A DNA stretch of 47,787 bases from a virus (lineage: Duplodnaviria; Caudoviricetes): positions 1-47,787 of IMG/VR virus record IMGVR_UViG_3300043414_000895; one strand, written 5' to 3'. Each line of letters starts with the position of its first letter. Positions within the stretch are counted from its first letter, which is position 1. Both the position numbers and the translations under genes were made by a program. The notes under the pieces were generated by a model. It did no database searches and had not been told where the DNA came from. It worked only from the letters and a program-made list of their open reading frames with translations. This document shows positions 1-47,787 of the stretch, one piece after another.

Positions 1-101
1 CGCCAGCGCATGTACTGTTCGCCCGGCGCCACTGATTCGCCGCAACTCTGACAAACGTGCGGCTTGCGGGCCGTCAGCGTTTCGGGCGTTGTGCAGTGCA
101 T
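1..101 (-). CDS. 5' part of small Cys/His-rich protein (same as 37937-38188), runs off the window start
   Basis: ATG at 101; sequence identical to 38088-38188. Confidence 0.75.
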   Translation of the reverse strand, partial: MHCTTPETLTARKPHVCQSCGESVAPGEQYMRW

Positions 102-127
102 CGCTTACTCCCCGGTGGTGACGGTGG
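1..127 (+). repeat. Exact 127-bp direct repeat, copy 1
   Basis: Identical to 38088-38214. First mismatch at 128 (T) vs 38215 (C); patchy similarity continues beyond. Confidence 0.95.
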
Positions 128-722
128 TGGGCGCCGGCAGGATGCCGTGATGGCATTCGATGGCGCGGGCAATGCGCTGCGATGTCGTTCCATCGCGCCT
201 TATGGCGCTGCCCCGTGATGCCTCGCGCACTATGTCGGCAATCTGCTCATCCGTCAGCGGCGCTGGCTGGGGGTGCGCTGCGGCGTAATGACGTTCTGCA
301 GCACGGAACCCGCTGCGGTAGTCGTTGAAGTCAAACGCCATTGACGCCTCGTTGTCCTCCTGCTGATGCTGAAACATGGCGCCGATCAAAACATCGGGAG
401 CAGGCACCCGCACAGGCGCTGGCTGGGGGTGCGCTGCGCAGTTCTTTCCCTGCCACGCGCCGTGCTTGTAGCCGGCTTTCCAGCCACGCTGATACAGCGG
501 GTGAGCTTCGTCGTGGGCATCAGGCACTGGCTGCGCCAGGGCGGCGCGCAGCGCAATCGCCGCGTTTGAGATGTAGACGCCGCCAGCGTAGGTGCGCTGC
601 ATGGCGTGCTGCTCCAGTGCTGTCAGCGCGGCTTGCGCGGCTTCGCGCAGGGTGGGGGGCTGAGTAGTTGCATGTCCTGCAACAACTGCGGCGGGCAGCG
701 GGGGCAGGGTGGGGGTGGTCAT
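105..722 (-). CDS. Modular early protein with repeated linkers (AALAQPVPDA, 2x AAHPQPAP)
   Basis: ATG at 722 overlaps the methyltransferase stop (ATGA). Linkers are shared with 38192-38635. Confidence 0.8.
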   Translation of the reverse strand: MTTPTLPPLPAAVVAGHATTQPPTLREAAQAALTALEQHAMQRTYAGGVYISNAAIALRAALAQPVPDAHDEAHPLYQRGWKAGYKHGAWQGKNCAAHPQPAPVRVPAPDVLIGAMFQHQQEDNEASMAFDFNDYRSGFRAAERHYAAAHPQPAPLTDEQIADIVREASRGSAIRRDGTTSQRIARAIECHHGILPAPTTVTTGE

Positions 723-2251
723 GCCGCAGCCCTCAGCGCCTGGCGCTCTGCAAAGTTCGCCCGCACCAGCGCCTCGGCCAGTGGTGGGCACACGCTGTTG
801 CCGCACATGCGCACCTGGGCATCCTTCGGCAGCACGCGCCCGTCGTGGCCGCGGTCGATGATGTAGCTGGCCGGGAAGCCCTGCGCGGTGTACAGCTCGC
901 GCGGCTGCAGCATGCGCATGCCGATGTCGCTGATCTCATGCGGCACGCCGTCGACCATCACCAGCGCAAAGCGTGGCTTGGTGGTTACCGTGTGCATGGG
1001 GTCATCCAGTGGCGTGTCCTGGTTGCTGCCGTAATAAGCAGTGAGAAAGGCGCACACCTCTGCGTGGTGCTGGCCGCCTGCGCTGATGGTGTGCAGCGGC
1101 TCGTCGGCCGGTGCGCTGTTGCTGGTGCCGCGCAGCTTCACCATGTTGGCCGCCACCAGGCTGTGGTGGTCCTGCGTGGTCACCGTTCCGATGGGCGCGC
1201 CCATGCTGCTGCCCACCACGCCGGTGTAGTGCTTGGCCAGAAATGCGGCCACCAGCGCGTGCTTGCTGGCGCCAGCCACCACCGTGCCCAGCGGCTTGTC
1301 CAGGCCAGGCACCCGCGGCGCCTGGCCGGCGCGCTCGCCGTAGCCCGTCTGAACCAGCGTCGGGCTGACCAGCAGATGCTCCGCTTTGGTGGTCACCGTC
1401 GACACCGGCTCATGGATGCTGCGCACCTTGCCGGCATCGCCGTGGCCGGTCTGGCCAATGCGCACGATGTACGGCTGGGCGGCGTTGATCACGTAGCGCA
1501 TCACGCCGTGAGCGATGCGCCGCAGCGTGGCGTCGGCCAGCGGGCGCTCGCGTTCAAAGATCGACGGGCAGGGCAGGCCCCAGTCAATGCATTCAGCCGC
1601 CGTGCGCCAGGGCCGCAGCCCGCTGCCCTTGGCCGGCTTGGCCGCATGCGTGGGCTCGGGCCACACGATGGGCTGGCCGTCGCGCCGCGCCACCAGGAAC
1701 AGGCGCTTGCGGATGGTGGGGGCGCCGTAGTCGCAGGCGCGCAGTTCGCGCCACTCCACCGCGTAACCCAGGCTGCGCAGCTGGCCGACCCAGCGCTGGA
1801 ATGTGCGGCCCTTGCGGTCAGGGCAGGGCCGGCCGTCCACCAGCGGTCCCCAGGTCTGAAACTCCTCGACGTTCTCCAGGCAGATGATGCGCGGCCGCGC
1901 CAGCTTGGCCCACTTCACCACCACCCAGGCCAGGCCGCGCACCCGCTTGCTGACCGGCTTGCCGCCCTTGGCCTTGCTGAAGTGTTTGCAGTCGGGACTG
2001 GCCCACAGCAGACCCACCGGCTGGCCATCGGTCACGGCCAGCGGGTCCACCTCGAACACATCGCTGACAAAGTGCCGCGTCTGCGGGTGGTTGGCCTCGT
2101 GCAGGCTGACGGCTGCGGCGTCGTGGTTGACGGCCAGGTCAACGTGCCGGCCGATGGCAGCCTCGATGCCGGTGCTGGCGCCGCCGCCGCCGGCAAAGAG
2201 ATCCACCACCAGCTCGTCAGCCAGCGGCAGCAGAAACTGCGGCCTCAGCAT
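719..2251 (-). CDS. dcm: DNA (cytosine-5) methyltransferase
   Basis: Motif I DLFAGGGG, catalytic SPDC, ENV, RKRLF and C-terminal GNSVCPP. Start taken as MLRPQF. Confidence 0.95.
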   Translation of the reverse strand: MLRPQFLLPLADELVVDLFAGGGGASTGIEAAIGRHVDLAVNHDAAAVSLHEANHPQTRHFVSDVFEVDPLAVTDGQPVGLLWASPDCKHFSKAKGGKPVSKRVRGLAWVVVKWAKLARPRIICLENVEEFQTWGPLVDGRPCPDRKGRTFQRWVGQLRSLGYAVEWRELRACDYGAPTIRKRLFLVARRDGQPIVWPEPTHAAKPAKGSGLRPWRTAAECIDWGLPCPSIFERERPLADATLRRIAHGVMRYVINAAQPYIVRIGQTGHGDAGKVRSIHEPVSTVTTKAEHLLVSPTLVQTGYGERAGQAPRVPGLDKPLGTVVAGASKHALVAAFLAKHYTGVVGSSMGAPIGTVTTQDHHSLVAANMVKLRGTSNSAPADEPLHTISAGGQHHAEVCAFLTAYYGSNQDTPLDDPMHTVTTKPRFALVMVDGVPHEISDIGMRMLQPRELYTAQGFPASYIIDRGHDGRVLPKDAQVRMCGNSVCPPLAEALVRANFAERQALRAAA

Positions 2252-2466
2252 GTCACCCCCGCCGGCACATCCGCCCAGGCCACCACGCGCTGCGGCTGGA
2301 TCGGATACCCAGTGATGTCGCACCAGTGCTGCTCGCCCAGCCAGCCGGTGATGACTTCGGTGCCGCCGCCGTCTTCGGTGTAGCTCACTTGCATGAGCAC
2401 GGTGATCTCTGCGTCGGGCAGGGGGTCGGTGGTGACCTCGTGCCAGGTGATGGTTTCGGTTTTCAT
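2245..2466 (-). CDS. Small phage protein, DUF551-like
   Basis: W..V...LP ... V.AWA pattern; ATGA overlap with the upstream gene. Confidence 0.6.
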   Translation of the reverse strand: MKTETITWHEVTTDPLPDAEITVLMQVSYTEDGGGTEVITGWLGEQHWCDITGYPIQPQRVVAWADVPAGVTC

Positions 2467-3032
2467 GCCTGCTGCCCCCATTGCTGCCCGGTCGTCACAT
2501 CACGCCCGATGCCCGCCGCCGCAAACCCCGCGCCGTGCGGTCGCTCGCCTGGCGCGCACTGGTAGCGCGGGTCGTGCGTGGGTGTGGCCAGCCGCTGGAT
2601 GGCCAGCCCGGCCGGCACCACCACGTGATCGTCGGTGGTGTCTGGCGCGCGGCCCAGCACCACCGGGGCGCCGTGCTGTCGGGTCAGGCGCGGGTTCTGC
2701 GCTGCGGTGCGCGGCTGGCGGTGCAGGATGCGCTGGCGCGGCGCAGGGATGGGCTTGACCAGCGGCGGGGTGGTCGACATCCATCGCTGGGCCAGTTCCT
2801 GGTTGGCGAACCAGTGGTGCGGATGGGTGGCCAGCCGGCCCACGGCCAGCCGGCCGCGGTGGGTCAGCTTGGCCAGCACCGTGCCCACCGTGTTGCTGCA
2901 CCGGCCGGTGGCCTGCTGCAGCATGTTGTTGGTGATGCCGAGGTGGCCGCGCTCGACCACCATCTGCATGGCGGCGGTGGTGATGGGGCAGACGGCAGCG
3001 CGCGTGCGCCGGGGTTGGGTGTCGGTGGTCAT
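2463..3032 (-). CDS. Hypothetical protein, possible N-terminal winged HTH
   Basis: Translationally coupled within the early-left operon. Confidence 0.65.
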   Translation of the reverse strand: MTTDTQPRRTRAAVCPITTAAMQMVVERGHLGITNNMLQQATGRCSNTVGTVLAKLTHRGRLAVGRLATHPHHWFANQELAQRWMSTTPPLVKPIPAPRQRILHRQPRTAAQNPRLTRQHGAPVVLGRAPDTTDDHVVVPAGLAIQRLATPTHDPRYQCAPGERPHGAGFAAAGIGRDVTTGQQWGQQA

Positions 3033-3556
3033 GGCGTGGGGGTGGTGGGGTGGTGGGTGGCGCCCATGCCGCCGTCAATGACCAGCGTGCCGCGTGCGGC
3101 GTTGCCGGCCAGCGCCTGCTGCATGCGGTTGCGGGTGGCTGTCATCGCGTCGGCCAGTTCGCCGTAGCTGCAGGCCGGCAGCTGGGCGCTGCAGTGCAGG
3201 CGCACCAGCCAGTGCAGCGCGTCGATCTCGTCGGCGTACAGGGTCCAGCTGCCGCGGGTGGTGTGGCGCTGGTGCACATCAGCCAAGGCGCGCTGGGCCA
3301 GCTCGATGACGCGGCTGGCGTCGTCGCCGCTGCCCAGGCCCATGCCGGCCAGGGTTTCAGCCATGTTGGCTGCGTCGGCCAGGCTGCACCAGTGCGCGTC
3401 ACAGTGGGCGCCCTGGCGGAACTGCGCCAGCGCGTGCTGAATCAGCTCCTTCTGCTCGGCCACATCGGCCGCACTCAGCGGCTTGACGCGCGCAATGGCG
3501 ATCTGCACCGCGTTGGCGTAGGTCGGGCGCGGGCGGTACTTGCGGGGGCGGCTCAC
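3029..3556 (-). CDS. Hypothetical phage protein
   Basis: GTG at 3556 overlaps the previous stop; its stop overlaps the next ATG. Confidence 0.7.
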   Translation of the reverse strand: MSRPRKYRPRPTYANAVQIAIARVKPLSAADVAEQKELIQHALAQFRQGAHCDAHWCSLADAANMAETLAGMGLGSGDDASRVIELAQRALADVHQRHTTRGSWTLYADEIDALHWLVRLHCSAQLPACSYGELADAMTATRNRMQQALAGNAARGTLVIDGGMGATHHPTTPTP

Positions 3557-4194
3557 AGCGTCACCTTCCACTTCTTCCACAGCGCATCGTTGCGCCCGTA
3601 GTCCAACGCCTCGGCCGCGTCTTTGAAGCGGTCGCGCCAGTCCATCCACGTCATGGCGCAACGCTCGGGCGCCATCAGGTCCACCCAGCTCACCGGCTGC
3701 ACATGCACCAGGCAGGGCCACAGGCTGATGCCGGGGCCGCTGGGCAGCAGCTGCGCACGCTCGGTGGCCAGGGCGATCAGGTCGGCCTGCTTGATGGCCA
3801 CCGCATGCTTGTGCGTGGCGGCATGCAGCGCAAACGCCGACAGCACCGTGCGCTGCAGGCGCCCCTCGAAGTTGTGCCACGCATCGCCCACCTGCCCCTT
3901 GGCGGGTGTGCTCAGGTCTTGCGTGTACGCCTCGTGCGCGTCATGGAACAGCGCGGCCATGCGGCCGTGCAGGTCCAGCGTCATGCAGCGCTCGACGATC
4001 TCCAGCACCAGCAGGCTGTGCTCGGCCACGCTGAACGGGCGGCGGCACGCGCCGGTGTAGCGGTTGATCTGCGCCAGATGGTGGCTGATGTCGGCCAGCG
4101 TGATGGTGTTGACCTGGGGATACCGCAGGTCCACCTCGTTGCCGTGGGCGGTGACCATGTGCGCGCTGGCGTCGGCCAGGGTGGGGCCGGTCAT
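3553..4194 (-). CDS. HD-domain phosphohydrolase (YfbR-like 5'-deoxynucleotidase family)
   Basis: INRYTG, FSVAEHS, LFHDAHEAY and KQADLIALATE motifs. Confidence 0.88.
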   Translation of the reverse strand: MTGPTLADASAHMVTAHGNEVDLRYPQVNTITLADISHHLAQINRYTGACRRPFSVAEHSLLVLEIVERCMTLDLHGRMAALFHDAHEAYTQDLSTPAKGQVGDAWHNFEGRLQRTVLSAFALHAATHKHAVAIKQADLIALATERAQLLPSGPGISLWPCLVHVQPVSWVDLMAPERCAMTWMDWRDRFKDAAEALDYGRNDALWKKWKVTL

Positions 4195-4535
4195 GCGGCC
4201 ACCTGCGCGTGCTGGTTGGCCTGGCTGAAGCGGTGCCGGCGCTGGCAGGTTTCCAGCGGCGGAACATGGCCGCCCCATTCCGTCAGGCCGGGGGTCTTGC
4301 GCATCAGCGTGGCGCTGCCGTGATACCAGGCGCCAACGCGCAAGCGGTCGTACTGCGCCTGGGCGTAGCGCGCCGCAGCATCGCCGCGGCCGTAGGCCAG
4401 ATACACGGTGTGCTTGCCGCCGTCGTCGTCAACCAGCTGCACCTCCATGCGGTGCAGGCCGACGCAACAGTCCAGGGTCAGGGCGGTGAGCTTGCCGCTG
4501 AAGTGCCGCGGCGCGGCCAGGGTGGGGTAGGTCAT
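4191..4535 (-). CDS. Hypothetical protein
   Basis: 114-aa ORF coupled in the operon. Confidence 0.65.
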   Translation of the reverse strand: MTYPTLAAPRHFSGKLTALTLDCCVGLHRMEVQLVDDDGGKHTVYLAYGRGDAAARYAQAQYDRLRVGAWYHGSATLMRKTPGLTEWGGHVPPLETCQRRHRFSQANQHAQVAA

Positions 4536-4539
4536 CGCG

Positions 4540-4839
4540 TCACCTCGGGAAAAAGCACAGGCCGACCAGCGCGGCCAGCAAGGTGCCGGCGGCCAGCCAC
4601 CAGGCGCGGGGCTCGCGCTGGGGCTGCATGCCGGCGGTGTAGGGGGTGGGCGGCCGCGCGCCTTCTTCAGCGGCGGCCTGCATCTGGTCGTACAGGCTGT
4701 CGGTCAGCGGGTCGCCGCCGGCCATGGCGCCGTGCTGCAGGTTGCTGCGGCAGGCTTCGTCCAGTGCGCTGAAGTCGGCCAGGGCGTGCCGCTGCCAGGC
4801 GCGGGCGTCAGCAGCCAGTTGTCGAAGGGCGGCGATCAC
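4540..4839 (-). CDS. Hypothetical protein with C-terminal transmembrane helix
   Basis: GTG at 4839 overlaps the upstream stop; hydrophobic end WWLAAGTLLAALVGLCFF. Confidence 0.6.
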   Translation of the reverse strand: MIAALRQLAADARAWQRHALADFSALDEACRSNLQHGAMAGGDPLTDSLYDQMQAAAEEGARPPTPYTAGMQPQREPRAWWLAAGTLLAALVGLCFFPR

Positions 4840-5006
4840 TGGCACACCACCGGCTGCAGCGCGCAGTTGACCTGCGGGGTGGCGACATCGGGCTCGGGGT
4901 CGCCGCCGCCGCAGCCGGCCAGCAGGTGGGCCAGCAAAAGGCACATGGCCACCACGGCCATGCTTCGGAACAGGTCGCGCACGATGGGGTTGGTGCGTGG
5001 TCGCAT
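4836..5006 (-). CDS. Small lipoprotein (56 aa), first gene after PL; not in the ORF track
   Basis: Hand translation MRPRTNPIVRDLFRSMAVVAMCLLLAHLLAGCGGGDPEPDVATPQVNCALQPVVCQ; lipobox LAGC; GGAG upstream. Confidence 0.7.
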   Translation of the reverse strand: MRPRTNPIVRDLFRSMAVVAMCLLLAHLLAGCGGGDPEPDVATPQVNCALQPVVCQ

Positions 5007-5053
5007 GCTGCTCTCCGGTTGGTTGCGGCTGCGGGCTGCAGCGCACGGAGAGC

Positions 5054-5095
5054 AGTATTAAACGCCGCGCTTTCAAGGTCAAGCGGCGCGTTTAA
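5054..5095 (-). promoter_or_regulatory. PL-like promoter with two repressor operators
   Basis: Minus strand TTGACC-17bp-AATACT. Operator-like TTAAACGCCGCGCTTT (5058-5073) and AAGCGGCGCGTTTAA (5081-5095) resemble the site at 6081-6097. Confidence 0.75.
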
Positions 5096-5150
5096 GTTTT
5101 TTTGAGCCGACGCCCTGGCGGCGCCTTTGTCAGGGCCGGCCCCCTAGCTT

Positions 5151-5166
5151 GGGGGGGGGGGGGGGG
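5151..5166 (+). repeat. G16 homopolymer
   Basis: 16 consecutive G, about 80 bp upstream of the ORF at 5246. Confidence 0.9.
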
Positions 5167-5245
5167 CTGTAACAGCTTGGCGGCCTAGCGCGTCTGTGCG
5201 TTTGCGGACACACTGGCGCTTGTTACATCTTTATGAAGTTTCGTC

Positions 5246-5647
5246 ATGACCTTGATGAGCCGGTCGACCTCCCTGCAAGCCGAAACCTGCGGCGGCGTTG
5301 TCTATGCGCAGGTGCGCGGCATCGTGACATTGGGGGGTGTTGAGCAGATCAGGCGCGAGCTGGCCCCGGTCGCAAACGACGGGGCGCCGTTGATCTGCCT
5401 GGACTACACGCGCTCAGCCCTGGCGCTGACAGGCCATGACATGGACGCGCTGGCGCGCGTTGCCGTGCCTGGGGCCAGCAGTCTGGCCATGGCGTGGGTT
5501 GTGCCCGATGAAGCCGCCGCCGATGCGTGGCGGGCTCAGGCGTTCAAGTTTGCGCTGGTTGGCCTGCGCCGTTTTGTGACGACGGACCCGGCAGAGGCGC
5601 ATCACTGGGTGGCGCTCCAATCCCGAGAAGCTGCAGCGCTTCGATAG
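5246..5647 (+). CDS. STAS/SpoIIAA-like small protein (immunity-region moron)
   Basis: Alternating beta/alpha pattern, ICLDY and C-terminal F.TD..EA..W typical of SpoIIAA-like proteins. Convergent overlap with cI. Confidence 0.55.
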   Translation: MTLMSRSTSLQAETCGGVVYAQVRGIVTLGGVEQIRRELAPVANDGAPLICLDYTRSALALTGHDMDALARVAVPGASSLAMAWVVPDEAAADAWRAQAFKFALVGLRRFVTTDPAEAHHWVALQSREAAALR

Positions 5648-6011
5648 CGGGCGGTAACTTGCCAGCGCGTGCCAGCGCGCACAGGTACTGGCAGATCGCG
5701 GCGCACTTGTCGCGGTCGGTGCCGGCCGGGATCATGTCGAACAGCTTGGCCAGGGTGAGCGCTGCTGGGCTCAGGTCATCGTGCGTCTTGTCCATCCAGC
5801 CGTCGCCCCTGCCCGCGGCTGACTCCATGCGCCGCGCCATGGCTGTGCCCATCTCACGCGGGCGGCCTGTCTTGCTGTCAACCGTGCGGTTGCGCAGCAT
5901 GCTGATGTAGACCGGCGAAGTCTCAGCCGCCTCGGCCAGCTTGTCAGCCGTGCCGAACTGCTTGATGAGCGCTTCGAGGTTTTCCAGGCGGATCTGACCG
6001 ATGGCTTGCAC
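5544..6011 (-). CDS. CI-like repressor (XRE HTH, no S24 peptidase domain seen)
   Basis: IRLENLEALI...LAE...YISML and AR.ME.A.G...GWMD motifs; divergent from cro; GTG start. Confidence 0.8.
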   Translation of the reverse strand: MQAIGQIRLENLEALIKQFGTADKLAEAAETSPVYISMLRNRTVDSKTGRPREMGTAMARRMESAAGRGDGWMDKTHDDLSPAALTLAKLFDMIPAGTDRDKCAAICQYLCALARAGKLPPAIEALQLLGIGAPPSDAPLPGPSSQNGAGQPAQT

Positions 6012-6045
6012 ACCAAAGATTGGACGCGCCAGCGTGGGGGCCAGC

Positions 6046-6100
6046 AATCTACGCCGCGCTGAACAATCCGCTTGCAATAATAAAGCGCGCCGTTTAACCT
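6046..6100 (+). promoter_or_regulatory. PR-like promoter and operators
   Basis: TTGCAA(6072)-17bp-TAACCT(6095). Operator TAAAGCGCGCCGTTTAA lies in the spacer. ACGCCGCGCT at 6051 is also at 5062. Confidence 0.75.
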
Positions 6101-6106
6101 CGGAAG

Positions 6107-6400
6107 ATGGACCTCCGAACGTACCTGGCCGCACGGGGCAGTCAAACACGATTAGCCGCCGCCATTGATGCACAGCCACAGCTGGTGTGGCAGTGGGCGC
6201 AGGCAGACGGCCGGCGACAGGTGCCGGCAGAGCGCTGCGCCGACATCGAGCGCGCGACCAACGGCGCCGTGCCGTGCGAGTCGCTGCGCCCTGATCTGCA
6301 GTGGCACCGGGCAGCCGACGCGGCGTGGCCGTGGCACCCGAATGGGCGCCCGCTGCTGGAAGTGGTCAAACAAGCCAAGCCCGCAGCGGCGTCGGCGTGA
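6107..6400 (+). CDS. Cro/YdaS-like transcriptional regulator
   Basis: SQTRLAAAI..V.QW and VPAERC..IERAT.GAV..E.LRPD signature. Confidence 0.88.
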   Translation: MDLRTYLAARGSQTRLAAAIDAQPQLVWQWAQADGRRQVPAERCADIERATNGAVPCESLRPDLQWHRAADAAWPWHPNGRPLLEVVKQAKPAAASA

Positions 6401-6459
6401 TGGCTGTCTCCTCCGCGCCCACTGTTGGCGTTCCCCTGGGTTTTGGGGCGCGGCTTCAT

Positions 6460-6495
6460 GCCCGGCCTGGCAGCGATGCCGGTCGGGCTTTTTTT
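6460..6495 (+). terminator. Rho-independent terminator after cro
   Basis: GCCCGGCCTGGCA-GCGA-TGCCGGTCGGGC followed by T7. Confidence 0.75.
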
Positions 6496-6613
6496 CGTCT
6501 GGTTGGCGCGGCACATGCATCGACTGTGCGCCGCGCTGTCCATTTTTGCTACCGCGTCAACACCTCGGGTTCCCCCGCATGGGTGATGTACGCATCCACA
6601 GTGATTGCCGCCC

Positions 6614-6838
6614 ATGCAGCACAAATCTGACCTCCCGGTGGCATCGCCGCCCCATGCCGTGCTGCCCCTGGGCGTGCAGATGCAGCTGCGCCGCGCCGCC
6701 GCCGACCGCGACATGGCCACCATTGACGCCATCACCGACGCGCTGGCCAAGCAGGGCGTGGTGCGCCCGCGTGCGGCCTGCCAATGGATGACGCGGGCCG
6801 AGATCGTCAGCGCAATGCAGAGCCCGCGGGCGCGCTGA
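6614..6838 (+). CDS. Hypothetical protein
   Basis: Stop overlaps the helicase ATG (TGATG). Confidence 0.55.
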   Translation: MQHKSDLPVASPPHAVLPLGVQMQLRRAAADRDMATIDAITDALAKQGVVRPRAACQWMTRAEIVSAMQSPRAR

Positions 6839-8340
6839 TGCTGGTGATGGATGACATCCCCCACGGCGCGCTGGACGATGAGCGCCAGCCGCCACACTCC
6901 ACCGAGGCCGAGCAGTCTGTGCTGGGCGCGTTGTGGATGGACAACCGGGCGCTGGCCCTGGTCAGCGACCTGATCGACAGCACCAGCCTGTGGCACGACC
7001 AGCACCGCCTGCTGTGGGATGCCACGGTGGGGATCATCCAGGCCGGCCAGCCGGCTGACCAGTTGACGGTGCACGCGCGCCTGGTGGCGCAGGGCCTGTC
7101 TGACCGGGCCGGCGGGCTGAAGTACATCAACGAGATCAGCCAGGGCGCGCTGTCGCCCCGCAACGTGCGCCGCTACGCTGAGCTGGTGGCCGAGCGCTAC
7201 GCCGAGCGCGAGCTGATCGCCGCCTGTGCTGAGGCGGTGAAGGCTGCATGGCAGACGGGCGCACCGCTCGACGGCCGGCTGGACCGCATCAACGCGCTGC
7301 TGTCCAGGGCTGAAGGGTTGCGCAAGGGCGTCAGCCTGCGCGTGCCCTTTGTCGACCTGGCGCAGCTGCGCGAGACAGCCGCTGCCGTGCGCTGGACGGT
7401 CAAGCATGTGCTGCCCGCGGCCAGCGTGGGCATGCTGTTCGGCGGCAGCGGCACGTTCAAGAGCTTCATCGCGCTCGACGCTGCGCTGCATGTGGCGCAC
7501 GGCCTGCCGTGGATGGGGCGCATCACCAAGCAGGCGCCGGTGATCTACGTGGCCGCCGAGGGTGGCGCTGGCCTGTGGAGCCGCATCGACGCATGGCACC
7601 GTGCCCGCGGGCTGAAGTGGCAGGGCCTGCCCTTCCGCGTGGTGCCGGCGGCCATCAACCTGGCCGAGGATGCCTGGCGCATCGTGGACGCCGCCCAGGC
7701 CACCGGCATCAGCCCGGCCATGGTGATCGTGGACACGCTGAGCCAGACGTATGCCGGCGAAGAGAACAGCGCCAACGAGATGGCGGCCTATCTGCGCGAG
7801 CTGGGCGCCCGCTTCCGCGATCTGTGGGCCTGCACCGTGCTGCTGGTGCACCACACCGGCCACCAGGCCACCGAGCGGCCCCGCGGCAGCAGCGCCATCC
7901 GCAGCAACATCGACTTCCTGCTGGGCGTGTTCCGCGATGAAAAAGAGATGCTGGCCACGGTCACATCGGTCAAGCAGAAGGACGGCGAGCTGATGAGCGA
8001 CGCCACCTTTAGCCTGAGCGTGCAAGACCTGGGCTGCGACGACGACGGCGACAAGATCACCAGCCTGGTGGCGCGGCACCTCAGCACCGCTGAAGAGGTC
8101 GAGCAGGCCCGGCTGACCGAGCAGGCCGCCGGCCGCGGTGGCCGCAACATGGCCCTGATGGGGCTGGTCAGCAACGGCATGGAAGAGCGCAACCTCCGCA
8201 AGGCGTTCTACGAACTGCTGGAAGGCCTGGACGCTGAGGCCAAGAAAAAGGCGTACTACCGCGCCAAGCAGGCGGCAGTCGATGCCGGCTACATGGAAGT
8301 AGCGCAGGGCATCGTGATGGACCATCGGAAGGGGGCGTAA
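6838..8340 (+). CDS. Replicative helicase: DnaB N-terminal domain fused to AAA_25/RepA-like ATPase
   Basis: PPHSTEAEQSVLGAL (DnaB-N), Walker A GGSGTFKS, YVAAEG, VIVDT, LVHHTG and RGSSA motifs. Confidence 0.9.
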   Translation: MLVMDDIPHGALDDERQPPHSTEAEQSVLGALWMDNRALALVSDLIDSTSLWHDQHRLLWDATVGIIQAGQPADQLTVHARLVAQGLSDRAGGLKYINEISQGALSPRNVRRYAELVAERYAERELIAACAEAVKAAWQTGAPLDGRLDRINALLSRAEGLRKGVSLRVPFVDLAQLRETAAAVRWTVKHVLPAASVGMLFGGSGTFKSFIALDAALHVAHGLPWMGRITKQAPVIYVAAEGGAGLWSRIDAWHRARGLKWQGLPFRVVPAAINLAEDAWRIVDAAQATGISPAMVIVDTLSQTYAGEENSANEMAAYLRELGARFRDLWACTVLLVHHTGHQATERPRGSSAIRSNIDFLLGVFRDEKEMLATVTSVKQKDGELMSDATFSLSVQDLGCDDDGDKITSLVARHLSTAEEVEQARLTEQAAGRGGRNMALMGLVSNGMEERNLRKAFYELLEGLDAEAKKKAYYRAKQAAVDAGYMEVAQGIVMDHRKGA

Positions 8341-8342
8341 CA

Positions 8343-8786
8343 GTGGTTTCCGTGCATTTGAATTGTCCCGTTGAGCCTGTGAATTGTCCCGATTGCCGGG
8401 ACAAAGGGACAGGGACGGACGGCGGGGACACCCCCGGGACAAAGGGGCTAAAGCCCCTTTGTCCCGGGGTAGGTGGCCCGGGACAAATGTCCCGATTGAA
8501 TGTCCCGGGTGGGGACAAGAGAAAAGCGGCGGGGGGTCTCCGGGAGGTGATGCCGCTGACTGCATCCATCGTGGATGAGGCGCGGCGGGTGTGGGGTGAT
8601 GAGGTGGTGAACCGCTGCATTGCCCGCGGCCAGAACCTGCGCCGGGAGCATGCCCGCATCGCCACCGTGCTGGGTCATGCTGAAGCCGACCGCTGGCTGG
8701 TGCGTGAGCAAGGCAAGGGCGCATGGTTCGGTGCGGTCGAGGGCGGCCGGCAGGTGGGCGTGCTGACGGTGGGGGGCGCGGTATGA
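8343..8786 (+). CDS. Hypothetical protein (true start probably later, near 8550)
   Basis: 3' half looks protein-like and its stop overlaps the next ATG; 5' half overlaps the iterons. Confidence 0.5.
   Translation: MVSVHLNCPVEPVNCPDCRDKGTGTDGGDTPGTKGLKPLCPGVGGPGQMSRLNVPGGDKRKAAGGLREVMPLTASIVDEARRVWGDEVVNRCIARGQNLRREHARIATVLGHAEADRWLVREQGKGAWFGAVEGGRQVGVLTVGGAV
8361..8517. repeat. Putative replication origin: GGGACA/TGTCCC iterons and 17-bp inverted repeat
   Basis: 11 copies of the hexamer in both orientations; CCCCGGGACAAAGGGGC-TAAA-GCCCCTTTGTCCCGGGG at 8432-8469. Confidence 0.7.
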
Positions 8787-9337
8787 GGATCGACATCCGC
8801 ACCACCTTCCCCCAGGTGGCCCAGGCCCTGCGCCAGGTGGAAGACGACCTGGCCAGCAAGGTCCTGGCGCGCACGCTCAACGTGGTGGTGGCCCAGGCCA
8901 GCACGCAGATGGGCCGCGAGATCCGCAGCCAGTACAACCTGCCCGCCGACTACGTGCGCCAGCGCCTGCGCGTGCGCCGCGCCTATGCCAAGGGCGGGCA
9001 GTTCACGCTGAGCGCCGAGCTGATCGGCGGGGATGGCAAGAGGCGCAGCGCCAACGTCATCCGCTTCGTCAAGGGCAAGGGGCTTAAGGGCATCAAGGTG
9101 GCGATCAGCAAGGGCAGGGCCAAGCAGATCGTGGGTGCGTTCATCGGCAACAAGGGGCGCACGGTGTTCCAACGCACGACCAGCAAGCGCCTGCCCATCG
9201 AGCCAGTGCGCACCATCGACGTGGGCCAGATGTTCAACGCCGGCCGCATCAACGACCGGGTGGTGGCTGCGATCAACGAGCGCTTCCCGGTGGTGTTCGC
9301 GCGCGAGATGCGCTACGCCTTGTCGAGGCTCAGGTGA
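8783..9337 (+). CDS. Lambda gpZ-like tail completion protein
   Basis: Basic protein with AR.LN..., IR..YNL, AFI and VFQR...RLPIE pattern. Confidence 0.7.
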   Translation: MRIDIRTTFPQVAQALRQVEDDLASKVLARTLNVVVAQASTQMGREIRSQYNLPADYVRQRLRVRRAYAKGGQFTLSAELIGGDGKRRSANVIRFVKGKGLKGIKVAISKGRAKQIVGAFIGNKGRTVFQRTTSKRLPIEPVRTIDVGQMFNAGRINDRVVAAINERFPVVFAREMRYALSRLR

Positions 9338-9602
9338 TGGGCGTCAACGTGCTGCGGCAGTGCTTGCACAGGCGCGCATCGCGGCGCACCAGTTCCCTGC
9401 ACTCTGGGCAGTTCCGCAGCGTGCGTGGGTCGGGCGCCTGCTGGCCGTTGTCGCCCCGACCCAGCGCAACCAACAGCAGCACGGCCAGCAGCGGCGAGAT
9501 GACGCACGCCAGCAAGAACCAACCGAACCCGCTGCGGTTGCGCACCGTGGCGACAACGCCAACCGCCAGCGCAGCCACACCCCAGACCATCAGCCATTCC
9601 AT
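9330..9602 (-). CDS. Membrane protein with C-terminal zinc ribbon (moron)
   Basis: Two TM segments with RNRSGFGWFLL, then CPEC...CKHC; opposite strand to its neighbours. Confidence 0.75.
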   Translation of the reverse strand: MEWLMVWGVAALAVGVVATVRNRSGFGWFLLACVISPLLAVLLLVALGRGDNGQQAPDPRTLRNCPECRELVRRDARLCKHCRSTLTPIT

Positions 9603-9659
9603 GTCGACCCCCTCCCATTGGCGCGAGCCATTCTGCCCCGACCCTGACGAAACCCGCGT

Positions 9660-9712
9660 GGGTCCTCCTGGGGGCTGCCAGGTACGGGTGCGAAACGATT
9701 GCGAAATCGCGC
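9660..9712 (+). other. Lambda-like cos site (cosQ plus cosN-like)
   Basis: GGGTCCT (lambda cosQ sequence) at 9660, then CAGGTACGGGTGCG resembling lambda CAGGTTACGGGGCG; immediately upstream of terS. Confidence 0.6.
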
Positions 9713-9731
9713 TAGTGAATGGTGGGTGGAA

Positions 9732-10247
9732 ATGGTGAACGGTGAAGGTTCCCAGGTGAATGCTCCCTCGCAGGCGGCCATCGGGCGGGCGCTGGGACTG
9801 TCGCCGGCCGCCATCACCAAGCTCAAGGGGCAGGGCATGCCGGTCGACAGCGTGGAGGCCGCCCAGGCGTGGCGGCTGGCGCGGCAGAACATTGCCGCCC
9901 GCAAGCCACTGCCCGCTGATTCGCCGCTGGCTGTGGCGCCGCCGGTGGACCGTGCGCCAGGCCCGCGGGCCGACGATGAAAGCCACGACCAGGCGCGTGC
10001 CCGGCGCGAGCGTGCCGAGGCCGACCTGGCGGAGTTGAAGCTGGCCGAGTTGCGCGGCGAGCTGGTCCGCGCCAGCAACGTGCGCGCCGCCATCGCCCGC
10101 CAGGCCGCTGGGCTGCGTGAGGCGCTGCTGCAGATGCCGTCGCGCCTGGTTCCCATCCTGGCGGCCGACCCCGACCCAGCGCGCATGGACATGGCGCTGC
10201 GCGCCGAGATCGTGGCCGCGCTGCAGCAAATCACCGGCGGCACATGA
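9732..10247 (+). CDS. Terminase small subunit (Nu1-like)
   Basis: N-terminal HTH ending GMP; coiled coil AR.RRE.AEA.LAELKL...RGELV. Confidence 0.85.
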   Translation: MVNGEGSQVNAPSQAAIGRALGLSPAAITKLKGQGMPVDSVEAAQAWRLARQNIAARKPLPADSPLAVAPPVDRAPGPRADDESHDQARARRERAEADLAELKLAELRGELVRASNVRAAIARQAAGLREALLQMPSRLVPILAADPDPARMDMALRAEIVAALQQITGGT

Positions 10248-10549
10248 TGGACCTGCAGAACATCAACGACATCGGCGTGGCCCACTTCACCCGAGCCAAC
10301 AAGAAAGCCAAGCCGCCAGTGCACCTGCCGGCTGGTCCCGGTGTCTATCTGCTGCAGGATGAGCGTGGCGGCATCCTGTACGTGGGTATGAGTTCCGACA
10401 TTGCGCGGCGTGTCAGGCAGCACTGGTATCCGCACAGCGCGGTGTCGTTCTACAGCTGCGATGAGTCTGCCGCCCGCTGGCTGGAAAAGCGCCTGATCGG
10501 CATCCATCACCCCCCGTTCAACACCAAGGGCGTGGGGCGGGCGAGCTGA
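10244..10549 (+). CDS. Small GIY-YIG nuclease
   Basis: GVY...LYVGMS, R...H, E..LI....P.FN. Confidence 0.85.
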   Translation: MMDLQNINDIGVAHFTRANKKAKPPVHLPAGPGVYLLQDERGGILYVGMSSDIARRVRQHWYPHSAVSFYSCDESAARWLEKRLIGIHHPPFNTKGVGRAS

Positions 10550-12702
10550 TGGGCGCGCGTGACTCTGACCTGATGGACGCCGAGGTGTTGGTCGGTGAGG
10601 TGCTGACCGAGTTTCTGGCGCCGCCGCTGCTGCTGACGGTGACCGAGTGGGCCGAGGCCAACCGCGTCCTGTCGGGCAAAGACTCAAGCGAGCCAGGACC
10701 TTACCGCGTGTCGCGCACGCCCTATGCCCGCGAGCCCATGGATTGCCTGGGACAGAACAGCTCGGTGGAGGAGGTTGTTCTGATGTGGGGCGCACAGACC
10801 AGCAAGACGACTATCGGCAGCAACTGGCTGGGCTACCTGATCGACACCAACCCCGGCCCGGTCATGATCGTGCAGCCCACCATCGACATGGCCAAGCGCT
10901 ACAGCCGCCAGCGCGTGGCGCCCATGCTCGATGAAAGCCCCACGCTGCGCCGCAAGGTGCGCGAGAACCGCAGCCGTGACGACGCCAACACCACGCTGCT
11001 GAAGGAATTTGCCGGCGGGTTCCTGGCCGTGGCCGGCGCCAACAGCGCCGCGGGCCTGCGGTCCATGCCGGTGCGTGACCTGTTCCTGGACGAGGTGGAC
11101 GGCTACCCGCTCGATGTCGACGGCGAGGGCGACCCCTGCACGCTGGCCGAGGCGCGGCAGTCCACCTTCAGCCGCCGCAAGCGCCTGCGCACCAGCACGC
11201 CCACCACCAAGGACGCCAGCCGCATTGAAGACAGCTTCAACGCGGCCGACCGCTGCCGCTACCAGGTGCCGTGCCCGCACTGCGGCACCCGCCAGGTGCT
11301 GGAGTGGGGCGCCGACAAGCCCCACGGCGTCAAGTGGGACCGCCTGCCCGATGGCCAGCCCGACCGCGACAGCGTGCGCTACGTGTGCGCCGCCAACGGC
11401 TGCGAGATCCGCGAACACCACAAGGCCACCATGTTGCCGGCCGGCGCCTGGGTGGCCGATGCGCCTGGCGCCCAGGGCGGGCGGGTGCGCAGCTTCCACT
11501 TGTCCAGCCTGTACGCCCCGCTGGGCTGGCTGAGCTGGGCGCAGCTGGCCGATGAATGGCACAAGGCCATCGACAAGGCCCGCACCGGCGACACCAGCCT
11601 GCTGCGCGTGTTCATCAACACCCGGCTGGCCGAGACCTTCCAGGAGCAGGGCGACAAGGCCGACGAGCATGCCCTGCGCCGCCGGGCCGAGGCGTACCCG
11701 CTGCGCACCGTGCCCCACGGCGCGCTGGTGGTCACGGCCGGCGTCGACACCCAGGGCGACCGGCTGGAAGCCTACGCCTGGGCCTGGGGCCGGGGTGAAG
11801 AATCCTGGCTGGTCGACCATGTGGTGCTGTACGGCGACCCCAGCCTGCCCGAGACCGAGCCCGGCAGCCCCTGGGCCGCGCTGACCGACTGGCGCCGGCT
11901 GGCGCTGCAGCACGCCAGCGGCGCGGTCATCACCATCACCGCCACGGCGGTGGACTCAGGCGGCCACCACACCGACATGGTGTACCGCTACGCCAGGCGC
12001 CACGCCGGTGAGCATGTGCTGGCCGTCAAGGGCAGCAGCATGCCGGGCCGCGCCATCATCGCCAAGCCCACGGCCATCGAGTTCAACCACCACGGCAAGA
12101 GAATCCGCAACGGCGGCCAGTTGTGGCTGGTGGGCACCGACACCGCCAAGGGCCTGCTGTACGGGCGCATGCAGGTGCAGGAGGCCGGCCCCGGCTACGT
12201 GCACACCTGCGCCGCGCTGCCCAGCTACGTGTGGGAGCAGCTGACCGCCGAGCGCGTGGTCACCCGCTACATCAAGGGCCACGCCCGGCGTGATTGGGTC
12301 AAGCCCGCCGGCCGGCGCAATGAGGCGCTGGACTGCGCCGTCTACGCCATGGCCGCGGCCTGGCACATCGGCGTGCCGCGCCACACCGACGCCCACTGGC
12401 AGCGGTACGAAAACCGCCTGCGCCAGGCCGATCTGCTGGGGTTGACCCTTGACACGCCAGCAGCGACAATGGATGCCGTCGCGCAATCGGAGGCGGCCGA
12501 CGCTGACGCAGACCAGTCTGCAGACGCACCGGCCACCGCTCGCCAGCAGCAGGGCAACCCACCACCACCGGCAGCCACCCAGGCCCAAGCCGACCCGGCC
12601 ACCCACAAGGCCACGCCCGCCACCCCGCAGCCAGACAGCAGGGCGCAGCCGCGCCCGCCAATGCGCCGGCCCAAGCGGGCCGGATGGGTGACCAAGTGGT
12701 GA
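10549..12702 (+). CDS. Terminase large subunit (gpA family)
   Basis: GAQTSKT Walker A, LFLDEVD, STPT, CPHC, GVDTQ, DSGG and NEALDC motifs; low-complexity C-terminal tail. Confidence 0.96.
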   Translation: MGARDSDLMDAEVLVGEVLTEFLAPPLLLTVTEWAEANRVLSGKDSSEPGPYRVSRTPYAREPMDCLGQNSSVEEVVLMWGAQTSKTTIGSNWLGYLIDTNPGPVMIVQPTIDMAKRYSRQRVAPMLDESPTLRRKVRENRSRDDANTTLLKEFAGGFLAVAGANSAAGLRSMPVRDLFLDEVDGYPLDVDGEGDPCTLAEARQSTFSRRKRLRTSTPTTKDASRIEDSFNAADRCRYQVPCPHCGTRQVLEWGADKPHGVKWDRLPDGQPDRDSVRYVCAANGCEIREHHKATMLPAGAWVADAPGAQGGRVRSFHLSSLYAPLGWLSWAQLADEWHKAIDKARTGDTSLLRVFINTRLAETFQEQGDKADEHALRRRAEAYPLRTVPHGALVVTAGVDTQGDRLEAYAWAWGRGEESWLVDHVVLYGDPSLPETEPGSPWAALTDWRRLALQHASGAVITITATAVDSGGHHTDMVYRYARRHAGEHVLAVKGSSMPGRAIIAKPTAIEFNHHGKRIRNGGQLWLVGTDTAKGLLYGRMQVQEAGPGYVHTCAALPSYVWEQLTAERVVTRYIKGHARRDWVKPAGRRNEALDCAVYAMAAAWHIGVPRHTDAHWQRYENRLRQADLLGLTLDTPAATMDAVAQSEAADADADQSADAPATARQQQGNPPPPAATQAQADPATHKATPATPQPDSRAQPRPPMRRPKRAGWVTKW

Positions 12703-12709
12703 GGTGTGG

Positions 12710-12985
12710 ATGGCTGACGCGCTGGATCGAGTGCTGGAACTGATGCAGCAGGTGGTGCCCGAGCTGACGCCCGAGCGGCGCCAGACCGCCGAGGTGCACC
12801 TGCGCGGCCAGCTGGGCGGCTGCGAGTTCGGCTACGTGGCCAAGCGGCCCGCGCTGGCGCGTGGCGTGCGCATGGGCCAGGCCCTGCAGCAGGGCAGCAG
12901 CATCAGCCAGGCCGTGCAGGCCGAGAAGTGCCACCGCGCCACCGCCTACCGCATCCTGGCCAAGCCCCTGAAGCGGCCCCGTTGA
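12710..12985 (+). CDS. Mor/C-like transcriptional activator (C-terminal HTH)
   Basis: ..LGG...YV.K followed by HTH SISQAVQAEKCHRATAYRIL. Confidence 0.65.
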   Translation: MADALDRVLELMQQVVPELTPERRQTAEVHLRGQLGGCEFGYVAKRPALARGVRMGQALQQGSSISQAVQAEKCHRATAYRILAKPLKRPR

Positions 12986-12989
12986 TCTG

Positions 12990-13036
12990 CTGTCGCAGAT
13001 TTCCCCCTGATGCCAACGCATCGGGCGCGGCAGCAT
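12990..13036 (+). promoter_or_regulatory. Putative late promoter, copy 1
   Basis: CTGTCGCAGATTTCCCCCTGAT, 20/22 identical to 19093-19114; -10-like CAGCAT at 13031. Confidence 0.65.
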
Positions 13037-13076
13037 GCCAGCCAGACCGGCCCCACTGCACTGAAAGACCCGCACC

Positions 13077-14516
13077 ATGACCATGCGCATCACGATGATC
13101 CAGGCCCGACTGGGTGAATCCGGCAGTGTGCTGGCTGCTGGGACCACAAACACCGTGTCCGACGCCTTCGGCGCGGCCATGGTGGGCGCCGGCTACGCCA
13201 CCGACACCGACCGCGCGCTGATGCCGCCGGTGTCGGAGTACACGCCGGCCACGGCTGCGGCGGTTCAAGCCTTGGTGTCAGGGGCTGGGACTTGGGAATA
13301 CAGCGCCGCGAGCTACTCAAAGGGGCCACTGCGGGCTGTCGTGGAGGACTTCTCGACGCTGGCCGACTGGACGGTCACCAACACCGCCAACTGCTTCATC
13401 ACTGCCGCAGCGCCCAGCCCGCTGTACCCGTACCGGGGCGGTTTGCGCTGCACATCCCCCGGCACCGTCACCGAATCCCCCTTCTGCTACAAAGAGTGGG
13501 GAGGCAACGGCACGCTCAACGGCTATGACTTCAATTCCACAACCGGGTGGTGGATCGTGGCAGATGTCCGCAACCCCAAAGCCGGCGGCGGGTCGATCAA
13601 TCTGAACCTGGGCATCTTTGAAAATGCCTTCGGCTCTGGTGCTGGCTACAACGTCACCGCCATTGGCCCGGCGCTGTCCGTGAGCGTGCAGCCGCGCTGG
13701 CTCCCGAAATCCCAGTGGGCTGTGCTGACCACAGGCGCCTGGACAAACCGCATGCGGTCGGTGCGACTGCGCCACGATGGCACCACGCCTGACGCACGCG
13801 ATGTGGTGCTGGCCGGGATGTTTGTCGGGGGCAAGCGGCCGACTGTGGTTGTCACGTTTGACGATGGCTGGACCGAGAGTTACAGCGCCGGGCATGTCGA
13901 GGCGCGGCGCAGGAACATCCCACTGTCGCATTACGTCATCCCGAGTTTGTTTGGGGTCACCAATTACGTCACGGCGGCGCAGGTGGCTGAGATGCGAGAC
14001 GCAGGCGACTACATCGGCTTGCACGGCCTGTCCCGTTGGGACACCGACACATCACTGGTCGCAAGCGACATCGCGGCGTGTCGCGCTGCCGGTGTCGATG
14101 TGCGGCACGCGGCGATCCCCGAGGGGCAGTACGGCAACGCTGCGCAGTGGCAAGCCATGCGGGCGGCGTTTGTTGCAGGGGGCGTGAAAACGGCCCGCAT
14201 CACTGGCGCGGCTGCAACTGTGGCGCAGTGGAACATGACGTTGCACGGCATCGGTGACCCCTACGCACTGGCTGCGTGCGGCGGCATCAACAACACCAAC
14301 GGATCAGCACTGACGGAAGCCAAGGCCAGCGTTGACATGGCAATTTCCAGCGGCGGCACGGTGTTCTTCTACTTCCACCGCATCGGCGCCACCAGCGACA
14401 TCCTGTATTGGAACCTGGGCGATTACGAGCAACTGCTGGACTACATCTACGAGAAGCGGCTGGCTGGGCAACTGGATGCTGTCACTGTCGATCAGTGGTA
14501 CCGCCAGGCGTACTGA
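13077..14516 (+). CDS. Polysaccharide deacetylase (NodB/CE4) domain protein with beta-rich N-terminal region
   Basis: VVVTFDDGW, IGLH, AIPEG and FYFH motifs in the C-terminal half. Confidence 0.8.
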   Translation: MTMRITMIQARLGESGSVLAAGTTNTVSDAFGAAMVGAGYATDTDRALMPPVSEYTPATAAAVQALVSGAGTWEYSAASYSKGPLRAVVEDFSTLADWTVTNTANCFITAAAPSPLYPYRGGLRCTSPGTVTESPFCYKEWGGNGTLNGYDFNSTTGWWIVADVRNPKAGGGSINLNLGIFENAFGSGAGYNVTAIGPALSVSVQPRWLPKSQWAVLTTGAWTNRMRSVRLRHDGTTPDARDVVLAGMFVGGKRPTVVVTFDDGWTESYSAGHVEARRRNIPLSHYVIPSLFGVTNYVTAAQVAEMRDAGDYIGLHGLSRWDTDTSLVASDIAACRAAGVDVRHAAIPEGQYGNAAQWQAMRAAFVAGGVKTARITGAAATVAQWNMTLHGIGDPYALAACGGINNTNGSALTEAKASVDMAISSGGTVFFYFHRIGATSDILYWNLGDYEQLLDYIYEKRLAGQLDAVTVDQWYRQAY

Positions 14517-14537
14517 TCCCATCCCCTGCCGGTGCCC

Positions 14538-15086
14538 ATGACAACCCTGCCCCCCACCCTCCGCGCCGGTGACACGCTGACGGCCACCTGGTCGCTGCCT
14601 GACTACCCGGCCGCGGCCGGCTGGGCGGTGCGGCTCACGCTGATCAACAGCGGCGCCCGCTACCAGGCCACGGCCAGCGGCAGCGGCACCGACTACACGC
14701 TGACGGTGCCGGCCGCCACCACCGCCGCCTGGGTGGCCGGCAGCTACAACTGGTCAGTCGACGCTACGCTGGCCGGCGCCCGCACCACGCTGGCCACCGG
14801 CGCCGTGCAGGTGCTGCCCGACCTGGCCGCCGCCACCACGCTGGACACCCGCAGCAACTACCGCAAGGCGCTGGAAGCGGCCGAGGCCGCGCTGGCCACC
14901 CACGGCGCCCGCGCTTACCTGCAGGGCATCGAGATGGGCGACCGCAAGCAGACGTTCACCAGCCCTGGCGACTTCCTGGCTTTCATCAGCCGCCTGCGCG
15001 CCGAGGTGTCGCGTGAAGACGCTGCCGACCGCCTGCGCCAGGGCCTGCAGCCCCGCAACAAGCTCCTGGTGCGCTTCGTGCGCTGA
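14538..15086 (+). CDS. Head completion / gpW-like protein
   Basis: Directly before the portal; P..LRAGDT..W N-terminus and gpW-like C-terminus. Confidence 0.65.
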   Translation: MTTLPPTLRAGDTLTATWSLPDYPAAAGWAVRLTLINSGARYQATASGSGTDYTLTVPAATTAAWVAGSYNWSVDATLAGARTTLATGAVQVLPDLAAATTLDTRSNYRKALEAAEAALATHGARAYLQGIEMGDRKQTFTSPGDFLAFISRLRAEVSREDAADRLRQGLQPRNKLLVRFVR

Positions 15087-15094
15087 GGCACCGC

Positions 15095-16654
15095 ATGCAG
15101 CAACCCACCAACGCACCCAAGCGCGCCGGCCTGGCAGGCACGATGCAGCGCATCGGCCGGGCGCTGGCCGGCTGGGCAGGCGCCGCGCCTGCGCCGGCCG
15201 CCCGCCCGCAGCGGCGCAGCTACGCCGCCGCCCAGGTCAACCGGCTGACCGAGGGATGGTCGACCACCAGCCTGTCGGCCAATGCCGACATCCACGCCAG
15301 CCTGGACAACCTGCGCGCCCGCAGCCGCCAGCTGTTCCGTGACGACCCCTACGCCAAGAAGTTCGGCAACCTGGTGGCCACCAACGTGGTCGGCGCGGCC
15401 GGCTTCCAGTTGCAGGCCCGCTGCTATGACCCCAGCGGCACGCCCGACACCCTGGCCAATGCCGCCATCGAGGCCGCCCACGCCGACTGGTGCGAGGTGG
15501 CCGACGCCGCCGGCCGCAGCACCTTTGCCGGCATCTGCCGAACCGCCGAGCTGACCGTGGCGCGGGATGGCGAATGCCTGATCCGCTTCGTGCGCGGCGC
15601 CGACAGCGGCAACCGCTTCGGCCTGTCGCTGCAGCTGCTCGATGTCGACCGCATCGACACCGCGCTCAACCGCCCGGCCGAGCTGGGCTACGGCCAGATC
15701 CGCATGGGCGTGGAGGTGTCAGCCTTCGGCCGCCCGCTGGCCCTGTGGCTGAAGAACCGCCACCCGGGCGAGGTGTACCAGGCCGCCGGTGACCTGCGCG
15801 GCAGCACCCACGTGCGCGTGCCGGCCGAGGACCTGGTGCACTACTTCGTGGCCGACCGGCCCGAGCAGTTCCGCGGCGTGCCGTGGATGCATGCGGCCAT
15901 GCTGCGGCTCAACAACCTGGGCGGCTATGAAGAGGCCGCCATCGTGGCCAGCCGCGTGGGCGCCAGCAAGATGGGGTTCTTCACCGGCCCCGATGGCGCC
16001 GACCTGTCGACCCTGGCCGACAGCGACAGCGCAGGCGACGGCAGCGGCGAGCTGTACACCGAGGCCGAGGCGGGCAGCTTCGGCAGCCTGCCGCCTGGCA
16101 CCACCTTCACGCCCTTCAACCCCGACTACCCGGCGGCCATGTTCGGTGAGTTTTGCAAGGCCAACTTGCGCGGCATCGCCAGCGGCCTGGGCGTGGCCTA
16201 CCACGCGCTGGCCAACGACCTGGAGGGCGTCAGCTTCTCCAGCATCCGCAGCGGCACGCTGGAAGAGCGCGACCAGTGGATGATGCTCCAGCAGTCGTTC
16301 ATCGACGGCGTGCTGCGCCCCATCTACCGCGAGTGGATCGGCAGCGCGCTGGCCTTCGGCCAGATCACCCTGCCCAACGGCAGCACCCTGCCGCTGGCCA
16401 AGCGCGACAAGTTCGCCAAGCACCTGTGGCAGGGCCGCCGGTGGGAGTGGGTGGACCCGCTGCGCGACATCGAGGCCGACATTGCCGCCATCGGCGCCGA
16501 GCTGCAGAGCCCGCAGCGCGTGGCCGCCAAGCTGGGCCGCGACTATGAAGACCTGCTGGAAGAGCTGAAGCAGGCCGAGCAGGCCCGCCAGCGCGCTGGC
16601 CTGGCGCCCAGGCCGCCCAAGCCAGGCGCGCCGCCGCCATCGCCGACCGCTTGA
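15095..16654 (+). CDS. Portal protein, lambda family
   Basis: LRARSRQL, DGEC, RGVPW, SFSSIRSG and WEWVDPLRD motifs. Confidence 0.95.
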   Translation: MQQPTNAPKRAGLAGTMQRIGRALAGWAGAAPAPAARPQRRSYAAAQVNRLTEGWSTTSLSANADIHASLDNLRARSRQLFRDDPYAKKFGNLVATNVVGAAGFQLQARCYDPSGTPDTLANAAIEAAHADWCEVADAAGRSTFAGICRTAELTVARDGECLIRFVRGADSGNRFGLSLQLLDVDRIDTALNRPAELGYGQIRMGVEVSAFGRPLALWLKNRHPGEVYQAAGDLRGSTHVRVPAEDLVHYFVADRPEQFRGVPWMHAAMLRLNNLGGYEEAAIVASRVGASKMGFFTGPDGADLSTLADSDSAGDGSGELYTEAEAGSFGSLPPGTTFTPFNPDYPAAMFGEFCKANLRGIASGLGVAYHALANDLEGVSFSSIRSGTLEERDQWMMLQQSFIDGVLRPIYREWIGSALAFGQITLPNGSTLPLAKRDKFAKHLWQGRRWEWVDPLRDIEADIAAIGAELQSPQRVAAKLGRDYEDLLEELKQAEQARQRAGLAPRPPKPGAPPPSPTA

Positions 16655-16677
16655 CACCAACACACTGACGCACCGCC

Positions 16678-17082
16678 ATGGCCATCCAACTCAGCACCAC
16701 CCTGCGCAACAACATGATCGGCCAGTACGAGTCGACCGTGGGCACCGCGCCAAAACTGCAGATCCGCACCGGCTCGCAACCGGCCACCTGCGCCACGGCC
16801 GACAGCGGCACGCTGCTGTGTGAGTTGACGCTGCCAAGCGACTGGATGGGCGCGGCGTCAAGCGGCGCCATTGCCCTGGCCGGCAGCTGGTCGGGCACCG
16901 GCGCCGCGGCTGGCACTGCGGCGCATTACCGGCTAAAGGACAGCGCAGGCAGTACCTGCCACGAGCAGGGAAGCGTGACTGCGACCGGCGGCGGCGGAGA
17001 CCTGACGCTGGACAACACCATCATCGCCGTCAGTCAGGCCGTCAGCGTCACCAGCTGGACGCGCACGCAAGGCGGGGCGTGA
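16678..17082 (+). CDS. Virion structural protein, beta-rich
   Basis: 134-aa S/T/G-rich ORF between portal and capsid. Confidence 0.7.
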   Translation: MAIQLSTTLRNNMIGQYESTVGTAPKLQIRTGSQPATCATADSGTLLCELTLPSDWMGAASSGAIALAGSWSGTGAAAGTAAHYRLKDSAGSTCHEQGSVTATGGGGDLTLDNTIIAVSQAVSVTSWTRTQGGA

Positions 17083-17092
17083 GGGCGCGGCC

Positions 17093-18427
17093 ATGATCAA
17101 TCTGGCATCTACCAGCGACAAGCTCTACGCCATCACCACTGCAGCGGGTGATGTTGAAGTCCACGCATCGTGGGTGGACCTCAACATCACCACGGTGACG
17201 CCTGGGCGCACGAACACTGCCAGCATCACCACGGCCACCAGCACCGACATCGTTGCCGCGCCTGCATCCAGCACCGTGCGCAACGTGAAGTTTTTGGCGA
17301 TCTTCAACTCAACCGCGGCCATCACCAACACCGTCACCGTGTATCACACGGACGGCACAAACCCGGTCGAACTGGCGCGGATGCTGCTGGGGCCTGGCGA
17401 GTCGGCGCAATACGTCGAGGGCGCGGGCTGGGAGAGGTTGAACAGCGCGGGCGCCCCAGTCAATGCGCTGGTGACCAGTGATGTGGACATTCAAACTTTT
17501 ACCGCTGCTGGCACATGGACTAAGCCCACGAATTTCACGCCAAAGCTGACCCTGGTTCGCATCTGGGGCGGCGGCGGCGGTGGTGGTGCTGGCGCATCGC
17601 TTGCTACTGCGATCATTGCAAAAGGCGGAGCGGGTGGCGGTGGTGGGGTCATGGCCGAGGGCAACTTTGCCGCTTCTGATCTGGCCTCCACCGTGTCTGT
17701 GACTATCGGCAGCGGCGGCACAGCGGGTGCGCCCGGCGCCGCAGGCGCTGCGGGCGGCGTGGGTGGCGTTGGACAGAGCTCGACCTTTGGCACTCACTTG
17801 ACCGCATTCGGCGGCGGTGGTGGCGCCGGTGGCGCCATTTCTGCAGCCGCGTCTGGAGGAGGAGGAGGAGGCGGCAGGGGTGGTGCCGGAACAGCCGGTG
17901 GCGCGTCAGGTGGCGCTGGCGGGTTTCCAACAGCCGCCACGAACGGGTCGGGCGGGCAGGGCGTCACGGGTAGCGCCGCTGGCGCCGTGACATCCACAAA
18001 CGCAGAGTACGGCGGGGCTGGCGGCGGCGGGTCGGCAAACACACCTGCCAGCAGCCTGGGCGGCTCGTCGCTGTTTGGCGGCGGCGGCGGTGGATCGGGC
18101 GGGCACCACAATGCCACCCCGGCAGTCGTGGCCGGCGCTGCTGGCGGCGCTTCTGGCTCCTACACCGGAGGCGGCGGCGGTGCTGTCGGCACAGACGGCG
18201 CCGCGCCGACTGCCGGCTCTGCTGGCGCAGACGGCAACACCGGGCGCGGCGGTGCTGGCGGTGGTGGCGGCGGCACAACTGTGACCGCATCAACATCGGG
18301 CGCGGCTGGCGGCAACGGTGGGCGCGGTGGCGGCGGCGGCGGTGGCGGCGGCGTTGGCATGAACCCGGGTCTGGGTGGCGCTGGTGGCGCTGGTGGAGCG
18401 GGCTACTGCGTCGTCTACACATGGTGA
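17093..18427 (+). CDS. Glycine-rich fibre/adhesin-like protein
   Basis: FT..GTWTKP, then many GGGGG blocks, ending GYCVVYTW. Confidence 0.8.
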   Translation: MINLASTSDKLYAITTAAGDVEVHASWVDLNITTVTPGRTNTASITTATSTDIVAAPASSTVRNVKFLAIFNSTAAITNTVTVYHTDGTNPVELARMLLGPGESAQYVEGAGWERLNSAGAPVNALVTSDVDIQTFTAAGTWTKPTNFTPKLTLVRIWGGGGGGGAGASLATAIIAKGGAGGGGGVMAEGNFAASDLASTVSVTIGSGGTAGAPGAAGAAGGVGGVGQSSTFGTHLTAFGGGGGAGGAISAAASGGGGGGGRGGAGTAGGASGGAGGFPTAATNGSGGQGVTGSAAGAVTSTNAEYGGAGGGGSANTPASSLGGSSLFGGGGGGSGGHHNATPAVVAGAAGGASGSYTGGGGGAVGTDGAAPTAGSAGADGNTGRGGAGGGGGGTTVTASTSGAAGGNGGRGGGGGGGGGVGMNPGLGGAGGAGGAGYCVVYTW

Positions 18428-18433
18428 TGACGC

Positions 18434-19069
18434 ATGGCGCGGCTTGGGGCGTTTGACCCATCACTGAGGCCCGAGGCGTGGTTTGATGACCATGCTGTCT
18501 CTGATGGGTGGTTTGACACTGACCTGATCGCGCCCGCGGCCAGCGGAGCAGCCGCTGGCGCCAGTGCGGTCACCATCGCCATCACAGGAGCAGCATCTGG
18601 CGCTGTTGCCGTTGCTGGCGCATCGGCGCAGGTCCTGCAGTTCACCGGCGGCGCTGCTGGTGCGGTGGCGGTCGCTGGCGCCAGCACAGCCACCATCCAA
18701 GCAACAGGCGCTGCAGCCGGCGTCGTTGCCATAGCCGGTCAGTCCGCAGTCACCATTGCCCTTGCGGGCAGTGCTGCTGGAACGGTGGCAGGCGGCGCGG
18801 GCAGCACCGCAGGCGAGTCAGCCGCAGCGTTTTCCGTCAGTGTGCTGTCGTCCGGCGTGGTTCTGGTGCGCGGCCAGTCATCCGTTGCACTGGAGATCGA
18901 CGGCGCCGCTGCCGGCGCAGTGGGCGCACCTGCAGGCCCCGCGCCAGCCGACCGCTTTGATTACCTGGCCGTGCTGCAAGACCGCCTGCACCAAAGCCCG
19001 CAGCTGGCCCGCATGGGCGCCCACATGCGGCTGGTGCGCCGCGCCCGCCAGGCTGCCCGCAGGCGCTGA
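18434..19069 (+). CDS. Ala/Gly-rich repeat structural protein
   Basis: Repeated ~21-aa units (GAS....I.GAA.G.VAVA). Confidence 0.65.
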   Translation: MARLGAFDPSLRPEAWFDDHAVSDGWFDTDLIAPAASGAAAGASAVTIAITGAASGAVAVAGASAQVLQFTGGAAGAVAVAGASTATIQATGAAAGVVAIAGQSAVTIALAGSAAGTVAGGAGSTAGESAAAFSVSVLSSGVVLVRGQSSVALEIDGAAAGAVGAPAGPAPADRFDYLAVLQDRLHQSPQLARMGAHMRLVRRARQAARRR

Positions 19070-19092
19070 GCGGGCCAGCTGGCGGCGCTGAC

Positions 19093-19139
19093 CTGTCGCA
19101 TTTTTCCCCCTGATCTGAAACCACCCCGCCCGCAACCAT
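19093..19139 (+). promoter_or_regulatory. Putative late promoter, copy 2
   Basis: CTGTCGCATTTTTCCCCCTGAT; AACCAT at 19134 with the same spacing as copy 1; capsid ATG at 19146. Confidence 0.65.
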
Positions 19140-19145
19140 GCGGGC

Positions 19146-21062
19146 ATGAGCAGCAACCCCGCCCAACTCTCAGCAACAGCGACCGCGCTGCGCCCCGGCA
19201 CCCGGGTCGAGCGGTTCCTGAGCGTCGAGCGCGCCGCGGTCAACGCCGAGGCGCGCACCGTCGAGCTGAGCTTTGCCAGCGAGCTGCCCTACCAACGCTG
19301 GTGGGGTGTCGAGGTGCTGGACTGCAGCGCCCGCGCCGTGCGCCTGTCACGTTTGATGAGCGGCGCCCCCCTGCTGTGGAACCACGACACCGATGAGCAA
19401 ATCGGCGTGGTCGAGTCCGTGAGCATTGGCGCCGACCGGGTGTGCCGTGCCGTGGTGCGCTTTGGGAAGAGCGCCGACGCCGAGGAGGTTTTCCAGGACG
19501 TGGTGGATGGCATCCGCCGCAACGTCTCGGTGGGCTACCTCATCCATGAGGCTGAGCTGGTCAAGGTCGAGGGCGACCCCAACCAGGGCGACAGCCAGGC
19601 CGACACCTACCGCGTGACCGACTGGGAGCCCTACGAGGTCTCCCTGGTCTCTGTGCCCGCTGACCCCTCCGTGGGCGTGGGTCGCAACGCGGAAGACGAC
19701 CCGCGCCAACCCGCACCCCAGGCCGTGCTGGCACCCGTGCCCGCCGCCACCCCCGCCACCACCTCCACCCCTTCGGAGACCCGCACCATGACGACCACCA
19801 CCATCGAGCAGCCGGCCGCGCCCGCGCTCAACCTGTCCCCGGCCGCTGCCGATGTCATCAAGGCCGAGCGCCAGCGCGCTGCCGAGATCCGCGCCATCGG
19901 TGACCAGTTCAGCCGCTTCGACGGCGCCGCCAAGGCCACCGCCGCCATCGAGTCTGGCGAGTCGGTGCAGGGCTTCCGCAACCTGATGGCCAACGCCATC
20001 ACCGCGGCGCAGACCACGCAGGTCACCAACCTGGACCTGAGCAAGAAGGACCAGCAGCGCTTCAGCGTGATGCGCGCCATCCGCGCCATGGTCGACCGCG
20101 ACTGGCGCCAGGCCGGCTTCGAAAAGGAATGCTCGGACGCCATCTGCAAGCGCGCCGGCATTGCCGAGGCGGTCAACGGCGGCTTCTACGTGCCGCTGGA
20201 CGTGATGGCCGCCAAGCGTGACCTGACCGTGGGCACCACCACGGCGGGCGGCTTCATGGTCGGCACCGACATCCAGCCGCAGTCGTTCATCGACCTGCTG
20301 CGCGCCCGCAGCGTGCTGGCCCGCCTGGGCGCCACCATGCTGCCCGGCCTGGTCGGTTCGGTCACCATCCCCAAATTGACCGGCGCTGCCACCGGCTACT
20401 GGCTGGCGACGGAAGCCACCGCCATCACCGAAAGCCAGCAGACCATCGGCCAGCTGGCCATGTCGCCCAAGACGGTCGGTGCCTACACCGAACTGTCGCG
20501 CCTGCTGATGCTGCAAAGCACCCCGGCGGCCGACATGCTGGTGATGAACGACCTGACCAAGGTCATCGGCCTGGCCATCGACCTGGCCGGCCTGGAGGGC
20601 AGCGGCGCATCGGGCCAGCCCACCGGCATCAGCGCCACGGCCGGCATCGGCTCGGTCACCGGCACGTCGCTGGCCTACGCCGGGGTGGTCGAGTTCCAGA
20701 CCGATGTGGCCGCGGGCAATGCCCTGTCGACCGGCAGCGCCTACGTCACCACGCCGGCCGTGGCCGGCCTGCTGATGCAGCGCCAGCGGTTTGCGTCCAC
20801 CGACACGCCGCTGTGGTCGGGCTCGGTGCTGGACGGCCAGATGGCCGGCTTTGGCGCCACCACCACCACGCAGGTCACTGCCGCCTCGATGGTGTTCGGC
20901 GACTTCAGCCAGGTGGTGATCGCCGAGTGGGGCATGTTGGAGCTGGCGATGAACCCCTACGCCAACTTCGCCGCCGGCATCACCGGCATCCGCGCGATGC
21001 AGTCGGTGGACGTTGGCATCCGCCAGGCCGCCGCCTTCAGCCGCGCCACGTCGATCACCTGA
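19146..21062 (+). CDS. Prohead protease - major capsid protein fusion (HK97 fold)
   Basis: LLWNHD, NVSVGY and EVSLVSVPAD (protease); GGFMV, FIDLLR and FGDFS (capsid). Confidence 0.95.
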   Translation: MSSNPAQLSATATALRPGTRVERFLSVERAAVNAEARTVELSFASELPYQRWWGVEVLDCSARAVRLSRLMSGAPLLWNHDTDEQIGVVESVSIGADRVCRAVVRFGKSADAEEVFQDVVDGIRRNVSVGYLIHEAELVKVEGDPNQGDSQADTYRVTDWEPYEVSLVSVPADPSVGVGRNAEDDPRQPAPQAVLAPVPAATPATTSTPSETRTMTTTTIEQPAAPALNLSPAAADVIKAERQRAAEIRAIGDQFSRFDGAAKATAAIESGESVQGFRNLMANAITAAQTTQVTNLDLSKKDQQRFSVMRAIRAMVDRDWRQAGFEKECSDAICKRAGIAEAVNGGFYVPLDVMAAKRDLTVGTTTAGGFMVGTDIQPQSFIDLLRARSVLARLGATMLPGLVGSVTIPKLTGAATGYWLATEATAITESQQTIGQLAMSPKTVGAYTELSRLLMLQSTPAADMLVMNDLTKVIGLAIDLAGLEGSGASGQPTGISATAGIGSVTGTSLAYAGVVEFQTDVAAGNALSTGSAYVTTPAVAGLLMQRQRFASTDTPLWSGSVLDGQMAGFGATTTTQVTAASMVFGDFSQVVIAEWGMLELAMNPYANFAAGITGIRAMQSVDVGIRQAAAFSRATSIT

Positions 21063-21130
21063 TCGGCCAGCCGGCCCCGGCACAACGCTGGGGCCGGCGC
21101 ACCCGCCCGCACCCACCCGCAGCGCCCACC

Positions 21131-21355
21131 ATGGCCAACCAACTGCCCCAGCCCGGCCCCGAGACCCAGCCGCACACCGTGCTGCGCCCGATCTTCATGG
21201 CGGGCCTGCGGGTGGAGGTGGGCGAGGTGGTGCAGCTCAACCGCCAGCAGGCGCGCGAGCTGGCCAACGCCGGCAAGGTGTCGGTGCAGCCGGCGGCCGA
21301 CATGGCGCCGCCCAAGGCCCGCCCCAAGGCGCCACCGCGCAACCTGGCGGGCTGA
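21131..21355 (+). CDS. Small capsid-associated protein
   Basis: G.RVEVGEVV.L....A..L...GK pattern typical of post-capsid genes. Confidence 0.65.
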   Translation: MANQLPQPGPETQPHTVLRPIFMAGLRVEVGEVVQLNRQQARELANAGKVSVQPAADMAPPKARPKAPPRNLAG

Positions 21356-21358
21356 GCC

Positions 21359-21634
21359 ATGCCGCTGGACGACACCACCCTGTACCTGGACCTGTTTGGC
21401 GCCACCGCCACGCTGGCCGGGGCGCCGGTGGCGGCCATCGTCGATGCGGCGGCCGAGATCGTGCTGGACGACATGATCACCCAAGGCCCCGCGGCCACCG
21501 TGCGCACTTCTGACACGGCAGCCGCTGCCGCTGGTCAGGTGTTTGTGGCTGACGGCGTGACCTACCGCGTGCGCCAGGTGCTGCGCCTGCCGCCCGAGGG
21601 CGCCTTCCAGCGCCTGGTGCTGGCGAGGGGCTGA
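21359..21634 (+). CDS. Head-tail joining protein (gpFII-like)
   Basis: Size, position and DGVTYRV motif. Confidence 0.65.
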   Translation: MPLDDTTLYLDLFGATATLAGAPVAAIVDAAAEIVLDDMITQGPAATVRTSDTAAAAAGQVFVADGVTYRVRQVLRLPPEGAFQRLVLARG

Positions 21635-21637
21635 CCC

Positions 21638-22066
21638 ATGGCCCTGGCTGCTGCCCAAGTCATCGACGCCCTGGCCGCGCGCCTGGTGCCGCTGGCTGCC
21701 ACCGGCGGGCGCGTCTACACCAGCCGGCTGTGGCCGCTGGACGAGGCCAGCCTGCCGGCCTGGAAAGTGACCGCGGCCGACGAGGTGGTGCAGGCCGCCA
21801 CCCTGGACGGCCTGAACCTGCACCAGCTGGATGTAGACGCTGCCGCCAGTCTGCGCGCGGTCGCCGATGTGGACGACGGCATGCACGCGCTGGCTGCCAG
21901 CGGCCTGGCGTTGCTGTTTGCCGCACCCGTGCCGTACAGCCTGCGCCTGCTGGCCATCAGCCGCGACATCACCACCGAGGGTGAAGCCGCCATGGGCCGC
22001 ATCACCCTGCGCCTGCAGGCGCAGTTTTACGCCACACCGGCTGCGCCGGAAACCATCTATTCCTGA
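21638..22066 (+). CDS. Tail terminator-like protein
   Basis: GRVYTSRLWPL...LPA; lies just before the tail tube gene. Confidence 0.65.
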   Translation: MALAAAQVIDALAARLVPLAATGGRVYTSRLWPLDEASLPAWKVTAADEVVQAATLDGLNLHQLDVDAAASLRAVADVDDGMHALAASGLALLFAAPVPYSLRLLAISRDITTEGEAAMGRITLRLQAQFYATPAAPETIYS

Positions 22067-22081
22067 CAGGAGCCAACCACC

Positions 22082-22732
22082 ATGGCGATCACCCTTGCAA
22101 CCGGCACCCTTGTGGCCATTGCGTCCACCTACGGTTCGTCGTCCAACATGACGGCCATCACCAATGCATCGTCTGCCGTGGCCACGCTGGCCGCGGCGCA
22201 CGGGGTGGTGGTGGGCGACTTTCTGGAAGTCACCAGCGGCTGGGACCGCTTGAATGGCCGCATCGTGCGTGTGTCGGCTGTGGCCACCAACGACATCACA
22301 TTCGAGGGCATCAACACCTCCAGCACCAGCCTGTACCCGGCCGGCACCGGCACCGGCAGTATCCGGCGCATCACCGCCTGGACGAACCTCAGCCAGATCA
22401 CCAGCGGCATCAGCGTGAGCGGCGGCGAGCAGCAGTTTGCCGACATCACCACGCTGACCGACCGCACCCAGAAGCAGATCCCGACCGTGCGCAGCGCGGT
22501 GCAGGTGACGCTGCCGCTGTTCGATGACCCGAGCCTGGCCTGGTTTGGCACCGTGTCGACCGCAAGCGAAACGGCCACTGCCACGGGCGTGCGCATGATC
22601 TTCCCAAACAACAGCCGCCTCGTGGCCAACGCCTACTGGTCGCTGCAGGATGTGCCGACCATCGAGGACAGCACCCTGCGCGGCAGCATCTCGCTGTCCT
22701 TCGTCGGCGCCGCCACCCGCTACGCAACCTGA
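22082..22732 (+). CDS. Major tail (tube) protein
   Basis: TSGW.RLN.R, SGGEQQF and QIPT motifs (Phage_tail_3-like). Confidence 0.85.
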   Translation: MAITLATGTLVAIASTYGSSSNMTAITNASSAVATLAAAHGVVVGDFLEVTSGWDRLNGRIVRVSAVATNDITFEGINTSSTSLYPAGTGTGSIRRITAWTNLSQITSGISVSGGEQQFADITTLTDRTQKQIPTVRSAVQVTLPLFDDPSLAWFGTVSTASETATATGVRMIFPNNSRLVANAYWSLQDVPTIEDSTLRGSISLSFVGAATRYAT

Positions 22733-22740
22733 TCCGCGCC

Positions 22741-23142
22741 ATGGATCTGCAAACCCTGCAGCAGCGGGCGCTGGCTGCGCGTGAGGTGCGGCACACGCTG
22801 GGCGAGATCACCTACACGCTGCGCATCCCCACCCGGCATGAGGTGCTGCTGGCTGCCCAGCGCAGTGGCGCCATGCAGGCCAACGGCGACCGCGCCGCGC
22901 TGCTGGTGACCCAGCGCGCGGTGCTGGAAGCCGCCATCATCGGCTGGTCCGGCGTGCGCGTGCGGCACCTGCTGCCGCCCGAGCAGGCCGGCGCCGATGG
23001 CGACACGCCGCTGCCGTGGGAGGCCGGCGCCGTGTCTTTGCTGCTGGACGCGCAGAACGAAGCAGCGCAAGACCTGGCCGAGCTGGTCAACCAACGCATG
23101 GCCCAGCGCGCGGCAGCCATCGAGGCTGACGCAAAAAACTAG
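22741..23142 (+). CDS. Tail assembly chaperone (gpG-like)
   Basis: IIGWSGV motif; ends in slippery GCA AAA AAC TAG. Confidence 0.8.
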   Translation: MDLQTLQQRALAAREVRHTLGEITYTLRIPTRHEVLLAAQRSGAMQANGDRAALLVTQRAVLEAAIIGWSGVRVRHLLPPEQAGADGDTPLPWEAGAVSLLLDAQNEAAQDLAELVNQRMAQRAAAIEADAKN

Positions 23143-23405
23143 CAGCGCATGTCAAGCACCACGCCGGCCGTGATGACATGCGCGCCCTGCAAGCGGCCGG
23201 GCTGGCGGGCTTGGCTGAGCCGCCGCCGGCCATCAGCCCAGCCGCCGAAATGGCGCTGGACTGCTGGGGCTTCTGTGCCGGCTGGCAGCCTGAGCGCTGG
23301 CCGGTCTACGAGGCCCTGCACCCCGTTCCGGATTGGCACCACCTCATGGAGCTGCTGCGCGTGATCCGCAGCACCCTGCGCGAGATCGACAACTCCAAGC
23401 CATGA
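23133..23405 (+). CDS. gpT-like -1 frameshift extension of the chaperone
   Basis: A AAA AAC heptamer at 23133-23139; the -1 frame is open (KLAAHVKHHAGRDDMRALQ...) to the stop at 23405, which overlaps the tape measure ATG. Confidence 0.75.
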   Translation, partial: KKLAAHVKHHAGRDDMRALQAAGLAGLAEPPPAISPAAEMALDCWGFCAGWQPERWPVYEALHPVPDWHHLMELLRVIRSTLREIDNSKP

Positions 23406-25450
23406 CCAGCCAAGCCCGCATCACCGTCACCGCTGAAGACCGCGCCAGCCGTGTGCTGCAGCAGGTGCGCGGCCAGCTGGCCAGCACCAGCGCATCCGCC
23501 GGCCAGCTGGCCGCCAGCGCGGGGCTGATCGGCCCCGCCTTTGCCACGCTGGCCAGCGCGGCCGGCCTGGTGGGTTTTGTCAAAGGTGTGGCCGATGCGG
23601 TGGACGCGCTCAACGATGTGGCCGACGCCACCGGCGCCAGCATCGAGAACCTCAGCGCGCTGGAGCGTGTGGCCAGGCTCAATGGCGGCACGCTCGGGGA
23701 TGTGTCTGGCGTGCTGGTCAAGTTCAACGCCGCGCTGGCCGCCGCGGGCAACCCCGCCAGCGATGCAGCTGGCGTGTTCAAGGCGCTGGGCCTGTCGGCC
23801 AAAGAGTTGCAGCAGATCGACCCCGCGGTGGCGCTGCAGCGCACCGCTGTGGCGCTGGCCGGGTTTGCGGACGACGGCAACAAGGCGCGCATCACGCAAG
23901 AACTGTTTGGCAAAAGCATCAAAGATGCCGCGCCGCTCCTCAAGGATCTGGCCGAGGCGGGCAAGCTCAACGCTTCGGTGACGCGCGAGCAGGCCGAGCA
24001 AGCCGAGCGGTTCAACAAATCCCTGTACGCCCTGCAGACCACCGCCGCCGACGTGGGCCGCAACCTGGTGCTGGGCCTGGGTGGCGCGCTGGCTGAACTG
24101 GTCGAGCGCTACAAGGTGGCCCAGCAGGTGTTCGGCGGCATCGGCGGCATCGTGTCGGCCGGGCTGAAAGAAAAGCTCAACTTTGCCGACCCCACCGAGG
24201 GTCTGCGCGCCTACAACGCGCAGCTGGTGGTGCTGGACGAGCGCATCCGCAAGGCCAGCGACGGCACTGACGGGTTCAACAAGCGATTCAGCGGCCCACG
24301 CGTGGAGGCGCTGCAGAAAGAGCGCGCCGAAATCGCCCGGGTGGCCGACTACTACCGCAACCTGCTGAACCTGGGCAGCGCCGGCCAGGGCCGCGGCAAC
24401 GGCAGCGCGGCGCTGCCGTCGCTGCCAGCGGTCAGTAAGCCGACCACGCCCGCCAAAGAAGAGATCGACCGCAGCACCGAGGCGCTGGGCCAGTACATCG
24501 CCAAGCTGTACAAGGAGGCTGAGGCCGTCACCGCCGTCACCGAGGTGCAGCGCGCGGCCAACGCGTTGCGGGAGGCTGGCGCCAAGGGTCAGCTGCCGGC
24601 GGTGAGAGAACTGGTCACCCGGCTGGCCCAAGAGGCTGACGCCCGCGCTGAAGCTGCATTCTTCGCTGATGTGACCGCCCGCGCCACCGAGCGTGAGGCG
24701 CAGGCCATGAATGCGCTGGACGGCCAGCTGGATGGGTTTGCAGGCCGCACGGCTGACGCGCTGAAGCAGGCGCAGACCGCCAGGCTAGAGGCGCGGCTGG
24801 CGGCGGGTGAGCAGTTCACCGACGCCGAGCTGGAGCGCATCGTCAAGAACATCGGCGGCATCAAGGACGCGGCCCAAGAGACATTCGACGCCAGCAACAA
24901 GGCGCTGGAGCGCTTCGCCAGCAACGTGCAGGACGCGCTGGGCACCACCATCGAGGCCAGTTTGCGCGGCGACTTCGACAACATCGGCAAGCTGTGGAGC
25001 AACCTGCTGCTCAAGATGGCCAGCGAGGCGTTGGCCGCTGACCTGGCCAGCGCGCTGTTCGGCAACCTGGCCGCCAAGCCCGGCGCCGCGGTGGCCGGCG
25101 GCGGGTCGGGCCTGTTCGGCCAACTGTTCTCCAGCCTGTTCAGCTTTGGCATCGGCCGAGCCGCAGGCGGCACGGTGCAGCCCTGGAGCATGCAGCGGGT
25201 CAATGAGTCTGGCCCGGAGCTGTTCACCAGCGGTGGGCAGGACTGGCTGCTGGCAGGCTCACGTGGCGGCACCGTCACGCCCAACGGCGCGCTGGGTGGT
25301 GGCGGCACCATCCAGGTGGTGCAGCACATCACCGTGGGCTCGCAGGTCAGCCGCAACGATGTGATGGCCGCCATGCAGGTGGCCAAGATCCAGACGGTGC
25401 GCGCCGTGGCCGACGCCCGCCGCCGCACCTATGCCGAGGGCGCAGCATGA
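23402..25450 (+). CDS. Tail tape measure protein
   Basis: I.VTAEDRAS start, Ala-rich helical body, RAAGG.V and VNE.GPELF C-terminal motifs. Confidence 0.92.
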   Translation: MTSQARITVTAEDRASRVLQQVRGQLASTSASAGQLAASAGLIGPAFATLASAAGLVGFVKGVADAVDALNDVADATGASIENLSALERVARLNGGTLGDVSGVLVKFNAALAAAGNPASDAAGVFKALGLSAKELQQIDPAVALQRTAVALAGFADDGNKARITQELFGKSIKDAAPLLKDLAEAGKLNASVTREQAEQAERFNKSLYALQTTAADVGRNLVLGLGGALAELVERYKVAQQVFGGIGGIVSAGLKEKLNFADPTEGLRAYNAQLVVLDERIRKASDGTDGFNKRFSGPRVEALQKERAEIARVADYYRNLLNLGSAGQGRGNGSAALPSLPAVSKPTTPAKEEIDRSTEALGQYIAKLYKEAEAVTAVTEVQRAANALREAGAKGQLPAVRELVTRLAQEADARAEAAFFADVTARATEREAQAMNALDGQLDGFAGRTADALKQAQTARLEARLAAGEQFTDAELERIVKNIGGIKDAAQETFDASNKALERFASNVQDALGTTIEASLRGDFDNIGKLWSNLLLKMASEALAADLASALFGNLAAKPGAAVAGGGSGLFGQLFSSLFSFGIGRAAGGTVQPWSMQRVNESGPELFTSGGQDWLLAGSRGGTVTPNGALGGGGTIQVVQHITVGSQVSRNDVMAAMQVAKIQTVRAVADARRRTYAEGAA

Positions 25451-26064
25451 CCACCTACGCCTGGCCGGCCAGCCGGCACTTTGTGCCCGCCACGCATGAA
25501 TTGCGCGTGGTCGACAACACGCAGCGCACCTCCGAAAGCGCGCTGTCGGGCTACGTGCAGACCACCGGCATGCCCGGCGCACGCTGGGGCTGGGGCATGG
25601 ACTTTGCCCCGCACACCCAGGCCCAGCGGGCCGAGGTCGAGGGCTACCTGCTGCGCCTGAGTGGGCGCCAGCACCGGGTGCAGATGTGGGACCTGCGCAA
25701 CCCGCGGCCCCGCGGCACCATTGCCCTGACGGGCGTGACGTTGAGCGCCAGCGCGGCGCAGTTCGCCACCAGCATCGTGCTGGCCGGGTGCGGTGCCAGC
25801 GCCACCCTGCTGGCCGGCGACTGGCTGGGGCTGACCGGCGGGCAGCTGGTGCGCGTGGTGGCTGATGCCACGGCCGACGGCTCGGGTGTCATGACTGTGG
25901 AGGTGCGCCACATGCTGCGCGCGGCAGTGGCCGGCGGCAGCGCCGTGACGCTGGACAAGCCCACCGCGCTGTACGTGCGAACCGAGGCCGGCATCGCCCT
26001 GCCGCGCATGCCAGGCAACGTGGAGCCTGGCATGTCTCTGGATCTGGTGGAGGCGTTCGCATGA
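25447..26064 (+). CDS. Distal tail protein
   Basis: Position after the tape measure gene; S.LSG..QT and LLAGDW motifs. Confidence 0.65.
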   Translation: MTTYAWPASRHFVPATHELRVVDNTQRTSESALSGYVQTTGMPGARWGWGMDFAPHTQAQRAEVEGYLLRLSGRQHRVQMWDLRNPRPRGTIALTGVTLSASAAQFATSIVLAGCGASATLLAGDWLGLTGGQLVRVVADATADGSGVMTVEVRHMLRAAVAGGSAVTLDKPTALYVRTEAGIALPRMPGNVEPGMSLDLVEAFA

Positions 26065-26639
26065 GCCGCACCGGCCTGGCCACGGAGTTCGTCACTGCGG
26101 TGGGCCAGCCGCATGTGACGATGCTGCTGCTCATCGAGCTGTACCTGGACGGCGGCACGCAGTACCTGGCCAGCACCCCGCACGATGTGGCGTGGAGCGG
26201 CAACACCTACGTGGCCGCGCAGGGCATCGGCACCATCGAGCCCACCACCGAGACCGACACCGAGGCGCGCGGGCTCACCTTCACCCTGGCCGCCCACGGC
26301 AGCGCCAACCTGGCCGGCGCGTTTGAGCAGGTCCAGGGCCGCGCCGTCATCCTTCGCCTGGGCGTGGTGGACGAGAGAACCAGTCCGCCGACCCTGCGCG
26401 TGGACCCCAACGTGTGGAGCGGCACGCTCGATGTGATGACCATCGACGACAACCCCGCGGCGCCGGTCATCCGCGTGACGGCCGAGCATTCCATGCTGGC
26501 ATGGCAGCAGCCGCCTGGGCATCTGTTCAGCCACCAGGAACAGCAGCGCATCGACGCTAGCGACCTGTTCTTTGAGCATGCCGCCGCACTGACCGAGGCC
26601 ACCATCGTCTGGCCTGACAAGAGCTTTTTCCGTCAATGA
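26061..26639 (+). CDS. Tail tip/hub protein
   Basis: Position in tail operon; W.G..Y...G and EQQR...D.FF motifs. Confidence 0.65.
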   Translation: MSRTGLATEFVTAVGQPHVTMLLLIELYLDGGTQYLASTPHDVAWSGNTYVAAQGIGTIEPTTETDTEARGLTFTLAAHGSANLAGAFEQVQGRAVILRLGVVDERTSPPTLRVDPNVWSGTLDVMTIDDNPAAPVIRVTAEHSMLAWQQPPGHLFSHQEQQRIDASDLFFEHAAALTEATIVWPDKSFFRQ

Positions 26640-27058
26640 CCGCCACCCTGCAACGCCTGCCTGACTGGCCCGAGCGGCTGGCCGACTACCTGGCGGCCAT
26701 GCGTCAGGTGCCCTACAGCCTGGGCGGCAATGACTGCGCGCGGTTTGCATCTGGCGCCGTGCAGGCAATGACCGGGCGCGATGTCTTGCCGCAGCAGTGG
26801 GGCAGCGCTGAACAGGCGGCCGATCTGCTGCGCCGCAGCCGTGGGCTGGCCGCTGCCGTGAATCGAGTGCTTCCCACGCTGGCAACACCGGCGCTGGCTC
26901 AGCGGGGCGATGTGCTGATGGTCGAGCTGGCGGTGCACGGTGGCCGCGCCAGGCGCTACGGCCTGGCCATTGCCGATGGTCTGCGCTGGTGGATGCCGGG
27001 GCCGGCCGGCCTGGGCAACGGCCCGATGCATCTGGCGCGATGCGCCTGGAGGGTTTGA
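26636..27058 (+). CDS. NlpC/P60-like tail assembly protein
   Basis: R.PDW.ERL, G.NDC..F...AV.AMTG.D and A.RGD motifs. Confidence 0.75.
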   Translation: MTATLQRLPDWPERLADYLAAMRQVPYSLGGNDCARFASGAVQAMTGRDVLPQQWGSAEQAADLLRRSRGLAAAVNRVLPTLATPALAQRGDVLMVELAVHGGRARRYGLAIADGLRWWMPGPAGLGNGPMHLARCAWRV

Positions 27059-27061
27059 ACG

Positions 27062-30000
27062 GTGCCCACCATTCTGGCGGCTGAACTGGTGCTGATCGGC
27101 CTGGGCCTGGAGTCTGCCGTTGGCGCCTTCCTGGTCACAAACGCCACACTCATTGCCAACGTGGCCGTGTTCTCGGCCACCGTGGCCGGCAGCGCATCCA
27201 TGCAGCGCCGCGCCAAGGCCAAGGCGAGGGCGGCCTATAACGCATCGCTCAAAGACCGCGAAATCACCTTCCGCAGCGCCGTGGCGCCGCGCCGTGTGAT
27301 CTACGGCCGCGACCGCGTGGGCGGCGTGCTGGTGTTCGCGCAGTCCACCGGCACCAAGAAGGAGTTCCTGCACGCCGTCATCGCCCTGGCCGCGCATGAA
27401 TGCGACGCCATCGAAGAGGTCTGGTTTGGCGACGAGCTGCTGCCCACGCCTGACGCCAGCGGCTGGATCACATCGGGCGCGTTCGGCACCGACATCGTGA
27501 ATCGGGCCACTCACTACGCCACGGTGTCTGGCGGCGGCACCATCACGCTGCCGCAGGCGGCTAGCAAGGTGACCGACATCAGCCGGGCTGCCAGCGAAAG
27601 TGTGGACGGCGCTAGTTACGGCGGCACGCACACGCCGGGGTCGGTCACCATCTCGGGCCTGCCCGCTGGCGAATCGCTGACGGTCGGCTATGAATACGGC
27701 ACCCCCGCGCAAAAAGTGCGCATCCGCAAGTTCCTGGGCGCGGCCGGCCAGACGGCCGACGCCGACCTGGTGGCCGCCAGCGGCGGAAAGTGGACCACGG
27801 CGCACAAGGGCACCGGCATCTGCTACCTGTACGTGATGCTGAAGTTCGACCCGGAGATGTTCGCCAACTTCGACCTGTCGCGCATCATGTGCACGGTGCG
27901 CGGCAAGAAGGTGGCCGACCCGCGCACCGGCACCACCGTCTGGACCGACAACGCCGCGCTGATCACAGCCGACTGGCTGAAGGACACCACCTATGGCATG
28001 CGCGCCAGTGCGGGCGAGGTGCCATCGGCCGAGGTGATTGCCGCGGCCAACATCTGCGACGAGACCGTGACGCTGAATGTGGGCGGTACAACACAGAAGC
28101 GCTACATCTACAACGGCAGCTTCGGCGCCGACCAGGCCCCGCGTGATGTGCTGGAGGATCTGCTCAGCAGCATGGCTGGGCACTGCGTGTGGACGCAGGG
28201 CCGCTGGCTGCTGCGCCCAGGCGCCTATCGCACGCCCGGCGCTGGCGCCGAGATCACCGAGGACCACCTGGCCGATGGCGGCGTGACCGTCACGCCCAAG
28301 GTGAGCCGCAGCGCGCTGTTCAATGCGGTACGTGTCACGTACCGCGACCCCAGCCAGGGCTGGGCACAGGTGCAGGCGCCGCTGGTGACAAACGCCACCT
28401 ACGTGACGCAGGACGGCGGCGTGCAGGTGGTGCGCGACATCACCATGCCCGGCGCCATGGACGCCCTGCGCGCCCAGCGCCTGGGCAAGATCGAGCTGGA
28501 GCGGGGCCGCCAGGCGGTGACGGTGCAGGCCACCACCAACCTGCGCGCCTACGACTACGCCCCCACCGACACCACCCTGCTGATCCTGCCGCGCTACGGC
28601 TGGGGCAGCGGCAAGGTGTTCGAGGTGATCGACCGCACCTGGTCGCCCGAGGGCACGCTGCGCTACACCTGGCGCGAGACCGCATCGGCGGTGTACGCCT
28701 GGAACTACGGCGAGGCCACCGCGGTGGACCCGGCGCCCGACACGGACCTGCCGAGCCCCTACACCCGGCCCGCGGCGCTGGCCGCGCCTGCGCTGGCAAC
28801 CGGCACCGCGCAGCTGTGGCGGCAGGATGACGGCACCATCATCAGCCGCGCCTATGCAAGCTGGGCGGCCAGCGTTGACCAGTTCGTCATCGAAGCCGGC
28901 CGCATCGAGCTGGAGTGGTCCATTGGCGGCGCAGAGGACTGGCAAAGCCTGGCCGCCATGCCCGGCTCGGCAACCGAGACATGGATTGCCCCGGTGCCCG
29001 ATGGCCAGGTGCTGGTGGTGCGCATCCGTCAAGTCAACCCGCTGGGCGTGCGCAGCAACTGGTCCTATGCCAGCGTGGTGGTGGTGGGCAAGACAGCCGC
29101 ACCGGCCAATGTGGCGGGGTTTGCGGCCACCGTCAGCAAGGGGCGGGTGCGCTGGGCCTGGACGGCATCGACCGAGGCCGATTACCAGCGCACTGAGATC
29201 CGCAGCACCGACAGCGGCTGGGGCGGCAGCGGTGCGCTGTGGTCAGGCCGGGTGTCCGAATGGCCCGAGACGGTGACGGCCACCGGCACACTGACGCGCT
29301 ATGTGCGCCACGTCGACACCAGTGGCAACCGGTCAGCAGCCACCGTGTCGGCCAGCATCACCATCACCGCACCCGACCTGGTGCAAGACGGCGCTAACGC
29401 TGTGGTGGCCGTGCTGACGAATGAGGCGCACACGGTGCAGACGGCGGCCGATGGTAGCGGCGGCAGCCTGGTCGGGGCTGGCGGCACGTTTATGGTTTTT
29501 GACGGTCTGACCGATGTGACCGGCACGGCCGGTGTGACGTACTACATCGACGGAATCAGCGGTGGCCTGTCGGTCAGCATTGCGTCGACAGGCGTGTACA
29601 CGGTCACTTCATTCACGGCTGACAGCGGCTATTGCGACCTGCGCGCAGACTATGGCGATGTGTTCCTGCTGAAGCGCTACAGCATTGCCAAGAGCAAAAC
29701 CGGGGCGGCCGGCGCATCAGCCAAGGCACTGTTTCTCACGGCCACGTCGCAAGTTTTCCAGGTGCCGTATGTTGGCGCGGCCACGCCCAGCAGCATCACA
29801 TTCACCGCCGCGGGGCAGAACCTGGGCGGCAGCCCCGCCATCAGCGTGATCAGCGGCACCGCAACGCTGGGCGGGTCGGGCGGGCTGCGCACGCTGGCCT
29901 ACAGCGACATGGGCACCGACGCGGTGACCGTGCAAGTGGCCCAGGACGGGCTGACCGACATCATCACCGTGGTGAAGGTGCGCGAGGGCGCACCAGGCGG

Positions 30001-31714
30001 CCCGGGCGGCCCCGGTGTCAACGCAGTGGTCGGCATCCTGTCCAACGAAGCCCACACCGTGCAAACGGCCGCCGATGGCAGCGGCGGCAGCTACGGCGCG
30101 GCGGGCGGCATCTTCATGGTCTTTGATGGGTTGACCGACAAGACCGGCACAGTAGCGGTGACCTACAGCGTGGCCAGCAGCTCGGGCGTGAGCATCAGCA
30201 TTGCATCGTCCGGCATCTACACCGTCACCGACACCAGCGCCGACACCGCAACCGCCACGCTGCGCGCGGCATACGCCAGCGTGACCATCGACAAGGTGTA
30301 CAGCATCAGCCGCAGCAAGGCGGGGTCTGCCGGCTCCAACGGCTCCAACGGCTCCAACGGCACAAATGGCACCAACGGGACGAATGGCGCCGATGGGCTC
30401 AGCACGGCCCTGGTGTACATCTACCAGCGCGCCACCTCGGCCCCAGCAGTGCCCAGCGCCACCGCGACCTTCACGTTTTCCGGCGCGGCCATCACCGGGT
30501 TGAACAACGGCTGGCAGGCAACCCCTCCAGGAGGGGCTGACCCGCTGTATGTGTCGGTGGCGACGGCCAGCAGCAGCGGCGCCACCGACAGCATCACCAG
30601 CGGCGAATGGGCAAGCCCGGTGGTGCTGGCGGCCAACGGCGCGAACGGCTCAAACGGGTCCAACGGTAGCAATGGCAGCAGCGGTGTTGACGGACTGAAT
30701 GCCGCCACGGTGTACCTGTTCCAACGCACCGGCAGCAGCACGCCGCCTGCGTTGCCATCGGCCACGGCGACATACACGTTTACAACCGGCATTGCATCGG
30801 GCGTCGACAACGGCTGGACGCAGACACTACCGACCACTGGCGGGGCCTATCGGTGGGTGACCACGGCATCTGCGCTGAGCAGCTCAGCCACCGACACGCT
30901 GGGCACCGGTGAGTGGGCCGCGGCCAGCCTGCTGGCGCAAGACGGCGCCAACGGCACCAATGGCACCAATGGCACCAACGGTGCGGCCGGCACCCCTGCA
31001 GTCAGCAGCAGCCTGACGCGCCTGGTGGCCAACTTCACCGCCGATTCCACCGGGCTAATCGACTCCAGCCAGTCATTTGCCACGACCATGCAAGTGCTTA
31101 TCGGCGCGACCGACGACACCGGCAGCTGGTCGATCAGCCGCGCCAGCAGCGACGGCAGCATCGCCACGTCGATCAGCGGCGCCACGGTCACCATCACCGA
31201 CATCGGCACCGGCCTGGAGACCGGCACCGTCACGGTCACGGCCACGCGCAGCGGCTACCCGACGCAGAACATCGTGGTGCAGGTGGGCAAGATCAAGCGC
31301 GCCGTGCCAAGTGCCTACCCGGTTTCGTTTGCGGCGGACGTGACCAACGGCATCACCATCAATACCACGGCGAATGCCTACGTGCGGCTCAAAACCGACG
31401 GCACCGTCGAAACTTCGTTGGACAACAGCAGCTGGACGGCGGCGGGCAACTGGTACTCGCCAACGACCAGTGGCATCGGCAGCAGCTACCGCGTCTCCAA
31501 CACCGTGGTGGGCGATGCGCTGCTGGCGGGCAACTCAGCCAGCTACCAGTCGCTGTCGACCGAGAAGAAATACCAGCTGAGTCAATCGCCGGGCGGGCCT
31601 AGCACTTATCTAGAAAAGCGGGCGCAACTGACCATCCGCATCGCTGCCAGCGGCAATGACGCCCCGCTGGCCGTCGGCTACGCCGCGATGTACGTCTACG
31701 TGGACCGGACATGA
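27062..31714 (+). CDS. Central tail fibre / host-specificity protein (gpJ-like) with duplicated domains and collagen-like spacers
   Basis: R.VIYGR.RVGG, VRGKKV.DPR and FN3-like domains, then repeated modules and G-X-N triplets. Confidence 0.9.
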   Translation: MPTILAAELVLIGLGLESAVGAFLVTNATLIANVAVFSATVAGSASMQRRAKAKARAAYNASLKDREITFRSAVAPRRVIYGRDRVGGVLVFAQSTGTKKEFLHAVIALAAHECDAIEEVWFGDELLPTPDASGWITSGAFGTDIVNRATHYATVSGGGTITLPQAASKVTDISRAASESVDGASYGGTHTPGSVTISGLPAGESLTVGYEYGTPAQKVRIRKFLGAAGQTADADLVAASGGKWTTAHKGTGICYLYVMLKFDPEMFANFDLSRIMCTVRGKKVADPRTGTTVWTDNAALITADWLKDTTYGMRASAGEVPSAEVIAAANICDETVTLNVGGTTQKRYIYNGSFGADQAPRDVLEDLLSSMAGHCVWTQGRWLLRPGAYRTPGAGAEITEDHLADGGVTVTPKVSRSALFNAVRVTYRDPSQGWAQVQAPLVTNATYVTQDGGVQVVRDITMPGAMDALRAQRLGKIELERGRQAVTVQATTNLRAYDYAPTDTTLLILPRYGWGSGKVFEVIDRTWSPEGTLRYTWRETASAVYAWNYGEATAVDPAPDTDLPSPYTRPAALAAPALATGTAQLWRQDDGTIISRAYASWAASVDQFVIEAGRIELEWSIGGAEDWQSLAAMPGSATETWIAPVPDGQVLVVRIRQVNPLGVRSNWSYASVVVVGKTAAPANVAGFAATVSKGRVRWAWTASTEADYQRTEIRSTDSGWGGSGALWSGRVSEWPETVTATGTLTRYVRHVDTSGNRSAATVSASITITAPDLVQDGANAVVAVLTNEAHTVQTAADGSGGSLVGAGGTFMVFDGLTDVTGTAGVTYYIDGISGGLSVSIASTGVYTVTSFTADSGYCDLRADYGDVFLLKRYSIAKSKTGAAGASAKALFLTATSQVFQVPYVGAATPSSITFTAAGQNLGGSPAISVISGTATLGGSGGLRTLAYSDMGTDAVTVQVAQDGLTDIITVVKVREGAPGGPGGPGVNAVVGILSNEAHTVQTAADGSGGSYGAAGGIFMVFDGLTDKTGTVAVTYSVASSSGVSISIASSGIYTVTDTSADTATATLRAAYASVTIDKVYSISRSKAGSAGSNGSNGSNGTNGTNGTNGADGLSTALVYIYQRATSAPAVPSATATFTFSGAAITGLNNGWQATPPGGADPLYVSVATASSSGATDSITSGEWASPVVLAANGANGSNGSNGSNGSSGVDGLNAATVYLFQRTGSSTPPALPSATATYTFTTGIASGVDNGWTQTLPTTGGAYRWVTTASALSSSATDTLGTGEWAAASLLAQDGANGTNGTNGTNGAAGTPAVSSSLTRLVANFTADSTGLIDSSQSFATTMQVLIGATDDTGSWSISRASSDGSIATSISGATVTITDIGTGLETGTVTVTATRSGYPTQNIVVQVGKIKRAVPSAYPVSFAADVTNGITINTTANAYVRLKTDGTVETSLDNSSWTAAGNWYSPTTSGIGSSYRVSNTVVGDALLAGNSASYQSLSTEKKYQLSQSPGGPSTYLEKRAQLTIRIAASGNDAPLAVGYAAMYVYVDRT

Positions 31715-32109
31715 GCAACCGCAGCATCGGCGCGCAGCGGGCGCTTGCCGCTCGGGCCATAGACGGCGCAGCCGGCGAGGCCCGCGGGCGGCACCAGACG
31801 CTGGCCGTCGGCCAGGCGGTTGTGTACGCCGTCAAGTTTGCCCAGGCGCGGGCCTACATCAGCGCCCACGCTGCCGATGCCGACTCTCCGGTGCCGGCTT
31901 ATGTGGCCGCCGAAGCGGCGGCCGTGGGCGGCACGGCCCTGGCCGCTGCCGAGGCCATCGTGGCGGTTGCCGACGCCTTCCACGCCGGCGCCGGCCCGGC
32001 CATCGAGCAGGCCCGCCGCGTCGGCAAGCTGGCCGTGCAGGCCGCGGGGGATGCTGACCAGATCCAATCTGCTCTGGCGGCCGCATTGGCCGCCCTGCAA
32101 TCCATTTGA
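31711..32109 (+). CDS. Tail fibre assembly-like protein
   Basis: ID.AAG.AR.R...GQ..VY..K..QA pattern; follows the fibre gene. Confidence 0.6.
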   Translation: MSNRSIGAQRALAARAIDGAAGEARGRHQTLAVGQAVVYAVKFAQARAYISAHAADADSPVPAYVAAEAAAVGGTALAAAEAIVAVADAFHAGAGPAIEQARRVGKLAVQAAGDADQIQSALAAALAALQSI

Positions 32110-32471
32110 GCGCCAACATGCTGCAACAAGACCAGCCACACACCCGCGACAGGGCCGACGACTACCTGGCCAGCCAAATCGGACGCATTGACGGTGAGAT
32201 CGAAGCCATGAAACGCGCCAACGAGGCGGCGATTGCGTCAGCCGTCGAGCTGGGCATCACCCGCGCCGTGAGCAATCCGGCGCTGTGGGAGGCGGCAGGG
32301 GTCGCCATGCGCCAGCAGGCGCAAAGTGCGGCCGGCGGCTGGCTGCTGGGCGGCATCAAAGCGGCGGCCACGCGCGTGGCCTGGGTGGTTGCGATCATCG
32401 CCGGGGTCTACATCCTGGGCGGCTGGGGCGCCGTGCTGGCGCTGGTCAAAGGACAGGCGGCCACATCATGA
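32106..32471 (+). CDS. Membrane protein, holin/antiholin candidate
   Basis: C-terminal hydrophobic helix; lysis-cassette position. Confidence 0.5.
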   Translation: MSANMLQQDQPHTRDRADDYLASQIGRIDGEIEAMKRANEAAIASAVELGITRAVSNPALWEAAGVAMRQQAQSAAGGWLLGGIKAAATRVAWVVAIIAGVYILGGWGAVLALVKGQAATS

Positions 32472-32683
32472 GGCTGATCCCCAACGCCGGCCGCGCCTGG
32501 CGCATGTTGTCGGTGCAGATCGCCACCGTGGCCGTGGTGTACGGCGCGCTGCCCGCAGACCAACAGGCGGCCGTGCTGGCGCTGCTGGGCATTGGCCCCG
32601 AGCGCATCCCCGGCGTGATCGGGCTGGGCGTCATCCTGGCGCGGCTGATCGACCAACCCAAGACCCGAGACGACACACCATGA
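32468..32683 (+). CDS. Putative holin
   Basis: MRLIPN..RAWRMLSVQ...ARLIDQP, two hydrophobic segments, 71 aa. Confidence 0.7.
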   Translation: MRLIPNAGRAWRMLSVQIATVAVVYGALPADQQAAVLALLGIGPERIPGVIGLGVILARLIDQPKTRDDTP

Positions 32684-32895
32684 AGCAAGCCCCCGCACTG
32701 GTTCAAGTTCAACCAACGTGCGGGGACTGTCGATGCTTCCGCCGCGCAGAGGGCGAGGACTGGGGCAACTGCAAGGCCGGGCCAGCCCTGGCGCAAATGC
32801 TCATCGACGCAAACGGTGACCCATACCAGGTCACGTTCTGGCCACAGCTCGACACAACCGAGCCGGCCTGCGATCAATTCAAGGCGGGCCAATGA
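32680..32895 (+). CDS. Small Cys-rich protein
   Basis: CGDCRCF...G.C...P ... WP...C..F; coupled to neighbours at both ends. Confidence 0.65.
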   Translation: MKQAPALVQVQPTCGDCRCFRRAEGEDWGNCKAGPALAQMLIDANGDPYQVTFWPQLDTTEPACDQFKAGQ

Positions 32896-34055
32896 TTGAT
32901 CCAAAGCTCTACCAGTTCGCCACGGTGCGCCAGCTTGAAAAGTTGGAGGCCATCGAAAAGCACGGCAGCGCACGCAAGGCAGCGAAGGCAATGGGGGTGC
33001 ACCGCAACGCCATTGACTGCGCGGTGGCGGCGGTCAGGTCCAAGGCCGCCATGGCGGGCTACTCCCCAGACCACGACCTGACGCGTCCGGTTGCGCCGGG
33101 CCAAAAGCTGCGCGGCGCTTCGACGCTTTACCGCAGGGGCGAGCCCGAGCCTGTTCTGCAGTGGGTGAAGTCCTCGGCCGATGACGCCCAGCGCGAGCAG
33201 ATCATCCGCGACATCATCGCCAGCCTCATGGACGATGTGCCGCGCAAAGAGCCGGTGCTGTTTGACGGCCCTACAGAGGCCAGCCTGTGCAACGTCTACA
33301 CGCTGACCGATTCGCACGTAGGCGCCTTGTGCTGGCACCGTGAGGGTGGTGCCGATTGGGATCTGAAGATCGCAGAGGCCACGCTGGTCGGTTGTTTCGA
33401 GCGGATGATCCAGGCATCGCCTGCAGCAGATCTATGCGTGGTAGCGCAGCTGGGCGATTTTCTGCACCAGGATTCCATGCTGCCGGTGACGCCCACCAGC
33501 GGGCATGTGCTGGACGCAGACGGACGATTCAGCAAGGTGGTGGCGGTCGCCATTCGCGTACTGCGAACGGTGGTGAACCTGGCGCTGGCCAAGCACCGGC
33601 GCGTGGTGGTGCTGATGGCCGAGGGCAACCACGACACCGCATCGTCGGTGTGGCTGCGCGCGCTGTTTGGGGCGCTCTACGAGCGCGAGCCCCGCGTGCA
33701 GGTCATCGACTCGCCGCTGCCGTACTACGTGCACCAGCACGGCGCCACCATGATCGGCTGGCACCACGGCCACCTTCGCAAGCCGGCAGAACTGCCGTTG
33801 TTGTTCGCTGCGCAATTCCCGACAGTGTGGGGCAGCACGACGAAGCGCTACGTGCACTGCGGCCACCGGCACCACGTGGAAGAAAAGGAACACTCAGGCG
33901 TGCACGTGATCCAGCACCCAACCCTGGCCGCGCGTGATGCCTACGCAGCCCGGGGCGGGTGGATTGCTGACCGCACGGTGACTGCGGTGACCTACCACGA
34001 CCGATTCGGGCGCTATTCCACCGCGACGGTGTGCCCCGAGATGCTGGGCGCGTGA
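32892..34055 (+). CDS. HTH plus calcineurin-like metallophosphoesterase
   Basis: DSHVG, LGDFLH.D, GNHD, HHGH and GHRHH motifs; N-terminal HTH. Confidence 0.88.
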   Translation: MIDPKLYQFATVRQLEKLEAIEKHGSARKAAKAMGVHRNAIDCAVAAVRSKAAMAGYSPDHDLTRPVAPGQKLRGASTLYRRGEPEPVLQWVKSSADDAQREQIIRDIIASLMDDVPRKEPVLFDGPTEASLCNVYTLTDSHVGALCWHREGGADWDLKIAEATLVGCFERMIQASPAADLCVVAQLGDFLHQDSMLPVTPTSGHVLDADGRFSKVVAVAIRVLRTVVNLALAKHRRVVVLMAEGNHDTASSVWLRALFGALYEREPRVQVIDSPLPYYVHQHGATMIGWHHGHLRKPAELPLLFAAQFPTVWGSTTKRYVHCGHRHHVEEKEHSGVHVIQHPTLAARDAYAARGGWIADRTVTAVTYHDRFGRYSTATVCPEMLGA

Positions 34056-34285
34056 TGCTGCAGTCCGCCGCCCACGTTCCGCACATGCTGTGCGGCGACG
34101 TTGCCGGCCTGGACGGCACCCGCGCGGCGGTGGATCTGCCGGCCGATCTGCTGGACCGTTGCACCGTGTGGGTGATTGGGCCGGCGATGGCGGGCGTGCA
34201 TCTCGACCTGGCGGGCATCGAGGCGCTGCGGGGGCTGCTGGCTGATGCTGCTGGCAGGATGCGGGCGGCGCAGTTTTCGGCGTAA
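34055..34285 (+). CDS. Hypothetical protein
   Basis: TGATG coupling to the upstream gene. Confidence 0.5.
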   Translation: MLQSAAHVPHMLCGDVAGLDGTRAAVDLPADLLDRCTVWVIGPAMAGVHLDLAGIEALRGLLADAAGRMRAAQFSA

Positions 34286-34472
34286 CTTTCGCCACCGAAG
34301 CTCAATCTAGCCCGGTCAGACGCTGGGCCATCATGGGGGTGTGTTCCCTGCTAGGCGACCCGTTCACCTATGAGAACCCACGCTGAAGGTTACGCCAGGA
34401 CGCCCGACTGCACCCGGCTGCGCCCCGTTTGCTGGCGTAGCATTGGCGTAACTTCAGCAGACGGCGTAACTT
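34267..34472. other. attP: arm-type repeats flanking a putative core
   Basis: GGCGTAACTT at 34279, 34445 and 34463; variants at 34267, 34434 and inverted at 34387-34396; candidate core CCATCATGGGGG at 34328-34339. Confidence 0.75.
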
Positions 34473-34476
34473 TTCC

Positions 34477-35745
34477 ATGTTCGATGCTCGGGCGGCCAAA
34501 GCCTTGCCCCCTGGTGACCACCTCATTGTGCCGGGCGCGCCAGGGCTGCGCCTGGTGGCCACGGTATCGACGCGCACCTGGGTCTACAGGTACAAGTCAC
34601 CGACCGACGGCAAGATGCGCCAGGTGCGGCTTGGGCACTGGCCGGCGCTGGGCCTGCCGGGCGCGCTGGCCGCGTGGGAAAAGCTACGCCAGGCGCGCGA
34701 GGCCGGCGCCGACCCGGCGGCCGACAAGCGCCAGCAGCGCACCGAGGCCGCTGCCCAGGCGCAGGCCGAGGCGTACACCGTGCGCCGGGCCTGCGACCAC
34801 TGGCTGGCAGGCTACCAGGGCACGGTGGCGCCCAAAACCTACAACGAGGCCGAGCGCCTGGTGCGCGTCGAGCTTGGCGACCTGGCCGACAAGCCCGCGG
34901 CCGAGGTCACGCGCGGAGATGCGTTCAGCCTGATCGACGGCAAGCGGCACAAGCCGGTGGTGGCCGGCGCGCTGCGTCAGATCCTGGGGGCCGCGTGGGA
35001 TCGCGCGCTGGATGCCGGCGAACTACCCGACAGTGCGCCGAACTGGTGGAGGTTGATCCTGCGCGGCAAGCTGCCCAGCAAGGGCAAGGTGGTCGAGGGC
35101 AAGAACATCGGCGCCGTCAAGCGCGTGCTGTCCGATGCCGAGGTGGGCCAGTTGCTGCGCTGGATGCCGAACCACAGCCGCGACATGGCCGACCTGCTGA
35201 CTCTGTACTTGTGGACCTGCTGCCGCGGCGCCGAACTGGTGGCCATGGAGCGGGCCGAGATCACAGCGGAGCCAGATGGTCTGTGGTGGACGGTGCCGCG
35301 GGCCAAGCTCAAGATGCGGCGCAACCCGTTGACGGTGGATCTGCGCGTGCCGCTGGTGGGCCGGGCCGAGGCCATCGTGCGCCGCCGGCTGGATGCTGCG
35401 CCAGGCGTGTGGCTGTTCGCATCGCGCGGCAAGTCGGGGCACATCGAGCAGAAGGCCATCGGCGTTGCGGTGTGGTCGCACACCCCGCGGTGTGAATCAC
35501 ATGCCGACTGGATTAGGCCGCGCCTGGCAATGGCTGAATGGGCGCCGCACGATCTGCGGCGCACTGGGCGCACGATGCTGGCCGCGCTGGGATGCCCGGC
35601 CGAGGTGGCCGAGGCCATCCTGGGGCACATGCAGCCTGGCATCGTGAGCGTCTACGACCGACACCAGTACAACGCCGAGCGGCGGGTGTGGATCACGCGC
35701 TTGGCGCAGCGGCTGGAGCAGCTTGCCGCCCAGGCCCCGGCCTGA
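34477..35745 (+). CDS. int: Tyrosine integrase with arm-binding domain (P4-like)
   Basis: GLRL...W.YRY arm domain; catalytic R (TCCRGAE), HDLRRT, LGH and VY. Confidence 0.96.
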   Translation: MFDARAAKALPPGDHLIVPGAPGLRLVATVSTRTWVYRYKSPTDGKMRQVRLGHWPALGLPGALAAWEKLRQAREAGADPAADKRQQRTEAAAQAQAEAYTVRRACDHWLAGYQGTVAPKTYNEAERLVRVELGDLADKPAAEVTRGDAFSLIDGKRHKPVVAGALRQILGAAWDRALDAGELPDSAPNWWRLILRGKLPSKGKVVEGKNIGAVKRVLSDAEVGQLLRWMPNHSRDMADLLTLYLWTCCRGAELVAMERAEITAEPDGLWWTVPRAKLKMRRNPLTVDLRVPLVGRAEAIVRRRLDAAPGVWLFASRGKSGHIEQKAIGVAVWSHTPRCESHADWIRPRLAMAEWAPHDLRRTGRTMLAALGCPAEVAEAILGHMQPGIVSVYDRHQYNAERRVWITRLAQRLEQLAAQAPA

Positions 35746-35944
35746 TCGTTGAAACCGGCAGCGCCCGCAGGTGCGCGTCCAGTTCCTCGCGCAGCCACAC
35801 CACGCGCCGGGCGCCGATCTGGCGCGGCTGCGGGAATAGCCCGGCCTGCGCCTGCGATTCCATCGTGGTCACGCTCAGCCCGACATAGGCGGCGGCGGTT
35901 TCGCGGTCCAGTGCGGCAGGCTGGATGATGATGGTGGGGATCAC
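35693..35944 (-). CDS. AlpA-family excisionase
   Basis: AAAYVGLS...G.FPQPRQIG.RRV.W; convergent with int. Confidence 0.85.
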   Translation of the reverse strand: MIPTIIIQPAALDRETAAAYVGLSVTTMESQAQAGLFPQPRQIGARRVVWLREELDAHLRALPVSTIRPGPGRQAAPAAAPSA

Positions 35945-36744
35945 TGCGCGCCCCCAGGTGCTGCCGGTGCGGCGTCAAGCATTGCGGCGTAGGCTTCACC
36001 GTATATAGATTCTTCGATCTTGAGGGATTCGGTAGCCACGTTCTTGTAGACGGCGCTGCCGTTGGCGAAGATCACAGCAGCCTTGCACATCGCTTCGGTT
36101 GCTTCGGACGGCACCAGCCGCCACCCTGCTGGGGCTGGCTGCGGGGTGGCAATGGCGCGGTCGATGACATCGGCCAGATGGTCGTCAGTCCTGCCGGGGT
36201 GCTTGCCGTGCTTTGCCAGCGCATGATGAACTCGGCTCCAGTCTTGGCGGTCAAGGTCGCGGGCTGCATTCCATGCGCGATAGGCAAAGGTTTTTTCGTA
36301 GTCCCCGCCACCAGCCCGGCAGAACTGTCCGTGGTCCGACCACCAAGCCTCAAAGTCGGCAGTGCCTACACCTTGAGGCTCCCCGCTGGGCACGCTGGGA
36401 GCGGCATCCCACCGCGCCAGCGCGTCGGCGCCGTATACATGCAGCATGTCGCGGATGGCCGGCGTTGCAATCTCGCCGCGCAGCATTGCGGCATGCACTG
36501 CCACCGGGTCGCGCAGCTTCGCGGCAATGTCGGGCTCCCCGCTGGGCACGCTGGGAGCGGCAAGGGCGCGTTCGTTCAGCAGTTGCGCCGCCATCTTCTG
36601 CGCCCGGTGCGCCGTGTTCATTGACACAGCAAGGTCGGCGCGCAGGCGGGTGATTTCCTCAATGGCATCGCGGATGTGCGGGCGCCAGTCGTCCACCGGG
36701 TCGAGTTCGGCCCATATTTCGGCTAGTCGGTCTAGGTTGGTCAT
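35941..36744 (-). CDS. Modular early protein with internal repeat AAPSVPSGEP x2
   Basis: ATG at 36744 overlaps the upstream stop; 30-bp exact repeat at 36377 and 36533; GW.LVP.E.T..M module. Confidence 0.8.
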   Translation of the reverse strand: MTNLDRLAEIWAELDPVDDWRPHIRDAIEEITRLRADLAVSMNTAHRAQKMAAQLLNERALAAPSVPSGEPDIAAKLRDPVAVHAAMLRGEIATPAIRDMLHVYGADALARWDAAPSVPSGEPQGVGTADFEAWWSDHGQFCRAGGGDYEKTFAYRAWNAARDLDRQDWSRVHHALAKHGKHPGRTDDHLADVIDRAIATPQPAPAGWRLVPSEATEAMCKAAVIFANGSAVYKNVATESLKIEESIYGEAYAAMLDAAPAAPGGAQ

Positions 36745-37262
36745 TGCCCCTCCCCGGTGGTGGGCGCCGCAACCCGGCTCAATGCCCAGGCCCACAGCGA
36801 CCCGCCTGCAACCTTCGCGGCAAACTGAAGCGCGGCAATCTGCGCCACGACTTCCAGCGGCTTGGGTGCAGGCGAGAGCAGCCAGAAAGCCAGCGCAGAG
36901 AACACCACGGTATCAACCACCGCGCCGACCACGTTACTGCCCAAGCTGCGCCGCAGCCATGAGCCGGTCAGCCGGGTGAATGCCTGCCAGTCCACCAGCG
37001 CAGCCAGCGTGAAAGCCGCAGCCGATGCGATGACGATGTGCTGCGCAGAAGGGTTCAGCGCATAGGTCAGCGCACCCGATGCACCGATCAGCGCAAGCAT
37101 CTGCCAAGCGCGCAGCCGAAGGTGTAGCCAGTCGCGCAGCGCCAAGTCCAGGCCGATCAAAATGAATGCATTGATGGGGCTAACCCACGGCCCGAAGTGG
37201 GCGATGCTCAGGTTTGCCACGGTCATCGCGGCGGCATAGATCAAGATTGCAGCGGTCAGCAT
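36741..37262 (-). CDS. VUT/YhhQ-family (queuosine precursor) transporter-like membrane protein
   Basis: AN, G....LRD, IAS..AF....D, R...SN.VG..VDT.VF..LAF and Q...K motifs; highly hydrophobic. Confidence 0.82.
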   Translation of the reverse strand: MLTAAILIYAAAMTVANLSIAHFGPWVSPINAFILIGLDLALRDWLHLRLRAWQMLALIGASGALTYALNPSAQHIVIASAAAFTLAALVDWQAFTRLTGSWLRRSLGSNVVGAVVDTVVFSALAFWLLSPAPKPLEVVAQIAALQFAAKVAGGSLWAWALSRVAAPTTGEGQ

Positions 37263-37933
37263 AGAGCCTCTTGAATTGGCCGCTCTGTCCACAGAGTCGG
37301 CGGGTTGATGGAATCGATGCGTTGCGCCATGCATTCGGCGCAGCCGGTGCCGTCTTTGAAGTTGCGGCCCACGTTGGTTGAATCGGCGCTTGCCAGCGGC
37401 CACGGCCCGGCAGCTTGCCCAAGCATCCGCAGCCCATGCAGCCACGGCACGCGGCCGAACTGCTGCACCAGCGCGTTGAAGGTCTCATCCATGCGGCCAC
37501 ACCATGCGGCGCTGCCAACCTGCCAAAACTCGCCGCTGCTGCCGATGCACACACGGGGCCAGTCGTTGCACAGGTCAAACAGGTACTCAAGCGGCAGGCC
37601 CAGGTGCCACACGGGCGCCCCGTATTGCTTGCGGTGCGGCCATGTCGCCACCATTGCGCGCTGCTGCTCTACGGTGCCGCCAATCTCGTCAGGCACCACA
37701 GCCCAATGCGGGTGGCCCAGGCGCGGCTCGATCCACGCATAGAACCCCGGCATGTCAAAGGCAATGCCGCGCGTCTTGACGCTGAAGGCTCCGTTGTCCA
37801 ACATCACGCTTTGCCCAATGCGCAGGCACGTTGCCAGGTCTTGCGGGGCCGCGTAGCTCACGCAAAACATGCGCCCGGCCATGCGCTCAAGCTGGGCGCG
37901 TGGCGTAATCGGGGTGCCGTGGTAGTGCAGCAC
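37256..37933 (-). CDS. TGT/DpdA-like base-exchange transglycosylase
   Basis: MLDNGAFS, PDEIGG, PVWH, HGL and ASADST motifs in TGT-fold order. Confidence 0.7.
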   Translation of the reverse strand: MLHYHGTPITPRAQLERMAGRMFCVSYAAPQDLATCLRIGQSVMLDNGAFSVKTRGIAFDMPGFYAWIEPRLGHPHWAVVPDEIGGTVEQQRAMVATWPHRKQYGAPVWHLGLPLEYLFDLCNDWPRVCIGSSGEFWQVGSAAWCGRMDETFNALVQQFGRVPWLHGLRMLGQAAGPWPLASADSTNVGRNFKDGTGCAECMAQRIDSINPPTLWTERPIQEALC

Positions 37934-37936
37934 GGC

Positions 37937-38188
37937 TCACCGCTCCTTGGTGTCGGTGGTGGGCGCCGGCCGCTCATGGCTGAACGGAGTGAACTCCCAT
38001 GTACCCATGTCGCCCGCGTCAGCGTTGTGCATTGCATGGCATTCCGGGTGCATCTTCACGGTGCCAACTTCCCCGCCGTCATAGCAGCGCCAGCGCATGT
38101 ACTGTTCGCCCGGCGCCACTGATTCGCCGCAACTCTGACAAACGTGCGGCTTGCGGGCCGTCAGCGTTTCGGGCGTTGTGCAGTGCAT
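37937..38188 (-). CDS. Small Zn-binding phage protein
   Basis: ARK.H.C..CGE...PGE.Y ... H..C. Confidence 0.75.
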   Translation of the reverse strand: MHCTTPETLTARKPHVCQSCGESVAPGEQYMRWRCYDGGEVGTVKMHPECHAMHNADAGDMGTWEFTPFSHERPAPTTDTKER

Positions 38189-38214
38189 CGCTTACTCCCC
38201 GGTGGTGACGGTGG
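38088..38214 (+). repeat. Exact 127-bp direct repeat, copy 2
   Basis: Identical to 1-127. Confidence 0.95.
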
Positions 38215-38635
38215 CGGGCGCCGGCACGATGCCGTGTGCCTGCTCAATGGCGCGGGCATACGCACGGTAGGCTGCATACAGGGCACCAAGCCCGCGCCCC
38301 CAATGCTCGGCGGTGATCTGGTCAATCTGCGTATCCGTCAGCGGCGCTGGCTGGGGGTGCGCTGCTGCATGGAACCGCTGCACGTGCTCGGGGCCGTCTC
38401 CGGTGCTGATGTCCACCCACGCACCAAGCCCACCATTGCCGCCTGGGTAGGCGACAACCTGCGGCCAGTGGATGGCATCAGGCACTGGCTGCGCCAGGGC
38501 GGCGCGCGCTTCTTCCAGCAGATCGTTGACCGCGTCCAGCACGGTCATGTCGCGGTCCTCAAACGGTTTGCCGTCGCAAAAGTCAAACAGGCTGTCGCGG
38601 ATAGCCTGCAGCAACTCAAGAGGGATAGTGATCAC
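38192..38635 (-). CDS. Modular early protein, counterpart of 105-722
   Basis: GTG at 38635 overlaps the VRR-NUC stop; same linkers, different intervening segments. Confidence 0.8.
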   Translation of the reverse strand: MITIPLELLQAIRDSLFDFCDGKPFEDRDMTVLDAVNDLLEEARAALAQPVPDAIHWPQVVAYPGGNGGLGAWVDISTGDGPEHVQRFHAAAHPQPAPLTDTQIDQITAEHWGRGLGALYAAYRAYARAIEQAHGIVPAPATVTTGE

Positions 38636-38916
38636 TTGCTCTCCTTCAGTGTTAGTAGAAACGCCGCCACATCGTCGGGGCCGTACAGGCAAACGTACTG
38701 CTGGCCCAAGCGCTGCATGTCGGCGGCGAACACCTTCTGCAGCGGCGACAGCACGCCCTTATCTGTCTTCAGTTCAACAAAGATTACCCGCCCGCCTGGC
38801 AGCAGCACCAGCCGGTCAGCCACGCCGCGGTGCGCAGGCGATGTGAACTTGTAGGCAACGCCGCCCAGCGCGGCCACGCCCTTGACCAGCTTCTTCTCAA
38901 CGTCGCGCTCAAGCAT
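38632..38916 (-). CDS. VRR-NUC domain nuclease
   Basis: MLE..VE..L, KF.SP..RGV.DR, FVELK...G.LS.LQ. Confidence 0.92.
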   Translation of the reverse strand: MLERDVEKKLVKGVAALGGVAYKFTSPAHRGVADRLVLLPGGRVIFVELKTDKGVLSPLQKVFAADMQRLGQQYVCLYGPDDVAAFLLTLKESK

Positions 38917-39033
38917 GGCCGCCAAAAATTTCAAGTTTGTCCATGTCCGAGACTTTACAGCGCAAAAAAGATTTGCACAAGCTCTTTGTTTTGCCGCTAC
39001 ACTGGATGCCCCAACCACCGAAAGGACTCGAAA

Positions 39034-39198
39034 GTGCAGATCATCCTCAACACTGAAGACATCAAGCAGATCTTGCAAGACTACGTGCGGCATAACTTTG
39101 GGCCGCTCATGGACTTGACGGATCTCAACACCTACACCTTCGCACCGACCGCCACCTTTACTCGCGTCGAGGAGGCCGAAGACGATGGCTCACTCTAA
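39034..39198 (+). CDS. Small hypothetical protein
   Basis: GTG start after AAGGA; M.I.L..EDIKQ pattern. Confidence 0.55.
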   Translation: MQIILNTEDIKQILQDYVRHNFGPLMDLTDLNTYTFAPTATFTRVEEAEDDGSL

Positions 39199-39433
39199 CA
39201 ACGTCACGCCGCGCACTAGCGAAGGCCTTTGTGAGGCGCTGTTTCAAGAGTTTGATCTTTTGCGCGCCGGCAAGAGCGACAACCACCGCGCTTCTGCGGT
39301 TGCCAAGCTGGCAGTGCAAATTATCAACACTAAGCGCCTTGAGATCGACGCTGCCATGTTCTACAAAAGCGGCCTGCGTTTTGAGCCGCTGACACTTGCC
39401 AAAGAGGGGATCAAAATTGGCACTGGCAAATAA
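39185..39433 (+). CDS. Hypothetical protein
   Basis: GGAGG upstream; L.EALF.E.D.LR.G motif. Confidence 0.65.
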   Translation: MAHSNNVTPRTSEGLCEALFQEFDLLRAGKSDNHRASAVAKLAVQIINTKRLEIDAAMFYKSGLRFEPLTLAKEGIKIGTGK

Positions 39434-39719
39434 TCCCGTTGCGGCGGCAAAAATTGAAGCGCTCTACCGCGAAATACTTGACACAGTCGCGCGCGAACAA
39501 GCGCATATGACCGCTGTTGGGTGCGTAATTTGCGGCAGCAAAGACCGCGTGCGCCCAATCTTTGACCATGAAAACGCGCCTTGTATGTGCAGGTATCACA
39601 GAGGTGGGTGGGGGGTGACCTTTAGTCGCTTTCGCTATGCCGGCCAAGATAAAGAACTGCATTTCGCAAAGTGGCTGGCAAAGAACTTAATCAAACAGGC
39701 AAACCATGCAGCACAGTAA
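39417..39719 (+). CDS. Hypothetical Zn-finger protein
   Basis: CVICG...C..H; TTG start assumed. Confidence 0.5.
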   Translation: MALANNPVAAAKIEALYREILDTVAREQAHMTAVGCVICGSKDRVRPIFDHENAPCMCRYHRGGWGVTFSRFRYAGQDKELHFAKWLAKNLIKQANHAAQ

Positions 39720-40836
39720 CGTCGTCGGCGGCTCATCGGCCAAGCGTGTCATCAACTGCCCCGGCTCAGTCGTGCTGGTGCAGAAGATGCCGCGCCAGCC
39801 CAGCAGCAAGTACGCTGCAGAGGGCACGGCGCTGCACACCTGCATCGACCGCCTGGTCAACGACGACACGTTGACCGTGCCGATGCTGCTGGGCAAGACG
39901 GTGGACGGCGTGGTCATCACCGAGGACCACATCGAGAAGCTAGTCTATGCTGTCCAAACGCTGGACACCATCGACCCGGCGATGACGCTGCGCTACGTCA
40001 CCGAGGTGCGTGTCGGCTTCGGTGACTTGCTGCCGGGCGTGTTCGGCAGCACTGACCTGATCGGGCGGCAGCGCAACCGCGCCGTCGTGCTGGACTGGAA
40101 GTTCGGCGACGGCGTGATGGTTGACGCGGAGGAGAACATGCAAGGGATGTTCTACGCCGCGGCGGCCATGCGTACGCCGGAGACGCAGTGGGTGTTCGAC
40201 GGCGTCGATGAGATTGAGATCATTATCGTGCAGCCGCCGTACACCCGGCGCTGGGTGACAACGCCGGCGCGCATCGCTGACTTCGAGGCCGAACTGGTGC
40301 GGGCCGTCAAGCGCTCGCAACTGCCCGACGCGCCTCTGTCAGTGGGCGACCACTGCCGCTGGTGTACGGCCAAGCCCATCTGCCCGCAGATGACGGGCGC
40401 GATCGACCGGGTTGCGCGCACCGCGCTGGAGGGCGTAGACTCCGCGTCCCTGGCCACCGCGCTGGCGCTGGCCGACCAGTTGGAGACGTTTATCAACGAC
40501 GCCCGTGCCCTTGCGTTCGCCCGCCTTGAGAAAGGTCTGGCCGTGCCGGGGTATAAATTGGTATCGAAGCGCGCAACGCGCCAGTGGACCAGCGAAGCGA
40601 AGGCCAAGGCCGCGCTGCTGGCCCTGGATGGTGTCGCGGAAAGCGACGTCACCGAGACAAGTCTCCTCAGCCCCGCCCAAGCGGAAAAGGTGCTGAAAAA
40701 GCGCAAGCTGGCGCTGCCTCCTGATGTTGTGGTGGCAGTGTCGAGCGGCAACACGCTGGCAGCGGAGAGCGATCCCCGCCCGCCGGTACTACTCATCGGG
40801 CAGCAACTGACCGCCGCCCTCTCCAAACTAGTCTAA
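39706..40836 (+). CDS. Cas4-like PD-(D/E)XK exonuclease (DUF2800-like)
   Basis: S.A.R...CPGS, GT.LH, FGS.D, DWKFG, Q..FYA and HCRWC....CP motifs. Confidence 0.9.
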   Translation: MQHSNVVGGSSAKRVINCPGSVVLVQKMPRQPSSKYAAEGTALHTCIDRLVNDDTLTVPMLLGKTVDGVVITEDHIEKLVYAVQTLDTIDPAMTLRYVTEVRVGFGDLLPGVFGSTDLIGRQRNRAVVLDWKFGDGVMVDAEENMQGMFYAAAAMRTPETQWVFDGVDEIEIIIVQPPYTRRWVTTPARIADFEAELVRAVKRSQLPDAPLSVGDHCRWCTAKPICPQMTGAIDRVARTALEGVDSASLATALALADQLETFINDARALAFARLEKGLAVPGYKLVSKRATRQWTSEAKAKAALLALDGVAESDVTETSLLSPAQAEKVLKKRKLALPPDVVVAVSSGNTLAAESDPRPPVLLIGQQLTAALSKLV

Positions 40837-40848
40837 GGAACTACAGTA

Positions 40849-41493
40849 ATGACCTCTCTCGTTGCATTTTCTAACGCCGGCCTGCCGGCAGTCTCTTCCC
40901 TGACCAGCGCCCTGCGCGCCATCGCTCCGGCAGGGGGTAGCGGCATGACCGCCATCCTCAAGATGGACCGCACGGGCCATTGGGTGTTCGGCACCGACCA
41001 GGAAGAAGTGGAAGATACCAGCCGCTGGGCCGTCAACCCGTTCTCGTTCGTCCACGGTTTCATCGCCTGGGGTGAGGGTGAGGTGCTGGCCGAGAAGATG
41101 GGCCCCATCACCCAGCCGGTGCCTGAGATCGGGCCGGCGCCGTCCGCGGCCCGCAAAGGGTGGGAACCGCAGGTGGGTTTCTCCTTGCAGTGCATCAGCG
41201 GTGAGGACAGCGGCATGGATGTGCGCTACACCGTGACCAGCGTGGGCGGCAAGCGCGCCGTGCATGAGTTGGCCGTGGCCATTGCCGCGCAGGTTGAGAA
41301 GGACCAGACCCGCCCGGTGCCTGTCGTGACCCTGGGCAAGGACCACTACCAGCACAAGCAGTACGGGCGCATCTTCACTCCCGTGTTTGTCGTCAAGGAG
41401 TGGGTGTCGATGGACGCCGAGCCGGCGGCTGACGCCGGGCCGGCGCCGGCAGATGAGCCGGCAGCACCTGGCCGTCGGCGCCGTTCGGTCTGA
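40849..41493 (+). CDS. Probable single-stranded DNA-binding/annealing protein
   Basis: Position between nuclease and polymerase; Y.HKQYGRIF.P.F; acidic/Pro tail. Confidence 0.65.
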   Translation: MTSLVAFSNAGLPAVSSLTSALRAIAPAGGSGMTAILKMDRTGHWVFGTDQEEVEDTSRWAVNPFSFVHGFIAWGEGEVLAEKMGPITQPVPEIGPAPSAARKGWEPQVGFSLQCISGEDSGMDVRYTVTSVGGKRAVHELAVAIAAQVEKDQTRPVPVVTLGKDHYQHKQYGRIFTPVFVVKEWVSMDAEPAADAGPAPADEPAAPGRRRRSV

Positions 41494-41500
41494 TTGAATT

Positions 41501-41590
41501 GGGGGCTGTTAAGCCAGCAATCGAGGATGGTGACTCACAGCGTTTTCTGGTTTTCCGCTGTGATTTATTGAAGCCCAAATCGAGGCCCCC
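41501..41590 (+). ncRNA. Structured RNA candidate with pseudoknot
   Basis: GGGGGC/GCCCCC closing stem; TCGA/TCGA; TCACAGCG/CGCTGTGA hairpin; loop CTGGTTT complementary to AAGCCAG. Confidence 0.55.
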
Positions 41591-41618
41591 GCCCATGATC
41601 AATCAACCGAAACGGAGA

Positions 41619-41640
41619 AGGGGCTTAGGCCCCTATTTTT
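41619..41640 (+). terminator. Terminator-like hairpin abutting the polA start
   Basis: AGGGGC-TTAG-GCCCCT-ATTTTT, then ATG. Confidence 0.55.
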
Positions 41641-43614
41641 ATGTCTGTACTCTGGATTGACTTTGAGACCCGCAGCCGCTGCGACCTCAAGAAGCATGGC
41701 GTCTACAACTACGCGCAGGACGCTAGCACCGAGGTGCTGTGCATGTCCTACGCCTTTGACGATGGCGAGGTGGTGACCTGGCGCCCCGGCGAGCCGTTCC
41801 CCGAGGCCGTGCGCGGCCACACCGGCCTGATCTACGCCCACAACGCCGCGTTTGAGCGGCTGATCTTCTGGTACGTCCTGCAGATCAACTTCAAGCTGGA
41901 ACAGTTTTATTGCACTGCAGCACAGGCACGCTCCAACTGCGCGCCAGGCTCGCTGGAGGATGTTGGCCGGTTCGCTGGCGCCAGCATGAAGAAGGACCAC
42001 CGCGGCGCGCAGCTAATCCGCTTGCTGTCCGTCCCGCAGGCCGACGGCGCCTTCCGCGAGGACGCGGCGCTGATGGCTGAGATGGTGGCGTACTGTGAGC
42101 AGGATGTGCGCGCCATGCGCGCCATCAGCCAGACCCTGCGCCCGATGTCAGCCGAGGAGCTTGCCGACTACCATGTCAACGAGCGCATCAACGACCGAGG
42201 CATCCTGATCGACGTCGAGCTCGCCCGCGCTGCCGTGGCCTACTCGGTGGAAGAAGTTGACGCGATCCAGTCTGAGGTGGCCGAGGTGACCGAAGGCGCC
42301 ATCACTAGCGTGCGCTCGCCCAAGATGCGCTCGTGGGTTTGGGACCGCGTGGGGCCGGAGGCCCGCCGGCTGATGACGGTCACGAAAGACGGCGAAGAAA
42401 AGCAGTCCATCGACAAAGCCGTTCGTGCCGCGCTGATCATCTTAGCAGAGGAGAACCCCGACGAGATACCGCCCGCGGTGGCCACGGTCATCCAGGCCGC
42501 TGACGATCTCTGGGCGTCGTCCGTCGCGAAGTTCGGCCGCTTGGCTGACCTAGCCGACAGCGAGGACCGCCGCGTCAGGGGTGCGCTGGTGTTCGCTGGC
42601 GGCAGCGCCACGGGCCGTGCTAGCTCATACGGCGCACAGGTCCACAATTTCGGGCGCAAGTGCGCTGCAGACCCGGAGGCTGTCAGGCGCGTGATGGTGC
42701 GCGGCTACCCTATCGTGCCGCAGTTCGGCAAGCGGGTCACCGATGTTCTCAAGGGCATGCTGCGCCCCTCAATCATTCCGGCCGCCGGCAAGAAGTTGGT
42801 GGTCGCTGACTGGAGCGCCATCGAGGGCCGCGTCAATCCGTGGCTGTCAGGCGCGGGCGACGACAAACTGGATGCGTTCCGCAGGGGACTGGACGCCTAC
42901 ATCGTCAACGCAGCGGTCACGTTTGCCCGCAGCTACGAGGACATCCTCGCCGGCTACAAAGCGGAGGAGAGCATGGCCGTGGGCCAGCGCCAGATCGGCA
43001 AAGTGCAAGAGCTTGCGTGCGGGTTCGGCGGCGGCGTGGGCGCGTTCGCGGCGATGGGCCGCGTCTACGGCGTGCTGCTGCCCGAGGCGCAGGCTAAGAG
43101 GATGGTCAACGCCTGGCGCCGTGCTAACCCGTGGGCGCCCGCGTTCTGGTCGGATCTGGAGCGCGCTTACATGGGCGCCATGCGCCGCCCCGGGCGGGAA
43201 TGCAGCGCTGGCCGCATAACGTATATGTTCGACGGCCAGACCCTGTGGTACATCCTGCCCAGCGGGCGCGTGCTGTGCTACCCGCAGGCCCGCATCGACC
43301 CTGACGGCGCCGTGTCCTACGCTAAAGCCTCTTGGATGCCTGCTGCAGACGCCAAGGAGTGGCCCCGGGCGCGGCTATGGTCTGGCCTGGCCTGCGAGAA
43401 CGTCACGCAGGCCGTCGCCCACGATCTGCTGCGCTACGCCCTGCGGGAGCTTCCCGAGGCCATTTTGCATGTCCACGATGAAATTGTGTGCCAGACTGAC
43501 GACCCCGTCGAGACGACGCGGCGCATGACCGAGGTGATGACGACCCCACCCGAATGGGCGTCCGGTTTGCCGCTTGGCATTGGCATCAAGACGATGGAGA
43601 GATACGGGAAATGA
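41641..43614 (+). CDS. Phage DNA polymerase, family A, with 3'-5' exonuclease
   Basis: DFETRS, AHNA.FE and YC.QDV (exo); ADWSAIEGR, RQIGK..ELA.GFGGG, ENVTQA and HVHDE (pol). Confidence 0.95.
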   Translation: MSVLWIDFETRSRCDLKKHGVYNYAQDASTEVLCMSYAFDDGEVVTWRPGEPFPEAVRGHTGLIYAHNAAFERLIFWYVLQINFKLEQFYCTAAQARSNCAPGSLEDVGRFAGASMKKDHRGAQLIRLLSVPQADGAFREDAALMAEMVAYCEQDVRAMRAISQTLRPMSAEELADYHVNERINDRGILIDVELARAAVAYSVEEVDAIQSEVAEVTEGAITSVRSPKMRSWVWDRVGPEARRLMTVTKDGEEKQSIDKAVRAALIILAEENPDEIPPAVATVIQAADDLWASSVAKFGRLADLADSEDRRVRGALVFAGGSATGRASSYGAQVHNFGRKCAADPEAVRRVMVRGYPIVPQFGKRVTDVLKGMLRPSIIPAAGKKLVVADWSAIEGRVNPWLSGAGDDKLDAFRRGLDAYIVNAAVTFARSYEDILAGYKAEESMAVGQRQIGKVQELACGFGGGVGAFAAMGRVYGVLLPEAQAKRMVNAWRRANPWAPAFWSDLERAYMGAMRRPGRECSAGRITYMFDGQTLWYILPSGRVLCYPQARIDPDGAVSYAKASWMPAADAKEWPRARLWSGLACENVTQAVAHDLLRYALRELPEAILHVHDEIVCQTDDPVETTRRMTEVMTTPPEWASGLPLGIGIKTMERYGK

Positions 43615-44312
43615 AACACATAGTTGGGTTGAGCGGCGGCAAGGATTCGACCGCGCTGGCGTTGCGGTTGGCTGAAATTGAACCCCGCGATTACGAATAC
43701 ATCTGCAATGAAACTGGCAACGAATTGCCAGAGATGCAGGCGCACTGGGCCAAGCTGGAAGACATGCTTGGCAAGCCAATCATCCGCGTGCGATACGACA
43801 AGGATCTGGAGGGTGCCATTTATCAGATGAAGATGCTGCCCAGCGTGTTCGCGCGGTGGTGTACGCGAGTGCTGAAGATTGAGCCGACCATTGAATACAT
43901 GTCGGCGTTGCCCGCGGGGTCTACGCTATATGTCGGCCTGCGGGCTGACGAAGAAGAGCGCAAAGGCATATTTGGTGAGGACATCACCGTGCGGTTCCCT
44001 ATGCGTGAGTGGGGGTGGAAAGAAGCCGATGTGTGGGCGTATCTGGACCAGCGCGGCGTGGCCATCCCTAAGCGCACCGACTGCGCCTGGTGCCCTTATC
44101 AGCGCCTTGGCGAGTGGCGCGATCTGCACACCAACTACCCCGTCATCTGGGCGCAAGGCGTGGCGTTAGAGAAGGAGATTGGCGCCACGTTCCGCAGCCC
44201 TGGCCGCGATACTTGGCCCGCGGATCTGGAGTCGTTGGGCGCGGAATTCGCCAGTGGGCGCAAGTTGCGCGAGTACAAAAAAGGCGCCGCTTGCCGCGTC
44301 TGCTCACTGTAA
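43611..44312 (+). CDS. PAPS-reductase-family (PP-loop) protein
   Basis: SGGKDS, TG.E.P, RWCT..LKI.P, GLRADE..R, C.WCPYQ and C..C motifs. Confidence 0.85.
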   Translation: MKHIVGLSGGKDSTALALRLAEIEPRDYEYICNETGNELPEMQAHWAKLEDMLGKPIIRVRYDKDLEGAIYQMKMLPSVFARWCTRVLKIEPTIEYMSALPAGSTLYVGLRADEEERKGIFGEDITVRFPMREWGWKEADVWAYLDQRGVAIPKRTDCAWCPYQRLGEWRDLHTNYPVIWAQGVALEKEIGATFRSPGRDTWPADLESLGAEFASGRKLREYKKGAACRVCSL

Positions 44313-44321
44313 GGAAACCAT

Positions 44322-46628
44322 ATGAGCATGGAATTCATTGAATACCTCGCCGGGCTGGCGCCCCAAGGCGAAACGGCACTGATCGTGCGGCAGCGCCCGC
44401 GGCTGGACGACAGCGGCGAGGTGCAGTTGCACGCCGACGGCGCTGTCAAGGCCACCTGGCCAGCGTTCCTGCCCACCGTTGACCGCGTGAAGCCTGGCCA
44501 AGCCTGGTACGGCAACACCGCCTCGTTCATTGTCGACCGCTTCGCCGATGGCCGCGTGTCGGCCAGCGCCGCCTGCTGTGAGTTCGTGCTAGTGATGGTG
44601 CTGGACGACATCGGCACCAAGTGCAGACAGCCGCCCCTGCCGCCGACATGGATTATGGAGACGTCCCCCGGCAACTATCAGTGGGGCTACGCCTTCAGCG
44701 AGCAGCCGGGTAAGGCCGAGTTCGCCGCGGCAATCCGCGCCGTCTCGGCCGCGGGGTTCACTGACCCCGGCGCGTGCAATCCTGTGCGCAACTTCCGTTT
44801 GCCCGGGTCGGTCAATCTCAAGCCTGGCCGCGGCGGGTTCGTGTCGCGCCTAGTCGATTGGCAGCGCAACCGCGAGTTCACGCTGGGCGAGATCTGCGCG
44901 GCGATGGGCGTGGTGCCCGGCCCCGCCGAGGCCACTGGCCCCCGCCCCATCCGCCTCGCCGACGACGGCGCCGACGATGTGGCCGCCTGGCTGTCCGAGC
45001 GCGGGCTGGCGCTGTCTGCACCTAATAGCGAGGGCTGGATGGGCGTGGTGTGCCCGCAGGCCGACCAGCACACCGACGGCAACCCCGAGGGCCGCTATCT
45101 GCCCAGCGGGCGGGCGTTCTGCTGCCTGCACTCGCACTGCATCGACCTCGACAGCGCGGGGTTCCTCGCGTGGGTGGCCGAGCAGGGCGGCCCGCGGCAT
45201 GTGCCGGGGCTGCGCGAGGAGTTGCTGCAGCGCGCCATGCAACAGACCATTGGCATGCTGGAGGCCCCGCCAGCGCTGGCCGCTGAAGCCGCCGCCGTGG
45301 TGGCCGAGGTGGACCGCCGCGAGGCCGGGCGCGTTGAGAAAGCGGACTGGTGGGAGCGCTGGGCGTACCTGATCAGCGACGACGCATATTTCGATCTGCA
45401 TGAGCGCCGTCAGGTGTCGCGCACCAATTTCAACGCAATCTATCGCCACATCGCGTGCCGCAGCGTCCACGGCAAGGCCCCGAAAATTGAGGCGTCAATA
45501 TGCTATGACGAACACCGCCAGGACAAGGGCGGGCGGATCTTGCAGGGCGTGACCTTTGCCGCGGGCGAGTCGATCCTAGTCTCCCGCGACGGTGACGTTT
45601 ACGGCAACCGGTGGCGCGATGGCCGCCGCCCCGGCGTGCCTGGTGACGTTAGCCGGTGGCTGGCGCACGCCGAGCGCATGCTGCCCGACCATGCCGAGCG
45701 CGAGCATGTGCTGGATATGATGGCGTTCAAGTTGCAATATCCCCGCATCAAAGTGAACCACGGCATTCTGCATGCTGGTCGGCCTGGCAGTGGCAAAGAT
45801 ACGCTCTGGGCGCCGTTCTTCTGGTCCATCGGCACGCAGAACGTGAAGTTAGTGCGCAATGAGGAGGTTACCAGCCAGTGGGGGTACGCCTACGAGGCCG
45901 AGGTGCTGGTGCTGAATGAGTTGCGCCAGGCCGAGGCCAAGGACCGCAGGGCGCTGGAGAACACCCTCAAGCCCCTGCTGGCTGCGCCCCCCGATACGAT
46001 TCCAATCCAGCGCAAAGGGCTGCACCCGTACGATGCCCTTAACCGTTTGATGGTAGTCGCGTTCTCAAACGAGCGCGTTGCCATCTCCCTGCCCAGCGAC
46101 GACCGCCGATGGTTTGTCCTCTGGTCGGATGTTGGCATCATGTCGGCGCATGACGCAGCCGCTATGTGGGCCTGGTATGACGCGGGCGGGTTCGCCGCGG
46201 TGGCGGCCTGGCTGCATGTCCGCGACGTCTCACATGTCAACCCCGGCGCGGCGCCGATGATGACTGAGGCCAAGGCCATCATGCTGTCCGCCGGGCTGTC
46301 TGGCATGGAATCGTGGCTGGTGGAACAGATGACGCACAAGCTGGGCAGGTTCGGCCGAGGGGTGGTTGCAGGCCCCTGGCAGGGCTTCTGTGAGGATCTG
46401 CAGCTATCGGCGCCCCTGGGCACCAAGGTGGTCGTTCCCGCGCTCCTGCACGCTTTCCGCGAGGCCGGGTGGATCGATATGGGCCGGGTCTACAGCGCAG
46501 AGCTTCCGACGAAGCGCCACGCCTTCAGCGCCCCGGATTGGACGGGGTCGAAGTCTGACGCGCGGCGCATCGCGGAGATGCCACCCGCGAGCGCGGCCGA
46601 TATCATCGCCCGCGTCAGGGGGTACTAG
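44322..46628 (+). CDS. Primase-helicase (RepB-like primase, Zn domain, SF3/DUF5906-like ATPase)
   Basis: VLDDIG, ETSPGNYQ, R.FRLPG, CP...H, C.H.HC, G.PGSGKD, FSN and DDRRW motifs. Confidence 0.88.
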   Translation: MSMEFIEYLAGLAPQGETALIVRQRPRLDDSGEVQLHADGAVKATWPAFLPTVDRVKPGQAWYGNTASFIVDRFADGRVSASAACCEFVLVMVLDDIGTKCRQPPLPPTWIMETSPGNYQWGYAFSEQPGKAEFAAAIRAVSAAGFTDPGACNPVRNFRLPGSVNLKPGRGGFVSRLVDWQRNREFTLGEICAAMGVVPGPAEATGPRPIRLADDGADDVAAWLSERGLALSAPNSEGWMGVVCPQADQHTDGNPEGRYLPSGRAFCCLHSHCIDLDSAGFLAWVAEQGGPRHVPGLREELLQRAMQQTIGMLEAPPALAAEAAAVVAEVDRREAGRVEKADWWERWAYLISDDAYFDLHERRQVSRTNFNAIYRHIACRSVHGKAPKIEASICYDEHRQDKGGRILQGVTFAAGESILVSRDGDVYGNRWRDGRRPGVPGDVSRWLAHAERMLPDHAEREHVLDMMAFKLQYPRIKVNHGILHAGRPGSGKDTLWAPFFWSIGTQNVKLVRNEEVTSQWGYAYEAEVLVLNELRQAEAKDRRALENTLKPLLAAPPDTIPIQRKGLHPYDALNRLMVVAFSNERVAISLPSDDRRWFVLWSDVGIMSAHDAAAMWAWYDAGGFAAVAAWLHVRDVSHVNPGAAPMMTEAKAIMLSAGLSGMESWLVEQMTHKLGRFGRGVVAGPWQGFCEDLQLSAPLGTKVVVPALLHAFREAGWIDMGRVYSAELPTKRHAFSAPDWTGSKSDARRIAEMPPASAADIIARVRGY

Positions 46629-46630
46629 CC

Positions 46631-46661
46631 AAAAAGAAAGCCACCGCGAGGTGGCTTTTTT
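46631..46661. terminator. Bidirectional rho-independent terminator
   Basis: AAAGCCACC-GCGA-GGTGGCTTT with A and T tracts, between convergent genes. Confidence 0.85.
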
Positions 46662-46753
46662 AATTCGCATGGCGTGCGAGAGAGAGGAGAGCCGCTATTA
46701 TAGATCAAGCAGTAGCACCAACACTGCTACCAGCAGCGCCACGATTGCCGCGG

Positions 46754-47344
46754 TCAACATGCGCGCCCCCACTGATCGGCCATCGCCGCGGCAATGCCCT
46801 TGAACGTGGCGCTGCGGATCTTCCATCGGTCAGCGCTGGGCGGCAGGTTGTACCATTGCGGCAGGCTCTTGCCGCTTTTGGTGACATGCCGCGCGCCTTT
46901 GCCGACGATGTTGGTCAGTGTCAGGTGCGGCAGCCCCTTGAGCCAAAGGCAGGTGGTCTTTGTCGCTTCGTGCCCAAACATCCACGGCTGAATAATCTGG
47001 TCCGGTTTGCGGATGTTGGTGCTGATAATGCTGACCGGGTTTTCCAGCGCTATCCGGGGCACTGGCGCGGCCAGCAGGCGCCGCACGAACTCTAGCGCCG
47101 CTTGCTGCCGACCGTCGGCCCGCTTAGCTGCAAAGTGTTTAGCGCCGCTGACGGCTAGGTCAGTGCAGGGCGGATGCGCCACCATCAGATCCCACCCGTC
47201 GCCGACGATGTCGAAAACGTTACCGGTGTAGTGCGGCCCCGGCGCATCGGTCGGCAGCAGGTCGCAGGACATGGCGTCATGCCCGCGGGCTATGAATGCG
47301 TCCCTCACGGCGCCACTGTATTCACAAGCAATCAACACTCGCAT
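46754..47344 (-). CDS. Short phage DNA cytosine methyltransferase-like protein
   Basis: MRVLIACEYSG, AHPPCT, ENP, QPW.FG and RS.TF.GIA.AMA.QW motifs. Confidence 0.85.
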   Translation of the reverse strand: MRVLIACEYSGAVRDAFIARGHDAMSCDLLPTDAPGPHYTGNVFDIVGDGWDLMVAHPPCTDLAVSGAKHFAAKRADGRQQAALEFVRRLLAAPVPRIALENPVSIISTNIRKPDQIIQPWMFGHEATKTTCLWLKGLPHLTLTNIVGKGARHVTKSGKSLPQWYNLPPSADRWKIRSATFKGIAAAMADQWGRAC

Positions 47345-47352
47345 GGCGATCC

Positions 47353-47589
47353 TCAGATAGTGCAGCAGCCGCAGCACGGCGCGTCCTCGCACCGGCCGGC
47401 TTTGTTGCGGTAGTAGGTGCGCGCGCCCGCGCTGCCGTAAAAGGTCACCGTGTCACTGACGCCCGCGGGCTCGCGCGGGGCCGCAGAGGCCACCAGGACG
47501 GTTTTCTTGCGCCTATCGAAGGTGATGGTGTCACCAGGGTGGATGGGCGCGCCTGACACGGCACAGCGGCCGGGAAATCTTGCGATCAT
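47353..47589 (-). CDS. Small Cys-rich phage protein
   Basis: GAGG upstream; ends GRCEDAPCCGCC. Confidence 0.7.
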   Translation of the reverse strand: MIARFPGRCAVSGAPIHPGDTITFDRRKKTVLVASAAPREPAGVSDTVTFYGSAGARTYYRNKAGRCEDAPCCGCCTI

Positions 47590-47695
47590 TGTTGTTTCCT
47601 CAGTTAATGATCCAAAGCACTAGCAGCCAGGCGCCGGCCACGCCGAGCGCGGCCGCGAAGAGATAGTCCCAAAATTTTTCCATGTCAGTCCTTTG

Positions 47696-47787
47696 CGGCG
47701 GCGGCGTCGGTGGCGCGCCAGGCGGCGGCGGCGGCGGCGGCGTCGGCGGCGTCGGCGGCGTCGGCGGCGTCGGCGGCGTCGGCGGCG
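47696..47787 (-). repeat. (GGCGGCGTC)n low-complexity repeat encoding an Ala/Asp (AAD)n protein end
   Basis: Tandem 9-mer to the window end; minus frame ends ...AAWRATDAAAAKD, stop at 47685-47687. Confidence 0.75.

Follow-up and report, generated by a model that had tools for sequence, protein, structure and literature searches.

The window analysed here, the whole 47,787-nucleotide stretch of the IMG/VR virus record IMGVR_UViG_3300043414_000895 and an entire contig, contains two early genes on the complementary strand with open reading frames throughout: gene A (205 aa; 105–722), directly downstream of a DNA cytosine methyltransferase gene, and gene B (147 aa; 38192–38635), both of them upstream of the same 83-aa gene. 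The initial annotation had described the two as built from swappable segments joined by linkers of identical DNA, and the identical blocks were recovered at the positions it had given. Linker L1 is exact over 34 bp (516–549 in gene A and 38474–38507 in gene B), and linker L2 (249–282 in gene A) is exact over 33 bp (249–281 and 38333–38365), while an inner copy of L2 within gene A (415–438) matches gene B over 23 bp (415–437) and forms a 24-bp direct repeat with 259–282. These blocks contain rare codons, several of them at 8–22% usage in the long genes of the contig, and for each of the two long blocks, codons would coincide by chance with a probability of about 3 × 10−4 where the peptide is the same; a control stretch of late genes of similar length held no exact repeat longer than 18 bp. 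Three contigs from the run that is the probable source tile gene A with no mismatch.

Read in its own direction, gene A is a series of linkers and variable segments, all on the complementary strand. A start linker (692–723; 32 bp exact in the related sequence G002 and 20 bp in G003) is followed by a linker that encodes the first helix of an N-terminal hairpin (636–665; 30 bp exact in G001 and 23 bp in G004) and by a variable insert at residues 39–56 (555–608), the loop of the predicted helical hairpin, which is found in 6 of 136 other proteins, none of which carries another gene A segment. L1, exact over 35 bp in G001, 29 bp in G003 and 19 bp in G002, precedes middle segment 1 (439–515; residues about 70–95), which is held in common with protein L002 and others. 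Beyond the inner copy of L2 comes a further middle segment (283–414; conserved core at residues 110–145) that occurs in two other proteins in other contexts, and L2 itself is exact over 35 bp in G003 and 28 bp in G001. The variable insert of the C-terminal helix pair (171–239; residues 162–184) has eight other carriers and sits at the N-terminus in three of them. The gene closes with a combined C-terminal and gene-junction linker (105–170), in which a Shine-Dalgarno-like run precedes the next start; 15–17 bp of this linker are also present at the ends of two other early genes. In gene B, on the same strand, the segment between the two linkers (38366–38473) is near-identical in three proteins (P0021, P0023 and P0052) with other N- and C-terminal parts, and the C-terminal insert (38258–38323; residues 105–126) has about 20 carriers with 14 different left neighbours. 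Compared with each other, the two genes have unrelated N-terminal and middle segments and last inserts that are only weakly alike, and gene A exceeds gene B by one segment, all as first described; the near-identical C-terminus is real as well, and its continuation into the next gene and up to the start of the contig had been missed.

This continuation bears on how the contig is put together. Self-comparison showed that positions 1–127 are identical to 38088–38214 and that 1–149, the contig-end copy of the repeat, matches 38088–38236 at 99%, so that the identity around the C-terminus of gene A extends through the next gene to base 1. Depth was taken from the contigs of a freshwater metagenome that is probably the source run; there, a single 266-bp contig covers 37949–38214 at a depth of 23.1; its neighbours have depths of 12.3 (33392–37978), 10–15.5 (gene A) and 11.5–13.4 (gene B side). 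A word length of 127 is usual for assemblers. Positions 1–38087 carry a complete set of lambdoid genes in their standard order (methyltransferase, repressor, helicase, terminase, portal, capsid, tail, integrase and excisionase), a complete phage A of 38,087 bp, and 38215–47787 hold a different replication module with a PD-(D/E)XK exonuclease, DNA polymerase, primase and nuclease, one open reading frame of which matches a PHROG endonuclease and presumably encodes a VRR-type nuclease. A complete relative of 37,167 bp (G001), 91–98% identical to phage A over most large blocks, has no polymerase arm. Given the 127-bp end overlap, the doubled depth and this relative, the contig appears to be a lasso-shaped assembly join of two phages, lambdoid phage A and a DNA-polymerase-type fragment of phage B, made at the 266-bp stretch common to both (depth 23.1 versus 10–15.5 on the branches), and 38215–47787 should be handled as a genome fragment of its own. 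Genes A and B are therefore most likely alleles of one slot in two genomes: the blocks that they share stand, while a setting of both genes in one genome most likely does not. The same three observations disfavour two paralogues in one genome; a co-integrate of the two phages is a formal alternative, the second left-hand path being deduced from a contig break.

Several other features were seen in the contig and its source sample. There is a third contig of greater depth (about 37 in run X1 and 12 in run X2) that matches the end of gene B at 38203–38280 and then diverges, and this is a further allele in the same sample. One member of the capsid cluster comes from an Aquabacterium bin, which gives a hint of the host group. 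Short repeats lie in the gap before the integrase (34281–34476), which is unbroken in one 4,587-bp contig and is probably an intact attP, so that phage A would have been sampled as free phage DNA. A small nuclease open reading frame between the terminase subunits (10244–10549) has a weak PHROG endonuclease match, and we take it to be GIY-YIG-like. In the tail fibre gene (29389–31000), a stretch of 154 bp is present as a diverged duplication and Gly-X-Asn is repeated in tandem units of 9 bp, and self-comparison also gave palindromic stretches of 38–46 bp at 8432–8469, 17147–17191 and 23469–23514. The phage B fragment carries a PAPS-reductase-like gene and a DNA methyltransferase gene (43554–44312 and 46754–47350) beside the polymerase and primase genes, and ends in a low-complexity 9-bp GC-rich repeat (47695–47787).

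The early operon of phage A contains a second cassette gene, W2 (267 aa; 35941–36744, complementary strand), which adjoins the excisionase gene. Its linkers, all on the same strand, comprise two copies of a 30-bp exact repeat (36533–36562 and 36377–36406, exact in G004 over 29 and 30 bp, respectively), a linker ahead of the C-terminal segment (36110–36149; 40 bp exact in G003 and 28 bp in G004), a C-terminal linker (35957–35976; 18–20 bp exact in G003 and G004) and a gene-junction linker at the start of W2 (36739–36769; 31 bp exact in G004). Three complementary-strand genes lie between gene A and W2 (36741–38188), an 83-aa Cys-rich open reading frame, a queuine tRNA-ribosyltransferase-like gene and a Vut_1 transporter gene, two of which end in the junction linker. 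They are absent at this place in G004, where the junction linker joins the first cassette gene straight to the second. The same linker thus joins cassette genes in one phage and flanks inserted genes in the other, which argues that the scaffold handles whole genes as well as segments. The queuine tRNA-ribosyltransferase-like gene and the Vut_1 gene are neighbours between junction linkers (36741–37933) and may be a pair for 7-deazaguanine uptake and DNA modification; the early operon contains DNA-modification genes. The position of the integrase (plus strand) and excisionase (minus strand) genes (34477–35944) makes the operon the equivalent of the lambda exo-xis region. The internal repeats of gene A and W2 are both spaced by 156 bp, probably by chance. 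A Shine-Dalgarno-like run is common to the internal W2 linker at 36377–36406 and the gene-junction linker at 36739–36769, and internal linkers may descend from old gene junctions.

Searches of other phages revealed that the linkers recur at the DNA level with different flanking segments. Among viral contigs, exact-DNA searches recovered L2 in three sequences and L1 in two, each with new segments, and a related-locus search gave one locus. When any synonymous codon was allowed, L1 was found in two loci and the C-terminal linker in two family loci among 19, and all four of these family loci use the window's own codons. A degenerate scan for L2 in 30 of 64 parts of the viral contigs gave 118 loci, of which 116 were judged unrelated by eye and two were family members; linker scans of metagenomes (two matches) and of genomes (five matches) yielded no family member. 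Compared at the DNA level with the early operon, G003 and G004 match only at islands of 17–40 bp, whose order is preserved throughout gene A and W2, and G001 retains the linkers and has other inserts. At least six unrelated linker sequences are conserved in this manner.

The conservation of synonymous sites was quantified using a codon-degenerate scan of IMG/VR for the C-terminal motif, which gave 121 loci in 9 of 64 parts (estimated total, 900). The 119 distinct genes were reduced to 95 whose inserts are unrelated, and 65 of these had a locatable upstream linker, a feature that played no part in the scan's selection. The codons of this linker are nearly fixed at four positions (35/36, 38/38, 59/65 and 54/65); among 2,080 pairs of genes, 191 share at least 23 bp of the upstream linker and 51 share at least 30 bp, against 0–1 and 0 pairs, respectively, in three codon-resampled null sets, a null that ignores common descent. 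Codon identity at identical residues was 0.73 for the upstream linker and 0.60 for the downstream motif, relative to 0.49–0.54 in 17 flanking homologue pairs of 30–79% identity and 0.71 in the one pair above 90%. The linkers are therefore over-conserved at synonymous sites, with near-fixed codons and an identity of 0.73 versus about 0.5 in the flanks, and normal synonymous divergence was not seen. Within the same pairs, linker and shared segment differ little in the handful of comparisons possible (one segment, for instance, with 3 of 18 synonymous differences). None of 80 linker-sharing pairs has a 100-bp flank match at 90%, nor does any other pair among the 42 loci with long flanks; some flank match was detected in 36 of the 80 and in 88 of 781 other pairs, and this excess of flank similarity indicates that relatedness contributes to linker identity.

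The segments between the linkers assort almost freely. A search with gene A gave 47 proteins, gene A included, a 12-sequence profile extended this to 461 proteins, 120 of them listed, and the family comprises 2,683 clusters at 50% identity. We clustered 139 proteins without preset motifs and obtained 77 shared segments of 10–81 aa (median, 25) in an automatic catalogue that merges some neighbours and omits one common segment above the carrier limit. The 84 proteins with at least two segments show 79 architectures, and among 213 co-occurring segment pairs, 185 are such that each partner is also found apart, five are always together and none occurs in both orders. Removing the 20 proteins known only from Logan assemblies left 67 architectures in 71 proteins, with 172 of 196 pairs also found apart; the W2 set is less free by this pair measure (34 of 91). 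The four segments of gene A have 6, 4, 2 and 8 other carriers and those of W2 have 15, 26, 43 and 33 carriers among 119, with zero overlap in both cases. Middle segments range from none in one relative (L137) through one in gene B and two in gene A to more in another (P0038), which bears out the expectation of differing segment numbers. Furthermore, 39 stretches, scaffold ones included, are shared between 24 relatives of the first cassette gene and 15 of the second. The proposal thus stands with regard to content, which is non-collinear, and is qualified with regard to order, as no pair was found in both orders: exchange is slot by slot, not free re-ordering.

Segment boundaries and substitution patterns were also compared. 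Among 346 clean ends of shared stretches, 84% lie no more than three residues from a scaffold column or a Pro/Ala/Gln run versus 40% expected, a test that is partly circular as shared stretches run through conserved linkers; a looser version gave 56% versus 33%. In 31 shared-segment pairs, 137 synonymous and 93 non-synonymous differences were counted (pooled dN/dS of 0.16, biased low by seeding from peptide matches), and the shared segments are under purifying selection.

AlphaFold2 modelling of gene A gave an N-terminal helical hairpin (residues 25–63) and a C-terminal helix pair (158–191; pLDDT 83–92), each having its variable insert between the helices, and a middle part that the model leaves without a resolved fold (pTM 0.34). 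W2 was modelled as small helical units strung together (pTM 0.35), with hinges of low confidence that fall on or close to the linkers. Fold searches of BFVD and PDB gave no match at E = 0.001, and the 47 relatives had no Pfam match above the cut-off; PHROG returned five unnamed families, with six member matches among 110, and the best ESM Atlas feature (score 0.86) is unnamed and is taken as a lead only. Gene A and a further protein, P0010, gave no match to cultured phages. Two cultured phages have the same grammar, with repeated linkers of their own near the integrase gene. Pseudomonas phage Fyn8 (L152; 1746–3614) encodes a 622-aa protein of many segments, with repeated linkers of 27–37 bp of which the best pairs are 84–96% identical, and offers a cultured model for testing; in phage Mae-JY02 (L153; 1379–2741), two adjacent genes share a 41-bp linker at 98%, one of them with a DUF1653-like segment below the cut-off. 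A literature search, covering a minority of subscription journals, found no published description of this family.

From the ordered identical linkers, the near-free assortment and the variable segment number, all of which support the earlier idea of in-frame recombination points, we consider that the variable segments (about 10–80 aa; median, 25) are swapped, added and dropped in frame by homology-dependent crossover within the near-identical DNA linkers, a reading to which we assign a probability of roughly 75%. Exchange would take place in cells that contain two phages, or a phage together with a prophage, through host RecA or the annealing protein of a partner phage. No single-strand annealing protein was found among the open reading frames scanned, so that host RecA or the partner would have to act. 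Minimal pairing lengths are given as 23–27 bp for Red-beta and 31–34 bp for RecA in the part of the source consulted (PMC3945230), and the match of the linker tracts to these lengths favours homology-dependent crossover. Each exchange would copy or select the common linker, such that the linkers become uniform in DNA and the intervening segments remain polymorphic; frame and fold would survive as the linkers are whole codons for outer hairpin helices or Pro/Ala/Gln hinges, and the direct repeats within gene A and W2 would permit the loss or gain of one segment. Deletion alleles between these internal repeats did not appear in contigs of five runs, material in which absence cannot be established, and exchange is accordingly deduced rather than observed directly.

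The closest competing explanation accepts the same crossover points and differs only in selection for variety: the linkers would be conserved for protein structure and homogenised by general phage recombination, and shuffled products would be tolerated with no diversification system behind them. The coincidence of linkers with predicted helices or hinges fits this, as do the more frequent shared DNA elsewhere in linker-sharing pairs and the common exchange of small gene fragments by temperate phages through relaxed homologous recombination, as portrayed in the parts of the literature consulted (PMC3945230 and PMC2327257). Protein constraint alone, however, cannot fix synonymous codons, some of them rare, and the segments are under purifying selection, so we give this by-product explanation a real but distinctly less than even chance. 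That the linker DNA is instead a cis-acting signal (a ribosome-binding site, translational coupling, antitermination or a protein-binding site), with recombination secondary, seems unlikely. The Shine-Dalgarno-like run lies just before the next start in the gene-junction linker and recurs inside W2, but L1 and L2 are without it, at least six unrelated sequences are each conserved, and no promoter or terminator pattern falls on the linkers; the window has 21 copies of the E. coli Chi octamer, a number probably due to codon use, and none of them is in a linker.

A dedicated site-specific recombinase moving cassettes in the manner of an integron or shufflon is very improbable despite the integrase at the end of the operon, given that this is an ordinary phage enzyme paired with an excisionase, that the linkers are several unrelated sequences whose identical tracts span 17–53 bp with differing end points, and that the phage B fragment has no such enzyme. 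We regard it as equally remote that the segment combinations are assembly chimeras formed at identical linkers. Contigs built from 31-letter words do break exactly at L1 and L2, and the present contig itself is apparently mis-joined at a longer repeat; the 23–53-bp linkers, however, are shorter than the reads and than the 127-bp overlap, the pattern persists without the Logan-only proteins, isolated phages have the same grammar, and chimeras cannot yield unrelated inserts between identical linkers.

With crossover at the linkers as the preferred reading, the products would be early accessory proteins that act on host functions, some of them against restriction or other defences. We place such a host-directed or anti-defence role at slightly under even odds, as it draws solely on fusions to Lar, DUF551 and NADAR in relatives of the neighbouring gene and on no segment of gene A or B. 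No segment of either gene matches a family of known function. Fusions of W2 segments to Lar (two proteins) and to DUF551 (two proteins) score above the cut-off, and a NADAR fusion occurs in one protein known only from a Logan assembly; DUF551 is present in these relatives and not in gene A, gene B or W2. In G004, a Lar domain above the Pfam cut-off and a DUF551-like end below it lie between the same exact linkers, and a cultured Sphingopyxis phage has a W2-like segment fused to a Lar-like domain. Lar is an alleviator of Type I restriction, and NADAR proteins of phages are able to counteract DarTG. More tentatively, and with doubt outweighing expectation, freshwater temperate phages might share a community-wide, recombinase-free cassette library, in which a fixed set of translated linkers is kept by selection for exchange and from which unrelated phages draw anti-host or anti-defence mini-domains of 20–50 aa, a very large pool of inhibitors that are each separately selectable.

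Taken together, lake phages likely exchange segments at these connectors, a possible purpose being variation in proteins that target the host. It is an old proposal that short conserved tracts direct phage mosaicism; the present data provide sequence-level support for it, in this instance within reading frames and for units as small as mini-domains, and make it testable by recoding one linker. A large unannotated family is ordered into a finite grammar, the segments of which can be screened singly against defence systems. A caution also follows for phage assemblies, which can be mis-joined at linkers and shared repeats of this kind.

Among known systems, the Ea22 mosaics of the lambda/Stx exo-xis region (PMC10834534, consulted in part) occupy the same place, in the early leftward operon before xis and int, and consist of exchangeable blocks; DUF551, there one C-terminal variant, is here fused to W2 segments in relatives. 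By description, the present segments are set apart from those of Ea22 in being smaller, more numerous, variable at every slot and framed by DNA-identical linkers. No Ead/Ea22 Pfam signature was found in 54 proteins, and the gene A model has short hairpins in place of the long central coiled coil. Domain movement (DoMo) in the Type I specificity genes of Helicobacter pylori also places domains between DNA repeats, where recombination alters their content and number and moves them between loci (PMC3077401, in the parts consulted). The traits in common are direct repeats within a gene (24 bp in gene A and 30 bp in W2), variable domain number and change of position or locus. DoMo as portrayed there belongs to a single bacterial species and uses two repeats around homologous DNA-recognition domains whose function is known (PMC3077401), whereas here there are at least six linker types and unrelated mini-segments in diverse phages, and Pfam and PHROG gave no match to restriction-modification target recognition domains. 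The gp38 adhesins of T-even phages have hypervariable segments between conserved motifs, as the cassette family does, and swap them between phages (PMC3157838, seen in excerpt). In that account, gp38 is a virion receptor-binding protein with a fixed segment number; the present genes are early, of variable segment number and supplied from an open pool, have no match to a tail family and lie in an operon far from the tail genes, in contrast to the tail-fibre locus and glycine-rich motifs of gp38.

Diversity-generating retroelements have a reverse transcriptase with template and variable repeats that differ at adenines; no reverse transcriptase was detected among 59 open reading frames scanned, and the segments are unrelated rather than adenine variants. 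Integrons and shufflons combine a dedicated recombinase with one type of recombination site, and here no recombinase but the phage integrase was found and the linkers are several unrelated sequences. Lambdoid linker or boundary sequences, attributed to Clark et al. 2001, are reportedly short conserved tracts that drive modular shuffling. The PeSL cassettes of T4-type phages are likewise short conserved DNA tracts driving the shuffling of small early genes (PMC2839356, in the portion considered). Both kinds of tract are intergenic or at gene borders, and the junction linker resembles them in having the same role for whole genes, whereas most linkers here are inside reading frames and translated. 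General domain mosaicism of phage proteins (PMC10684548), expected to be more frequent among accessory proteins of unknown function, and polyvalent proteins (PMC5512222) likewise produce multi-domain proteins by shuffling; in the portions of these two sources considered, the domains are larger and mostly annotated, and neither fixed linker DNA nor the present family is described. The system works like the shuffling of Ea22, DoMo, gp38 and PeSL, and by a defining feature it stands apart from each of these protein families.

Follow-up and report, generated by a model that had tools for sequence, protein, structure and literature searches.

A compact phage RNA behind an ssb-like gene, probably a new variant of the Atu_At1/Ti2 family

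In phage T4, the autogenous operator of gene 32 is a pseudoknot that lies 5′ of ssb and is specific for that gene. The C4 antisense RNA of phages P1 and P7 is a small phage RNA that is freed from a longer transcript by RNase P and whose closing stem is followed by RCC; the reference list in the available part of PMC11143913 names it as an RNase P substrate. In bacteria, excerpts of PMC3384568 describe At1 and Ti2 of Agrobacterium as discrete RNAs of 113-115 bases that give single Northern bands. At1 is strongest at high density, while Ti2 is VirA/VirG-dependent, accumulates far above its downstream genes and can be deleted with tumour formation unchanged (PMC3384568, same excerpts); in an excerpt of PMC3738593, Ti2 is taken to belong to a 5′ UTR of 207 bases.

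The RNA described here shares something with each of these. It lies in a complete virus record of 47,787 nucleotides (the window, meaning the whole stretch analysed), which carries head, tail, integrase and replication genes, and it fills much of a 147-base gap between an ssb-like gene and a family A polymerase gene. Like the gene 32 operator it is a pseudoknot adjoining a phage ssb gene, but it stands 3′ of ssb-type genes, and elsewhere beside unrelated genes. It differs from C4 in that Rfam gave no match to that RNA and in that its loops are conserved and locked in a pseudoknot, whereas those of C4 are free antisense sequences. The comparisons below suggest that its nearest described kin are At1 and Ti2.

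The RNA and its setting in the window

The RNA starts 7 bases past the stop codon of the ssb-like gene. The features of the region are as follows.

39706..40836, + strand: DUF2800 / PD-(D/E)XK exonuclease gene of the replication operon (Pfam PF10926, E 9e-52; phrog_69)
40849..41493, + strand: OB-fold, ssb-like gene, phiC31 gp3-like fold (predicted model, pLDDT 72.5)
41481..41615, + strand: outer helix, about 41481-41498 / 41598-41615, in this genome only (duplex -20.9 kcal/mol)
41501..41590, + strand: conserved RNA, closing stem P1 41501-41507 / 41584-41590 (7/7 pairs with double changes, 95.9% paired)
41508..41518, + strand: small loop G-UU-AAGCCAG-C with the pseudoknot 5′ strand at 41511-41517 (G, U, A and A invariant in 35 copies; closing pair G-C or G-U in 35/35)
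Within 41521..41583, + strand: P2, 41521-24 / 41580-83 (2/4 pairs with double changes)
Within 41521..41583, + strand: internal loop GGAU / CAAA, 41525-28 / 41576-79 (comparative structure)
Within 41521..41583, + strand: P3, 41529-31 / 41573-75 (96% paired, changes one-sided only)
41535..41563, + strand: P4, 41535-42 / 41556-63, with a 13-base U-rich loop (8/8 pairs with double changes)
41547-41553, + strand: pseudoknot 3′ strand, in the P4 loop (100% paired, 4/7 pairs with double changes)
41564..41572, + strand: junction ending in UYRAA, where the long Atu_At1 form has its extra hairpin and AGKCGAG (alignments, model alignments)
41591..41593, + strand: RCC (GCC at 41591) directly after P1, candidate RNase P determinant (24/38 compact copies, against 0-1 at five control offsets)
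41614..41640, + strand: GGAG, GC hairpin 41619-41634 and U run, a terminator-like junction (terminator-like match; similar junctions in ssb relatives)
41641..43614, + strand: family A DNA polymerase gene (phrog_17, E 1.8e-91; annotated polymerases)

The product of 40849..41493 is presumed to be the ssb from its fold and position. Its model has 9teh_I as best structural match (Z 8.4, rmsd 4.7, 144 aligned), followed by OB-fold ssDNA binders at Z 4-4.6; a Pfam search found no domain in the protein, Foldseek with the model gave no match at E≤0.001, and a protein atlas lookup returned no family for either ssb candidate. The protein ends in a basic RRRR tail. The phiC31 recombination directionality factor is the nearest structure to its model (Z 8.4), yet this phage has an integrase of the phrog_1 type.

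Scans with sequence patterns across viral and metagenome contigs returned 94, 75 and 66 stretches, many of them chance matches, and matches without the GUYAA loop and P1 were dropped as such, leaving 36 distinct compact copies. The GUYAA start is also the membership filter, so that its invariance is partly due to selection; the same holds for the apparent invariance of GGAUGG, UUUU and CCYAAAU, which the search patterns fixed. Across 35 aligned compact copies, 96.1% of 1050 alignment cells are paired and, in 21 of the 30 pairs, both partners have changed. None of 500 shuffles attains this pairing, which falls from 96% to about 50% on a slide by one column. An earlier note had drawn a pseudoknotted RNA from this sequence, and the ten strings that it quoted are all where it placed them; the gathering of homologues that it proposed bears the fold out, with double changes in P1, P4, P2 and the pseudoknot. 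The extension of the hairpin by G-U pairs, by contrast, belongs to the single-sequence fold only, as homologues pair GGU 41529-31 with GCC 41573-75. The comparative evidence thus identifies 41501-41593 as a conserved structured RNA with a loop-loop pseudoknot.

That pseudoknot is paired in all 35 aligned copies. Few sequences (L176, L199) contribute its double changes, since the common loop was held constant in the first pattern, and one-sided or G-C changes occur in L189 and L349. A G-U pair stands at one pseudoknot position in 21/35 copies, and the frequency of G-U pairs points to a conserved element that acts as RNA, not as DNA. An alternative inner helix from RNAalifold (columns 13-21 / 33-40) was rejected, having 0 double changes in 7 pairs against 4 for the pseudoknot. 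Folded as a single sequence the RNA is only mildly unusual (z -1.98; 7/200 shuffles as good).

The outer helix takes in the stop codon of ssb and the leading GG of GGAG and is present in both the minimum-energy fold and the centroid. Its -20.9 kcal/mol is equalled by 3/2000 shuffles, and the next best of the 36 copies has -14.4. This helix could couple translation in this genome, but in the folding model GGAG is mostly paired even without it. The sequence past the outer helix resembles the plain junction of L069/L072, as if a cassette had been inserted ahead of an older junction.

In blastn searches against cultured phages, the region matched 52 records in short pieces, with a coverage of at most 16%, and one long form (see below) gave no match. 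A still smaller form of about 80 bases (L102:1484-1572; also L627-L629) is without the UYRAA junction and scores 54 bits with the compact model; a scan for such forms yielded four matches, three L102-type copies and one chance match.

Kinship with Atu_At1 and Ti2

The earlier note could assign no family and had advised a search of Rfam. At a loose threshold this search reveals kinship with Atu_At1 (RF02496; 18.9 bits, E 1.5), which ranked first among the structured matches, with model positions 1-108 all aligned and the U-rich loop common to both, but at the cut-off of 60 it assigns no family. No family was found at the gathering threshold in the window or in 14 loci of ssb relatives, and four other compact copies gave no match to RF02496 at E≤0.05. 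In the reverse direction, the compact model recovers, correctly placed, 11 of the 15 long-form loci, the best with 40 bits. A pattern for the long form gave 21/21 true matches in viral contigs and at least 120 listed matches in bacterial genomes (about 310 estimated), nearly all of them alphaproteobacterial by their titles. Of the 13 distinct long forms from viruses, 11 pass the Atu_At1 cut-off. Two DNA-virus clusters are entered under RF02496 in a table that supplements PMC10690425, so that viral long forms have already been tabulated, and the compact form or the second motif described below may be among the candidates of that study.

Ti2 (L371:2496-2604, pTi) and At1 (L282:1501-1608, pAt) score 80.5 and 115.3 bits against RF02496; by these model scores the two, although published as separate sRNAs, belong to one family. 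All six loop-loop pairs are kept in 118 of 123 distinct long forms (three dropped for want of an anchor), and the pseudoknot is fully Watson-Crick in 109/123, against a shuffle mean of 28.8 and maximum of 42, with its two outer positions fixed by the search pattern. The counterpart of P3 in the long form has double changes in 4/4 pairs. The extra hairpin and AGKCGAG junction are absent from 35/35 compact copies, present in 15 long ones and divergent in Ti2. The Ti2 junction resembles the compact phage form.

Compact and long forms have in common the order of helices, the GUYAA loop, the GAU/YAA internal loop, the UUUU-N-UUUC loop, the loop-loop complementarity and reciprocal model matches. They differ in length (about 90 bases in phages, about 108 in Atu_At1), in the lack from the compact form of the GCC-AACGAAAU-GGC hairpin and AGKCGAG, in the pseudoknot (seven pairs in the compact form, six in Atu_At1), and in that the compact form has no promoter motif and is placed behind a stop codon. 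Because it falls below the cut-off and is missing one hairpin, we treat the compact RNA as a sister form, not as a formal member of Atu_At1. On this evidence the window RNA is a new compact phage variant of the orphan Atu_At1/Ti2 family. Among 151 sampled genomes of the phylum of G001, the compact model had 0 matches (27 candidates scored per genome, with no positive control), and RF02496 matched five, the centre of the sample among them. G001 carries two full copies of the Atu_At1 family and a weak one. Neither the compact form nor the pseudoknot, the kinship of At1 with Ti2 or the link to the promoter is described in the literature covered, in which subscription journals are scarcely represented; nor does that literature contain a paper for Atu_At1, for a structured RNA with ssb or for At1 with ligD.

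Most bacterial long forms carry a promoter motif of their own. GGAAC stands at a fixed distance in 84/111 of them; in 85 of the 116 upstream regions it lies 45-51 bases ahead of the loop, and a strict motif (GGAAC-N16-CGTT-type) is found in 59/116, against 0.27 in shuffles. This consensus agrees with the one that PMC3892343 and PMC3738161 give for the general stress sigma factor (EcfG-type). None of the phage copies has the GGAAC motif (0/39 compact, 0/14 long). The ends of At1 and Ti2 mapped in the excerpts of PMC3384568 are at or a few bases from the base of P1, the 3′ ends lying just beyond P1. Two RNAs that have been orphans since 2012 thus come to share one fold, whose loop-loop pseudoknot covaries; they also gain a likely regulator in the general stress sigma factor, and relatives in phages, one of which, at 90 bases, is a natural minimal form that shows which parts are dispensable and should be easy to probe or crystallise.

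The genes that follow the bacterial copies bear on whether the RNA is a ligand-sensing aptamer of a new class, acting as a riboswitch. Its complex fold with conserved unpaired bases, the position of At1 51 bases ahead of ligD, and the level of Ti2 far above its downstream genes, as in terminated leaders (PMC3384568, excerpts), are what such an element would show. However, the function encoded downstream is not common to the copies: a scan of 106 out of 127 candidate frames, from 80 loci, put 24 into Pfam families, of 16 kinds, with LigD accounting for five, and among eight plasmid matches examined three were unannotated, two had the next gene on the opposite strand, and in one it was 1.1 kb off. 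There is also no conserved expression platform and no match to a riboswitch in Rfam, and we consider this explanation improbable.

The slot behind the upstream gene

Among the 36 compact copies the polymerase gene is directly downstream in only 10. The genes upstream include the window's ssb family (9 copies), an Enc34-type SSB (7), an unnamed family preceding a 5′-3′ exonuclease (8, three of them just past the distance limit) and others, and in five of the nine copies behind the window's ssb family the polA start is 200-720 bases farther on, behind other sequence. The RNA travels with the 3′ end of the upstream gene, often of ssb type, and not with polA. Compact copies lie 2-17 bases past a same-strand stop in 31/39 cases, although some of these frames are short and perhaps due to chance. 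Extra open frames are often present between the hairpin and polA (L006, L012, L026, L034, L059, L064, L075 and others), which marks an insertion hot spot.

The earlier note had favoured a switch in which P1 and the hairpin at the polA start codon are mutually exclusive and set the level of polymerase. The genome does contain the necessary five-base complement, AGGGGC with GCCCC of P1, and the GGAG at 41614 is, as the note had it, the sole GGAG in 41494-41643. The alternative pairing can be drawn on paper but is not populated: it costs +4.1 kcal/mol and has a pair probability of 0.006, a value not exceeded under any constraint tried, and the minimum-energy fold contains P1 and the start-proximal hairpin together. 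With the 5′ strand of P1 blocked, as by a ribosome at the ssb stop, the hairpin has a probability of 0.999 and the alternative 0.0, in folds that ignore the pseudoknot. A five-base complement to the 3′ strand of P1 occurs within the next 57 bases in 2 of 36 distinct copies, and most copies lack the second hairpin. Taken with the few copies that directly precede a polymerase gene, these results make the switch very improbable. The second option of the note, an independent small RNA, finds support in the covariation, the kinship with Atu_At1 and Ti2, and the independence from the downstream gene.

The hairpin at the start codon is itself an ordinary junction. Of 80 close ssb relatives none carries the RNA; the 78 with enough sequence have a plain GC hairpin at the following start codon (66), the second motif (9) or neither (3). 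In 40 of 46 distinct plain junctions GAG precedes the hairpin, so that a ribosome site bridged by the hairpin is possible; such a site is independent of the RNA. In some phages the RNA occupies the place of the plain hairpin, with flanks alike.

That exchange could mean that the RNA is a cis element of the upstream message, either an elaborate terminator or a 3′ shield that stalls 3′-5′ exonucleases and raises ssb over polA. Its constancy behind the upstream gene agrees with this, as do the U run that follows P1 in 14 of 36 compact copies, in which P1 may serve as a terminator, and the 3′ ends of At1 and Ti2 just past P1 (PMC3384568, excerpts). We nevertheless regard a cis role as unlikely, since the bacterial copies stand right behind their own promoter motif with no upstream message to protect, plain hairpins suffice in 66 of the 78 relatives, and the conserved core is at the end opposite to the 3′ terminus.

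The patchy distribution, with no copy among the 80 close relatives, and the exchange with another motif at the same site would also be expected of a selfish or neutral cassette that is swapped by recombination with no benefit to the phage. Against such a cassette, compensatory changes preserve each of the helices in unrelated phages and bacteria, and no mobility gene was seen adjoining the RNA in the neighbourhood examined. This makes the cassette a decidedly improbable account.

Release and action of the RNA

If the RNA acts on its own, it must be freed from the message of the upstream gene. RCC(A) is what RNase P RNA pairs with (PMC11143913, available part), and of the 38 compact copies, which lack a promoter, 24 have RCC after P1, as do 7 of 105 bacterial copies (controls 3-7), counts that related sequences inflate. 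RCC is not specific to this RNA, because 13 of the 46 plain hairpins at this site have it too, and by the rule applied none of 10 long phage copies does. The 7 pairs of P1 and 4 of P2 could stack, compared with the stack of about 12 pairs, with T-loop, of RNase P substrates; no tRNA-like T-arm was found, and no tRNA was called in or over the compact loci. Two long phage copies start at the 3′ end of a tRNA-Met (L357:1588, L369:504). The RCC and the adjacency to tRNA-Met fit release by RNase P in the phages, as far as sequence can indicate.

A position at the 3′ end of a tRNA is likewise known for theta (HDV-like) phage ribozymes, and like these the RNA is compact, mobile and independent of particular genes. 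It might then be a self-cleaving ribozyme of a new class that cuts a polycistronic message or trims tRNA trailers. At1 and Ti2, however, are found intact at full length (PMC3384568, excerpts), and the conserved bases are mostly U and paired A, with none at the base of P1. Moreover, no ribozyme family of Rfam, HDV-like ones included, was matched at E≤10, and by inspection the order of strands fits none of HDV, twister, twister-sister, pistol, hatchet and hammerhead. Self-cleavage accordingly ranks for us as improbable.

We favour, with a probability of about one half, a stand-alone small RNA that is predicted to act by its shape on a host protein or complex, and not on polA. Such an RNA would be transcribed as the tail of the ssb-like gene message, the end of an ssb gene providing a high-copy launch site, released at its 5′ end by RNase P cleavage at the base of P1 and trimmed at its 3′ end back to the stem. 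We infer a fold of two stacks of helices that are connected at either end; the UUUU strand of the large loop would lie in the groove of the invariant AA/UU pairs, where it may form U-A-U base triples. The freed RNA would then bind its partner by shape: the binding of its loops in the pseudoknot and the freedom of their middle letters to vary argue against antisense pairing and for a protein, and since no partner gene is linked to the RNA, that protein would be a host factor.

A more far-reaching version of this idea, which we put forward tentatively and hold to be rather doubtful as a whole, is that the phage RNA imitates, in reduced form, an RNA of the bacterial general stress response. Its fold, with kissing loops locked by a triple helix, would bind a single host machine, and it would be launched from a slot at the ssb 3′ end that RNase P cuts and that serves to launch one or more further undescribed small RNAs, with a variable insert. 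Should phages indeed retain their own version of a host stress RNA, whatever it binds would point to a host process that they need to control. Treating the 3′ end of ssb as a place where small RNAs are exchanged gives a rule for finding more phage RNAs.

The other RNA is a second, unrelated motif at the junction of ssb and the next gene (L012, L029, L032, L058, L070, L073, L074, L076, with a variant in L010; also L500-L619). It consists of a closing stem, GAAAGCGGAUGC, a variable insert of 8-38 bases, GACGCAGCGAGUA, the stem and usually ACC, and RCC follows its stem in 70 of 101 copies. It occurs in about 430 viral stretches, with 109 distinct sequences among the 120 matches listed, and has no match in Rfam. 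The constant frame around a variable insert suggests an antisense or guide-like RNA, as judged from its layout. The junctions of L035, L036, L044 and L073 hold other inserts in the same hairpin, two of them with strings that resemble a tRNA T-arm.
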